A DNA stretch of 64,000 nt, taken from the NCBI GenBank assembly GCA_043228905.1, contig JBHGNT010000002.1:20832001-20896000 (forward strand), written 5' to 3'. Below the pieces are notes generated by a model. The model was not told the DNA's origin. It saw only the letters and a list, made by a program, of their open reading frames with translations, and searched no databases. This document shows, piece after piece, positions 1 to 64,000 of this stretch. The translations under genes were made by a program, and so were the position numbers. Each line of letters opens with the position of its first letter. Positions within the stretch are counted from its first letter, which is position 1. The DNA comes from Azolla caroliniana. Taxonomy: Eukaryota; Plantae; Polypodiophyta.

Positions 1-64
1 AACATTAATTTGGTTTCCATATGGGGGGTGATTCGATTCGGAAGAGCTTGCATCCCGATCGAAT

Positions 65-830
65 TTATGACCATTCCCTTTTTTGTTGATTGACCAGTAG
101 TTGACAATGTTGTGGCTGGCCCTTTGGCTTGCCGTTCCACGACTTCGACCTTGGACGATCATTTCTCCTCCTTGGTTGGATTTGATCATGATTGGTTCTT
201 TGAGCCATTCCCCTGAAGAAGTGTGCTTCGGCGTTGTCATCGATGGTGAGTTCCATCGACTTTCTTCGACGGTCTTCTGATAAGATATGCTTGATCGCTT
301 TGTCAAGTGTCAGCTTTGTCGAATTGTTCATGATGGTCGTGGAGAAGACTTCCCAACTTGCTAGGAGGTTGGAAAGGAGTGCAAGTGCCTTGATTTCTTC
401 TTCAAAATTCAGGCCTGGTGAGGAGAGTTCGGTCAACACCCGACTGAAGATGTTGACATGGAAGGTGGTCGCTTCTATCTCCCTCATCTTCATGTTAAAT
501 GATTTCCGAATCAAGATGAGTTTGGAGGAGCTCAACTTCATTTCGTATATTGATTGAAGTTTCTCCCATTTTGGGGATGCAATCGTCTCTTTAGCCATGT
601 TGAAGTAGACCTTTTAGGCCAAATGCATTCTAATGGTCGACCTTGCAATTTCGTTGAGTGATCGCAATTCTACTGCTAACATCTCTGTCGGCTTTCTATT
701 ATGTTGAATCGCCTCTATTTGGCATCAGATGATCAACACATCCTGCATCATCACCTTCCATAGGGCAAAATGTTTTGCCATCGAATTTCCTGATTTCCCA
801 GCCAGTGTCAAATATCGAAGCCATCATTCT
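65..830 (-). pseudogene. Degenerate Ty1/Copia gag (UBN2/Retrotran_gag_2-like); element continues off the left edge
   Basis: ORF 65..598 reads WEKLQSIYE...HVNIFSRVLTELS...EEIKALALLSNL.ASWE, typical of Copia gag; lies downstream of a PBS and LTR on the minus strand. Confidence 0.75.
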
Positions 831-918
831 TGTGGAAGCAATTATTTGGCCTAGTCCTTTCCTTCAGTCAATTTTCCTTCTTCTTGTGTTTTTGCTTTGA
901 TTCGCCCTAATACCAATT

Positions 919-1451
919 TGTAGACATTGTATGTGTCTTGGTCGACGATGATGTGTAAGGTTGGTCAAGTGATGCGGAAATATATATGGATCTTGTTGAA
1001 TGGAATTTGCAAACAAGTAATAGGTGAGGAAGGATGTATATGGTTTATGGAAAAAATAGGTGAGGAAGAATATGGATAGAGAGTAAAGAAAGAAGATGAT
1101 AGTTACACGGTTATGAGGCAAGATGATTGTTGCATTACAATTCCTTCGAACTTCTTTACAAGACTCGGTTCTCTCTTATTTATAGTTAGGGTAACTGAGC
1201 CCTATTCCTTTTGGGAGTGTTCACATGAGAAGGATACAGTAAATGGGTAGAGTGGGACTTTTAACCCAACAATGTGGTATACCTTCCGTCATCTTGGGAT
1301 GATTATGTAAGTTCCCTTCACTTGGGAAGAATTTGTTGGCTTTCTCCAGATTTTGAGCTATATTCCTCTTTTGTCCATCAGGCATTGTTAGTCGAAGCTC
1401 TGAAATATTGCTTGATTTAAAGCTACATCTCATCATATTCTTCCTCTTACA
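919..1451 (-). mobile_element. 5' LTR of the Copia at the left edge, with degenerate tRNA-iMet PBS at 904-915
   Basis: TG...CA ends (tgtag at 919, ttaca at 1451); minus-strand TGGTATTAGGGC resembles canonical TGGTATCAGAGC; minus-strand CTATAAATAA near 1177-1186; right end is approximate. Confidence 0.6.
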
Positions 1452-1569
1452 ACATCACCACTACCTTACTAAAGACTATACCAACATGGGCATGTGAAGT
1501 TGTAAAGAAAACTAATCCAAGATCTTTATTATTTGTGTGAATCTCATCTTAGCCCTTATATCTTGCCCT

Positions 1570-2200
1570 TACCAAAATATCTACTACATTGTAGTGTCAC
1601 CCCACCACATGTTGAATATCCATCAAAGAATATTAATGTGTGGAGCTGAGCATCAAAAGATACATTAGAGAATAGAAAGACAATTTATTGCTATGATCAT
1701 TGTCATGCGTATGAGATAATGTCAATCTTCTTTGCTTACTAACAAAATTCCACAATATTCTCTTTTTCCTTTGGCATACCCTCTTTGTCTTTCACTTCAT
1801 ACCTTTTCCCTAAACCAGATTATCTATTGATTCCCATAATCCAATCGAGTTGGTATCCACTCTTATGAACTTCTTCTTCTCCATGACCAACTTGTGTAAA
1901 GGTCCTACAACATGCTTGTAGTGTGGAATCAACATTGCTTTGGTTGATCTTTGGCCCAATTTTACTTCTTTATCTTCTTTCGCAACCTGTGGAAAGGTCC
2001 CACAATATGCTTGTAGGGTGGAATTTATAAGTGGTAAGCACATTTCCCCGAAGAACTATCTCACCTGCTTTGAGGTTTATACACCTTCTCATTTCCTTGA
2101 TCATATTCACATTTCATTGGGAGTGCTTGTATCCAAATGGGCCACAAAACTCCAATCACAAGAACATCAAATTGACCAAATGAAATATTTTTGTTGGAGA
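1570..2200 (-). pseudogene. Highly decayed Ty3/Gypsy RT-RNase H relic, probably the same lineage as 60542-62928
   Basis: IPHYKHVVGPLHKLVMEKKKF and VDTNSIGLW echo IPHYAHVAEPPYGLLKKGRKF and VDTSPTGIGW in ORF 62234..62911. Confidence 0.5.
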
Positions 2201-3364
2201 ATCTGAAATGTGCATTTTCTCACTTGTGTAACACATTTTTACACTCCATGATGTGATACATACAAACTAGCATTTGTCAAACAACCCTTTATTGGATTGT
2301 CATGAAGGAAAGATATAGTGATGTTGGGAATGTTAGCCCTTAATACTTTGTTCGTGATGTTCATCATATAGGCTAGTGAATTGGTTGCCCTCGTGCCAAA
2401 GTCCACTTTCTCACTAAGTTCATCGGTGTTCTCACCAAGGTGATATTCCTACTATTCATGACCAACTAGAATCATGGTATCCCTAGTAAAGGTCATCAAT
2501 TGAGTAGATAAATCTTCCTACAAAATCTTTTGTGAACTCATCAACACTTTGCACAATTTCAACATGATTGTGAATTATCACTTTAGTAAGTGAAGTCTTC
2601 AATAGAGCTATTCAAGTATGAGGAATTGTAATGCTCCAAGATATCCATTTTGAACTTTTCTTTTAATAGGTTGATCAATTTGTGTTTGGACTCTTGAACG
2701 GGATCAGCCTCAAGCTGTAGGCACATTTGCATAGTGAATATTACCGTTCATTTAATGTAAGTTAGATCAACACAACCAAATTCTTGCGAAGATAATGCAA
2801 ACGCTTTGCTAGAACATTGCAAAATCTACTTGAAAGTAACAATTGGCGACGGTTTGGTTTGGTTTGAGAGGGTCTAAACCAAACCGTTTAAAATTTTTGA
2901 AACATGAACTGAACTAAACCGAACCACGAAACCGTTAAACTGAACCGATAAACCATTAAACCGTTAAAATCGCGGTTTCGTGGTTCGATTTCGGTTTTCA
3001 ACTTAGGTCAAATTTATAATTTAAAATATTGTCATGTGTGGGGGACCACACTAGGTGGTTTTGTCCCAAGAAGAAAAACTAACTTGTAACTAACTAGGGT
3101 TAGAGCCAAGAAAGGTGGGAAACACTATAAAGAGAGATGCCTACCAAGAGAGAAAGAGGACTATAATTGAGCACATTACATTGGTGGAAATAACGGGCAT
3201 TTTTAGATCAACCACAGCCTGCACACCCACTGATCATCACACAAAAGCAGCCCACCGATCATCACACACGAGTATCCCACTGATCTTCACACAGAGGCAG
3301 CCGCTGAGCCTACAAGTGACCAGCCGAAAAGACGCGAATTCAAGAGAGCATCAACTACACAAAG

Positions 3365-4345
3365 ATGCAGACATCAGATCTCAACAACACAATGAGTATG
3401 CAACCAGAGTTCGTGGAACAGACCTCTCCAAGCAACGCAACCGAGCAAATGCTTCAAGCTATGTCAGCGATGATGCTGCAGGTAAACCACACAAATCAAA
3501 CAATAATGAATTGGTTAACTAATCAATCACAACAAACAGGAAACATCACAGAGAAACAGAAGGACTCACGAATTAGGCCACGATCATTTTCCGGCCTACC
3601 AACAGAAGACGTATTGGCTTGGCTAGATCACTTTGATAATGTTGTCGGCTATCATCAATGGAGTGATGACAGAAAAGCCCTAGAATTGCGCACAGTATTG
3701 GAAAATGTCGCATCAACCTGGTTTATTCAACAACTAGAAGAAGTAAAACAAGATTGGTCATACCTGCGCGAACAATTGGTACAACACTTAGCCAATAACG
3801 ATATAATACAAACAACCCTGCAACAATTAGGTAACATGCGTCAACAAGCACATGAGCCAGTAGCACAGTTTGCAGTAAGATTAAAACAACTCTTACTTAG
3901 AGTAGATCCAAACATGAAAGAGTCTATGAAGCTATATTTCTTGCTGCCAAGGCTGAGACATGACATCTATAGGAGAGTAAAATATCAAGGACCGACAACC
4001 TTCCAACTGGCTGTACAGATCGCCCAACGTATAGAAACACCTGATTATATGGAATTGTCGCAGGCACCTACAATGCCACAACAAAACAATCAGAAGCATC
4101 AAGTCGAATCCACAGCATGCCCGATGGATATTGACATCCAAAATGCACAGATTAATGATAGGAAGCAACTCCCAAGTCGAGACACTCAAGGACGCCCCCG
4201 TTGTTTTTACTGCAATAATTATGGTCATGTTAAGAAATATTGCAGGAAATTCACCGCATCTAAACACCATCAGAACGCACAAATCCAGTTGGCTGATTCC
4301 ACATCTCTTGCCGACATACAGGAAAACATCAATGCGGGACGTTGA
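3365..4345 (+). CDS. gag: Gypsy Gag with CCHC zinc knuckle
   Basis: 326-aa ORF; FSGLPTEDVLAWLDHF capsid start; CFYCNNYGHVKKYC knuckle. Confidence 0.9.
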   Translation: MQTSDLNNTMSMQPEFVEQTSPSNATEQMLQAMSAMMLQVNHTNQTIMNWLTNQSQQTGNITEKQKDSRIRPRSFSGLPTEDVLAWLDHFDNVVGYHQWSDDRKALELRTVLENVASTWFIQQLEEVKQDWSYLREQLVQHLANNDIIQTTLQQLGNMRQQAHEPVAQFAVRLKQLLLRVDPNMKESMKLYFLLPRLRHDIYRRVKYQGPTTFQLAVQIAQRIETPDYMELSQAPTMPQQNNQKHQVESTACPMDIDIQNAQINDRKQLPSRDTQGRPRCFYCNNYGHVKKYCRKFTASKHHQNAQIQLADSTSLADIQENINAGR

Positions 4346-7300
4346 AGGAAGAGCAACTCCCGCACTTCCAAGCCGCTACATCTTCTAGCCGAATAGTCTG
4401 CTCCACAATCGCACGTATTCAGAATACATCACATGAAGCATTACTAGATTCAGGTACCACAATCTCTTCAATTAGTTTAGATATAGTTAATCAATTGCAT
4501 TTACCAACATCATCTGCACCACTAATCCATGTAATTTTTCGCGACAAGCAAAAACTCTATAAATCATTCACACATGCACATTGCACTTTCACACTAGCAC
4601 AACATACTTTCGTCCATTCATTCTATGTCCTACCAAAACAACTCTTTCCTTTAACATTAGGATGTGATTGGTTTGTTAAGCGTGGGGCCCAATTGCATTT
4701 TGACACATAGACATTAGTTCTTCCACATCTTAGGCCTTGCACCACAATTCCCCTTCTTAACACACCTCATACTAGCACACAGGTCATGCATACTCAAATC
4801 CAAATAGAACCAGCACAATCACGTTTGACCGATCTCCGTCGCCTACTCGGGAAGTTCCCGCAAATCTTTATGAAGACAGAAAAAACCACTCAAGTAACTT
4901 TACCAGTGCAACACGCCATACCCACAACGGACTCTCCTCCGGTGAGAATGGCAGCTCGAAGGCGCTCACCACTTGATCATCAACGGATAAACACTGCAGT
5001 CCAAGAAATACTCCAAAAGGATATTATTGAGTCGTCTAGTAGTGAATGGGTATCAGAACCTCATCTAGTCAAAAAAGATGACGGTACATTCAGATTTTGC
5101 ATTGATTTCAGATTACTAAATAAAATTACAAAGCATGACAGGTATCCATTACCACGCATCGACGATTTAATCGACCAACTCGGTAAGTCAAGATACTTTA
5201 CATCCTTAGATCTGGCTTCAGGGTATTGGCAAATACCCCTACGACCTGAAGATAAACACAAGACAGCTTTTAGAACACAGCATGGCTTATACCAATTTAA
5301 GAGAATGCCCTTCGGATTATCAGATGCAGGTAGCACGTTCCAAAGAATGGTGAACACCATTTTTCAAGACCTCATCCATAAAGGAGTCATACTAGTCTAT
5401 CTCGACGATATACTGATACACACTGCTAACTGGTCGCAACATATTCAAGTTCTACAAGAAGTCCTCCTACGCATCCAAAAATATAGCCTACAACTACAAT
5501 TTAAGAAGTGCAAATGGGGAGCAACGGAATTACGATTTTTAGGATTCATGATATCCTCAAAAGGCATCCAACTCGACCCTGCTAAGATACGAGCCATTGT
5601 TGATTACCCAACGCCGAGCAACATCAAGTCCCTACAAAGCTTCCTTGGTCTTGTGAACTTTTCATTACGGTTTATCCCTAACCTAGCCATGGTCACAGCC
5701 CCCTTAAGATTACTATTGAAAAAAGGATCAAAATATCAGTGGTCAGCAGATTGTACACAAAGTTTTGAGAAACTAAAAAAATTAATCAAGGATGCGGGAA
5801 CCTTGGCATTTCCAGACTTCAACAAAGTCTTCCGCCTTCAAACAGATGCTTCCAATTATGGAATTGGTGTTGTGCTCCTGCAACAAGACGACAATGACGA
5901 CTGGCAGCCGATAGCATACATAAGTAGAGCATTGACGAAATCAGAGCAAAACTACTCTACGACAGAAAACGAGTTCTTGGCAATTGTTTGGGCATTCCAG
6001 AAGTTCCACCCTTACCTGCATGGAACATCCGTCCAAGTAGAAACAGATCACCAGCCATTGGCATCGCTCATCCACAAAACTCATCCACCGGGAAGACTAC
6101 TACGATGGGCACTCGCTTTGCAAGAATACAGTTTTACAATGATTTATCGGAAGGGAGCATCCAACACAGTTGTAGATGCTTTATCTCGGATGGAGTACCA
6201 TGTCGCACAATGGGCAGAGGATGCCAATGACCTCCCATTTCAGCCACAGCAAATAGCACAAATGCAACAACAAGACCTTGTGATCAAGGACCTCATCCTG
6301 CGAATACAAAATAGCCATGGCAAGCAGGTATACCGTCATTTTGTTTTAATTGACAACATACTCCATTTTATTAGTCAAGGCCTCCCTCCACGTCTGTATT
6401 TACCGGAGGCATTACGGGCAACTTATCTCGAATTCTATCATAATCATCAGTTGACGGGTCATTTCGGTTTCCATAAGCTCCTCCATCGCATTTGGTCAAT
6501 GTATTATTGGCCAAAATTAAGACAGTCTATCTCTACATTCCTACAAACCTGCTCCACATGTCAGACCGTAAAAAACCCACAGTCCACATATGGTACCTTG
6601 ACACCCATTGAAGTCAAGGAACCTTTTGAGATGGTGGGATGGGACCTTATGGGCCCATTTCCAACATCAATACAAGGAAACAAATATATTTTGGTAATTA
6701 CAGAATACTTAACACAATGGTGCGAAGTTGCTGCCTTATCGGATGCAACAACAAATACGGTCGCCAACGCCCTTCTACAAAGGGTGATTTTTCCTCACGG
6801 ATGCCCTCACCAAATTCTTTCCGATCAAGGATCACAATTCCGAAGCGAAGTGATGCAAGTTCTCACGCAGAGTTTGGGAATAAAGCAATTGTTTACATCG
6901 CCATATCATCCCCAGACTAACGGCCTCACAGAGCAAATGAATAAAACCATTAAACAAACTATTGCAGCCTATGTTGATCCTTTACATCAATCATGGGATC
7001 AAGTATTGCCATTCGCGGTACACGCATACAACATCTCAGTACAAGAATCCACCAAGGTAAGTCCATTCAGGGCATTATATGGCCGCAATCCTCGTCTCCC
7101 CCCAGACCCACACACCATCAAAGTCAACCCACATCATAGTGATGCCACCTCGTGGTGGTTATATCTACAATCAACGATGCCTCTTCTCCGACGAGCCATT
7201 CAATATAATTTAAGTAAAGCCCAACAATGACAAAAGAAATATTTCGACAAATCACATAGGCCAACCACACTCAATATCGGCGAATATGTTCGAGTCTATT

Positions 7301-7470
7301 ACCCGGTGTGGAAAAAAGGTCTTTGTGAATCATTCATGCACAGATGGTTAGGACCATACAAGATCATAGCACGCATCGGCTCGAACACTTAATGGTTACG
7401 CCGAGTCGATAAATCGACGGAAACAATCGCACATGTCTCGCGGATTAGGCGCATACCTCCCCCAACTGAG
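4321..7470 (+). pseudogene. pol: Gypsy Pol (PR-RT-RNase H-integrase-GPY/F), in the -1 frame from gag, with in-frame stops at 4708, 7228 and 7390
   Basis: ALLDSGT protease; FCIDFR, LDLASGYWQI and YLDD in RT; QTDAS and NYSTTENE in RNase H; HHCC zinc finger; SDQG integrase core; RWLGPYKI after the 7228 stop. Confidence 0.92.
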
Positions 7471-7504
7471 AATCTCCACCCCGACGACACCGGTGCGGAC
7501 GACA

Positions 7505-7775
7505 CAGGATTGTCACAGCCATCGACACACCAAGATGTATCCACAATCGATGACTCCACGGGCTTGTCGCAGCCACTGACACACCTGGATGTAGCCACAG
7601 TCGAAGCGCAGACGCATCCCCCACTCTGAATCAATCCATAGCCGCCCACAATCGCCACGCCATCGATAGTGTCACACCTGGATGTCGTTGCAATCGAAGC
7701 ACAGGCGCATCCTTCACTCCGAATCAGACCATAGCCGCCCCCAATCGTCACACCATCGACAATGACACAGTCAAC
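7505..7775 (+). repeat. Degenerate tandem repeats (about 54-bp then about 93-bp units) in the Gypsy 3' region
   Basis: CACACCTGGATGT...CCATAGCCGCCC...CCATCGA occurs twice; TTGTC(A/G)CAGCCA occurs twice. Confidence 0.7.
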
Positions 7776-9119
7776 ATCCTTGGGAGGCGTCACTGTGACT
7801 TTAGCAGTCAAAAACCCTCACTGCACAATAAAGAAGAACAAATGAATAAGGGTCTAGGTTCTACTATGTAATTTTTTTAAAGGGGGAGGTGTCATGTGTG
7901 GGGGACCACACTAGGTGGTTTTGTCCCAAGAAGAAAACTAACTTGTAACTAACTAGGGTTAGAGCCAAGAAAGGTGGGAAACACTATAAAGAGAGATGCC
8001 TACCAAGAGAGAAAGAGGACTGTAATTGAGCACATTACAATATTTCACTATTTAAAATTTTCAAAATTTTAAAGGTGCTCCTAAAATGTGAGAATAAGGC
8101 TTGAAATTGAAATGATTGTTTAAAAACAATTTTTTACAATTTTTTAAAAATTATTTTAAATTTAAAAAAATAAATAATAAAAAACTGTTAAACCATTCAA
8201 ACCATGGTTTCTAACTGTTGAAACCGAACCGAACCGTTTTAAAAAAAAGAACCATTTAAACCGTAAGCCATTAAACTGCGGTTTCCCGGTTCCATTCAGT
8301 TCAAACCGAACCGTTGCGGATTGTTATTTGAAAGCAAATTATTTTTGGGTAAAAGGAAGCTACCTTGAATAACTTTCAGTCTTCTCTTGAGTTTTCTTGA
8401 TGAATGTATGCCTAATACCTCTTTGACTACAAAAGTTTGGATCAATCAATACTCCCGATCAACATATCGATCCTTTAACAAGAGAACAATCACAAACTTC
8501 AACTTCTAATCTACTATTTTAAATTTTGAATTGACTTCCACCTCTTTTGCTACAACATTTTTCATGTATTCATCAACGTAATTGTGCATACAGACATAAT
8601 TCATAACTAGAATCACCCTTATCCTAAGAAAGTTAAAAAGTTTAATGCAATAACCATCAATTCCTCAATCATGTCATTTAATGAAACTTTTTCCCTTATT
8701 TAGACTATATTCTATTAAGTATCTACCAAAAATCACCTCGTATGCTATGGTTCGAGGATACACAAGAGACCTCCTAGAGATGCAGGAAAATAGTGAGAAT
8801 AAAATAAAAATTGTAATAGGGTATAGAGGAAATAATTCAATTGGTCTCCAATGGATGTTAGAAAGAGTGATCTATCTCTCTATCCCCCTAATCACTTTCC
8901 TTAATCCCAAGCCCTAAGCCTAACAATTTTATTTAGCCTAAACATGTAACAATTTAAGTGAATTAATGAAAGTTTGAGTATATTTGTGACTTCTTGTCTC
9001 TCCTTTGTAAAGGGAGATATAACGTGAAATGGAAAAGACCACAAACCTACCAATGGGTTAACCAACTATTATGGATGAAGCTTTTAAGAAAGGAACAAAA
9101 GATTTGCTCAAAACTAAAC

Positions 9120-9681
9120 TGAAGAGAATGACGCGGAATTTTGCTCGGCCACAGCCGAGTTTTCAATCACTTCGATGAGAATGAAACACAGAAATGGGAA
9201 GTGGAGAGTACACAAAGGAAATACACAGGATGTTTACGTGGAAAACCCAAATAGGGAAAACCACGGGAGCCCACAGACTCCAACTATCACTATAGGAGAA
9301 AGGTACAATCAGAGCCTCAGAGGCAACGACCTCGAGCTCTGTATCTTTGCCAACCGGTGGTTACAACAGAGTATCTCTCTGTATTGCACACTCTCCCCCT
9401 CTCTATTGCTCTCTGTACAATAGTTACAACGATATGAACAACAACACTCAGTCACTTACACACTTACATAAAGTGATTGCCCTAAGTCATATTTATACTT
9501 ATATGAACTTAGGGCTATTTACAAATATATCCTCAATACGCTTACTCAAAACATATTTACAAGTATGTCTTCTCTTTCGGTTCTCACCGGGTTCATCCGA
9601 TCCGGTTTCCGGATCTCTTCCAGTTCTCACCAAGTTCACTTCATTCATAACCGGATCCCATCCAGAGGGACCAATTACCCA
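9120..9681 (-). mobile_element. Probable Copia-type solo LTR
   Basis: TG...CA ends with CTAAAC/CTAAAA flanks; GGAAAACCC...GGGAAAACCACGGG motif and CTATTTACA boxes shared with 48768-49265. Confidence 0.5.
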
Positions 9682-10069
9682 CTAAAAGCTCGTTTACTCT
9701 CCCACACTCCTTGGTATATGTACAGTGATAAATTAGAAGAAATGTAAACAAGGTTGTAAAAAAAAGGATTAGATTAACTAAAACTCATGCAAAATCTTAT
9801 TATTATACTATTATATCCTGAGGATGTGTTGTCTTATATACTTTCGATTATAACTAATAGATACTTGATGTATTTAATGTTCAGCTGATTGATTGGATTC
9901 ATAGTAAATTGAAGGACAAATTTATGTATTGGTAATTCTCATTTATGATCATTTCATGTACGACTCAAAATGTGCAATGTATCATGATCCCATGCTATTA
10001 TATTTTATACCTTTACTCTCTTAAACTAAGAAGGCATTACAAACATTTTTGCAACCTCTTCCGTTCATG

Positions 10070-10930
10070 TTGTGGTGGAAGGGGGAAACCATGGATTTCA
10101 TGGGATTATTTGACTACTCGCAAACAATTAGGTGGTGTTGCAATATTGGATATGGAAATGCATTTGATGGCTTGTAGATTTACATTATTTCGAGATATGT
10201 ATCAATAAGGTCAACCACGAATATCTATGATACAATATTTTATTGAGCATTAAGGATTGGTGCATGAGGAAACTAAGTTTTAAGAATCATGGTGGCCATT
10301 GCTCAATGGATGTAATCCTCTTGAGATTCAACATTCTGTATGTGTGCAACAATTGGTAAGGTCATGGCAAGATGCATTATCTTTTTTAGAGTGCACACCA
10401 TCAAGTAATCGAGAACTTTGTAATTCATTACAAAAGGAATTGCTTGTTTCTTCTTGATTGTTGCATTGGCATGGAAAAGAAAAGTTAAGATCTCAATTCA
10501 ATCGTCTATTTCGATTGGGGGTTGTAGACTTGGGAGATGTAGTTAATAATGAATCTCAACGGTTGTCAAAATTTGAAGATTCTAAATTATGGTTATGTAT
10601 TCTCCCAAATTATCAGTTTATTTTGGATAAATTACAAGATATATCATTGTTGTATGGATCTATGTTAATTCAAGAAAATGTTGCACATTGGGTGGACTGG
10701 TGGTTAAAGAATGGGATGGCACACGCTTGTTACATGTCACTACAAATATATTGTATCATCATGCAATGGCATCTTTGTCTTGGCTATAACTTAAAGCAAA
10801 AAACCTATCGAATTAATTCAAGTCAAATGCAAGGTGGTGACAAATATTACAACATGGTTGGCATTCCCATTTGCCATTTCAACAAAGGTATTCGTATGGA
10901 GAGTCATGATTGTTGGGCTCCCATTAGGAA
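10070..10930 (+). pseudogene. 5'-truncated L1-type LINE ORF2 relic (post-RT region)
   Basis: KPWISWDYLTTRKQLGGVAILD matches the L1 W...PK..GGLG..D motif; Trp-rich broken frames follow. Confidence 0.6.
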
Positions 10931-11499
10931 TGAGTTTTTGCTCAATATGTTCAAAATGGTCCAAATGACGAGTTAGAGATATTCTTCTAATTTTTATAAT
11001 GTTAGGGACTACAACACAATTGGAATCTGCATAATGCTTTCATGTTTGATGGTAGACATGGGGAAGCCTATGTAAAGAAGCTGAAAAACATTCTCATGAG
11101 GAATTTTTGGATGTTACAGCATGTGGGGACCGTTTCCTCAAGTGAAAATTTAGGTTTTCTAAATGCTTTACAAGATGTCTCTTTCCATACATAAAATAGG
11201 TAGAGTAAGAAGTTGTAACAAGTGAATTTTACACTTTGTACAATTAATATAATTTTTTGCTTTTACCAAAGAGAGAGAGAGAAAGAGAACTACACATGCC
11301 CCCCTCTCTACGATAACAATTGTTGCAACTATGTTTGCCCAACCCATTGCCACTAGCTTCCCTACTTTATAACGGGAATTTCTTTATTAATCCAATAATT
11401 TTGGACTTAATATTGTAAATCCATTCGTAATTTCATGATCCTTGGGTTAATTATGTGATTCGATCCTAATCTTATGTATAATTCGTCGTTCGAGTCATC

Positions 11500-11815
11500 G
11501 TTACCTTTGACTTTGAGGAGCCTTCCACTTTGAAGAATCTTCGACTCTAATGCATCTTCAATTCTAATGCATCTTCGACTTTAAGGAGCTGTCAACTCTT
11601 CAAAAGGTTTTACTCTGTCCTACCTTTGACTTTGACTTATCTTCGACTCTTAGGATCTTTTGACTTTAACTTACCTTCGAGTTTGTAGAGCCTTTGAGTC
11701 TATGATCTTTCGACTCTTAGGATCTTTTGACTCTGATTACCTTCAACTCTAATGATATTTCAACTCTTAGGATATTTCAACTCTAACGATCAATTCGACT
11801 CTAACGAGACTTCAA
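11500..11815. repeat. Degenerate minisatellite (about 17-21-bp units, TCTTCGACTCT / TTTGACT core)
   Basis: More than ten imperfect copies visible. Confidence 0.7.
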
Positions 11816-11878
11816 GCCATCCATCTTCTCTAGTTCAAGTCCTTGGTGGTTCCACTCAAGTAGCACATGTATGCGCGT

Positions 11879-12534
11879 CATAGTATGAACCATACGTACC
11901 ATTCGTGCATTCGTGTTCGAGAATGATAAACACCATTGAAGAACGATAAATACCATACTTTTGGATAAATGATTTACTATAAGGTAAATATTTTTTTCAC
12001 GGTAAAAAAAATTTAAAAATTGCAAAAAAAAAACACATTACCTTCTTAATAACAATATGCTTTTTTTCGTAAATATATTTATTGTAATTTTTGTGCGTAT
12101 AAATTTTGTACTACATAGCTTAGTATGTGTGTATAGACATTACACAAATTACTTCAAAATGATAGAAATTATAGACAAATTAAAGCAATTACAAGCTTTA
12201 TAGAATAATTACAGAAATTATAGAATAATTACAGAAATTATAGAATAATTTCATTACAGAAATTATAGAAATTTCATCACAGAAATTTCAGAAATTTCAT
12301 TACAAAACTTTAAACCCTATTATTAACCCTAAATATACATGAATCTCGTTGGTAAGCAGATCATTCGAGCCTAGGTGGGAGAGGAGAGGAGAGCGTAACG
12401 TTACGTTGATGTGTAGAGGAAAATGGGGAAAAAGAGGGAAAAAACAAAAAAAAGGAAAAAAAAAACACACGAATATTTGAATATCATTCGTGTTCATTTT
12501 CCAACGTAGGAAAACGAATGATATACGTACTATG
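11879..12534. mobile_element. Non-autonomous hAT element (656 bp)
   Basis: Termini CATAGTA...TACTATG; perfect 8-bp TSD ATGCGCGT at 11871-11878 and 12535-12542; internal AGAAATTATAGAATAATTAC tandem array at about 12160-12300. Confidence 0.88.
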
Positions 12535-12960
12535 ATGCGCGTAACTTCGCAACAAAGCACTTCATTTATACATTCATACCTTTCATATTAACATACATAT
12601 GAACATATATGTAGGCATATATATGTATATCTATTGTCCCCCGAGGGCAAGTTCTCACATTTTTTGTTGGACAAGGAGGAATTCTCTCACTCTTCCTCCA
12701 TATAAATGCTCAAAGAATCTTTTAAAAATACAAAACTAATTTATCGGTTTGGATTGTTATCTGACCATAAAACAATTCCTTACGTAAGAGAGATATATAC
12801 ATACACAAGACAATTACAAAAATACACTAACATATTTGGACACTCTTTGATTCAATGAAAAATCTCGACACTTTCACTTGCACATAGAGTCACATAGACA
12901 CATACTTTAAAAAATTAACAAGGTCTATCAAGAACATCCTAAGGAAGTTGAAAAACCATT

Positions 12961-13378
12961 AAAACCAATAGTTAAAAGGTTCCCAAAGTCATCAATTTGA
13001 GCCAACCCCCTCTTTCCTAGTTCAAGTCCCCAACGGTTCCTCTCACGTTTCGCATGCACTTGCGTAATTTGTGACAATGTATACAAGCTTACATAATTTA
13101 AACCCGTAGGTATGCTTATATGTTAAGAAATACCTAAGGTTACACATGTACTCCCACACTCAATCTTAAACCTACACATCAAAGTTGCACACATATTCAC
13201 TCATAATCATGTTATCACAGTTCATCAAAGACATTCAAAGAAAGCTAAGAGCCACTATAGTCGACAATTACAAGAATCCCAAAGTCATCAAATCAAGAGA
13301 ATCCCATCTTCCTTGGTTTAGGTCTCCATGTGGTCCCACTCACATTTCACATGCACACACATAACTTCACGACATTGT
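12961..13378 (+). repeat. Two copies (12961-13078, 13250-13378) of a short tRNA/SINE-like repeat; a third partial copy at 11815-11878 plus 12543-12558 is split by the hAT
   Basis: Shared CCCAAAGTCATCAA...CTTCCT(A/TG)GTT(CAA/TAG)GTC...GGT(T/C)CC.CTCAC...CATGCAC; B-box-like AGTTCAAGTCC. Confidence 0.5.
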
Positions 13379-14389
13379 TGTTATCACCATTAATTCACTA
13401 AGAAGAGACATTTCCTTCCATTCATGAAGACGATTAGTAGTTTCATTGTTGAGAATAATCTAGCTTTCACATCATTTACACAATGCTCAAGCCTCACACA
13501 AACTAATTGTAGATCTACATTGTCTAAACTTTTTACTAGAGAATCCCAAGTTTTAAGGTAGGGATTGTGTCAAACTATATTACATTGCAATATGATGACC
13601 ATTAGACATGTGTAAAAAGTTGCAATATAGTCTCTAGCCAAATCAATGACATTGCATTTTTCTTGATCTCCCTTCTCATATGTGCCTTCATTTGGTGTTC
13701 CTTGTATCACTTTTGAAAGCTTATGTTTCACCTCTATTTCCTATATCATGCTTTTCTTGTCCCACATTGTGTTCAACTTGTTGATGGACTATAGTACGAA
13801 GTTAAACCCATTTCGAACTCTGCAGTTGCGCACAATAAACTCTATTACTTGGTGGATTGGTTAGGAAATACTCCCAATGATCAAGCTTGGGAGCCCACCA
13901 AGATCTCACTAATTCCCCAAATCTTGTAGAAGAACCGTATCACCCTTATCCTGACAAGTTGTCTTGTTGCATCATAGTATGTGCCTTGTGACTCGTAGAA
14001 CTTTTTGATGTGCCTTGTGGCTCATAGAACTTCTCATTGAAAGGGGGGGGGGGGGATGGGGGGGAATTAGCATACATAGAAAATAAAGTACCCTTTCAGA
14101 TATGTAAGCCCATGAATTTCCTAATATAACCTCCAAACTTTAGCCACTAAGACTTCTTATTTTACATAAAAAAAGGTAACATCTAATGTACACTCATGTA
14201 CATACTCACATTAATATAACATTGAGTAACATTTAAGCATATTGAGAAATATATGTGGCATTAAGACTAAGCCAAGAAACTTGAAATTAAGTGAGAACAA
14301 GACTAACTTGAATCTATTTTTTATGCAATCATCAAAATAATAGGCTTGAATCGTCACCATAATAAATTACTATCTCCCACCATATATAG

Positions 14390-15250
14390 AAATGTTTAAG
14401 AAAACATTGATATTGTCTTTATTAATCCCTGGAAAAAGACAAGTGAAAGACTTTATGTTTTTTTCTCGCCAATGATTGATGATCTCAAAGACTTGTGGAG
14501 TAGTTTGGGTGCCATTGATGCACTAAATCCAATGACAAATAAGCAGGTTAAAAGTTTGTGGGATCCTACCATGAACCATCCATGATTTCCTTAAATGCAA
14601 GCTCTAAAAATGAAAGACTATAAAGCTATGTCATATGTTGATTGGTTAAGAATCAAACTATTATAAGTCCTTAAACAAGAATATGTATCTTATGCATAGA
14701 CCCTTTTTTCATGAAGATCATCTAGGTGAATCCCCATACAAAGATACAACATCACTACCCTAGAAATCCTTAGGTTTTGACCCAAGATTTTTCTTTTTGT
14801 AATAAACTATAGGATAAGATTGATCTAGACTCTAATTGGACAAAATGCTTCGCGATGAAACATTTCATAATGGATAGTGTGATATTCTCAAGACTTAAAA
14901 CACATGACGGACAAAATTTTATTAAAGGTGACCCTTTTTATCTTCTATTAAGTAAATAGTATCATATAATGTTCTAATAACACTCCTTCAATTTCTTTAC
15001 TTTATGTATTGTCAGTGATCATCAATGGTTATTTGGCACCCATGATACAAGATATGATATATTGCTTGGGGTCATTGGCTAGGTTAATTTCCTCAAAAGA
15101 AATATATTTGATTGAAACGCCACAAAAAGAGAAATTATAGAACTTATGTGCTTATTAGCAAAAAATTCCTAGTAATTTTCTTTGATGCCTAATGAATCCT
15201 AAACTATTTTTGGTATGGGTCATCGTAATATTTGACTAGTTTTGAGCAAA
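14390..15250 (+). pseudogene. CACTA/En-Spm transposase (Tnp2 / Transposase_21) relic
   Basis: Broken frames read PGKRQVKD...PMIDDLKDLW...GIL.*TIHDF (cf. PL.D.L..LW...LLWTI.DFP) and LKTHD (cf. GLKSHDCH). Confidence 0.65.
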
Positions 15251-18200
15251 GTACCAAGGCTAACATGCAACCATGCACCACGAGCCTCCATGATTTTGGT
15301 TCATCGAATCTACAAAACTATTGAAGGCAACTAAATACCCCTATATTTTAGCATTTCATTGTGATCAAGCCTATATCAAAGCCAACATAGATATGTGGGG
15401 AGGGGAATGAAATGGAAGAAGACATTTTGGATCATTTGGAGGAGAGCAAGAAGGACCTTGATTATCCATTCACATTGAAATTATAGGCAAGGAGTGGGAG
15501 GATTCAAAGGACAACATCAAAGTTGACATTTATATCTTTATCAATATATTTGATCAGAATAGATTTTGGGTTTCTACTCACCATGGCAATGAAGTTAGTT
15601 TTTGCTATATAAACTGGCTTGTGATGATAAAGAAACGATTCCAATTTTACTAAACATTGAATGTGATGTCTGCTTGGCAAGGCAATGTCTCCTTATGTTA
15701 GTAAAGGCCCCAAGTGTTTTCTCATCCATCGTCATGGCCATCAATGCACCAAGTTTGAACATTCTTGATAACATGACATCCACTAATTAGATTTGGATTT
15801 TGAGAGGATACTCATTAAACAATCACACCTCTTTAATGGGATACACTAGGGAATACTATAGCACACCCACTTTATATTGGCTCTCGATCTTACTTTTAAG
15901 TTGTGAGTCATAGTATTGCTATGAAGATACCTTAACCGTGCACTAATCCATTTGAAACCAACATGTGTATCCCCCACATGTACTAGTATACATGTGGTTT
16001 TGATTCAAACTACATGCCTTTTTATCATCTCAAGGTCTCACCATCTCACTTCATAACATCAAGAATATATGAAATCCCATTTTTATTACAAACTTTTCTA
16101 GTGAAATGGTTGTCGTCTAGAATGAGCAAAGGTAATGTGTACCATAACCATTTTTGCATTACAAAAAGTAAACAATGAATCCACGCTCTAAAAGAGGAAC
16201 AGTTAACACATACGTCTTTTGGTTCACAATAGTTATATGAAAGAATAATGCTATTATTAGTATTAAAATTGAAAGGCCTAGTACACAATTGAGAAAATAG
16301 TGAATCACTTAGCCACCTACTTCTAGTCATTGCATCACTTCTTTAAGTTGACATGATATTACATATATACTTGAGAATGTGGAGCTCATAAAAGAAATGC
16401 TTCCATGGGGTGGGCGGAAGTGAACAAGGATGGATTGGAATTTGGAAAATGTGATGAGCACATGCCTAAATTTGGGAACTACATATAATTTCATTTAGTG
16501 ATGTTCAAAAATCGCACCATGGGTTTCAATCTCCTTGATGTTTTAAAAATATTTACAAACAACATAGTCAGTACTAATGCACATTTGATGCAGAAAACGA
16601 GGTGATGCAAATGTGTGCATTTGCAATAGTGAAAGTACAATTGTTATAACACTGAGACAGACAAAAAAGAAAGAAAGAGCGAAATATCAATTAATGTCTG
16701 ACAAACCAAAATGGCTTATGAGACCCCCAAAATGTGACAAGCATTATGTTATTTGATATGCCATCATCAATTTTCAGTACAAGGACTCATTAGAGATGTT
16801 TTAATCCAAAGGGTACATTCACACATAGATGTAAGGACAAACCAATGTCTTTGTCCAATACATAATCTCCTATCTTTGCCTTCGGTTTTGCCATAGAGTG
16901 TATTATTCCTCGAAAGATATACCATTCGATGTGGACTTTGTGTAGAGAAACAAAAGAGAAAGTATTGGAAGATTAAAAGCAATTAGAGGGTACGTCATTG
17001 GCTCTATGTCGTGCTTGAGACATGACAATGCCAAACGATATGCTTTCACCTAGATAAAGGTGAAAGCGATGTTCTATCTGCTACTCTAATGCAAACCCAC
17101 CGCGAGTTTTAAGCAACGGATTCAATGCTCAAAAAAAGCCCGAGTTTAGCGTCACTTGCAGTTACCCATATTCAAAAGTCGCCTTCATATTTTTGTGTAT
17201 GTTCCAAAATTTGAAACTGTCATCCATTATCAGCATATATTAGATGAAGGTTTTCTAGACTTTGTTTTCTGAATTAAATAAAGGAAAAGAGAAACTTGAA
17301 CCTACAAACTTGGAGGAACCTCCAATTTTTTGAGACATTCTAGAATTTTAACTCCTATCTAGTATTATCTCCAAAATTTCATGACGTTCCAAACTCAAAA
17401 TCTCCTTCTAGTATTAACATCTAGATAGATATCACTTCCAAATTTTTGTGATATTCCAATATCGAAGCGACCATCCAATGTTGAAATATGTGTCTTAAAT
17501 AAAATAATCGCAAATGAAGGGTTCTAAACTTTGGTTGTTGAAAGAAAATAAAAACAAAGGAAAAAACATAATTCCTAACTCGAAAACTTCGAGGAAATAA
17601 AAGGAGCCAATGTGTGTGAAATGAGTTTAAGGCACAAGACAAAAAGGTATCATTGTCTTTACCAACAAGGGGGGAGGGGGAGACAAGATCTGACAAGAAA
17701 AAAGGTGGTAAGTAAGGTATTAAAAAGTAAAGGCATCTAGACAGACATGTTTTCTTACTCCAATGATTCAACTTCCACAAATGTACTTCATAAAAATTGC
17801 ACCTATTACAATCATCAATACATATAGACATATTTGCAAATACATGTACATGTAAATGCGCATGTTTATACACATACATAATTGTACATTACAACCCCAC
17901 CCAATGGAAAAGCATTCTTCGACCCTATTGTGTCGTTTTTTGCATTACTACAATTAAGTTGGGCTTTTCATATCCAGTTTCTAGGCAGATACTAAAATTT
18001 AAAACTTTCCTCTTTCTCCGAAGTTTCACAAATAGATGTGAAACCCATTTCATAAGATTGGAGCCAAACTTCAAAGTGCTGCCCTACATATACAGATACA
18101 TATACATAATACACAAACATATGTTAGACACAATTTCTTATCATTCATGAAGTACTCACAAGCTTGAAATTCAAAACATTATCCATGAAAAATATATATA

Positions 18201-18854
18201 TACACCCAAATAAAAGGGAGAGATATCAGAGGAAAAAGAAGAAGAAAAAATAGCACTTGCAATAAATGTGTGGTGAAGCGTAATTGGACCAAGTTACTAG
18301 AAGGATTTTGTGATTTAAAGTTTAGGAATTAGGATTCTAGGGTTTGGGGATTGGAGCTTGGGTTTGGTTCCTAGGGGTCTGCACATTGCGGTTAAGATTT
18401 AGTACACGGCACTAAAACCTCCAACCAAGGTCTTCTCTAATTTTTAGGGTTTAAGGCTTAGGGTTAGTTTTTAAGATTAGAATGCGATTTAGTGTTCTAT
18501 TTTGTTTTACCTATGGAACAAGGGTTGTCCAAATACAGAAGATGGTTATCCTTGACCCAGTGAGCTTACATACATGTAAATTGGGAGTTTAGAGTATAAT
18601 TTTCAGCATGATTGTGAACTCCATTGCCATCTTTCCTTTCCACTTTTGTGCATGCGACATGCATTGTGACACATGAAAGAGCCAATACAAGAAATGTCGA
18701 TATGCTTTTATGAATTTCACATGCTTTTGTGAAGGATCCCACCCACTGAAACTCCACTCCATGAAAGGGCATGTATATTTGCAATCGATATACAAAGGCC
18801 AATGTTCCGACGAGTGTATAGGGAATTTCTCTTGCAGTTTTTAGAAGTCCTATG

Positions 18855-19085
18855 AGTGTGTCGAAGCGATGACCAAAGTTAGATCCCAAGAGACGCTTGT
18901 TGGGTTTTCTTGGAATGATCATATTACCCTTCAGAGTAGTTAAATGGCATGTCAAAGTGATGACCGAAGTGGGATTCCGAGAGAGACTTGTTGGGTTTTC
19001 TTGACATTATCATATTGCCTTTATTAGTAGTCAAATGAGCATGTTGAAGTGATGACCGAACTTGGATTCCGAGAGTCTTGTTGCG
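18855..19085 (-). repeat. About 91-bp tandem repeat (about 2.5 copies) spanning the ARF stop codon and 3' UTR
   Basis: GATGACC(G/A)AA recurs near 18868, 18959 and 19050; CTTGTTGGGTTTTCTTG recurs. Confidence 0.85.
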
Positions 19086-22000
19086 TTGTTCCATCTTCTG
19101 AGCTGCTACTTGTCTGCCTTTGGATGGGAAGCAACCCAACTCCATCCCGCATTTGGAAGGCTTCTGAAGGAGACAATATCCTAAATGACCTCACGTTATT
19201 GATGAATACCCTACAAGAGGAGATACATCCATTAGTGAATGATGGTGAATGAAAACCTTGATAAGACAATACAAGTACTTTGGTTCATGAAACAAAATAC
19301 AAATTCTCAAAAGATGCAAAGTACTTCTTTTTTTCTCATCAAAAGTATTGTAGTACTTTCTTGGTTCATAAAACAAAACAAACAAAAGTACTTACTCCCA
19401 AGGATCATCACCAAGTAGTAACCAATCATTTTCTTTGTCCACAAAAATAAGTTGCCAACCAGAGCTTGTATCCTCAAGTTGCCCTTCGAGCATGAATAGC
19501 TTTGCAACCTCGCGACGGAGCTCATCATAATTGCTGAAGCGTGTGACATCCAGTGAACGGCCGACAGATCCAGTCTTGTAAACCTAAAGGGAATCCAAAA
19601 CAAGATGGTTTGACTGATCCAAAAGCGTTGTGGAATGTATTCAATGTTTAAGAGTTTAGGGTTTAAGGTTGGAAGTTTCTAGAATGTTCCAGATTTCTTT
19701 GACTTTTCTAGAAGGTTCTTCTAGAATCCCTAGGGTCAATGCAAGCATGATTTTTTAATGGTTTAAGAGAAGTAAACAGTTTTTGGCACATAATACAATA
19801 AATTGGAACATTCTAAAGAACTCCACGATATTCCAAACACCAGTTCACTACCTGATATTATTACAAGTGAAGTCCTTCCATTTAGAGAAAGGCAATTCTC
19901 TATGATAGATGCTGATAAAGAAACAAGGCAGGCTATTATTACCTTGGTATAAGTCCTTGCTAGTGGAGCATTGGTCACTGGAGAGAAAGATTGCACCAAA
20001 CGAGAATCATCAAGACCTCCATTGAACATGCTCGAACCAAAGTGGGGTTCGATGCCCAATACCGAAGAAGAATTTTGCATAATACATTGGTTTTGTTGGT
20101 CATTAGTGGCATTATATGCCTTTGACAAAGGTGATGGCAAAGAAGAAGGCATCGTCATCATCATGCCAGGTTGAAAGTCACCATTTCCTCCAAATGAGTT
20201 CCTAGAACTAATAAGCTCAGAGTGCATATCTTCAGGAAAGTCCTTGTAATTGTAAGGATTTGATGGTAAACCTGATGAAAAGTTTGATAATGTGGAACAC
20301 GAGTCCAAGGGCCTTGTAGTATCAATGAGCTCCCCTTTTAGCCCATTTGTTGATATTGATGAGTTTAGAACAGCTTGAGATGTGGGCACTGAATTGTCAT
20401 TTAATGGATTTGTCTCAGATGCAAACCCACTAAAAATAGATTGAAGTGTTTGTGACACACCAGTAGATGTGAGGGAAGCATTGGAATCTGTGAGTGTAGA
20501 TTGAGTTGCAGCTATAGTGCTGTTAAGGAGTCCTTGAGGCTGTGAAGATGGCATTCTGCTCAAAATAGTGGCTATATTAGGTGATGATGATGGTTGTTGC
20601 TGCATTTGCTCAACTTGTAGGACTTGAGCGGTAGGGGGTGTATGTTGAGGAGAAGGGGAGTAATTTGAGATCAACTGTGGTTTTTGCTTTTGTTGTTGTT
20701 GGGCTTGTTGTAGAAGATTGTTTGTATTCCTTGGGTGCATAGAATATGGAAGACATTGAAATGGAGATGTGGGCTGTGGCATGGAGGATGAAACCTGCAT
20801 TTGTTGGGGAATTTGTTGATGATGAAGTGACTGTTGGTGCTGTGATGGTGGTGGTAATGACTGATGATGGAGTTGTTGATGTTGCGGTGGTGAAGGTGAG
20901 GTTAATGACTGTGGTAGTGATTGATGATGGAGTTGTTGTGGTGGTAATGACTGCGGTAGTGATTGATGATGAAGTTGTTGTGGTAATGATTGTGGGAGTG
21001 ATTGATGATGCTGTTGTAAAGATTGAAAATGAACCTGCTGTTGTGGTAATGGTTGATGATGAAGTTGCGGTACTAATGTTTGATGATGAACTTGTTGCGA
21101 TAATGATTGATGCGGAAGTTGGTGTCCTAATGATTGATGTTGAAGTTGAGGCAACGCTTGATGCTGAAGTTGTTGAGGTAATGATTGATGCTGAAGTTGC
21201 TGTGGTACTGATTGTGGTGGTGATTGTTGAGGAAGTTGTTGCGGCAATGATTGGGGTGATGATGGATGATGAAGTTGTTGTGGTTGTAATGATTGTGGTG
21301 ATGATTGATGATGAAGTTGCTGTTGAGGTAATGGTTGTGGTGATGATGATTGATGCTGAAGCTGTTGTGGAAACGGTTGTTGAGTTTGAAGTAAGGGCTG
21401 TTCTTGTGGGTGAAAGAGGAACTGTGCAGCTTGCTGTTGTCTGTAAAACATTTGATCAGCTTGTATACCTGGGGGATGCTGTTGGAAATTCAACTGTTTT
21501 GAAGGGAAAATCTCTTGTAATGCTGCAGCCCCTAGAGCACCATAGATATCAGATTCGTGACTGGAATCTGCCCTTCTTTGAATAGAGCCCAATAGTGGAT
21601 TCATGGCCATCCCATTATTCGGATTTGGATATGGCATCCACATTGACTGTTGCTTCAAGCTCTCCATTTCAAGATCTGATGACAGATAAACAAAACATAT
21701 GATCACCTATGACTATGAGGAGACATATAAAACCATATTTGTTGTAGCAAATGCATTCTCCTATCAAAATGTGTCATAGAAAATATTCCATTCTAACATA
21801 ATGCTTTCTTCTAATATAATGCTTTTTTTTTAACGTCAAGATCACGAAACTCTATTAGCTATCTTCAGTGTATATATGAACAGTTTAAGCCTTCCGCAAG
21901 CTTATTATGAATATAATCGTTCAAAGGGATCATGATACCTTAGGATGCAAAAAAATGGAAAATACTTATTTGGAGGATTACCGCTTGAAAATGAGGCTCC

Positions 22001-25000
22001 AACTGGTTGTGGCCAAGGATGCTTCAACCTCCAATTGGTTGTTGGTGGATAGACAAGAAAAGTCGTAAGTGGTTCAATTTCCCATAAGGAAACTCTCCTT
22101 TGTCGCTCACAAGCTGTAGATTCATCCCATCCTACCTGAAGAAGAAAAAGAAAATAATATAAGATAATCCACATTCGAGTGTCAATGTTTTCCATGGGTC
22201 AATACACTCTTGTTGATATTTTTTAGAGATGTCATCACTGAATAAATACGGTGGAATCATTTCAGTTCAGTAAAACAACATCAGGATTGACAGGTCTATC
22301 TTACCTTTATCGACCGCCATTGTGAATTTGGCCATCGAACCGGATCTAGGTCACAAATACCAGTAATTGTTCCCATATACCTACACATAAAGAACAGTTA
22401 TCTTTCAATTAGAAAAGACATATTGAGCTTTTTGCACGTCATCTTAAAACAAGCTCTGTTGATAAAGACTTGTTCATATGCCTAACATCTGATAAACAGA
22501 TATGTTACGTATTTCTTCTGAAAGAAATGAACCTTCACCTTCGGACACTGGACTCTTCAGTTTCAAATAGCATCCGAAAACGCATGCCCACGGACACCCT
22601 TGTGTGGTATACAGCTTTCTCAAACTTGGTATAAGGGATCACAAATTCTGAAGGGCTTGCTCTGGATGGAAGATCAGAAGGAAATGACTGAATAAGCAAA
22701 CAGACATTACATGCTAAAGCTCAATATGAAAGAATTCATACAAATTATTTCTTATATACATATTTAAAACATATAGACATGATGATTGTACGGTGGTAAA
22801 CCTTGTGCTATGTAACTACCGGTTGTGCATTCAAGTCTTGGGCGATGGGTTTGAAATTGCATTCACAATGAAAATATAAAAATCCTTTTAACTCTTTTGG
22901 TTTGGGACAACGCACACTTACAGTTTCCTCCAAGAAAATTTCGTTTTACAACATTCACAAGGTTCATAATACAAAGAGTGTAGCATTTGAAACAATATTA
23001 CCCTTTAAAAGGCAACAAATGCTAACAAACTCGCATGATAAATTAGCTGAACTGAATCACACCCATCAAATTCTGGTCTTACCTCGGGTTATAAAACACT
23101 GTGAATCGGCTGTTCGTATTTGCAGCATGTGCAGCTGCAGCAAGCACTCCAATATGCATACTATCACTCGATAAAACTGATGAAGGTAATACTGTTTGTG
23201 GCCTATTTGCTCGTCGGATTCCTAGCAATAATTGGCCCTTCTCATTCCTAGACTCAAAAATTAATGTCACAAGGTATCATCAGCGAGGTACTCATGCATA
23301 CTGAACACTAATTGGATAAACCATGTATGTTTGTGGTTGCATAAACATTGGAACAATATCTATGGAAGGACTCTAAGAGATTGATTGTTAAACTGAATTA
23401 ATACACGTGATATCACGTCGTTGTATTGCACACATGGTTCCATAACCAAAGAAGAAGTACATATATTGATCATATTAAATAGGATGTTTTATAAGCAGAA
23501 GATATACTATGATATCATATAAATTGTTATAGCTCATTGAGATACACAATATCATGGCATTGTATTGCACATCAAGTTACTATAATATCATGTCATTGAT
23601 ATTGGCATGAAGTTACCAAAGAAGAGACATATATATTCAAGGTATTTAAAGTATTTACCTTAAGCTGAAGTCATGTCATTGGTATTGCACATATAGACAT
23701 ATACATTTATCTCATGATATCATAGTATATATTCAGCTAGTTCCTAGAACGTTTTTATTATACATCTTATATATATACCTAATAAAAAGAACGGAATCGC
23801 CTGCTGTCAGTCTCTTTGCGCTTACAAAGACACTCCAACCTGTTGTGAGGAGATGTCTCTTCGGCTGCCCTGTGGTGGGTAACCAAGCATACATAAGTCT
23901 TGTATCACAAATATAGAACCACACTGATATAGAAGAAAAGGTTTCTAAAACCATAGTGAAAACCTCTCAGAAATTACCTCTATAAATATGTCGGAACTTC
24001 CACTCGGTGTCATGTAAATCATGAGCTGCAAGCTCCTGTGCAGGTGGTTGTTGGGAGTAGTTCTGTAAGAAACAATTTTATTCAATTCACAATGAGCATT
24101 TTGAAAACATTTCATTCTGAATGCATCTGTTTATGTGTTACATTAAGAGACATAAACATAGATTCATACATATATACATATATATACCATGTACATACGT
24201 ACATACATACATATACACATCCATAAATACATACATACATACATGCATGCACGCATGCATATACATGTTTACAATATATATGTCATGAAGTCTTAAAAAA
24301 TCATCTCTTTGAAATTTTATTCTTTTGTTTAATCTTATTCATGTACATCTCTTACAAGTGGTGGGAAAACTTTCTCAGCTGCACGCCGGGGTATTGAAAA
24401 TCCACCATGGGTGCTTGTATCACTGGCTGTGAGTGTCTTGCAGAAGAAAATATTTGGCTGCCTGCTCTGTGATCCCATGTCTGGTACAAATGATGATTCT
24501 TTCTCCTGCTAAAAGAAGGGAGGAAACAAAGACAAAGAAGATACAAATGACACCAAAATTAGGTATTATGCCCATATATACGACTTTTATAGTTATTAGC
24601 CCACATATTATTGATACATTCTTTGAAAGTTTTGGATCAGAATGAATTATATATACATACCCCAGTTATAGGCTGGAGAGTCATTTGGCAATAGACTTCA
24701 TCAGTTTCCATATCCGCCTATCCAAAGACCCCAAAACACACTCAAAATGTTGAGACAAAGCTTCTTATTAAACTACCACTTTATGAAAGCATAAAAGCCA
24801 ATGTAACAAATTTTTTTTTAAAAGGGTTCAACTTAATCAAAGAAAAGACGCTGATCTAATGCTTTTGGTGGGTTTCCCACCTCATGTAGAGATTACCTTA
24901 GCAATATAAGTTATTACTTAAAAAGTAAAAAGATAAAGGTTAGAGAAGGAATGCATAAACTTACATGAAGGATCACATCATGAAGTTGGCAAATGAGCTG

Positions 25001-25954
25001 AGGAGGAAGGTTAGGATAAGCTGGAATATGGGCATCTGCTTCTTTCTGTGTAGATGCAGCCACCTGAATTAATGAACATGAAAACAACAGTATAAAAGAC
25101 CACCTTAATATATTGTAAAAGACTCCTAAACCACATTGAGAAATGATGCACTATTACACGGTTATTACTAATTAGAAGAATCTCTTAACACCATTGTTTT
25201 TCTTACCAAGGCCTTATTGTTGTATATTCCTAACAAACATTTCAAGAATAGAGCTTTTTTAACTATATAGAGAAGGAATTCAAACACACTTGCTCACTGT
25301 GCCCTTGAGGCAGATAAACGACCCGACTTCCTATGGTTGGCAGCGATACAAGCGGCCCGGCGCATGCATGCCATAGCTCTGAGTTCAGATTCTTCCTTTC
25401 ACCTGCAAGGCCCCAATCCAAATCTCTATGTATGTATGTATGTATGGATGGATGGATGGATGTACCTATGTGCATGTGTGTATGTGTGTGTGTGTGTGTA
25501 CACATATATACATGAATGTATACGCATATATGTGGGTATGTATGCACGTCTGTATATGTATGTATGTGCGTATGTATGTATGTATGTATGTATGTATGTA
25601 TGTATGTATGTATGTATGTATGTATGATGAGATTTGAAAATCCAACCATTCAATTGGATGATCAAACCTTAGCCATAGCCATAGCCATAGCCATAGACAG
25701 ACCAATGGGAAACCCTCTCGCACGTTAAACAAGCAACAGTAGAAACTTAGATAAAGAAAAGCTTTGCAAGAAAGAAACGGAACGCAAATTGTTGTCAGTG
25801 TGAGATATATGTGTATAAAGAAATTATATGCGTATGTATTATGCAAATCTATATATGGATTATTGATGTTGTGTTATGTACCAGAATCTGGAGTTGCGAC
25901 AAAGAGTGAAGAAGCATTGGGTAGCCGTGTCTGCGAAGAAGAATTCATCAGCAT
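19024..25954 (-). CDS. ARF: Class A auxin response factor, ARF6/ARF8-like (B3 DNA-binding domain, dimerisation/ancillary domain, Q-rich middle region, PB1 domain); 14 exons, about 1098 aa
   Basis: Manually spliced GT-AG exons in consistent phase: 25954-25882, 25402-25290, 25063-24965, 24717-24661, 24508-24356, 24062-23978, 23869-23779, 23247-23083, 22661-22539, 22380-22305, 22135-21982, 21675-19943, 19583-19396, 19210-19024 (3297 nt). Motifs: [94 protein letters not shown], terminal SFDY*. Exon 1 start is the least certain part. Confidence 0.95.
20810..21400 (-). repeat. Coding tandem repeat QQLHHQSLP (about 27-33-nt units) in ARF exon 12
   Basis: About 15 imperfect units visible in ORF 19763..21706. 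Confidence 0.85.
25428..25696. repeat. Microsatellites in ARF intron 1: (TATG)n, (GGAT)n, (TG)n, (TAGCCA)n
   Basis: Directly visible. Confidence 0.95.
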
Positions 25955-26465
25955 CTCTCGAAGAAAAAGAAGAAGAAAATGGCGAATTGAGCTTCGTAAA
26001 TGGCGAAGATGGGGGATATAGAGATATGGATGCAGTAGTAGAGATGTAGGTAGAAAATGTTTCTAGAGTTGAAGCAGGTGGAGGAAGAGCAAGAGGGTGA
26101 TTAATCTGTGGATAATAGAGGAGACAGAAATCTGAGAATCAGAGGTTCCATGGAAATGGGTCATTTGACCATAATTATTCCTGGATTTTCATACAAATGT
26201 AGAAGAAGGCAAAGGAAGGGATTCAGTTGTGGGATTAGTGAACAGATGTAAAGAGATTGTTTTCTTCCAATCAGGAGACATAACAGCAATGGCCTTTTCT
26301 CTGATGATGGAATGGATAAGTAGAATCAAGCATATCAAAATGCCTCGAAGCTAATACATAACGTATTCTATGTTTGTTTGTATTGTATGGATGAGAGAGA
26401 AGAGCCCCAAAAAAGGGTCTGTTTTTTTTTTCTTCTTTGTTTTTGATTCACAGTGTTCTTCCATG

Positions 26466-26481
26466 AGGAATGAATGAATGA

Positions 26482-26532
<51 letters not shown>

Positions 26533-26555
26533 TATGAGCTCGGGAACAGAGAGAA

Positions 26556-26595
<40 letters not shown>

Positions 26596-26672
26596 ATTTC
26601 TTTTCTTTCCCTTTATACTTTCAGTTTTCTTTTCTAGTTTTCAATGGAATGAATGAATGAGCTCAGAAACAG

Positions 26673-26730
<58 letters not shown>

Positions 26731-26956
26731 ATTCTCTGCTTCTGTCTCTCTGCTTCACGCATACAATGATGGATTGCTCATTGAAGAAAGAAGAAAGAAC
26801 TTCAATGGGAGAAGAGAGAGAGAGAGAGAGAGAGAGTTAGAATGTATGGATGGATGGATGGATGGACTGGGTCTCTGTGTACACATCATAGAGAGAGAAA
26901 GTCCAGGAAGAAGAGAGAGAGAGAGATAGCGTGTGTCTGTAGAGAGAGAGTGAGAG

Positions 26957-26991
<35 letters not shown>

Positions 26992-27237
26992 CTTCTCCCT
27001 CTAACCACACGCCCATGTGGCCACTATCCTCTCTCTGTCTCTCCATGAATGTATGTATCTTATGCATGCTATGTATGTATGTATGTATATTTGTATGTAT
27101 GTATGTATGTATGTATGTATGTATGTATGTATGTATGTATGTATGTATGTATGTATGAATTATGTATGTATGTATATGTATGTAGGTATGTATGTATGTA
27201 TGTATGTATGTATGTATGTATGTATGCATTATGTAAG

Positions 27238-27269
<32 letters not shown>

Positions 27270-27460
27270 TGTATGTATGTATGTATGTATGTATGTATGT
27301 ATGCATTATGTATGTATATGTATGTATGTATGTTTGTATGTATGTATGTGTGTGTGTGTGTAAAGAGATGATGGTGGTGGTGATGATGATGGTGATGGTG
27401 ATGGTGTGATGGTGATGATGGGAGCTACAGTGTAAAGAAAAGTGAAGTTCAAGTTGTAGG

Positions 27461-27534
<74 letters not shown>

Positions 27535-27535
27535 T
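26466..27535. repeat. Compound microsatellite block upstream of ARF: (TG)n, (GA)n, (CT)n, (TATG)n, (GAT/GGT)n
   Basis: Directly visible; long (CT)n at 26675-26725 and 27462-27528; (TATG)n at 27050-27350. Confidence 0.95.
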
Positions 27536-30500
27536 CATATGTATAATGTATATACGCATACATACATACTCACTATGCCTACCTACGTTAATAAATAGAT
27601 CCATCGAATTGGGCATCGTCGACGCAATCGACACCCTGTTGCGTCCCCCCCCCCTTCTTCCTTTTTCTTCCTTGCGTTTGACCACCATTGTCCCGTGTAT
27701 CTGTCTTAGTGCTCGAGATGAATGCCTGCTAGCACGCATTCACACCCCCCCTATCCTCATGTCGATGACTTTTCATGTCAAAATTGTTGCATGGTAATAG
27801 TCTTCTGCCCTGCATCCTGACAGTAAACACTCTCTCGCTTCACCCCATACTCCCCCCCCCCTCGATTGACTCATCGATGCTTGTTCAACCTCATTACATA
27901 AATGGCATACTCCAAGGGCTTTATTCTCATTGAAAATCCCTGGTTTCTCATGTATTTAGGAAAGTTCTGGGTTTTGAAAAGATTCACCTACATAAGGAAT
28001 TCCAGTGAAACATGGAAATTACAAAGTGATGTTCATCTATAAATTCTGGAACATTGGCCATAACTTTCGAGGTTTCGTAACCAGTAGATTCGCCCAAACA
28101 TTTATGATGAAAGTGCATAAAGCCTTATTTTCTTCACTTGTTGTGCCACCCACTTCTGTTGTTTATCTCTCATTAAATGGTGCATGCTACGTCATCGGCA
28201 TGGGATGATGACATATGGTTATCGGTTCACCAATAGCTACTCAGCGCGACCTAACAAACCATTCTCTCTACCATTATGACATCTTATTAGAGAATGTCCT
28301 TACCTTGGTCCATTCATGCCTATTGAGACATTTGGTACCTCATGCCTTTCATGGATGTCCCTTTATAACTTGTGGCCCTCCAAAGGGTTACTCTCCAATT
28401 ACAGAAAATGAGTATTGGGGATAATCTACGAAGATGGGTTTATTCATTTGGGCCAAATGCTAGGTATGGATTAGGTTAAATGTGTGTTGAATGAATAATG
28501 AGAAAAGTGAATGCACCCGTACACCGTGGGGCTCCTATTTGAGTTTAAAATATTTGAGGTGAACACATGCTTACAATGTTCTCCTTTCAACATTGCAAAT
28601 GATTTTCAAGTTGATTTCATTGTCACACTAGGAGATACTTGTTCACCCAATTGCTCATGGAGGTAAAGCATTAAGATCACACTTAGCATAATCGTATGTT
28701 TCTGTGGTCATGATAGGCATCCAATAGCACTCGAAACCCACAAACTCATAGGTTATGAACTTTAGAGTTTTTATTTATTGTGCCCACCCTATCATAGTAG
28801 ATTGACAATAACACTATCCCCACTACTTGCCAATGAACATAGCAAACATGATTGTATGATGTTTGAAAAGTATTGAAATTGCTTTCATTGTTAGATTCTA
28901 TAGAACTCAATAAGGCTACAATGAACCAGCTATAGAATAGGGACAAAAAAAATCAAAAGGGGAAAAGGCAGATGTGTCTAACATTTCATGTAGCTGACTA
29001 TACAATGCTCAAGAAAGCCTACAATGACCATTTATGGGCGATGGATGCCGAATTTCAAAAGAGAGGTATTGTTTGAGCCAACCATTGTATGTGTACTATT
29101 AGAATATACAATGTTTTAATCTCTCAAAGAAATACCTATCATTTCATAACCATAAAATCCATATGTGAAAACTAATCTACATCAAGTGGCAAAGATTTTT
29201 ATTATGTGGACCTACTTTCTTTCTATCTATCATTAGTGTGATGCGTGCACTATTTGGAAGGTAAAGCTCGAAAGTCTATGCACATTGGAGATAACATTTT
29301 TCTCGGTTTTAGGCTAACAATATTTCTATGCATGTGCATGAATATAAAAATGCACACACACACACAACTCTCTCTCTCTCTCTCTCTCTCTATTATTGTC
29401 TTATGATTCACATTGAAACATCAAAATAATAAAAAATGAGGGAACATGGGTTCGATTCAATACCGTATTCTATGGGGCATTAATATCGACTTCTCTCCGT
29501 GTCTCTATTTTCTCTCATAATGGCATTACCTTCTTCTGTCTCTTTCTCTCTATTATGGTTATTAGGCATTTCGATGACCAAAAGCAAGAAGCCTAGCCTA
29601 TATAGGTCCCGTATAGATAGATGAACCTAGGCTCAACAAATGCTCTCTTAAATGTCTTAGAAATTGAGCATCCATTCGATCTAACTTTTTTTTTTTTTTT
29701 ACAATTTGATCTTTTCTTTTCTAGTTTATGCATTTATAATATTTACCGACTGAAATGTGCTTTTTTGTAGAACTGTTTATACCATGCCTCAAGTAGAGGG
29801 ATCATTACCACAATGACATTCAACAATGTAAATATCTCACAACAACGGGTTAAGGAAAATGTTTGGCTATCCAATACAAATATTAAAATTGTTCTTTAAT
29901 AATGATTACAAAACGTGCATTTTCCTTATTCGAAGAATCGAATGTTGATTGGAATGGTAATATGTCATATCTAATGAGAATAACGAAAACCTTTGGTTGA
30001 AATGAGAATAGCTGAACTATCCTATGTGATTTGAGTGACAACCACAACACCCCACTACTTTGCAAATAACATCATTTTAATAAGGAATCAAAGCTTCAAA
30101 TCAAGAATGTTAAGAGCTCTCATTTAGGTAATGCCTTAACACAAACACCGTTACAATGGAAAGTAATAAATCAAATTCTTATCCTTAAAAGCATTTCCAT
30201 ATTTCTTTTTTCTTTTGAGAATAAATATAGTACCATCTTTGTATTCGGATAGACTCACATAATGATCTCTAATGTCAAGCAAATGTAAACATATTGAATT
30301 TAATTTAATCGTTTGTGTTCTTTGTTACAATCATAATTTGAACTGTAAACAAAAATTTCGATTCCATCTTCTATCATGCTTTACATATTGTTTTAGCATC
30401 AAAGAAGATGTATGGTTAATACTATGATTGTAAGATATCAAATTGGCGAACCAATAAAAATAAGGAATCAAGTTATATGAAAGTAAAAATTAAATATCAT

Positions 30501-30999
30501 TATAATATCACTATTCATTGTATTTCATTTATATGTAGTACACGTTGGTTTTACCTTACTATAGACACTCAAATTCGATTAAGCTAGTTAAAACCCTTTT
30601 CCCTTTCCAGTAATTAGATGCACCCATGAAGGATAATGTTCACTTAAAAACAATAGGTCACGATTTCCGCGAAGCTCAACATTGATATTAGGGCAAACTT
30701 GCCATAATCATTGATAAATTGTGGTCGATGTATCATTTGGAGCCTATGACTTTGGTGATGACCTTTCACCTTGGTGACTTCCTTTTCCTCCTATGTAAGT
30801 TTATAAGAAGTTCCCATCAATGACTACAATTCGGTTGGATGTGTAAATTGCGACGAACCAAAGGTAAACCAATTAAGGATGTTGCATCAATATAATTAGA
30901 TAATCTTTGATTGTGAATTTTTAAGAAATTAATCATCATTCAAATTAAACTTAAGGACTATTTGGGTCTATATGGAACTAACACTAGTATTTGATCAAT

Positions 31000-32280
31000 A
31001 GTCTATGTGCATGGATTGTAAGGGACATTTGAACTAGCTAGAGGCCTTCCTTAGTTGTTTTCCGAGAAGGTCTCTCATAATAACTATCTTCATGTTCCCC
31101 AAAGGGGTCTCTAATAGTTTGAGAGCTTGGAAATGTTTGTGATTTGATTGCAATATAGAGTTATGACCAAATTCTTAAACAAAGTGGCCTTCCTCCTACC
31201 ACACTTATTTCGGACTTGAATTGGATTCATAGGGTACCAACAATGGATGGAATGTGTGCAATGGTTCCAAACTTTGTGATTACCATTTGAGTCTTTGCAC
31301 CATGAATATAACTAGAAAAGAGTGATAATAAGGGTGGTTGACCCGATGTGCTTGACAAACTATGTGATGCATAAAACAAAATAGGCAAGTCTTACATAAC
31401 TCTTATGCTAACTTAATGACGTGCAAAAAACCACCTTGATCAACATAAGAGCTAGCATGGAGTTGCTCTCTTTTAGGTGGGTTGACCTTGATTTCCGAAT
31501 TCACTAGTGTTTTCACATGTTAAACGACTTCCATGGGGGCAAAGGCATCCTACCTAGGAACACTTTTTTCTAAGATATAAACCACTTAAGGAAGCCTCAA
31601 GGTACATGTAAGGGTTATGCTCCTTTTTGTACTTCTAGAAACATGTATTTCGAGAAGCATTTGTACCAAGTGAGAAAATGTACAACCTCCCCAAGATTCA
31701 AAACAATTTATTTCAAAACCCAGAGTGGAATCCAACAAGAATCAATGGTAGGAAGTTGTAATATGGAGCCTAATGGAAATATTAGGGTACACCACTTCTC
31801 ATTACATTGGAGGATGTAAAGCCAAGGGACAAAAAGGTAAGGGACTTGAGTGGGTACCCAATTGGAAAATAGAGAAGCCCATGATTACAAACTTAGGCAA
31901 ACTATTAGAGAGTCCAAAAACAAAGAAAACTAACTATGGGAATGTCCATGGATTCATCAATGAGGGGCTAGGAAAGGACATGGAAGCTACTTGGCATGTC
32001 AAGAAGGGTGTCACAATTGTCCAAGGATGGCAATAGAGAAAATCCTAATTTTTGCAACTCAAATGAGACAGAATATGCCACATACCCAAGTGACAAGAGA
32101 AACCTCGATTAGGAATAAATGGAATCCTAAGAAGGCGAGGATTCCAACTCAAGACATAGACTTCATAGTTCTCATATGGGGAAACATTTACAAGAAATGC
32201 GTCCCAATGATCTAGACGAAAGCTCAAGGATGGTGCAAAGGACATGCTCTCATTTGGTTCCCAAAAAACTCCCAAAGCGG
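31000..32280 (+). pseudogene. Possible very old LINE ORF2 relic
   Basis: Weak motifs in order: LHNSYAN (cf. YADD), SYLGT, W...KGQKGKGL (cf. PK..GGLG); no long frame. Confidence 0.35.
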
Positions 32281-32289
32281 AAAGGAAAA

Positions 32290-35200
32290 TGTTGAGCGAG
32301 CAAGCTCAGCCGGATTGGTGAGACGGATCGGAGAGCCGGATTCGAGCGGGAACCGGAAGCCTAGTAGTAGCCTAGACTACTAGGTAATCATTGTCTCGTA
32401 GTTAGTGTCAGTCGTTCGTATGAGCATTGAAGTACATAATACTTCAGGCAATCCCTTTGAGAACTTGTATAAATAGTGTTGTTTAGCACGTTGTATGTAC
32501 AGAGTCTTACAGAGTGTCATTTTGAATCTAACTTTATGTGTTGCTCTCTTTGTCTCTCCTGCGTATACTCTTTGTGTATTAAGCTTCTCCATTAAACCTT
32601 CATCTTATTCTCCGTTGTTATCCGGCTAAGCCGGTTCTGTCTAACACTTCCGCACGTTTACATTCACATGGTATCAGAGCGCGAGGGTTGAGAACCTCTG
32701 CAGCCGACACTTGCTTTCGTAGACGAACCCTAGAACCCGGTAACAACAAAAAGAGAGAAGATATGGACAAAGGAATGACGAGTTCACTTCCAACAAAGAA
32801 GCTCGACCAAAGCAACTACGGGTCCTAGTCATACAAGATGCACCAGTACCTGCTGGGGCATGGATATTGGAGCTTCGTGGAAGGAAGGAACGAGGTAGCG
32901 CCAAAGCCGACACACAAGGACTTCTCGGTATGGGAGCAAGGAGCGAGCCGAGTATTGTACTGCCTCATGTCTTGTGTGCAAGACCAGATGCTCGACTACA
33001 TAAAGGATGCAAAAACGCCGAAGGAGGCTTGGGGAAATCTAAGGAAGATTTTCGACGCGAGTATCAAAGCCCATAAGTTACAGCTCCGGCAAGAGTTGAA
33101 CAACATCCGGCAAAGAGACATGTTAGTTACGGACTGCACCAACAAGATAAAGGAGATTTGTGACACGCTCGGGTTCATCAACGTGTCAGTGGACGAAGAC
33201 GAGATGGTACAAATCTACCTCGGTGGTCTAGCGTAGAGGTACGGGCCAATCCGGAAAAAGATTTGCACCCAGGAGAAGCCACCGACTTTCTTCGACTTGC
33301 AATGGATGCTGATGATCTAAGAAAACCACGCGAGTGGGTCGAGGACCACTCAATCGGACAACCGGATGCTGTACACGGAGACAGATCGGCCCCATCGACG
33401 TGGTGGACGAGGTGGGTCGGCACGCAATAGAGGTAGCCGACAAGAGCAGGACCAAAGGCATAGAGGTAGTGCCGACAGTAGTTCTGAACCCTCCACAAGC
33501 AGAGGGAGTCAAAGTAGCGCCGGAAACCAGCAAGGAAAAGCCGACACGGAATGTTGGTATTGTGGCAAAAAGGGCCATAGGGAAAGCAAGTGCTGGAAGA
33601 AGCGCGCCGATTCGGACAAATCTGGATCCGGCAAAACCGGTCAGGAAAACCGGCAAAGCTCGCACTACGCAGAAGGATCCATAACCGGGAAGACCGGTAA
33701 AGGGCCAACCTTCGTGATGAAGCACATGGATAACTTGATGAAGAAGACTACTTTCAAATCGGAGGAAGTATGGTACGTTGATTCATGACAAGCCATGAAG
33801 AATGGTTCTCTTTTTTGGAAAAACTGGAACAACCAAGGATTGTCGAAACTGGAGATGACACCCCTCACTCGATTGTGCATGTCGGAGAAGTCCCTTTAAG
33901 CCATGTCGGACAAAAGGGCAAGCTGATGAACGTACTACACGTTCCGACAATCACAAAGAACTTGGTGTTTGTTGGACAAATCATCAACCAAGGAATGCAG
34001 GTGCGGTTTACGCACCTCAGGTGCTTCATCGAGGAAGAAGGCTAGATAATTGCGCAAGGGCGCAGAGAAGGGAGAATGTTCATCCTCAACACAAATGACA
34101 TCGGCACTGCTATGTTTGCGAAAGGGCAGAAGGTTGAGTCGGACATTGACTTGTAGCACAAGTAGATCGGCAATGTCAACTACCAGAGGCTTCAAGACCT
34201 GCAATTGAAACAAGTTGTGTTCGGATTGCCGAAATATAGTGGCCGGAAGGCCCAAATATGTGAAGCCTGCCAACGCAAGAAGCAACACCGGCTTCCATTC
34301 CCCACCGAACGAAATCAGAGTTGTAACAAGCTCGACTTAATCCACTCGGATGTATGGGAACTGGCACAGAACGTTCGTCTTGGCAGGAGTTGGTATTTCA
34401 TCTCCTTCATCGACGACTACAGCTGACACACGTGGATCTACCTCATTGAACGGAAGAGCGAAGTCTTCGAATGTTTCCGGAACTTGCAAAGCTTAGTTGA
34501 ACGGGAAATGAAGAGGAAGATTAAGTGCTTGTGGTCGGATGGCGGAAAAGAATACTTTTCCGGCCAATTCAACAGTTATTTGCAACAGAATGGAATTCGC
34601 AAAGAATTCAGCTGCAGATACACACTGGAGCAAAACGGTGTGGCCGAAAGGAAGAACTGGTCAATTGTTGACGCGACAAGGGCAATGCTAGAGGAGAAGA
34701 GCATGCCCAAATTCTATTGGGCTGAGGCGGTCCGGACGACCCTCTACATCCAAAACCGGATTGGGGACAAGGTGTCAGCACATGAGCTGTATTTCAGGCG
34801 GAAGCTGAATTTGAGACCTTCGGATATTCGGTAGCATAGCATATGTGCATGTACCGGATGAGAAGCGGAGGAAGCTGGATCCGAAGTCGGAGAAGTGCAT
34901 CCTGGACAGTTACTCGCATGAGCAAATGGGGTATAAGTGCTATAACCCCTAGACTAAGCAGGTCCGAATAAGCCGAGATGTCAAGTTTGATGAGACGACA
35001 TCATGGTACTCCTTACCGACTCCAACTCCCGACGAAGACCCTATTTCAGAAGATGAGGCTAGTGAGCCCGAGGAGGTCTAGGTAGAAGATGAAGACTCTG
35101 CCGTGCTCTCCCCACGGAAGGAACCAAGGAGATGGTTCACATGCAAAGAGAAGGGGAAGAAGAAGATGTCGGAATACGAAACCGGCAACATTGAGTCGGA

Positions 35201-38200
35201 TCGGAGCGAATCCGACTCAAGAAAGGATGAAGGCGGATCTTCGGGAACGAACTCCGAACCGGCCAAGAAGGGCCCCAAACCGGGTGATGACAAGTTACGC
35301 CAATCTTCCCACCAGAAGAACCCATTTATGCGGTACGGGTACAATGAGTACATGGCGCATCACTATGCGTACATGACCAAAGTGGCGGAAGTGCGCGAGC
35401 CAAAGATCTATGCAGAAGCGGCAAAGGACTCAAATTGGCATGCCGCTATGGAAGAAGAAATGTGGGCACTTGATGCCAACGACACATGGGACCTCGTTGA
35501 CCCTCCCCGACACTGTAAACCGATCAGTTGCAAATGGGTGTACAAGGTAAAGTACAATACCGACGGTTCGGTTAACCGGTACAAGGCCCGGTTAGTGGCG
35601 AAGGGATACGCATAGACCCACGGAATCGACTATGAAGAGACCTTCGCTTCGATAACGAAGATGACGACGGTTCATGTGGTACTGGTGTATGCTGCGGCAA
35701 GGGGGTGGCATCTTCACCAGATGGATGTGAAGAATGCGTTTCTTCAAGGTGACCTTGAAGAACGGGTCTATATGATCCAACCTCCCGGTTTTCAGTTGGA
35801 GATGAACAAGTCAGCGGTGTGCTGGCTTAAGAAGTCGCTTTACAGTCTGAAACAAACCCCCCGAGCTTGGAATGCGAAGATCACGCACCGGTTGCGTAAG
35901 ATGGGGTTTGTGACCTCTAAATACACTCATCGTTGTTCATCTGGCAAGGTCCGAACGGTCCGGTTTGCATCTTACTTTATGTAGATGATTTAATCATCAC
36001 CGGACCTAGACTCGATGAAATCGGCTGTGTCAAGGCCCAATTGTTGGACGCATTTGAAATGAAGGAGCTGGGGGACCTTCATTATTTTCTTGGGATCGAG
36101 GTGATCCAAATCCCCGATGGCATATTGCTCTTAGAAAGACACTTTGTGCTGAATATGGTGTACAAGTTCGGCATGACGGAATGTTGACCGATCTCCACAC
36201 CCCTGGACTGGAACCTGAAGCTACGTCTTGACTCCGGACCGGCTTGTGATGAGAAACGGTTCCGACAAATAGTCGGAAGCCTAATATACTTGACAATCAC
36301 CCGACCCGATATCAGTTATCCGGTCAGTGTGATCAACTAAAATATGTAGAAGCCAACCGTGGAGCACCTTCAGTGCGTGCATCAAATATTGCGGTATGTG
36401 AGCGGCACGAAGGACCGAGGACTATTATACCGACATGGTATAACTGAAGAGCTAGTGGGATACACAGATGCCGACTAGGCTGGTGATGCATCGGATCGCT
36501 GATCCACCTCCGGTTACATGTTTTCTCTAGGTAGCGTTGTTGTTGCGTGGAGCAGCAAAACACAGCCGATAGTGGCTCTGTCGAGCACTGAGGCTGAGTA
36601 CCGAGGCGCTACTAATGCCACCTGTGAAGCCATTTGGCTTCGGCGACTGCTGCGTGACCTCTGGATCAAGGTACTGACTGCGATCTTGATCTACTGTGAC
36701 AACATGAGGAGCATTTAGCTCGCCAAGAACTTTGTATTCCATGCTCGAACAAAGCACATAGAAGTGCATTATCACTTTTTTTGTGAGCGGGTCTTGAGCG
36801 GTGAAGTTGAACTTCGGTATGTTCACACGGATCGGCAGGTTGCCGACATCTTCACCAAGCTGCTTGGATCAGACAAGTTGCAACATTTTTAAGAGATGCT
36901 CTGCATTCAACATCTCAATGTGCTGCACTTGAGGGGTAGAACAAGAACAGGAACGGATGGCACCGGACACGGAGCTGAAGAGGAAGAAAGAACCATGGGG
37001 AGAGATAAGCAGAAAAAGAAGACCGAGCCGACAGAATAAGTCGGCAGATCCGAACAAGTCGGAGTAAGCAGCAATGGCGGCAGAGTCAAGAAGGACAGAG
37101 CCGACTAGAAGAAGGCCAAGACGTGGACGTGGTTCGATGTGGTGAAGGGTGTTGAGCGGCAAGCTCAACCGGATCCGGATCGGTTGAATAAGCCTGAGCC
37201 GGATCAACATCCGAAAGGATGAGCCAAATCAACATTTGGAAGGATGAACCGGTGAGCAAGTGAGCTGGTGAGGTGGAGGGCCAGTCAGCTGGATCAAGTA
37301 GTAACTGGAAGCCTAGTAGCAGCCTAGACTACTAGGTAGTTAATGTCTTGTAGTTAGTGTCAGACGCTCGTGTGAGCATTAAAGTACACTGTACCTCTGT
37401 CAATCATCTTAGGACTTGTATAAATAGTGCTACTGAGCACATTGTATTTACAGAGAATTTTACAGAGTTGTTGATAATAGATTTAAGTTGTTCTGCTCTT
37501 TCTCTGTCTCTTCTGCATACCTTCTGTGTGTTAATCTCTCTCTCTCTGTTGCTATCCGGCGAAGCCGGTTCTCTAACGCTTCCACACCTTCGTTTTTACA
37601 TGGTATCAGAGAGCGAGGGTTGAGAACCTCTGCAACCGACATCAACATCTGAAGACAAACCCTAAGACCCGATAAGAACAGAAAGAGAAGGGATGGACAG
37701 AGGAATGGCTAGCTCGCTCCCGGTGGAGAAGCTCGACAGATCCAACTACGCATTTTGGTCATACAAGATGCACCAGTACCTGCTTGGGCATGGTTACTGG
37801 AGCTATGTCGACGGAGCTAATGACACAACACTTGATGCGGCACACAAGGACTTCCCAGTGTGGGAACAAGCGACAAGTAGAGTGATGTACTGCTTTGTGT
37901 CCAGTGTCGGAGACTAGCTGCTGAGCCATGTCCGAGATGCCAAGATGCCAAAAGAAGCTTGGGGAAACTTGAAGAAGGTTTTTGCGGCAAGCACTACGGC
38001 CTAGAAGCTGCAACTCCGACATGAGTTGAGCAATGTCCGACAGAAGGACATGTCGGTAGCCGATTACACGGTCCGAATCAAAGAGACCTATGACTCACTT
38101 GCCTCAATCAACGTCACTGTAGAGGAAGATGAGATGGTGTAGATCTGTCTTGGGGGCCTAGTGTCTAAGTTCAGAGCGTTCCGAATGGCGGTATGTACAA

Positions 38201-41200
38201 GGGAGAATACGTTGTCATTTTTCGACTTATAGTCGATGCTGCTTGTAGAGGAGAACCATGCTGGTGCGTCAACAAGTGCACCCACCGACAACCGGATGCT
38301 ATACACGGAGGCGGATCGGCCCCATGGGCGTGGTGGACGAGGCGGGTCAGCTCGTAATGGTAGCGGCCGGCAAGAGCAGGACCGAAGGCACAAAGAACGT
38401 GCCGACAGCAGTTCCGGACCCTCCACAAGCCGGGGAAGTCAAGGCGGTGCCGGAGGCTGGCAAGCAAAGGCCGACACGGAATGCTGGTACTGTGGAAAAA
38501 AGGGCCATAGAGAAAGCGAGTGCTGGAAGAAGTGTGCCGATTCGGACAAATCCGGATCTGGCAAGGCCGGTAGAGAGAACCGACAATACTCGCACTACGC
38601 AAAAGGATCGGGAGGATCCAAAACTGGAAAAGTCAGTAAAGGGCCAGCCTTGGTGATGAAACATGAGGCTAACTTGATGAAGAAGACCACTTCCAAATCG
38701 GAGGAAGTGTGGTATGTTGATTCCGGTGCGTCGAATCACATGACGAGCCACAAAGAGTGGTTCTCTTTCTTGGCGAAATCGGAACAACCGAGAGTCGTCG
38801 AAACCGGAGATGACACTCCTCACCCAATCGTGCATGTCGGAGAAGTCCCTTTGAGCCACGTTAGACAGAGGGGGAAACTGATGAACGTATTACACGTTTC
38901 GACTATCACGAAGAACCCGATGTCAGTTGATCAGATCGTTGACTAGGGGATGCAGGTGCGGTTTACGCACCTTGGGTGCTTCATCGAGGAAGAGGGCTAG
39001 ATTATTGCACAAGGGCACAGAGATGGGAGGATGTTCATCCTCGACACCAATGACGTCAGCACCGCTTTGTTCACCAAAGGACAGAAGATTGAATCGGATA
39101 TTGATCTTTGGCACAAGCGAATCGGCCAATCAATTACCGGAGGATTCAAGACCTGCAAACGAAACAAGTTGTTTTCGGTTTGCCGAGGTTTAGTGGCCAG
39201 AAGATCCAAATATGTGAAGCCTGCCAACTCGGAAAGCAACACCAGCTTCCATTCCCCACTGAACGAAACTGTAGCCATAACAAGCTCGAACTTATTCATT
39301 CGGATGTATGGGAACCGACAAAGAACGTTAGTCTTGACGGGAGTCGATACTTTGTCTCCTTCATCGACGACTACAGCCGAGCCGGCACATGTGGATCTAC
39401 CTCATCGAGAGGAAGAGCGAAGTCTTCAAGTGTTTCTGGAACCTTCAAAGCTTGGTTGAACAGGAAACGGAGAGGAAGATCAAGTGCCTGTGGTTGGATG
39501 GCGGGAAAGAATACTTTTCCGGCCAATTCAACAGTTATCTGCAACAGAATGGAATTCGGAGAGAATTCAGTTGCAAGTACACACCGGAGCAAAATGGTGT
39601 GGCCCAAAGGAAGAACCGGTCGGTTGTCGACGCGACAAGGGCAATGCTGGAGGAGAAGAGCATGCCCCATTTCTAATGGGCTAAGGTGGTCCGGACGACT
39701 ATCTATATCCAAAACCGGATTGGTGAGAAGGTGTCCGCACATGAGCTGTATTTCGGGCGCAAGCCGAATTTGAGACACCTTTGGATATTCGGTAGCATTG
39801 CATATGTGCATGTGCCGGATGAGAAGCGGAGGAAGTTGGATGCAAAGTCGGAGAAATGCATCCTGGTCGGTTACTCGCATGAGCAAAAGGGGTATAAGTG
39901 TTATAACCCCCGGACGAAGCAGGTCCAAATTAGCCGAGATGTTGAGTTTGATGAGACGACATCATGGTATGCCTTACCGACTTCGACCTCTGACCCTGAC
40001 CTAATACCGAAGGATGAGGATAGTGAGCCTGAAGCGGTCCAGTTAGAAGACGAAGGGTTTGAGACTCTAGATGTGAGTTCAGAATCATTTCAGTTGAGCG
40101 GCCTGAACGAGCGACTGGGTCAGACAGACCAGTCAGAAGATGAACCGGTGAGTAGTGGAGACTCTACCGTGGTCTCCCCACGCAAGGAACTGAGGAGACG
40201 GTTCACATGCAAAGAGAAGGGGAAGAAGAAGATGCTGGAATACGAAACCGGCAACATTGAGTTGGATCGGAGCGAATCCGACTCCGAAAAGGATGAAGGC
40301 GGATCTTTGGGAACGAAATCCGACTTGGCCAAGAAGGGCCTCAAACCGGGTAATACCAAGTTACGCCGGTCTTCCCGCCTAAGAACTCCGTTACGCGGTA
40401 CAGGTACAATGAGTACATGGCGCATCATTATGCGTTCATGACTAAGGTGGCAGAAGTGCATGAGCCGGAGAGCTACGCAGAAGCGGCAAAGGACGCAAAT
40501 TGGCGGTATGCTGGCTAAAGAAGTTGCTTTATGGCCTGAAGCAAGCCCCCCGAGCTTGAAATGCGAAGATGACGCACCGGTTGCGTAAGATGGGGTTTGC
40601 GGCCTCCAAGTTCGACTCTTCGTTGTTCATCCAGCAAGGTCCGGACGGTCCAGTTTGCATCTTGCTGTATGTTGATGATCTAGTCATCACCGAACCCGGA
40701 CTCGATGAAATCAGCTGAGTCAAGTCCCAGCTATTGGATGCATTTGAGATGAAGGACCTTGGGGACCTTCACTATTTCCTTGGGATCAAGGTGATCCGAT
40801 CCCCCGACGGCATATTGCTCTCACAAAGACACTATGTGTTGAATATGTTGTACAAGTTCGGCATGACGGAATGCCGACCAATCTCCACACCCATGGACCG
40901 GAACCTGAAGCTCCGTCCTGACTTCGGACCAGCATGCGATGAGAAGTGGTTCCGAAAAATCGTCGAAAGCCTTATATATTTGACAATCACCCGACCCGAC
41001 ATCAGTTATCCGGTCGACGTGATCAGCCAAAATATGTAGAAGGCGACCGTGGAGCACCTTCTGTGCGCGCATTGAATTTTGCGATATGTGAGTAGCACGA
41101 AGGACCGGGGACTGTTATACCGGCATGGTATAACCGATGAGCTTGTCGTCTACACCGATGCCGACTGGGCCGACGATGCATCGGATCGCCGATCCACCTC

Positions 41201-43377
41201 TGGCTATATTTTTTCCCTTGGTAGCGTTGTTGTTGCGTGGAGAAGCAAAAAGCATCCAACAGTGGCCCTTTGGCGCACTGAGGTTGAATACCGGGGTGCT
41301 ACCGTTGCCACTTGTGAAGCCATTTGGCTTCGGCGACTGCTGCAAGACTTGCGGATCGAGGTGCTGACCCCGATCCTGATCTACTGTGACAACATAAACA
41401 ACATGCAGTTGGCCAAGAACCCCGTATTCCATGTTCGCACAAAGCACATAGAAGTGCACTACCACTTTGTGCGTGAGCGTGTCCTGAGCGGTGAAGTTGA
41501 ACTTCGGTATGTTCATAAGGATCGGCAAGTTGCCTACATCTTCACCAAACCGCTCGGATCGGACAAGTTGCAGCACTTCACTGAAGTGCTTGGTGTTCAG
41601 CATCTCAACGTGCCACACTTGAGGGCGAGAACGGGCAAAGGCAAAGAAACTGCCGATTGCGCCGATGAGGGAAGAACCGACAAAGGGAGAGACAAGAAGA
41701 AGAAAGGAGCCGAGTCGACAAAGGAAGTTGACACATCCGAACAAGTCGGAACAAGCGGCAACGACGGTAGAGTCAAGAAGGACAGAGCCGACTGGAAGAA
41801 GAAGGCCAAGAGCTGGACATGGTCCGATGTGGTGAAGGGCCTGGAATCGGAAGACGAATCGGAGACAACCGATTCGGTTCAACAGACGGATTCGGAAGAA
41901 CCAGATCAACTCAAGGCCAAGAGGACGAGAAGGCAGCGAAAGTCGACGCCAACACGAAGGAATCGGCGAATCGGCAAGTGACAAAGTTACAACAACGAGG
42001 GAGCTGAATTGGGCCTGTTGAGCAGACAAGCCGACCGAGGAGGTCGAGGTGCACATAATCGGAAGGGTCGCGGCAAACGGGACCGGACCGGACGAGGAGC
42101 GCGAGCGAGGCAGAGTGACTCTTGAAGGAGCCGAGTGGAAGGACTGACTGCCATGGAGACTGACACTACAATCTGACCTCAAGTTGAGCTTGAGGGGGAG
42201 TGTTGAGCGGCAAGCTCAACCGGATCCGGATCAGCTGAATAAGCCTAAGCCGGATTGGCATCCAGAAGGATGAGCGGGTGAGCTGGAGGGCTGGTTAGCC
42301 GGATCAAGCAGTAACCGGAAGCCTAGTAACAGCCTAGACTACTAGGTAGTTAATGTCTCGTAGTTAGTGTCAGAGGCTTGTGTGAGCATTGAAGTACACT
42401 GTACCTTTGTCAGTCATCTTAGGACTTGTATAAATAGTGTTGTTGAGTACGTTGTATTTACAGAGAATTTTACAGATTTGTTGATAATAGATTTAAGTTG
42501 TTCTGCTCTTTCTCTGTCTCTTCTACGTACCTTCTGTGTGTTAATCTCTCTCTCTCTCTCTCTCTCTCTGTTGCTATCCGGCTAAGCCGGTTGTCTAACG
42601 CTTCCGCACCTTTGTTTTTACAAAGGGCCTAAAACGGAAGACAAGTTGGAGACTACCAACTCAGACAAGAGCCGAAACGAATCGGGAGCGACCGATTCAA
42701 ACAAGAGCTAGAACGAATAAGAGGAAATCAATTTGGTTCAAGGTTCGGAGAAGCCGGATCAACTAAAGGCCAAGTGGACGAGAAGGCAGCGGAAGTCGAC
42801 ACCGATACAGAGGAACCGATGGATCGACAAGCGCCAGAGTCATAACATCGAAGGAGCTAAAATGGGCATGTTGAGCAGACAAGCTGACCAAGGAGGTCGA
42901 GGTGCACAGTATCGGACGGGTTGCGGGAAGCGGAAACGGACCGGACGAGGGGCGTGAGCAAGGCGGGAGGACGTCAGAAGGACCGGCTACTATAGACACT
43001 GACATCACGATCCGACCTCAAGTTGAGCTTGAGGGGGAGTGTTGAGCGAGCAAGCTCAACCGGATCTAGATCGGCTGAATAAGCCAAAGCCGGATCGGTG
43101 AGACGGATTCGAGCGAGACTCGGAAGCCTAGTAGTAGCCTAGACTACTAGGTAATCATTGTCTCGTAGTTAGTGTTAGTCGCTCGTATGAGCATTGAAGT
43201 ACATAGTACAGAGTCTTACTGAGTGTCATTTTGAATCTAACTTTACGTTTTGCTCTCTCTGTCTCTCCCACGTATACTCTCTGTGTATTTAGCTTCTCCA
43301 TTAAACCTTCATCTTATTCTCTGTTGCTATTCGGCTGAGCCGGTTTTGTCTAATGCTTCCGCACGTTTACATTCACA
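32290..43377 (+). mobile_element. Ty1/Copia element A (outer), decayed gag-pol 32763-37140, interrupted by element B
   Basis: LTRs 32290-32668 and 43040-43377; TSD GAAAA/GAAAA; PBS TGGTATCAGAGC at 32669; PPT GAGGGGGAG; [35 protein letters not shown] and SSTEAEY fragments with many stops. Confidence 0.95.
37150..42622 (+). mobile_element. Ty1/Copia element B nested in the 3' region of element A (same family, different LTR variant)
   Basis: LTRs 37150-37600 and 42201-42622; TSD AAGGG/AAGGG; PBS at 37601; decayed gag-pol 37693-41981; about 375-bp RT deletion at about 40505 relative to A. Confidence 0.95.
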
Positions 43378-43472
43378 GAAAATGAGGATACACCCACAAA
43401 CCTGACAACACCATATGTGGGCACCTAAAAACCGATGGGTAGGTACAATCAACATTGTGACTGTTGTTGTAC

Positions 43473-44340
43473 TGTTACGGGCATGACCATATAATATCCT
43501 GTGGTGAGAATGTTCCGTAATATTCTATACACGTGGATAAAGTGTGAGGGTTAAACGAGAGTGTAAAGAAGGGGAGGATTACTTTTAATCCTCGGGATTG
43601 AGACAATCCATTAGGCGCTATAAATATGAGGCCTAGCTATCCTCATTTCATCATCTCTTGACTACGTCGAGACTCTGTTCTTGTGGTGGGTCAACTATTG
43701 TAGCGAGCGCGCCAACACCAGGCACGACTCGGTGGTATGGGACGCTGATCGATGCTCTAGTCCGTCTTGATCCTTTCGCTTGGGGGTGGTCGGGTGGATC
43801 AACACCCTTCTTTCTCTCTTGCCTTTCTATCTATCTATTTTTGATATCCTTATCTCATGCTTACTTTAGAACATAAATCTAATAGTTGGTATCAAAGCCA
43901 TGTTTCTAATGTTTCATTTGTTGATTGTTTTTATCTTGTTGGATGGTGATCGATCAATGTACGATTGAGCTTGATCCAGATAACTATCAACAAAGGAACT
44001 TCAATAACTCTTTCTTATTTTTTTTCTATTTCTTTCTTCTCCCAATCTTATCATGTATAGTAAATATGTAATTTTTTACATTGATTCAATTATGTTGTAG
44101 TGGTAATAATTGGTTGTATAAAACGTATACAGATGTGTATGAGGTCAATACCTCCTTTGAAATACATTTGATATGTGATTTGTGTCATATGAATACGAGG
44201 TTAATACCTTAATTGCGTGTGATGTTCACATACATATGTTACGTATCTGTATGAATGAGGTCAATACCTCGATTTGTATGTAAATGATATGCAATTGGTG
44301 TTGTATGCGTAAGAGGATAATACCTCAATTGTGTATTACG
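43473..44340 (+). mobile_element. LTR plus tRNA-iMet PBS plus 5' internal tandem repeats of a truncated retroelement
   Basis: CTATAAATA near 43618; TGGTATCAAAGC near 43887; GAGGTCAATACCT repeated about every 57-60 bp at 44140-44330; left end uncertain. Confidence 0.5.
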
Positions 44341-44386
44341 TTCACCTTTATTTTTGGATGTTTCGTGTACATAAAGGCTATATGGA

Positions 44387-44593
44387 TCGTAAAAATCCGT
44401 CACTATGTGAGGATCGTGAGGCGGAACCACCGGGGTCCTGGACCGGAAGGATTCGAAGTTTGTACTAGCTTTAGCGAGAAAGTATTTAAGATGGATTGAG
44501 ATAGATTGATATGGAGAGAGAGAGATTAAGATAAAGATTGAACGCTCGACTTTCGATTTGAGAGACAAGATACATCACCATTAGGATAACTTG

Positions 44594-44627
<34 letters not shown>

Positions 44628-44880
44628 TTCTTCCCAATTTCTTCATTAGTCCCATCTTGCTTGACCTCCATTCTTTTATAGATCCCCCCATGCATATGAG
44701 GCATGGGATGGTGCAAGACATGCACGTAATACATGAAATGCATGCGATGCCATGTCACTCATCCAAGCTCTCATGTATGAGATTTTACATATAAAAAGTA
44801 CAATGATAAAAAGTACAATGTGGTAAGTCATGTGGCTCTTATGTAGGAGGTGCAAGGTTCAAATTCTTACTTATATTACC
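44387..44880. repeat. Dispersed LTR-like repeat, second copy at 63395-63870
   Basis: ATCCGTCACTA...GGATCGTGAGGCGGAAC...GCGAGAAAGTA...AAAAGTACAATGATA...GGAGGTGCAAGGTTC shared between the two copies. Confidence 0.8.
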
Positions 44881-44978
44881 CTTGTAAACACAAAATTTTA
44901 CAAGGCTTTAATCGTGTATTTACAAATGTTTAACTGCATATTACACCTTCAGTTGACCTCCAATGAACCGATGGAACC

Positions 44979-45141
44979 TGTTGAGCGAGCAAGCTCAACC
45001 GGATCCGGATCGGCTGAATAAGCCTGAGCCGGATGGTATCTGGAAACAACCGGCTGGATCGGAGAGCTGGATTCGAGCGGGAACCGGAAGCCTAGTAGTA
45101 GCCTAGACTACTAGGTAATCATTGTCTCATAGTTAGTGTCA
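44979..45141 (+). mobile_element. First 163 bp of a Copia LTR (family of A/B/C), abruptly truncated
   Basis: TGTTGAGCGAGCAAGCTCAACC start, preceded by GAACC. Confidence 0.9.
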
Positions 45142-45860
45142 GGCGCTTCAAGCGAAGAATTATTTCAACGGCCTCTTCAAAGGATTTGGGATCCTTATCA
45201 TGCACTATCCAATGATAGTCCAAATTGGGGATGCCATTGACAAAACAAGCTATTAACCAGTTGTCCCTTTCTAGACCCGATTTTTGGATTTGGGTTCTAG
45301 CCTGGTGAACATAGTCTTCTAGCGAGGAAAACTTCCTACTAGAGAGGTTCATTAAAGCTTGTCCAACCTCGGTTCGAGATGGAGGTTGCAGAAATTGGCC
45401 CTTGAAAATTGTGACAAAATTTGTCTAGGTATCAGGCAATTTCCCCAAAGTTCAGAGCCCATGCCACAAGGCGGCGGCCTTACCCCCTAATGCTGACATA
45501 TGCAATCTTCGTACTATCTAGCTTGGGATAGAGCTCAAAATGAGACTCCCATCAGCCTAGCCACGTGCAGATTGCTTCTTCGGTTCTTTCCTTTTTTTCT
45601 CCCGTAAATAGCTTTACGACAAACGATGGTTCACCTTGACGCTCATCGGGTCTATTAGTATCATGTTGTATACTAATGACACGTGCATCGAGAGCACTAT
45701 GAGATTGCCAAAGTTCAAAAATCTCATGCAAGGTAGAATTAAGGAAATTTTGTATTTGTAAAAAATACGACTCAATGGGGATTGGCCTAGGAGGATTTCC
45801 TTGATTTCCTTCCGCTTCTGCGGATGACATCGGGTCGTTATTATGAGCCATTGGATGATA
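45142..45860 (-). pseudogene. Ty3/Gypsy gag relic, cut at 45142
   Basis: KLFTGEKKERTEEAICTWL...LGGKAAALW...FKGQFL...FVNGIP...KDPKSFEEAVEI with stops. Confidence 0.7.
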
Positions 45861-47614
45861 ATTTCTGGCACAGAAATGGGATAAGGTCATAACATTATGT
45901 CGTGATGTAAACATATCATGGGCAAACATTAATCGATATCATGATCTCACGTCAATACCCCTCTAGACGTATGAGATGAGGTACAAGATCAGGTTACTAT
46001 GGTAACACAAAGGAATTTTAAAAACCATGGGGGTGACAAATGAATGTCTTTCCTTGATGTCTATATCGATTTTTCATGGCGACTCCTCGAGGCTCAACCA
46101 TGTATGTGAATAATTTAAACACGAAAAAATGTTAACTATGTCTCTGTGCCCACGCATGTGGTTTCGGCTCTTCAAGTCCTATTACAAGGACCCCGAAGGG
46201 CACTTAGACCTAAAGTCTAAACATGTTTTATAGTCATAAATATGTATCACCAATGTTGTATGGTCTTGGTCATATTTGAACTTGAGACCTCGAGAACAAA
46301 TGCATTAAACACTTGAGCTAACCAATTGATTTGCTACTTTTAAATGTTTAATGTTTTATGCATATAGGAGATATGCAAAGGCTTTTGCCCATATATGCCT
46401 TTTTTAAGAAAACATATATGTCGAGAGTCCTTATTTCCCCCTCGTTTACTACAAAATATTTTGGTACGTTACCTACCCTCAAGTCTCATAATTACAATGG
46501 GATATGCCAAAGTGCAACCTAATGGTCAAGCCAAATGAGCCCTCTTTTCGTAGTAGTCCCATTTAGCCCATCACATGGTTACGTCATTACGAATGCTTTC
46601 CGTAATGATGATCTCATGGTGGCATCGTATCCATCTAACGAGGGAGGGATGTTGGATACGTGTGTCATAGGAGCGACCTCACATGAAGTGGGTCAAGCCC
46701 TACGCTCTCAACATCATTGTGGTTATGATCGTTTCGTTATAACGTGTAGCGAAATCAAATTGACCAATGGGGATGACAACAAAACAATTGTTGAAAAAAG
46801 GATGGTGACTACGCCATTCTCACAAAAATGTGACGATGGCCACCAAGATTCTTTCCCCAAAAAAGACAACCTTTGATATAGAAAATCATGTAATAACTAA
46901 ATTTATACACATATGTATGTTTATCACATGTATACGATCAAATACTTATACACGTGTCCACACATGCGTATATTAAAAACAATCTTAACATAAAATAACC
47001 AACAAATGATGAAATTGAGACACGCTGTCGTGAAGATTTTCGGCAACAAGGTGAAAATTGTATGGAATGTACAAAATCGAGTGTGGTTCTTCACACAATA
47101 TGAAACAATAATAGTGAAGATATTATTTTATATTAGTTTAATATCTTGGTACGAAAAGATGGATGTCTTCAAGAGCTTTCAAATGCATTTTACTACATGT
47201 GAAACAGACAACTAAGTGTCAAGTTATGTGACTGTGAATTTTAAGAAGAAGAAGAGGAAAAAACAAAATTGTGAGATATCCCACATAGAAAGGACAACAT
47301 CAAGATTCAAGAGTATATAAGTAGAGCCATATGTCTTTATATTTTATCTATGTGTTAGGAGCACAAAAAGGTTAGGTTGTATAACTTGGACCATAGATTG
47401 ACACATGCGTGATATTTGTGATATTCACTATGCGCAATATTCTCAATATTCAAGAATACGAAATGGCCCCAAGAAGATTAAAAACCCATTCATTTTGCAA
47501 AATATATATAAAATATTTATTTAAATAAATTTATTTCACCAAAAAAAGAACAATTATTCATTAATAGATTATAGTTTCAAGAGAGTTTATGAAACTTATT
47601 TTAATTAATCTATT

Positions 47615-47890
47615 TATTTATTTATTTTAAAAAAACGAATACTTATAACTTATAAGTTTACATTTATTATAAAAATTTAGTTATACTTATAAATATGATT
47701 AGAATGAACTTTAAAGATATGATTAGTGTGAAGTACTATTTTTAATGTCAAAATAAAAATATCCATAAATTTTGAGGGAATAAAAAGTGAGAAATTAATG
47801 AGCCTTTATTTTATTTTATTTATTTATTAAAAATAAAACGAATACATACTTATAACTTATAAGTTATACATTTATTATAAAAATTTAGTT
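47615..47890. repeat. AT-rich direct repeat (about 65 bp, about 205 bp apart)
   Basis: AAAACGAATAC...TTATAACTTATAAGTT.ACATTTATTATAAAAATTTAGTT occurs twice. Confidence 0.7.
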
Positions 47891-48315
47891 GGGTCAAATC
47901 CCCATGTCCCTCTTTTATTATCCCTATTTATTGTCAAGTTCCTTTTTTTTATCCTAGGAAATTAAAAAAGACAAAGTTTTTTTTTTTTTTGAGTTAAATG
48001 AATACTTGACCACCCATTCGTATTCGTATTTGTTTGCATTCGAATGGGAAACCCGACGAATGCAAATATGTCAATTTATGACTTGGACGAATGAATGCGG
48101 CTAAGTTGTTCAAAATGGTTTTGGAGAACCGGACCAGACGGATGACGACGAAACCGGAACCGGATCGAGCCAGACCGGACCGGACTAGACGGAATGTGGA
48201 TTAGATGCAGATTGAACTGCTCGAAACCGGACAAACGGATCGGTCAGATCGGTCGAATAGGTTGATTGTCTTGAAGATTTTTCGGTGTGAAACGAACAAA
48301 ATTGTCTGACGGTTC

Positions 48316-51300
48316 TGTGAATGTTAATGTGCGGAAGCGTCAGATAGAACCAACACAGCCAGATAGCAACAGAAAATGAGATAAAGGTTTAATGGAAAAG
48401 CTTCAAACACAAAGGAGACAGAGAGAGCATACAAAAAAATTAACTCTAAAACTCTTTGTGCATACAACGTGCTAAACAACACTATTTATACAAGTCCATA
48501 AAGGACTAACAGGTACTTCAATGCTCATACGTGCGACTAACACTAACTACGAGACAATGATTACCTAGTAGTCTAGGCTACTACTAGGCTTCCGGTTCCC
48601 GCTCGAATCCGGCTCCCCGATCCGGTCGGTTGTTTTCGAATACCATCCAGCTCATCCTTCCGGATGCCGATCCGACTCAGGCTTATTCAATCGATCCGGA
48701 TCCGGTTGATCTTGCTCGCTCAGCACTCCCCCTCAAGCTCAACTTGAGGTCGGATCGTGGTGTTAGTTGTTGTGAAATTGTTGTGGAATATAAATCACAA
48801 TGAACAGACACTGCTGAAATACGAATCACAGAAATATGCCAAGAAAAGACAAGATGAACAATGGTGCATAGAGATTTACATGGAAACCCTAAAACGGGGA
48901 AAACCACGGGTGGACAGAATCTTCACTATACAACGTGGATATACAACACCGAGAGGAATACAATACTCTGACGAGTGTATCAGCCGCACAGGGCTCTTCG
49001 CGTCTGTTGTTACTCACACAGCTATGGCGCGGCTCACACACACACACACACTCTCTTGCTCTCCTACACATTGTCCTTACAAACAGTTAAAGTTTGCCCT
49101 ATTTGCATATTTACTTACACAACTTTTCTAGCTATTTACATACGTAGCCCTCATGGGGCGCACACTTAGACTATTTACAAGTATAGTCTCCTGAGTTGGC
49201 TATTTACATGATTCCAGTTTCGGCCTCGGCCGAGTTCCTCATCAACTCGGCTCCTGTTTTCCGACTATTTGACTGTCGGCTTCCACTGCGTCCGTGTCCG
49301 CTTGACCTTTGGTTGATCCAGCTTCTCTGAATCTTGAACTGAATTGGTTTCCTTCGATTCATTCCAACTCTTGTCCGAGTCAGTGTTCTTCAACTCGTCT
49401 TCTGGTTTCATGCCCTTCACCACACCGGACCACGTCCGAGTCTTGGCCGTTTTCTTCTGGTCGGCTCTATCCTTCTTGACTCTGCAGCTGATGCCCCTTG
49501 TTCCAACCTTTTCGTATGTGCCAACTCCTTCGGTCGGCTCAACTTCCTTTTTCCTCTTGTCTCCCCTTTTGTTGGTTCTTCTTCCTCTCCGGCTCCTTGT
49601 CTGATGCCATCCGTTCCCTTTCCTTTTCTCCCCCTCAAGTGCGGCACGTCGAGATGCTGAACACCAAGCATTTCGGTGAAGTGCTAAACTTGTCCGATCC
49701 GAGCGGTTTGGTGAAGATATCGGCAATTTGCCGATCCGTCTGAACATACCGAAGTTCTACTTCACCGCTCAAAACCCGCTCACGCACAAAGTGATAGTGG
49801 ACTTCTATGTGCTTCGTCCGAGCATGGAACATGACATTCTTGGTGAGCTGAATGCTGCTCATGTTTTCATAATGGAGAAGGATCGGGGTCGGGACCTCAA
49901 ACCGCAGGTGTTACAGCAGTCGCGAAAGCCAGATGGCTTCACAGGTGGCATTGGTAGCGCCCCGATATTCAGCCTCAGTGCTCGACAAAGCCATTGTTGG
50001 CTGCTTTTTGTTGCTCCACACAACAACAACGCTACCTAGAGAAAACATGTAACCGGAGGTGGATCGGTGATCCGATGCATCACCGGCCTAGTCAACATCT
50101 ATATATCCGACTAGGTCTTTGGTTATACCATGCCGGTATAACAGTCCCCGGTCCTTCGTACTACTCACGTACCAAAGTATCCGGTGTGCGCACTAAAGGT
50201 GCTCGACGATCGGCTTCTACATGAACTGGCTGATCACTCCAACCGGGTAACTGAGGTCGACTTGAGTGATTGTCAAGTATATCAGGCTTCTGATGATTTG
50301 TCGGAACTGTTTCTCATCGCAGGCCGGTCTAGTGTTGGGACAAAGCTTCTGGTTCCGGTCCAGGGGTGTGGAGACAGGTTGGCACTCCGTCATACCAAAC
50401 TTGTACAACATATTCAACACATAGTGTCGTTGTGAGAGCAATATGCCGTCGGGGGTTTGGATCACCTCGATCCCAAGAAAATAATGAAGGTCCCCCAAAT
50501 GCATCCGACAATTGGGACTTTACTCGGCCGATTTCATTGAGTCCAGGTCCGGTGATGCCTAAATCATCAACATAAAGTAGGATGCAAACTGCACCGTCCG
50601 AACCTTGCCAGATGAACAACGACGAGTTGGATTTAGAGGTCACAAACCCCATCTTAAGCAACCGGTGCATGATCTTCGCATTCCAAGCTCGGGGGGCTTG
50701 TTTCAGACCGTAAAGCGACTTCTTGAGCCGGCACACCGCCGACTTGTTCATCTCCGACTCAAAACCGAGAGGTTGGATCATATAGACCCGTTCTTCAAGG
50801 TCACCTTGAAGAAATGCATTCTTCACGTCCATTTGGTGAAGATGCCATCCCCTTGTTGTAGCAACCACCAGTACCACACGAAGTGTCGTCATCTTCGCTA
50901 CCGGGTCGAAGGTCTCATCGTAATCGATTCCCTGGGTCTGTGCGTATCCCTTCGCCACTAACCGGGCCTTGTACCAGTTAACCAAACCGTTGGCATTGTA
51001 CTTTACCTTGTACACCCATTTGCAACCGATCGGTTTACAGTGTTGGGGAGGGTCAACGAGGTCCCATGTGTGGTTGGCACCTAGTGTCCGAATTTCTTCC
51101 TCCATAGTGGCACACCAATTTGTGTCCTTTGCCGCTTCTGCATAGCTCTCCGATTCACGCACTTCCGCCACCTTAGTCATGAGTGCATAATGATGCGCCA
51201 TCTACTCATTGTACCCGTACCGCGTAACAAGGTTCTTCAGGCGAGAAGACCGGCGTAACTTGGTATTACCCGGTTTGGGGCCCTTCTTGGCCAAGTCAGA

Positions 51301-53728
51301 CTTCGTTCCTGAAGATCCGCCTTCATCCTTTCCGGAGTCGAATTCGCTCTGATCCGACTCAACGTTGCCGGTTTCATATTCCAACATCTTCTTCTTCCCC
51401 TTCTCTTTGCGCGTGAACCTTCTCGTCGGTTCCTTGTGCGGGGAGAGCACGGCAGAGTCTCCACTACTTGCTAGTTCCTCATCTGACTGGTCATCCCGAC
51501 TCAGCCGCTCATTCGGTCCACTTAGCCGGAATGAGATCAGACTCTCTTTTAGAGTGTCGAAGTCTTCATCTTCTACTTGGACCACCTCGGGCTCACTAGC
51601 CTCATCTTCCAGAATCGGGTCTTCGTCGGGAGTTGGAGTCGGTAAGGAGTACCATGATGCCCTCTCATCAAACTCGATATCTCGGCTTACTCGAACTTGC
51701 TTAGTTCGGGGGTTATAACACTTATACCCCTTTTGCTGATACGAGTAACCGACTAGACTGCACTTCTCCGACTTCGGATCCAGCTTCCTCCGCTTCTCAT
51801 CCGGTACATGCAAATATGCTATGCTACTGAATATCCGAAGGTGTCTCAAATTCGGCTTGCGCCTGAAATACAGCTCGTGTGCTGACACCTTGTCACTGAT
51901 TCGGTTTTGGATGTAGACGGCCGTCCGGACCGCCTCAGCCTAGTAGAAATGGGGCATGCTCTTCTCCTCCAATATTGCGCTTGCCGCGTCGACAATCGAC
52001 CGGTTCTTCCTTTCGGCCACACCGTTTTCCTCCGGTGTGTACCTGCAGCTGAATTCTCTCCGAATTCTGTTTTGTTGTAGATAACTGTTGAATTGGCCGG
52101 AAAAGTATTCTTTCCCGCCATCCGACTGTAGGCACTTAATCTTCCTCTCTGTTTCCCGTTCAACCAAGCTTTGAAGGTTCCGGAAACACTCGAAGACTTC
52201 GCTCTTCCTCTCGATGAGGTAGATCCACATGTGCCGGCTGTAGTCGTTGATGAAGGAGAAGAAATACCGACTCCCACCAAGACTAACATTTTGTGCCGGT
52301 CCCCATACATCCGAATAGATTAAATCGAGCTTGTTATGGCTTCGGTTTCGATCGGTGGGGAATGGAAGCCGGTGTTGCTTCCCGAGTTGGTAGGATTCAC
52401 AAATTTCGGCCTTCTGGCCGCTAAATTTCGGCAAACCGAAAACGACTTATTTCGATTGCAAGTCTTGAAGCCTCCGATAATTAACGTGGCTGATCCGCTT
52501 GTGCCACAGGTCGATGTTCGATTCGACCTTCTTCCCTTTTGCAAACATAGCGGTGCCGACATCATTGTTGAGGATGAACATCCTCCTGTCTCGCCCTTGC
52601 GCAATTATCCGGCCCTCTTCCTCGATGAAGCACCCTAGGTGCGTAAACCGCACCTGCATCCCTTGGTCGACGATTTGTCCAACTGACACTAGGTTCTTTG
52701 TGATAGTCGGAACGTGTAGTACGTTCATGAGCTTCCCCTTTTGTCCGACATGGCTTAAAGGGACTTCTCCAACATGCACAATCGGGTGAGGGGTGTCGTC
52801 TCCGGTTTCGACAATCCCCGGTTGTTCCGATTTCTCCAAAAAAGAGAACCACTCTTCATGGCTCGTCATGTGGTTGGACGCTCCGGAATCAACGTACCAT
52901 ACTTCGTCCGATCTAGAAGTTGTCTTCTTCATCGAGTTAGCCTTGTGCTTCATCACGAAGGTTGGCCCTTTACCAAATTTCCCGATTCCGGATCCTTTTG
53001 ATCCTTCCGCGTAGTGCGAGCTTTGCTGGTTCTCCCGACTGGTTTTAGCGGATCCGGATTTGTCCGAATCAACGCGCTTCTTCCAACACTGGCTTTCCCT
53101 ATGGCCCATTTTGCCACAATACCAACATTCCGTGTCGGCCTTTCCTTGCCGGTTCCCGGCGCCGCTTTGACTCCCCCTGCTTGTGGAGGGTCCGGAACTG
53201 CTATTGACACACCCTTTGTGCCTCCAGTCTTGCTCTTATCGGCCGCCTCCATTGCGTGCTGACCCACCTCGTCCACCACGTTCATGGGGCTGATCTATCT
53301 TCGTGTACAACATCCGGTCATCCGATTGAGTGGTGCTTGACCCACTCGCGTGGTTTTCTTCGACCAAAATCATTGAATGCAAGTCGAAGAAGGACGGTGG
53401 TTTCTCCCAGGTGCAGATTGCTGTCTGGATTGGCCCGTACCTTTACGCTAGACCACTGAGGCAGATTTGTACTATCTTGTCTTCGTCTACCGTCATGTTG
53501 ATGGACCCGAGTGCATCGCAAATCTCCTTTATCTTGGTGGTGTAGTCCGTAACTTACATGTCTCTTTGCCAAATATTGTTCAGCTCTTGCCGGAGCTGCA
53601 ACTTACGAGCTATGGTACTTGCGGCGAAAATCTTCCATAGATTTTCCCAGACCTCCTTCGACGTCTTTGCATCCTTGATGTAGCTGAGCATTTGATCATG
53701 CACACCGGACGCGAGACAGTACAGTGCC
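48316..53728 (-). mobile_element. Ty1/Copia element C (family of A/B): 3' LTR 48316-48725 and decayed pol/gag, interrupted in gag at 53728
   Basis: ORFs 50329..51201 (RT), 51940..52434 (INT), 52447..53109 (PR) nearly match A/B; PPT next to 48726; flank GGTTC at 48311-48315. Confidence 0.93.
48768..49265 (-). mobile_element. Unrelated Copia-type LTR inserted in the 3' UTR of element C (about 200 bp of host missing)
   Basis: Starts TGTTG where homology to 43000 breaks; GGAAACCC...GGGGAAAACCACGGG motif; host homology resumes at about 49275; no clean TSD. Confidence 0.6.
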
Positions 53729-54539
53729 TGTTGTTGGGGTGGGGGGGTGAAGCCTAGAATGGCTTCACCCCCCTCTCAAGGGGGTTACAAGTGTGAGAGA
53801 GCTAGAGAGAAAGACAAATTGAAAGTGACACAAAATGAGAGGGGAAAAATGTATATTTCATTATGCCCCATGGGTGGGGTTTATATAGTACAAGAGGTAA
53901 TCGTTACAAATAAAGAATTTTATTAGGTACCCTCCGGTTTTGGAAATCTTATCTACTACCTTTGAGCTTCTAAATTCGATTGCGTGCCCTTGAGTTCTTG
54001 CAAATCTTCTCTACGTACCCTTCTCTTCTTTCATTTCCTATCTTCACCTTCTTTCCCTTGTCCTCTTTTCTTCTTCTCTGCGTCTGTCTTCTTCTTTTTC
54101 CTACGTCCTCTTTTCCCCTTCCTTTCCCTTGCTCTACGTCCGACTCTTCGTCGACTCGTTCGGCCTTATGTCCGCTATCTCCCTGTCAGCAGCCGGTTCG
54201 GCCGCTGATGTTCGGCGGCCAACTCTGTTGATGTCCGCTCTGTCGGACTTCGGCCCTCATCTTGTACCGGTTGCTCGATTACTGTCAGACACCGCTCGCG
54301 GTTGTCCGTTGTCTCTGCTGGTCGTAGCCGGCAGTTTGTTGGCTGCGATCGCCGGCCATTGTTGTCCATGGCCGTGTTTGTCCGGCGGCCATCTCTTTGT
54401 CTAGTCGCCTCTCTCGGCATACCTCTGTTTGGCTGTCTCTCGGCGCTCGGCTGACTCTCGGCTCCTGGCTGTCACTCGGTCGTACTCTTACTCTTGGGTA
54501 TCGTTTCTCGGCCATAACCTGGCCGTGCGTCTCTCGGTC

Positions 54540-54925
54540 GTACTCTTGGCTGCACGTTGAACGATGTTGCGAGCAGGTCCTTGTCGAAGCCAGATAATAC
54601 TGCATTAGTGTCTTTCCCAACAACTACAAAGAATCTATGGAATGATGTCTCTAGTAGCTGCGAGTGGTTGTCTTCTTCTGAGGAGGGAGAGGTGGAATGG
54701 GTGCGCGGAGCAGAGGATGTCAATATTTTTGTAATGGAAGACAGTGTCCCTCTCTATAGCGTAGCAATCTCCTTCCTCCATGTCCATCGCTTGGAGCTCG
54801 TTCCCATCAATCCATGAGAACCGGCCTCTTCCTTTGTAGACCACAAATAGTGGATCTGTGTTTGTGTATTGGGCTACGCGGAAGTGCACGCATTTCTCCT
54901 GCCTATGTCTTGATGACTAGGAGAC
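54540..54925 (-). pseudogene. Vicilin-like (7S globulin / cupin) gene fragment without introns
   Basis: VIKT*AGEMRAL; QYTNTDPLFVVYKGRGRFSWIDGNELQAMDMEEGDCYAIERDTVF; FHRFFVVVGKDTNAVLSGFDKDLLATSFNV. Confidence 0.8.
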
Positions 54926-55052
54926 ATAACTTTGGTTGAGTAGTTATTGATCGAACTCCTGAAGACCAGATGCACATCTGAGATTTGGGATCTGAATGAC
55001 TGCCATGGAAGCTCTCGCTGCTGTTGTGTCCACTTCCTCTCATGGATTTATT

Positions 55053-55582
55053 TAAAGTTTCAACTGAAACAATCTCATCTTCAATGGTCATCATGATCTG
55101 CAACTTCTTCTTTTATTTTATTTTATTCCATAACGAATAGCTACAAGCTTTGATGCCCCCCCAATGAAGACCAGGCATGGTAACACTCTGAACTGATTCC
55201 TCGAGTTTTGCCATTTAGTTTCATCATCCCATGGCTTCACATCCAAGAGAACAGAGGACTTGCCACTCTCTTTCTTTCTTCGTACTAGCTTTCTTCTCAG
55301 CTTCACATTCAGCTACAACTTTCTTTTCCTCTTCAGTTTCTTCCCAGAGAGATCCAGATCATCATCATCTGCTTCCTTGGTAGCCTTTGCAGCTGGGGCA
55401 ACATCACAAACAGGGACAGGCACTCCCGTAATGTTAACATCAACAAGGGCTCCTGGTAGAGATTTCTTTAGTAATGCAAAGATGTGGTTGTACCAATGTG
55501 ATACATTCACTAAATAACTCTTGGGTGGCTGAGAAGAAGCAAGATATACCAGCAAGTCATCTTTTGAGGCCTAATACCCGGA
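55053..55582 (-). pseudogene. EF1B: Processed fragment of translation elongation factor 1B beta/delta
   Basis: SGY*ASKDDLLVY...VNVSHWYNHI...ADDDDLDL/EETEEEKK...KKESGKSSVLLDVKPWDDET/MAKLEESVQSV.MPGL...GASKLV...YGIK...LQIMMTIEDEIVSVETL; contiguous with frameshifts, no introns. Confidence 0.92.
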
Positions 55583-56300
55583 GCTCTTCTCATCTACAAC
55601 CTTGCCCGGGTGGCCACCTCTATTTGCATCGCACAAACAGACTTTTAGGAGATGATTTTAGGGTTGTCATAGAGGGTCTCTCATAGGAAATGGGTGATGA
55701 AATGTACTATTTCCTATTGTGGGTTTTGGCAAAGATTAGGGTTTGTTGCGGTGGGTTTTAATAAGGATCGGAGTTTATGCAAAGAATCTGGGGGCTTGAT
55801 GAAGTGGGCTACAAGCAGAAATAAAGATTTCCAGTAGAAATTAGAGTTTCCTTGTGATGTGGGTGATCATAGGGGATGTGCAAGAGAGAAAATGCAGAGA
55901 ATCATCTTATATCATGCACCCTACACACACATACAGAACACATACATGCAGACGCAAAGAGGGAGAGATAGAGATTAGTGATGGATAGACTTCCTCTCAA
56001 GGGAGGGTTGTCCCATCAAGCGTGCCAAAAGTGTTGTTGGGGTGGGGGGGTGAAGCCTAGAATGGCTTCAACCCCCTCCCAAGGGGGTTACGAGTGTGAG
56101 AGAGCTAGAGAGAAAGACAAATTGAAAGTGACACAAAATGAGAGGGGGAAAATGTATATTTCATTGTGCCCCATGAGTGGGGTTTATATAGTACAAGAGG
56201 TAACCATTACAAATAAAGAACGAGACAAGTAGGGAGTTACATTGCTTACCCACTTTCTCACCTTTGTACACATGCACACAAATATGCATGTGTTCATACA

Positions 56301-59300
56301 TGAAAAGAATGGCGTGCGGAAGCAATATAGGAAATCCGAACAACAGAAAACGCAGGTTTAATGGAAAGCTTAGGTTTGCACGGTACGCACGGGAGAGACA
56401 GAGAGAGAGTAAACATTAGAACTTAATTCAAAAAGATAATACTCAATCTGTACATAGGATGTGCTCAGTCAGCACTTTTATACAAGCCCTGACAACTAGG
56501 CTGACACAAGTACTGACAATACTTGACTGCTCATAAATGAGCCTCGACTCTTATTCCCAAAACTATTCCTTACGAGGAATAATTTTCTAACAGCCTTTCG
56601 GTTTACGCACCGATACGACCTTCCTACGCACCGGTTTGCGTACCGGCTTACGCATCCGTTTTACGCACCGGTCCGGCCTAACCGATCGGTCCCAACCGAT
56701 CTGGTCCTCGGCTTGCTCAGCCGATCGGGCCAATGTTGAGCTTGTCTCTCAACACTCCCTCTCAAGCTCAACTTGAGGCTCTTCGGGATCTTCTGGATCA
56801 CCGCTCCAGTTCCACTTGGCTCCACACCTCGCTCGCGCTCTTCGGCCTGTTCGACTCCGCGCGCTTCGACCATTCCGGTCGGTACGGCCCTTCACAACTC
56901 CCTTGTTGTCGCGGTGTTGGCGCTTCTCATGCTGCCTTCTTTTCCGCTTGGCCCTTGATTGATTCAGTGTATCCGAATCAAACATTCGAACCGACTCGGC
57001 TACTGCGATCCGTTTTCACTCTCATGCGAGTTGGTTGTCTCCAACTTGTCTTCGGTCTTCTCACCCTTGACGACATCATGTCCCCCATGCTTGGTTGGCT
57101 CTGGCGCTTTCTTTCGGCTGCTCCCCTTGTGGTCGCTATTGGACTCTTCCACGGATCCGCCCTCGGCTTCTTCAACTGAACCAAAATCAAATTCGTCATC
57201 TGACTCGACGTCGCGGTCTTCTCGCTCTCTCCCCCTTCCGTCGGCGTCTTCTCTCCCCCTCAAGTTCGGCACGTCGAGGTGACGCAACCCAAATGCACCC
57301 GAGAATTGCCGCAACTTGTCCAGTCCAAGAGGCTTGGTGAAGATGTCGGCGGTCTGCCGATCTGTCGGAACATACTGAAGTTTGACTTCACCAGAAAGGG
57401 CACGCTCACGGACAAAATGGTAGTGCACCTCAATGTGCTTGGTCCGTGCATGGTAAACGGGGTTCTTCGCGAGCTGGATGCTACTGAGGTTGTCGTAGTA
57501 GATCGTAGTCGGATCGGACACCTCCACCTGCAGATCCTTAAGTAGCCGCTTCAACCATATGGCTTCGCATGTCGCGACAACTGCTCCTCGGTACTCAGCT
57601 TCGGTGCTCAATAGTGCAACTATCGGCTGCTTCTTACTACTCCACGCTATTGCGGCACTCCCAAGAGAGAACGCGTATCCAGACGTGGATTGGCGATCGG
57701 CGACGTTGCCGGCCCAGTCGGCATCGGTGTAGCCGACCAACTGTGGGGTTGTACCGGTCCGATATAGCAGTCCCCGGTCCTTAGTGCCGATTACGTACCG
57801 CAATACGTGTTGTGCACACTGAAGGTGCTCCTCAGTAGGTCGCGCCATGAATTGACTGATCACCCCGACCAGATAACTGAGGTCGGGTCGGGTGATTGTC
57901 AAGTAGATAAGGCTTCCGACAATCTGTCGGAACCTCGTCGGGTCGTATACCTTGCCGGAATTGGGGCGAAGCTTGACGGTTCTATCAAGAGGAGTCGAGA
58001 CGGACTTATAGTCTGCCATCCCGAATTTGAAGAGCATATTCAATGCGTAATGACGTTGGCTGATCAGTATGCCTTCGGGGGTGCGAATCAATTCGATCCC
58101 GAGGAAGTAATGAAGGTTCCCCAGATCCTTCAAGTCGAATGATACCACAAGTTGGAGCTTCACGCGGTTGATTTCACCTAGGTCGGCGCCGGTGATGACC
58201 ATGTCATCAACATAGAGTAAAATACTAACTGGCCCGAGTCGACCTTTCTGAACGAACAGTGAGGAGTCCGATTTTGATGTTGCAAAGCCCAACCGATGCA
58301 GACGATGCGTGATCTTCGCCTTCCAGGCATGCAGGGCTTGCTTCAGTCCGTAAAGGGACTTCTTCAATCGGCACACTGCCGACGTGTTTGCTCCGGAGTG
58401 AAATCCGGGGGGCGGTACCATGGACACTTGGTCCTCAAGCTCACCTTGCAGGAATGCATGCTTTACATCCATCTGATGTAACTGCCACCCCTTGGCCGCG
58501 GCTACCGTGAGCAAAACATGGACGATTGTCATCTTCGCGACCGGCGCAAACGCCTCATCGTAATCGATGCCGTGTTTCTGCGCATAGCCTTTTGCCACTA
58601 ACCGGGCCTTGTATCGGTTGACTGAGCCGTCCGTGTTGTACTTGACCTTGTACACCCACCTACATCCGATCGGCTTCACACCCTTCGGTGCGTCAACCAG
58701 GTCCCAACTCTCGTTTTCCGCCAATGCATGCATCTCTTCCTCCATCGCGGCGCGCCAATTCGCGTCCTTCGCCGCTTCTGCATAGCTCTCTGGCTCATGC
58801 ACTTCCGCTAGACGCCGTGCTGGAATCCGACACCTTCTTCTTCCCTTTCTCTTTGCACGTAAGCCGTCTCCTCGGCTTCCTACGCAGGGAATGCACGACC
58901 GAGTCTCCACTACTCGCCGGCTCTTCATCGGACTGGTCATACCGACCCAGTCGTTCATTCGGTCCACTTAACCGAAATGAAATCGGACTCTCTTCGCGGG
59001 TCCCGATTTCAGGCTCATCCGGAGACATCTCAGCCTCGCTGACCTCATCGTCAAAACTTGGATTGGAAGTGAGGTCCGGAGTTGGAGGCAAGTACCAGGA
59101 CGCGGACTCATCAAACACAACGTCGCGGCTCACGCGCGCTTGTTTGGTGCGCGGGTTATAACACTTATAACCCTTCTGCTCGTCCAAATAGCTGACCAAG
59201 ATACATTTCTCGGCCTTTGCGTCCAGCTTCCTCCATTTTTCCTTCGGCACATGCACATACGCAATGCTACCGAAAACTCGTAAGTGTCGCAAGTTCGGCT

Positions 59301-59373
59301 TCGTTCCGAAATATAGCTCGTGCGCAGTAGAACTTGGGCAAGCTCTTCTCCTCCAACATTGCCCGTGCAACAT
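56301..59373 (-). mobile_element. Ty1/Copia element D (related subfamily): 3' LTR 56301-56754, open RT-RNase H, deleted and truncated integrase
   Basis: LTR starts TGTTGAGAGACAAGCTCAAC on the minus strand after a PPT; ORF 57000..58967 has [27 protein letters not shown] and TEAEY; ARAMLEEKSLPKFY at about 59330-59373. Confidence 0.9.
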
Positions 59374-59374
59374 C

Positions 59375-60030
59375 TGCTGAATCCGGTGCTCCGAGTCCAG
59401 GTGTTTTGCTTACTCTTTCGGCTTCAATATTGTCTAACTCGACAGATGTATCGACATCATGCTTGTCGAATTCTTGCATGATTCGGTTAATTTCTTCTCT
59501 GAAATAAGCCACCATGTCGTATAGGTCTCTAGCAATATTTTCCTGAACCGTGGTCATTGCTTCCTCCGACACTTGAGGAAGCCTTTGCCTTGAACTTTTC
59601 TATTTTCTCTGTCGGCTTGTAATAACTGAAGCTCTGCACCTTGCGCTGACCATGTTTGCCAACCCTTCTCCAACGATTCATTGACCAATTTTAGGGTGTT
59701 AAGCCGGTGGTGTCTTATGATTGCTTGAACCCTGTCCTGAGTCATTCTTGCCTCAAACTGTGCTGTTGCCAATGTTCTTCGCAAATCTATGATTACTGCA
59801 TTGGTATCTCCTTCGGCCTGCATCAGTTTGGCTTGTGCCACTAAGAGGTCAAGTCGCCTTTTCTCAGAAACCGTTTGAACTTCTACACATCGGTTTTCCA
59901 GCTTCTCTTTCTCCGCATTCCAGTTGTTCTGCTGCTGAATCATTTTTCCGTTGATTTCTTCTATCAGTTTGTCTCTTGTAGTCAACTGTTTTGTAAAACA
60001 AGTCTCTTGGCTGCTTACATACTCTTCCAG
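59375..60030 (-). other. Unassigned coiled-coil-like coding stretch (two overlapping frames)
   Basis: Parts of ORFs 59554..60204 and 59267..59572 are E/K/Q/L-rich and helical-looking; no recognisable domain. Confidence 0.4.
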
Positions 60031-62928
60031 TTCCCACGCACACACTCGGACGACACAGAGAACGCATAGTGGAGCCTCTATTGGAGCACACGGGCTTACA
60101 CGCAGCAGAGGCAATCGACACAGAAACGTAGTGGAAAGCAATGGTTGAGGAGGAGAGAGCTTGGTCCCCAATCCGACAACACTTCGTCCTCGCCAAAAAC
60201 GCAATATCTTCTTCTTCTTCTCCCCTCCCTTTTATAGGTCGCCGAGGAGGCCGTTACATCCAAACACATCAACTTTAGTCTCTGTCCTTTCGGACCGAGA
60301 TACGCATGGATTCCCTAGACAATTAATACCCTTCCTAGTACATATGTACATCAGCCTATCTATTCCTAGATATGTACAATTCGTAAACACACACACACAC
60401 ACGCGCGAAAAGGATTGGGTCACACCTCCTCCCTTCGATTCCTCCTAGGGGCTGTTTTCTCCACGACATCCACCCCCACCAAACCACACGTCCACCGGTA
60501 CGTGCCAGGTAGGAACAACCTTGGGAAAAACCGGCCCTAGATCAATCATCGCTTTTTGAACCCTCGCCTTCCTTGATTCGGGGATCGCCGCCGCCATCGC
60601 TCACCGAGTCCGGTTCGTCGTCGTGCCGCTTCTTGAACATCTTCACCCTCTTGTTAGCCACCGGTACCGCTATCCGCGTCCCATCGAGGTCCGCGAGATG
60701 ATACGTACCGTTGTGGTTCGTGCTTGTTACCGTGTAGGGCCCGAACCATCTCCTCGCAAACTTACGCACCGTCTTGTGCTGATTATTGAGGCTACTGTTG
60801 TACACCAACACGCAGTCGCCTTCCTCGATCTTCTTCGGTCTCAACCGGTGTGTTCGGTCGAACCGGCCTTTGTTCCTTTCACGTGCCGTACGTAGCTTCG
60901 CCATCGCCTGCTCCACGTTCTCCGGTCGTCGCTCGAGTTGCCGAATCCGCGCCGCAAGCAACTCTTGCCGACTCATCTCATCCTTCCAGTCCACCGTGAC
61001 CCATGAAGTGATCATCCCTTCCACTGGCATAATCGGTTTTTGCCTGAACATCAACTCCGCTGGCATGAACCCTGTCACCAAACTGTGCGTAGTCTGGTCC
61101 GCACACAACGCGTAGGCTAGAAGCCGCGGCCAATTCCCGACTTGCCCTTCACACGCTCATACTAAAGCCTTCACGATCGGTCCCTGTCCGCGTTCTACCT
61201 TCCCGTTCGCCTCCGGGTTGTACGCCGTAGTGAGGGAGAGCTTGACCCCTAATTGGTCGAACAACTCCTCAGCTTCCTGCGCGTCTAGCTCTCCCCGATC
61301 CGCCACGATTTTCCCTACTCATCTATACCGACACACTACCTCTTCGATCAGGAACTGGCATACCGCCGCAGTCATCTTGTTCGTCAATGCGCGGCCTTCC
61401 ACTTGGTTCGTTAAATCTTCCCGCGCAAGCACCAGATACCGCATCTGCCCTACTCCCATCAACATCGTCACTAAGTCCACCATCCATTTGAAGTGGATGG
61501 TCGGCGGGTAGGTTGGGTGTAGCTCGTCTCGATGCCGGATCACGGAGTGCATCTGACAGTTTTCACACGTCGTCACCAACTGGTACACATCTCGGTACAG
61601 CCCCAACCACCAATACTTCTCTTTCAGTTTCTCAAATGTGGCCCAGGTCCCATGGTGTCCGGCCCAAGGACTCTCATGGTACGCCATTAACAACTTGTCG
61701 TGCTCGTCCTTTCTCGCCACTATGCGGAGTGGAACGCCGCCTCGCTTCTTTGGGGGCCTCCATATGTTCCCATCCCGTAGGAAGAACCAGTAAGCTTTCT
61801 TTCGGATCCGGTTAGCCTCTTCCTTCGTCCATGCTGCGTCTGGTGTCATTGTCTTCAGGAACCTACCGATCTGGAGCCACTCCCCATCATACTCGCCTTC
61901 GTGAAATTCGTTAAGCGCCGGAGGGCTCCTCTCCCTCGTTATGTATGCCATCTTGAAGAAGTCTATGCCGACTTGTCCTTGTCGTCGAACCGTGCTCTCG
62001 AAAGCATGTCGGCCATGGCGTTGTCCTTCCTGGAGATGTGCCATATCTCCAGATTTAGGGACTTGATGTACGCGATCCACTTGAGCATTGCCAGGTTCGG
62101 AGTCGCGCATAACGAGAATCGGTAGGTAGTCCGTCTCGATTTTTACTTCCGTCCCTATAAGATAATCTTTGTCGGCCTTAACCGCCGAAACGATACCCCA
62201 TAGTTCGCACTTAACTTGGGCATATCCTCGCTGTCACTCACTGAGAACCTTCGCCCCAAATCGGACCTGGAACCGCTCGTCACTCTCGTCCTCTTGATTG
62301 ATCACCCATCCGATTCCGGTCGGGCTTGTGTCAACGGTTACGTAGATGGGGACCTCCTTGCCGTAGACCGCCTTCCTGAGAGCCGGTGCTGCGGTAAGCG
62401 CCTCGTTCAGTCTCCGGACCGACTCCGTATGCTCCTTGCCCCATTCAAATTTGCGCCCCTTCTTCAGCAACCCGTAAGGTGGTTCCGCGACGTGTGCGTA
62501 GTGTGGAATCCAAATGTGGTAAAATGCGCACAGACCCAAGAACCTCTGCACTTCCGTAACCGACTTGCACTCTTCCTTCATTACGGAGATGGCTTCTATC
62601 TTTGCTGGAGACGGTTTCCGGCTGTAGGGACCGCACAGGTGACCGACCACTAGGATCTCTGATTGGCCGAATGCCGATTTCTCCCTAGAGAAGGTGAGCT
62701 GCGCGTCCTCTAGCCTTTGTAGCACCTTCTCGCAGCCATTAATGTGGTCCGCTACGAACCTCCGGCATCCGTCTGGCCCAACTGCCTCGTCCTTATCCTC
62801 CACCGGACATCCTTTGATCAGGATGTCATCTAGGAATGGCATGGTGATGTCCGGGATGCAGTCCCTCAACACCTTGTTCATCGCATTCAACATGTGCGCC
62901 ACCGAGTTCATCCCTCCTTGCGGCAGGG
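60030..62928 (-). mobile_element. Ty3/Gypsy 3' half (RT-RH-INT-GPY/F, PPT, 3' LTR starting at 60468), fungal/bryophyte-like lineage
   Basis: TLPQGGMNSVAH...PFLDD; VDTSPTGIGW; H...WAGHHG...CENC; LAREDLTNQVEGRAL; RRWFGPY; PPT GGTGGGGGTGGA then TGTCGTGG; distal LTR end unresolved. Confidence 0.88.
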
Positions 62929-63394
62929 TGTCAGAACCAAGGATAAAAGATAGAGTGATGGAAGAAGGATATTAGAGAACACGAGAAGAAAGGAACCAAA
63001 TACTAAGAGAAGAATGGATGTATAAGATAGAGAAAGAAAGAGAATGGATACAAGATATATAATGAGAGCTAAAGATTGGTGTTGATTCGAATTGATTTGA
63101 GAATACATGTATGCCCTTATTTATAGGTTCCTATAGAATAGCTTAGAGATTTCTAGAATGTTCTAGAATGTTCTAGACCTAGAATGCTCTAGGACATTCT
63201 AGAACATTCTAGAATAATCTAGAGTTTTTACAATAATCAATGTAATACAAGAAGTAGCTTTTATTGTTTCATATAACAATAAACTATCTTAATGGTTGAA
63301 GTTTTCAAGTATGGATTACAAGGTTCGAGGTTCAAGTCCGGGTGACGCCATAAATGGTCATGTGTTCATGACATTATCCCTCCTTCGAGAACGC
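62929..63394 (-). mobile_element. 3' LTR (62929-63373) plus PPT of another retroelement inserted into the Gypsy RT
   Basis: TGTCA...TGACA perfect terminal inverted repeat; minus-strand GAAGGAGGGATAA directly precedes it; CTATAAATAA and TTCTAGAA repeats inside. Confidence 0.8.
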
Positions 63395-63880
63395 TGTCGT
63401 GAAGATCCGTCACTACGCGCGGATCGTGAGGCGGAACTGCCGGGGTTCTGGACCAGAAGGATTTAGAGTCGATACAAGCTTTGGCGAGAAAGTACTTAAG
63501 ATAGATTGGGAAAGAGAGAAGATGAGATTACACGATTGATTTGATAACGAATTCCTTCTTCTTAATTTTCATAAAAAAAAACCGTGTTTTTCTCCTCCCC
63601 CTTCCCTCTTTTATAGATGCTCTCATGCATATGATGCATGTGAGGGTACAAGACATGCATAAATTGCATGTTTGCCATTTGGCGCTTAAGTATTACATGT
63701 GGTGCATGCTAACCATGTCACTCACTTTAGCACTCATGGATGAGAATTTACATGTAAAAGTACAATGATAGAAATATAATTTCAACTAAATACTATGGCT
63801 TAATGGTAAGCCATTTGACTCCTAACTTGGAGGTGCAAGGTTCGAATCCATACTTGCCCTCCTTGTATATGTATATATTT
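63395..63880. mobile_element. LTR-like repeat starting TGTCG, homologous to 44387-44880
   Basis: See 44387 copy; begins with TG exactly where the previous element's internal sequence stops. Confidence 0.7.
63796..63849 (+). promoter_or_regulatory. tRNA-type Pol III internal promoter (A box and B box)
   Basis: TGGCTTAATGG at 63796-63806 fits TRGCNNARYGG; GGTTCGAATCC at 63839-63849; 32-nt spacing. Confidence 0.65.
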
Positions 63881-64000
63881 TTATATATTTATTTTATCTA
63901 GTCGCCGGTTCGCTGGATACCGCCGCCGGATGCCGACGCCGGCAATACCGACGCCGACGCCGGATTGCGGTCGGATCACCGGCTCCATCGCCGGTCTGGT

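What the first reader, a model, noticed from the sequence alone, without database searches (positions are those of the whole stretch)
3030..8039. Young Gypsy with animal-like hallmarks in a plant genome (candidate horizontal transfer or undescribed lineage)
Seen: 151-bp LTRs with 2 differences, 4-bp ATAT TSD, non-Met PBS TGGTGGAAATAACGGGCA, separate gag and pol frames, no chromodomain. Known: plant Gypsy lineages (chromoviruses, Athila/Tat) normally make 5-bp TSDs. Inference from recalled motifs: NYSTTENEFLAIVWA, GRLLRWALALQEY and PFEMVGWDLMGPFPTS..GNKYILVITEYLT look more like arthropod and other metazoan Gypsy elements, and the PBS resembles a tRNA-Ala 3' end. The element sits inside a hAT MITE with an intact TSD, so it is integrated rather than contamination.
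Basis: partly seen in the sequence, partly recalled or inferred. Interest (0 to 1): 0.75.

Follow-up and report, generated by a model that had tools for sequence, protein, structure and literature searches.

The report
Fern retrotransposon lineage targeting ATAT sites
This is a real, recently inserted but broken copy of a jumping-gene family that is abundant in a water-fern genome, has close relatives in other ferns and nearly always sits at the sequence ATAT; it likely belongs to or beside the known spikemoss group Selgy and shows no sign of a recent jump from animals.

Summary
The anatomy is real: a 5,010-bp Ty3/gypsy element with near-identical LTRs, an ATAT duplication and no chromodomain, inside a hAT-type MITE. 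Three stops break this copy's pol. The host is a fern (its rbcL equals a record named Azolla caroliniana). The element is one of at least 150 related copies. 35 of 38 two-LTR copies have 4-bp duplications (29 ATAT), none 5-bp; host chromoviruses give variable 5-bp ones. The PBS matches host tRNA-Ala (16/18). Gag overlaps pol behind a conserved -1 slippery site. Every named close relative is a fern (Adiantum RT 67-77%, Ceratopteris gag 56%); arthropod elements are only 43-48% in RT and fall outside the fern clade. Recent transfer from animals is therefore not supported. Size, TSD length, primer, ORF layout and lack of extra domains all match REXdb's Selgy, but no Selgy sequence was available, so membership is untested. 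The strict ATAT targeting differs from what REXdb reports for plant lineages. Verdict: a resident, Selgy-like fern lineage with sequence-specific integration; modest interest.

The parts
2829..2836 (.). left 8-bp target duplication of the MITE (CTTGAAAG)
   Evidence: 7/8 match to the right copy
2837..3025 (+). left part of the hAT-type MITE, TIR TAACAAT...
   Evidence: 1528 candidates, 40 scored, 80-88% identical; 8-bp TSD with at most 1 mismatch in 9 of 19 copies
3026..3029 (+). left 4-bp TSD ATAT
3030..3180 (+). 5' LTR, 151 bp, TGTCATG...TTACA
3182..3199 (+). primer-binding site, 16/18 to host tRNA-Ala(UGC/CGC)
3226..3302 (+). three 25-27-nt repeats in the leader
   Evidence: D3
3365..4345 (+). 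gag (first ATG 3365; Ty3-type capsid, CCHC knuckle), open
4321..4327 (+). predicted -1 slippery heptamer G GAA AAC in the gag frame
   Evidence: G-GGA-AAC or G-GAA-AAC at this place in 9 of 12 copies, one-base variants in 3
4333..4364 (+). predicted stem-loop 5 nt behind the heptamer
   Evidence: -15.4 kcal/mol, z -3.08, 3 of 200 shuffles as good
4297..7629 (+). pol frame (-1 to gag): protease, RT (YLDD), RH, integrase with GPY motif at 7351-7359; broken by stops at 4708-4710, 7228-7230 and 7390-7392
7577..7762 (+). 93-bp tandem duplication at the end of pol, 81% identical
   Evidence: D2
7879..7889 (+). polypurine tract
7890..8039 (+). 3' LTR, 150 bp
8040..8043 (+). right 4-bp TSD ATAT
8044..8326 (+). 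right part of the MITE, ending ...ATTGTTA
8327..8334 (.). right 8-bp target duplication of the MITE (TTTGAAAG)

Best explanation
This is a recently inserted, pol-broken copy of a chromodomain-less Ty3/gypsy family that is shared by an Azolla-type fern, Adiantum and Ceratopteris, carries a tRNA-Ala primer site and sits almost always at ATAT, and is likely a long-resident fern lineage of the Selgy type. How it works: an LTR transcript is translated into Gag; a minority of ribosomes is predicted to slip -1 at G GGA/GAA AAC, held by the stem-loop behind it, to make Gag-Pol (inferred from conservation, untested). Host tRNA-Ala likely primes reverse transcription (match shown, priming inferred). The integrase likely reads a short palindrome and cuts with a 4-base stagger, giving ATAT or one-base variants (target pattern shown; that the integrase itself reads it is inferred). 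This copy cannot make full Pol from its own frame, but copies with open gag and pol and identical LTRs exist, so the family has moved recently. The animal-like RH and integrase motifs are best read as old features of chromodomain-less Ty3/gypsy elements.
For: Host: rbcL from the assembly is letter for letter a record named Azolla caroliniana. Family: 150 of 150 scored RT matches at 61-100% on all 22 large contigs. TSD: 35 of 38 two-LTR copies 4-bp, 0 of 38 5-bp; ATAT 29, GTAT 4, ATAC 1, CTAT 1. Control: host chromoviruses 18 of 20 loci with 5-bp TSDs, all different. PBS 16/18 to host tRNA-Ala, 18/18 in one copy. Overlap and heptamer kept across subfamilies 71-100% alike in RT. 9 of 29 wider-family copies have LTRs without a substitution. 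Gag search: 44 hits of 494 candidates, all 9 named ones ferns (8 Adiantum, 1 Ceratopteris), 52-59%. RT: Adiantum 67-77%, named arthropods 43-48%. Tree RT-RH-INT, 72 rows: fern clade 100/100 with Adiantum inside, sister P0397 99/96, all 6 named arthropod rows in another branch 96/88; fern+Araneus rejected, p-AU 5.5e-6. Selgy profile: 4 bp 96%, mean 5,044 bp, tRNA-Ala 90%, overlapping gag/pol 65%, no extra domain (PMC6317226 Additional file 5).
Against: No Selaginella-named protein appeared in three homology lists (120 + 120 + 44 rows), and no Selgy, Phygy, Athila or Tat sequence is in my trees, so the tie to Selgy rests on structure alone. REXdb calls TSD sequences variable in all lineages but Phygy, whereas this clade is ATAT-specific. 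The nearest outgroups (P0397, P0020, P0035, P0117) have no host name. The element is closer to arthropod elements (RT 43-48%) than to the host's own chromoviruses (37-41%). Only three fern genera in two orders are attested, and 77% RT identity to Adiantum could also reflect fern-to-fern transfer. 53 of 72 tree rows are unnamed and may include animals.
Confidence: 0.75

Rival explanations
1. An unnamed lineage separate from Selgy that entered an early fern by ancient horizontal transfer from a non-plant eukaryote and then spread with ferns.
For: Long stem (0.46) and a gap from 56-97% in the clade to at most 45% outside it; no Selaginella, moss or seed-plant name among close hits; ATAT targeting is described for Drosophila errantivirus subgroups (PMC5408687 passages); REXdb says the relation of plant non-chromoviruses to non-plant lineages is unclear.
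Against: Five of five structural features equal Selgy's, which is simpler to explain by kinship; no donor clade is identified; repeat proteins are poorly annotated in most plant genomes, so missing names are weak evidence.
Confidence: 0.2
2. Recent horizontal transfer from an arthropod or other animal into this plant.
For: RH motifs nearly match arthropod elements (NYSTTEKECLAIIWA, GRLARWSLELQEY in P0017); 4-bp ATAT target; spiders and a pseudoscorpion lead the named second-tier hits.
Against: Best named animal identity 43-48% in RT; at least three deep subfamilies in the host; Adiantum and Ceratopteris relatives; fern clade outside the arthropod-bearing branch; AU test rejects fern+Araneus; PBS fits the host's own tRNA-Ala.
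Confidence: 0.03
3. Contamination or misassembly of animal DNA.
For: None beyond the animal-like motifs.
Against: Copies on all 22 large contigs with TSDs; nested in a host MITE; the window also holds a plant ARF gene; a 4,472-nt contig of an independent run covers 3257-7819 with 112 differences (X14).
Confidence: 0.01

Closest known systems
Selgy (REXdb non-chromovirus clade from Selaginella moellendorffii; PMC6317226)
   Same: 4-bp TSD, ~5.0 kb, tRNA-Ala PBS, gag overlapping PROT-RT-RH-INT, no chromodomain, aRH or extra ORF
   Different: Host is a fern; strict ATAT target, whereas REXdb notes a sequence preference only for Phygy; sequence kinship untested
Phygy (REXdb, Physcomitrella)
   Same: Non-chromovirus of a seed-free plant with 4-bp, sequence-specific TSD
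   Different: Phygy: NCGN target, tRNA-Trp, 7.7-10 kb; here ATAT, tRNA-Ala, 5 kb
Drosophila errantivirus subgroups gypsy/ZAM/Idefix
   Same: Palindromic 4-base targets TATA, CGCG or ATAT
   Different: No env ORF here; the integrase has a GPY motif, which errantivirus integrases lack; no errantivirus sequence was in my trees
Chelicerate Ty3/gypsy elements (Araneus, Cordylochernes, Trichonephila, Nuttalliella proteins)
   Same: RH and integrase motifs, no chromodomain, Integrase_p58_C-type tail
   Different: Only 43-48% RT and 35-41% integrase identity; separate branch of the tree
Tcn1 chromoviruses of mosses and lycophytes
   Same: Precedent for a plant Ty3/gypsy clade nearer to non-plant elements, with ancient transfer proposed
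   Different: Tcn1 has a chromodomain, 5-bp TSD and self-priming

Membership tests
Ty3/gypsy (Metaviridae) | LTRs, PBS, PPT and domain order PR-RT-RH-INT | tested here: met
   best PDB match Ty3 Gag-Pol, E 4e-123
Selgy | clusters with Selgy in RT-RH-INT trees (the primary criterion) | not testable with these tools
   REXdb FASTA and element table too large to read; no Selaginella-named hit
Selgy | 4-bp TSD (96%) | tested here: met
   35 of 38
Selgy | tRNA-Ala PBS (90%) | tested here: met
   16/18 to host tRNA-Ala; Ala-type PBS in all subfamilies
Selgy | size 4.4-6.7 kb, mean 5.0 kb | tested here: met
   5,010 bp; 26 of 29 wider copies 4.4-6.1 kb, 3 shorter
Selgy | gag overlapping PROT-RT-RH-INT, no extra domain or ORF | tested here: met
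Selgy | TSD sequence without preference (stated for all lineages but Phygy; descriptive) | tested here: not met
   ATAT 29 of 35, the rest one base away; Selgy's own TSD list could not be read
Phygy | NCGN target, tRNA-Trp, 7.7-10 kb | tested here: not met
Chromovirus | chromodomain, mostly 5-bp TSD | tested here: not met
   host chromoviruses form the outgroup
Athila/Tat (OTA) | aRH domain (Tat), 7-24 kb, extra ORFs | tested here: not met
   no OTA sequence in the trees
Errantivirus group | env ORF or descent from env-bearing elements; integrase without GPY/F | tested here: not met
   no third ORF; GPY at 7351-7359; descent not tested
Recent horizontal transfer from animals | nested among animal elements with high identity | tested here: not met
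Recent horizontal transfer from animals | patchy distribution in plants | tested here: inconclusive
   found in Azolla-type host, Adiantum, Ceratopteris; other fern and lycophyte genomes not searchable here
hAT-type MITE (flanking element) | short, TIRs, 8-bp TSD | tested here: met
   autonomous partner not sought

The most novel reading that the evidence does not exclude
An unnamed, fern-wide Ty3/gypsy lineage, independent of Selgy, that was acquired once from a non-plant eukaryote before Salviniales and Polypodiales split, is still moving in Azolla, and has an integrase that targets the palindrome ATAT as strictly as Drosophila errantiviruses do.
Probability: 0.2. Interest if true: 0.62.

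Novelty: new variant of a known kind. Interest (0 to 1): 0.36.

Why it matters
REXdb's Ty3/gypsy classes rest on a survey that called Selgy species-specific. A recently active fern clade with Selgy's anatomy would either widen Selgy from one spikemoss to ferns or add a lineage to the scheme. Its strict ATAT targeting is a second plant case of sequence-specific LTR integration after Phygy, and with many young copies in a small genome it offers a way to ask which integrase residues read the target.

Tried and rejected
Recent animal transfer, contamination, chromovirus, Phygy, Athila/Tat and errantivirus membership: rejected as above. 5-bp TSD reading: 0 of 38. Getting Selgy sequences: supplement too large; three homology searches and two cluster look-ups of hits gave no Selaginella name. 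The representative search was swamped by multi-copy artefact proteins and gave only unnamed rows of at most 44%. Host of the sister P0397: Logan only, atlas uninformative, nothing in viral contigs. A host tRNA-Ala variant fitting the two PBS mismatches: none among 20 loci read of 212 pattern matches; the direct pattern found nothing, not even the known genes, so it was badly designed and shows nothing. Expression: no RNA holder listed; in two polyA runs of organism E (about 12% read) 44 and 31 reads were laid, mostly on the MITE, none over gag or most of pol; the organism may differ from the host, so this says little. Ala-type PBS in metagenome loci L219/L221: they fall far from the fern clade. 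A pseudoknot at the frameshift site was considered but not tested. Tat Z1/Z2 (aRH-less Tat in ferns, PMC10508981): not testable without sequences. Literature: nine searches listed no paper describing this fern clade or its ATAT target; subscription journals and Repbase are not covered.

Full report
Observation. The element spans 3030-8039. Its LTRs (151 and 150 bp, TG...CA) differ by one substitution and one indel. ATAT flanks both ends and a 5-bp reading fails. A PBS (3182-3199) and a polypurine tract (7879-7889) are in place. Pfam gives Ty3 capsid, protease, RT, RH and integrase, with no chromodomain or second RH. The flanking element is a ~480-bp TIR element; 9 of 19 other copies have 8-bp TSDs with at most one mismatch, and the copy here has 7 of 8.

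Host. The assembly is 523 Mb with 22 large contigs. Its plastid rbcL protein is identical to a record named Azolla caroliniana, an entry shared by nine database members, so I read the host as a water fern of the genus Azolla and go no further. This changes the baseline: 5-bp TSDs are the seed-plant norm, but REXdb's table gives 4-bp TSDs for Selgy (96%), Phygy (100%) and TatI (100%).

Family. The LTR search gave 28 matches and the RT search 150 of 150 scored matches at 61-100% (a lower bound). I paired 18 of the 28 LTR loci into 9 elements and anchored both LTRs in 29 of 40 further loci; 10 LTR loci and 11 loci without usable ends were left out. Of these 38 copies, 35 have a 4-bp duplication and none a 5-bp one: ATAT 29, GTAT 4, ATAC 1, CTAT 1. 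Three also fit 6 bp because they sit in AT runs. Two copies share the same flanks and may not be independent. ATAT makes up 1.0% of 4-mers in 121 kb of host flanking DNA. As a control, 18 of 20 host chromovirus loci have 5-bp TSDs, all different; one lacked an LTR pair and one had unresolved ends. Nine of 29 wider copies have LTRs with no substitution, so the family moved recently.

Primer and translation. The PBS pairs with host tRNA-Ala(UGC/CGC) at 16 of 18 positions; one copy matches 18 of 18. Two copies have open gag and an open, overlapping pol in the -1 frame. In the 12 of 30 copies whose gag reads to the overlap, G-GGA-AAC or G-GAA-AAC stands at the same place in 9, one-base variants in 3. 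In the window a stem-loop begins 5 nt later (z -3.08). That is the usual layout of a -1 frameshift signal (established knowledge); frameshifting itself is inferred.

Relatives. In the RT-RH searches the top tier (59-97%) is unnamed ENA proteins and four Adiantum nelumboides proteins; apart from multi-domain artefact rows, the rest lie at 49% or below. The gag search gave 44 hits; the 9 named ones are 8 Adiantum and 1 Ceratopteris. In metagenome contigs, 31 of 79 loci are at 56% or more and all of these come from one ENA series; the other 48 are at 45% or less. Sequencing runs under five organism labels hold 33-45% of the element's words; I laid two of them. Domain identities: Adiantum RT 67-77%; named arthropods RT 43-48%, integrase 35-41%; unnamed P0397 51/51/45%.

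Trees. A 244-row RT-RH FastTree, a 72-row RT-RH-INT IQ-TREE (41 lower-scoring full-domain rows left out; three Adiantum rows under half filled) and a 76-row tree with metagenome loci agree. The fern clade has full support and holds Adiantum among the host's subfamilies. Its sister is P0397 (99/96), then three more unnamed proteins. All six named arthropod rows lie in another branch (96/88, rooted on host chromoviruses). Holding the ferns with Araneus costs 151 log units (p-AU 5.5e-6); I chose that group after seeing the tree and did not test the tick and pseudoscorpion group. No Selgy, Phygy, Athila, Tat or errantivirus sequence is in any tree, and most rows are unnamed.

Comparison. REXdb's Selgy: 4-bp TSD, 5,044 bp mean, tRNA-Ala, overlapping gag/pol, no extra domain. 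All five fit. Against: the paper calls Selgy specific to Selaginella and TSD sequences variable except in Phygy; a liverwort genome paper also labels elements Selgy. I therefore call it Selgy-like, not Selgy. ATAT targeting recalls Drosophila errantivirus subgroups, but those integrases lack GPY/F and this one has GPY. That Salviniales and Polypodiales split over 200 million years ago is recalled; one passage dates Cyatheaceae to about 218 Ma.

Papers seen. PMC6317226: abstract, passages, sections 8, 9, 13, 15, Additional file 5 and the text of file 6; files 1 and 3 (element table, sequences) could not be read and bear directly on the Selgy question. PMC10508981: parts 1-2 of 3. Passages only: PMC5408687, PMC12885004, PMC9002660, PMC13469084, PMC6696364, PMC6786969, PMC10886601, PMC12924346, PMC12541382, PMC9040795.

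Verdict. Real element, resident fern lineage, Selgy-like, with unusually strict ATAT targeting. Recent animal transfer is refuted for the sequences sampled; an ancient non-plant origin stays open at about 0.2. Interest 0.36.

Noticed in passing
window 2837-8326; L010/L015, L284 (L018), L285 (L019), L290: 4 of the 17 elements matched by the window's LTR, plus one found by its PBS, sit inside the centre of the same MITE family at different positions (about 180-260 of 430). Only 1 of 29 wider-family copies and 1 of 277 background 400-nt windows touch the MITE. An apparent subfamily-specific hot spot, unexplained.
   Followed up: partly
window 3182-3199: The two PBS mismatches to host tRNA-Ala are shared by most copies of this subfamily, although a PBS should be recopied from the primer each cycle; no matching tRNA variant was found among 20 loci.
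   Followed up: partly
window about 19020-25420, minus strand: Intron-rich gene that reads like an auxin response factor with a long Gln/His-rich middle region (recognised by eye from exons; the middle exon has no Pfam hit).
   Followed up: no
window 60542-62971, minus strand: A second, degraded Ty3/gypsy element of a different lineage (RT, RH, integrase zinc finger).
   Followed up: no
window 33000-44000 and 49000-59400, also 65-613: Several degraded, nested Ty1/copia elements.
   Followed up: no
G000 C11:15.997-16.008 Mb, C16:4.04-4.05 Mb, C18:8.83-8.85 Mb: Long tandem arrays of tRNA-Ala-like genes with periods of about 1.0-1.2 kb; 212 pattern matches in all.
   Followed up: no
L086, L087, L090, L091, L095: In one subfamily the 5' LTR ends with one more copy of a 16-nt unit than the 3' LTR, just before the PBS.
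   Followed up: no
L171-L182: Young host chromoviruses whose LTR is followed by GTTTG... and no tRNA-type PBS, as expected of self-priming Tcn1-like elements.
   Followed up: no
L006/L009 (G000 C1:36.115-36.142 Mb): A family copy whose two LTRs lie 27 kb apart with a matching ATAT, implying a large nested insertion.
   Followed up: no
P0397: An unnamed Logan protein is the supported sister of the fern clade and shares its SEPH and GHLGFHKV stretches; a candidate for a true Selgy or for the nearest non-fern relative.
   Followed up: partly

What the first reader, a model, noticed from the sequence alone, without database searches (positions are those of the whole stretch)
53729..56300. Non-autonomous LTR element that has captured spliced eEF1B and vicilin mRNA fragments in tandem
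Seen: between two LTR ends and after a PBS lie an intronless eEF1B fragment (55582-55053), about 130 bp of unrelated sequence and a vicilin/cupin fragment (54925-54540), all sense to the element, with no gag/pol. Known: plant eEF1B genes have introns; maize Bs1 is the precedent for LTR capture of several mRNAs; TGGCACGC is a tRNA-Arg-type PBS used by Tat/Ogre elements; vicilins are seed and fern-spore storage proteins. Inference: template switching onto abundant co-packaged transcripts, implying activity in sporogenous tissue. Copies could yield siRNAs against the parent genes.
Basis: partly seen in the sequence, partly recalled or inferred. Interest (0 to 1): 0.8.

Follow-up and report, generated by a model that had tools for sequence, protein, structure and literature searches.

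The report
Fern retroelement carrying rotated eEF1B mRNA
A decayed jumping gene, likely from a fern, carries intron-free pieces of two host messenger RNAs, and one of them (eEF1B) has its back part placed before its front part with the two ends meeting almost exactly, likely because the element's copying enzyme ran once around a single mRNA; capture of mRNAs by such elements is known, the rotated form is rarer.

Summary
Largely real, with one correction that changes the story. On the minus strand lie an LTR end, a tRNA-Arg-type PBS, a leader, eEF1B codons 29-209, then not 'unrelated' DNA but the eEF1B 5' UTR plus codons 1-29, a vicilin fragment, a copia-like non-coding piece and a 189-bp LTR end. 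An RNA contig shows the parent mRNA in normal order; the copy is circularly permuted, its two ends overlapping by 4 nt (CTCC). Three GT-AG introns of a 90%-identical genomic eEF1B gene are precisely missing. The permutation joint is mid-exon, so not a canonical back-splice. Diverged sister copies (88-89%) share the cargo joints. Best model: template-switch capture by an LTR reverse transcriptase that looped once round one mRNA, then a few re-transpositions. Not shown: TSD, a complete LTR pair (right U3 missing, left cut by a copia), sporogenous activity, siRNAs. Multi-mRNA capture is known (Bs1); rotated cargo is known from mouse circRNA pseudogenes, and this scan found similar one-turn cargo before in animal genomes. 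I found no plant case in nine searches.

The parts
56301..56752 (-). 3' LTR of a neighbouring copia element (A) inserted into the element's left LTR; not part of the element
   Evidence: aligns with other copia LTRs of the window and ends in ...TTTTCA at 56301; loose ends at 56299 read into a copia PBS, loose ends at 56300 show the element family's LTR going on
56032..56300 (-). Left LTR, 3' 269 bp only (end of U3, TATA at 56190, R-U5, ends ...CAACA)
   Evidence: family contigs continue past 56300 (14 contigs in X3, 35 in X4)
56010..56027 (-). Primer-binding site, 4 nt after the LTR, tRNA-Arg type
   Evidence: a 14-of-18 pattern made from it hit 120 viral loci, and the only tRNA among them (1 of 120) is tRNA-Arg(TCT) ending exactly at the match
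55584..56009 (-). Leader, likely the native 5' internal region of the LTR family; its last 60 bp could be vicilin 5' sequence but the test was not significant
   Evidence: low-depth RNA contigs match it at about 82-86% (records 13, 14); CpG o/e 0.27 like the LTR; vicilin-profile score P = 0.30
55052..55583 (-). eEF1B mRNA copy, codons 29-209, three introns missing and exon1/exon2 joint kept; starts with CTCC (55583-55580); frameshifts and stops
55051..55051 (-). Permutation joint: codon 209 (mid-exon) joined to the 5' UTR through a shared TAA with one extra A
   Evidence: RNA loose ends at 55052 and 55030; L016 sequence at 1489-1500
54920..55050 (-). eEF1B 5' UTR (about 44 nt) plus codons 1-29 (ATG at 55006), ending in the same CTCC (54923-54920)
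   Evidence: tblastn E 7e-6; RNA contig joint 'goes back 660', 4 letters fit both sides
54557..54919 (-). Vicilin (7S cupin) mRNA fragment, VIKT...ATSF, two internal deletions, two introns inferred lost
53918..54550 (-). Segment Y: CpG-rich, purine-rich non-coding DNA resembling the 3' untranslated region of the local copia family; likely a third captured or recombined retroelement piece
   Evidence: CpG o/e 1.13, trinucleotide correlation 0.79-0.84 with copia 3' regions against -0.2 to -0.4 with the element's own LTR and leader; 3-4 other contigs at 86-91%
53729..53917 (-). Right LTR end (TATA region, R-U5), U3 upstream of 53917 missing
   Evidence: family contigs leave at 53918 into the left-LTR-type U3
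48316..53728 (-). Host copia element (C) whose gag abuts the right LTR end (GGCAC...); its 5' half is not in the window

Best explanation
This is a decayed, few-copy, likely non-autonomous gypsy-type LTR element carrying spliced fragments of host eEF1B and vicilin mRNAs, with the eEF1B copy circularly permuted, likely because the element's reverse transcriptase made one full turn around a single eEF1B mRNA. Shown: the order of the pieces, the intron loss, the 4-nt end overlap, the mid-exon joint, the lack of poly(A), sister copies with the same joints. Inferred steps, in the order of minus-strand synthesis: (1) RT left the element RNA, copied segment Y and then part of a co-packaged vicilin mRNA; (2) it switched at CTCC onto eEF1B mRNA at codon 29 and copied into the 5' UTR, RNase H destroying that stretch behind it; (3) it jumped at TAA to codon 209 of the same molecule and copied back until the template ended at its own RNase H scar at codon 29; (4) that forced a switch, again at CTCC, to the element leader. 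The chimera then re-transposed a few times in trans and decayed; this copy landed in a copia gag, lost most of its right U3 and was hit by another copia.
For: Parent mRNA is collinear and the copy permuted, both ends sharing 4 letters (RNA contig 11, depth 586, 45 substitutions over 55579-55052 and 9 over 54996-54920). Three GT-AG introns of L016 (90.4% over 355 exon nt) are absent to the base, and a DNA contig shows the parent's first intron 2 nt from CTCC while the copy keeps that splice joint. Two independent switches would meet within 0-6 nt about 1 time in 100 on a 700-nt mRNA (rough figure). No A-tail after either fragment. Sister contigs 88-89% alike bridge leader/eEF1B (X4 record 29) and eEF1B/vicilin (X4 record 28) with more than 31 nt each side; X1 joints link vicilin to eEF1B exon 1, eEF1B to leader, and vicilin to Y in other copies; P0003 shares both vicilin deletions. 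Short shared sequence at switch points, multi-gene cargo and secondary retroposition are the published signature (PMC5131818); switches at breaks in the RNA and within one molecule are documented for retroviral RT (PMC3187697).
Against: No TSD and no complete LTR pair: the right LTR lacks U3, a sister Y contig leaves the window sequence at 53918, and the 5' half of the host copia is missing, so the two LTR ends may come from two insertions joined by a deletion (about 30%). No sister is seen in full or with its own LTRs; tables showed 32 of over 14,000 laid pieces and 8 of 180. The 5' UTR piece starts about 100 nt inside the mRNA, so the jump was not a run-off from the cap. No contig is shown to bridge the 55051 joint with 31 nt each side. 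A pre-made circle gives the same sequence. Y does not look like this family's own DNA.
Confidence: 0.58

Rival explanations
1. A pre-made circle (a non-canonical circular RNA of eEF1B, or a circular cDNA closed at TAA) was copied once round by the element's RT, or recombined in by one crossover at CTCC, into an element that already held leader-vicilin.
For: Explains permutation and 4-nt duplication equally well; circRNA pseudogenes in mouse have LTR-rich flanks and no poly(A) (PMC4897178).
Against: The joint is mid-exon with no GT after codon 209, so not a canonical back-splice; RNA contig 11 runs on normally at 55052; no leader-vicilin 'empty' joint among the 10 joints of X1; leader as vicilin 5' part not significant (P = 0.30).
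Confidence: 0.2
2. The cargo was assembled at the DNA level: cDNA or retrocopy pieces were used as filler in repair of a break inside a resident LTR element, and the sisters arose by segmental duplication, not by retrotransposition.
For: Region is full of deletions and nested insertions; right U3 and host copia 5' half missing; Y is foreign to the family; each sister has its own deletions.
Against: All pieces are sense to the PBS; ends of the permuted piece meet within 4 nt; the right LTR end joins copia gag cleanly, as an integrase joint would; the LTR pair (4.2%) is no more diverged than most sister pieces (4-12%).
Confidence: 0.14
3. Two separate switches onto two eEF1B mRNA molecules gave the two pieces, and their ends meet by chance or because CTCC next to the first exon joint is a switch hot spot.
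For: eEF1B mRNA is abundant (RNA contig depth 586 against about 4 for vicilin-like contigs; one run, a poor measure); Tan et al. saw switches recur near exon-exon joints; the break is 2-6 nt from an exon joint.
Against: Chance of abutting about 1 in 100 without a hot spot.
Confidence: 0.08

Closest known systems
LTR-mediated retrocopies, including maize Bs1 (Tan et al. 2016, PMC5131818; passages and section 5 read; the Bs1 paper itself was not held)
   Same: Partial intronless mRNA pieces from more than one gene in place of the internal ORFs, no poly(A), short shared sequence at joints, a few copies sharing switch points.
   Different: One gene is present as a permuted, nearly gap-free turn ('permut' 0 hits in that paper's main text; its supplements not read); cargo here is decayed, not an ORF; likely fern; LTR pair damaged.
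circRNA-derived pseudogenes (Dong et al. 2016, PMC4897178; part 1 of 2 read)
   Same: Non-colinear spliced copy, no poly(A), LTR sequence in the flanks, several copies.
   Different: Joint is mid-exon to 5' UTR, not exon-to-exon back-splice. The paper itself notes that non-colinear pseudogenes can also arise by reverse transcription across linear RNAs whose ends lie close (its Figure S1D, not seen).
OTA/Tat gypsy lineages with tRNA-Arg PBS, Ogre (89%) and TatIII (64%) (Neumann et al. 2019, PMC6317226; passages and two supplement rows)
   Same: tRNA-Arg-type PBS a few bases after an LTR ending in CA.
   Different: No pol is left, so the lineage cannot be assigned; earlier scan notes describe tRNA-Arg gypsy families in this genome without Tat assignment (unchecked).
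TE gene capture in plants generally (review PMC13317346; gymnosperm survey PMC13477047; passages)
   Same: Captured fragments inside LTR elements are common (1343 in sorghum LTR elements per the review; 13.68% of host TEs hold two or more fragments per the survey), and siRNA conflict with donor genes is described.
   Different: The review has 0 hits for 'fern' and 'permut'; neither passage set describes a rotated mRNA.

Membership tests
LTR-mediated retrocopy (Tan 2016 / Bs1 type) | Partial, intronless mRNA-derived cargo | tested here: met
   3 of 3 introns of L016 within the aligned span missing to the base, intron 1 joint spliced; two vicilin introns inferred lost from read-through proteins
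LTR-mediated retrocopy (Tan 2016 / Bs1 type) | Cargo replaces internal ORFs between LTR sequences of one family, after a PBS | tested here: met
LTR-mediated retrocopy (Tan 2016 / Bs1 type) | Short shared sequence at switch points | tested here: inconclusive
   CTCC at both eEF1B ends and TAA at the inner joint; partner templates (native leader, vicilin mRNA, Y source) not in hand, so sharing is not shown for the outer joints
LTR-mediated retrocopy (Tan 2016 / Bs1 type) | No poly(A) tail on cargo | tested here: met
LTR-mediated retrocopy (Tan 2016 / Bs1 type) | Complete 5' and 3' LTRs with a TSD | tested here: inconclusive
   left LTR cut by copia at 56300, its 5' part not found in the window; right LTR lacks U3; right end joins gag cleanly
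LTR-mediated retrocopy (Tan 2016 / Bs1 type) | Further copies sharing the switch points | tested here: met
   X4 records 28, 29; X1 joints; P0003
LTR-mediated retrocopy (Tan 2016 / Bs1 type) | Copies dispersed at separate insertion sites | not testable with these tools
   no whole genome held; contigs are a few hundred bases
circRNA-derived pseudogene (Dong 2016) | Non-colinear order of spliced sequence | tested here: met
circRNA-derived pseudogene (Dong 2016) | Joint is an exon-exon back-splice | tested here: not met
   codon-209 end lies inside the exon that starts at L016 1407 and is not followed by GT
circRNA-derived pseudogene (Dong 2016) | The circular RNA exists in the species | not testable with these tools
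   only assembled contigs of one RNA run laid
LINE-made processed pseudogene | 3' poly(A) tail with own longer TSD | tested here: not met
   both fragments are 3'-truncated without A-run; only a 4-nt duplication
OTA / Tat / Ogre gypsy lineage | tRNA-Arg PBS | tested here: met
   (14 of 18 bases, against one viral tRNA-Arg(TCT); the host tRNA was not available)
OTA / Tat / Ogre gypsy lineage | RT phylogeny, aRH domain, 5-bp TSD | not testable with these tools
   no pol in the element; autonomous partner not found

The most novel reading that the evidence does not exclude
Plant LTR reverse transcriptase can capture a host mRNA by one full turn around a single molecule, stopping at its own RNase H scar, so that linear mRNAs are fixed in genomes as circularly permuted copies without any back-spliced circular RNA. 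With the animal cases noted by this scan, this would be a general capture mode that mimics circRNA pseudogenes and could supply circularly permuted coding sequence.
Probability: 0.5. Interest if true: 0.65.

Novelty: new variant of a known kind. Interest (0 to 1): 0.45.

Why it matters
As a two-gene capture it is one more Bs1-like element, of note only for being in a likely fern. The rotated eEF1B copy matters more: its ends record how the reverse transcriptase moved between templates, it gives a plant example for the open question of how non-colinear pseudogenes form, and it warns that such copies can be miscalled as circRNA fossils or give false back-splice reads. It makes a countable prediction: captured cargo in giant plant genomes should include an excess of permuted pieces whose ends overlap by only a few bases. 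The cargo itself is dead (stops, frameshifts), so no new protein is expected.

Tried and rejected
No whole genome is held, so no genome-wide count or TSD survey. The search for homologous proteins found nothing for the vicilin frame (0 of 32 candidates); the full HMMER scan did (8 hits, 6 vicilin-like, 2 repeat proteins set aside as chance). No RNA holder was listed for the internal region; this says nothing about expression. 4 of 15 runs were laid and 1 of 15; summed contig depth is no true copy number. Leader end as vicilin 5' part (eEF1B wedged into vicilin): best frame scores 0.1 against a null of -1.8 +/- 4.1, P = 0.30; left open. Inverted second PBS, as noted for other gypsy families of this genome: best 18-mer in the element has 7 mismatches; the region where it would sit may be deleted. 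No clear polypurine tract at the right LTR (purine runs lie 100-210 nt upstream). Upstream part of the left LTR: not in the window (1 match, 1.8 expected). LTR-PBS 31-mer: 0 hits in metagenome contigs. Rfam: two matches at E 0.36 and 0.51, chance. The Y frame: no Pfam match; the Atlas look-up did not run. Dating by LTR divergence rejected: 8 of 189 is lower than 11.5% sister divergence (P = 4e-4) but not than 7% (P = 0.08), CpG content differs between regions, and the LTRs may not be a pair. No paper on tissue expression of this vicilin type.

Full report
Setting. The window is plant DNA, likely a fern: the nearest named relatives of the two cargo genes are Ceratopteris eEF1B and Adiantum and Matteuccia vicilins. 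From 32 kb on it is a nest of copia and gypsy elements. No whole genome is held, so copy evidence comes from short-read contigs of public runs.

Anatomy, minus strand. A copia 3' LTR ends at 56301. Contigs of the element's own LTR family run on past 56300 into other sequence (14 contigs in X3, 35 in X4), so the copia sits inside this element's left LTR. Then: left LTR remnant 56300-56032, four bases, PBS 56027-56010, leader to 55584, cargo 55583-54557, segment Y 54550-53918, LTR end 53917-53729, and at once copia gag. The LTR ends differ at 8 of 189 sites and share nothing clear upstream. At 53918 family LTR contigs continue with the left-type U3, and a sister Y contig leaves the window sequence at the same base; so the right LTR has lost U3 at a joint that may be private to this copy. 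Summed depth in X1 is 148-485 over internal bins against about 44 for a contig identical to the window, and 2e4-8e4 over the LTR-end bins, which also catch copia: a high-copy LTR family with a cargo-bearing subgroup of roughly 3-10 copies, parents included; the tool warns that such depth is no true copy number.

The main correction. tblastn puts eEF1B residues 29-209 at 55582-55053 and residues 1-29 at 55006-54920, downstream of them. An RNA contig of the same species label (X14, RNA by guess; 712 nt, depth 586) reads 54996-54920 and goes straight on at 55579-55052; the tool lists a joint that 'goes back 660' with 4 letters fitting both sides. So the parent mRNA is collinear and the genomic copy is rotated, with CTCC at both ends (55583-55580, 54923-54920). 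RNA loose ends show the coding sequence going on normally at 55052 and a 5' UTR that resembles the window up to 55050 (8-nt exact match, a 6-nt gap) and reaches about 100 nt further. The inner joint thus links codon 209 to the middle of the 5' UTR through a shared TAA plus one A.

Spliced origin. A genomic eEF1B gene from a metagenome contig (L016, 1 of 17 loci) is 90.4% identical over 355 aligned exon bases and has GT-AG introns of about 164, 216 and 88 nt; all three are missing from the window to the base. The same three intron places, and the first intron after ...YITG, are seen in other plant genes (L013, L017). A DNA contig in X1 joins 55578 to 54920 with unknown letters between, which I read as the parent's first intron, 2 nt from CTCC; the window keeps that splice joint. 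Codon 209 lies inside an exon with no GT after it, which rules out a canonical back-splice. For vicilin, proteins called on genomic contigs start to match at GRG and stop after SFH (P0004, P0005, P0006, P0009), the places where the window reads through; intron loss there is inferred, not aligned at DNA level. Neither fragment has an A-tail.

Sisters. Contigs 88-89% alike bridge leader/eEF1B (55508-55706) and vicilin/eEF1B-5' (54772-55029) in X4. In X1, joints link vicilin to eEF1B exon 1, eEF1B to leader, and Y to vicilin, each with its own deletion (10 joints listed). P0003, from an unnamed ENA contig, is 84% identical to the vicilin frame and shares both deletions. For the inner joint at 55051 the evidence is indirect: six contigs with parent-type letters at 55031-55032 and at 55065 lie up to 41 and 33 letters from their ends. 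No sister is seen whole.

Mechanism. Minus-strand synthesis runs Y, vicilin, eEF1B 29 to 5' UTR, eEF1B 209 to 29, leader. That the second pass ends where the first began is what a single template gives if RNase H has removed the part already copied; a break in the RNA then forces the switch (forced copy choice and intramolecular switches, PMC3187697 passages). Two independent switches would meet within 0-6 nt about once in 100. A pre-made non-canonical circle gives the same sequence and is the main rival. A DNA-level origin is weaker but not excluded, given the damaged LTRs. I tested whether eEF1B is wedged into a continuous vicilin copy: not significant (P = 0.30). Y looks like a copia 3' untranslated region by composition but has no blastn match in the window at E 1e-4.

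Known kinds. Multi-gene LTR capture with shared switch points is established (PMC5131818) and common in plants (PMC13317346, PMC13477047 passages). Non-colinear pseudogenes with LTR flanks are known in mouse, and that paper allows a linear-RNA route (PMC4897178). A tRNA-Arg PBS fits Ogre and TatIII (PMC6317226 supplement) and the pattern matched the end of a tRNA-Arg(TCT), but lineage needs pol. Nine searches (listings only, apart from the papers named) showed no permuted mRNA cargo in a plant LTR element and no fern case; subscription journals and the supplements of Tan and Dong were not seen and may hold such cases. This scan has unchecked notes on similar rotated cargo in skate, shark and an RTE-derived element; I had recorded the permutation before seeing them. 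That Matteuccia vicilin is a spore storage protein is recalled, not from a call.

Verdict. Real; a new variant of a known kind; interest 0.45. The capture is ordinary, the one-turn permutation is the part worth following.

Noticed in passing
L016:567-704: In this genomic eEF1B-like contig the exon ahead of the acidic region is replaced at its 5' side by a 46-codon frame that looks like a signal peptide plus an Ala/Pro-rich arabinogalactan-peptide stretch, in frame with the eEF1B 3' exons; no Pfam match of note. A chimeric gene or a low-coverage misassembly.
   Followed up: partly
window 55583-55578 and 54557-54551: Two cargo ends lie within about 6 nt of an exon joint of their gene (eEF1B intron 1; vicilin after ...AFN, inferred from P0012), echoing the exon-joint bias reported for one Drosophila element. 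Two of about six ends; not significant.
   Followed up: partly
window 54310-54608: A run labelled as another organism (X4) holds a contig with only 4 substitutions and 3 gap letters over this stretch, so this very copy may be shared between two species labels.
   Followed up: no
window 32321-43380: Copia elements in tandem on the plus strand, about 4.95 kb apart, apparently sharing LTRs, with a further short LTR-bounded unit at 42600-43380.
   Followed up: no
window 59370-62950 (-): Copia A breaks off at about 59370 into a coiled-coil-like reading frame (about 59500-59980) and a gypsy RT-RH-INT remnant with an LTR near 60020-60420 (read by eye).
   Followed up: no
window 20860-21400: Degenerate 27/39/42-bp repeat array with strong GC skew; the minus strand would code a Ser/Thr-rich, mucin-like repeat.
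   Followed up: no
window 55217-55334, 55016, 55030: The RNA run holds a second eEF1B form (depth 355) and two different 5' UTRs, so the species has at least two eEF1B genes or alleles; the copy follows the form that matches to 55030.
   Followed up: partly
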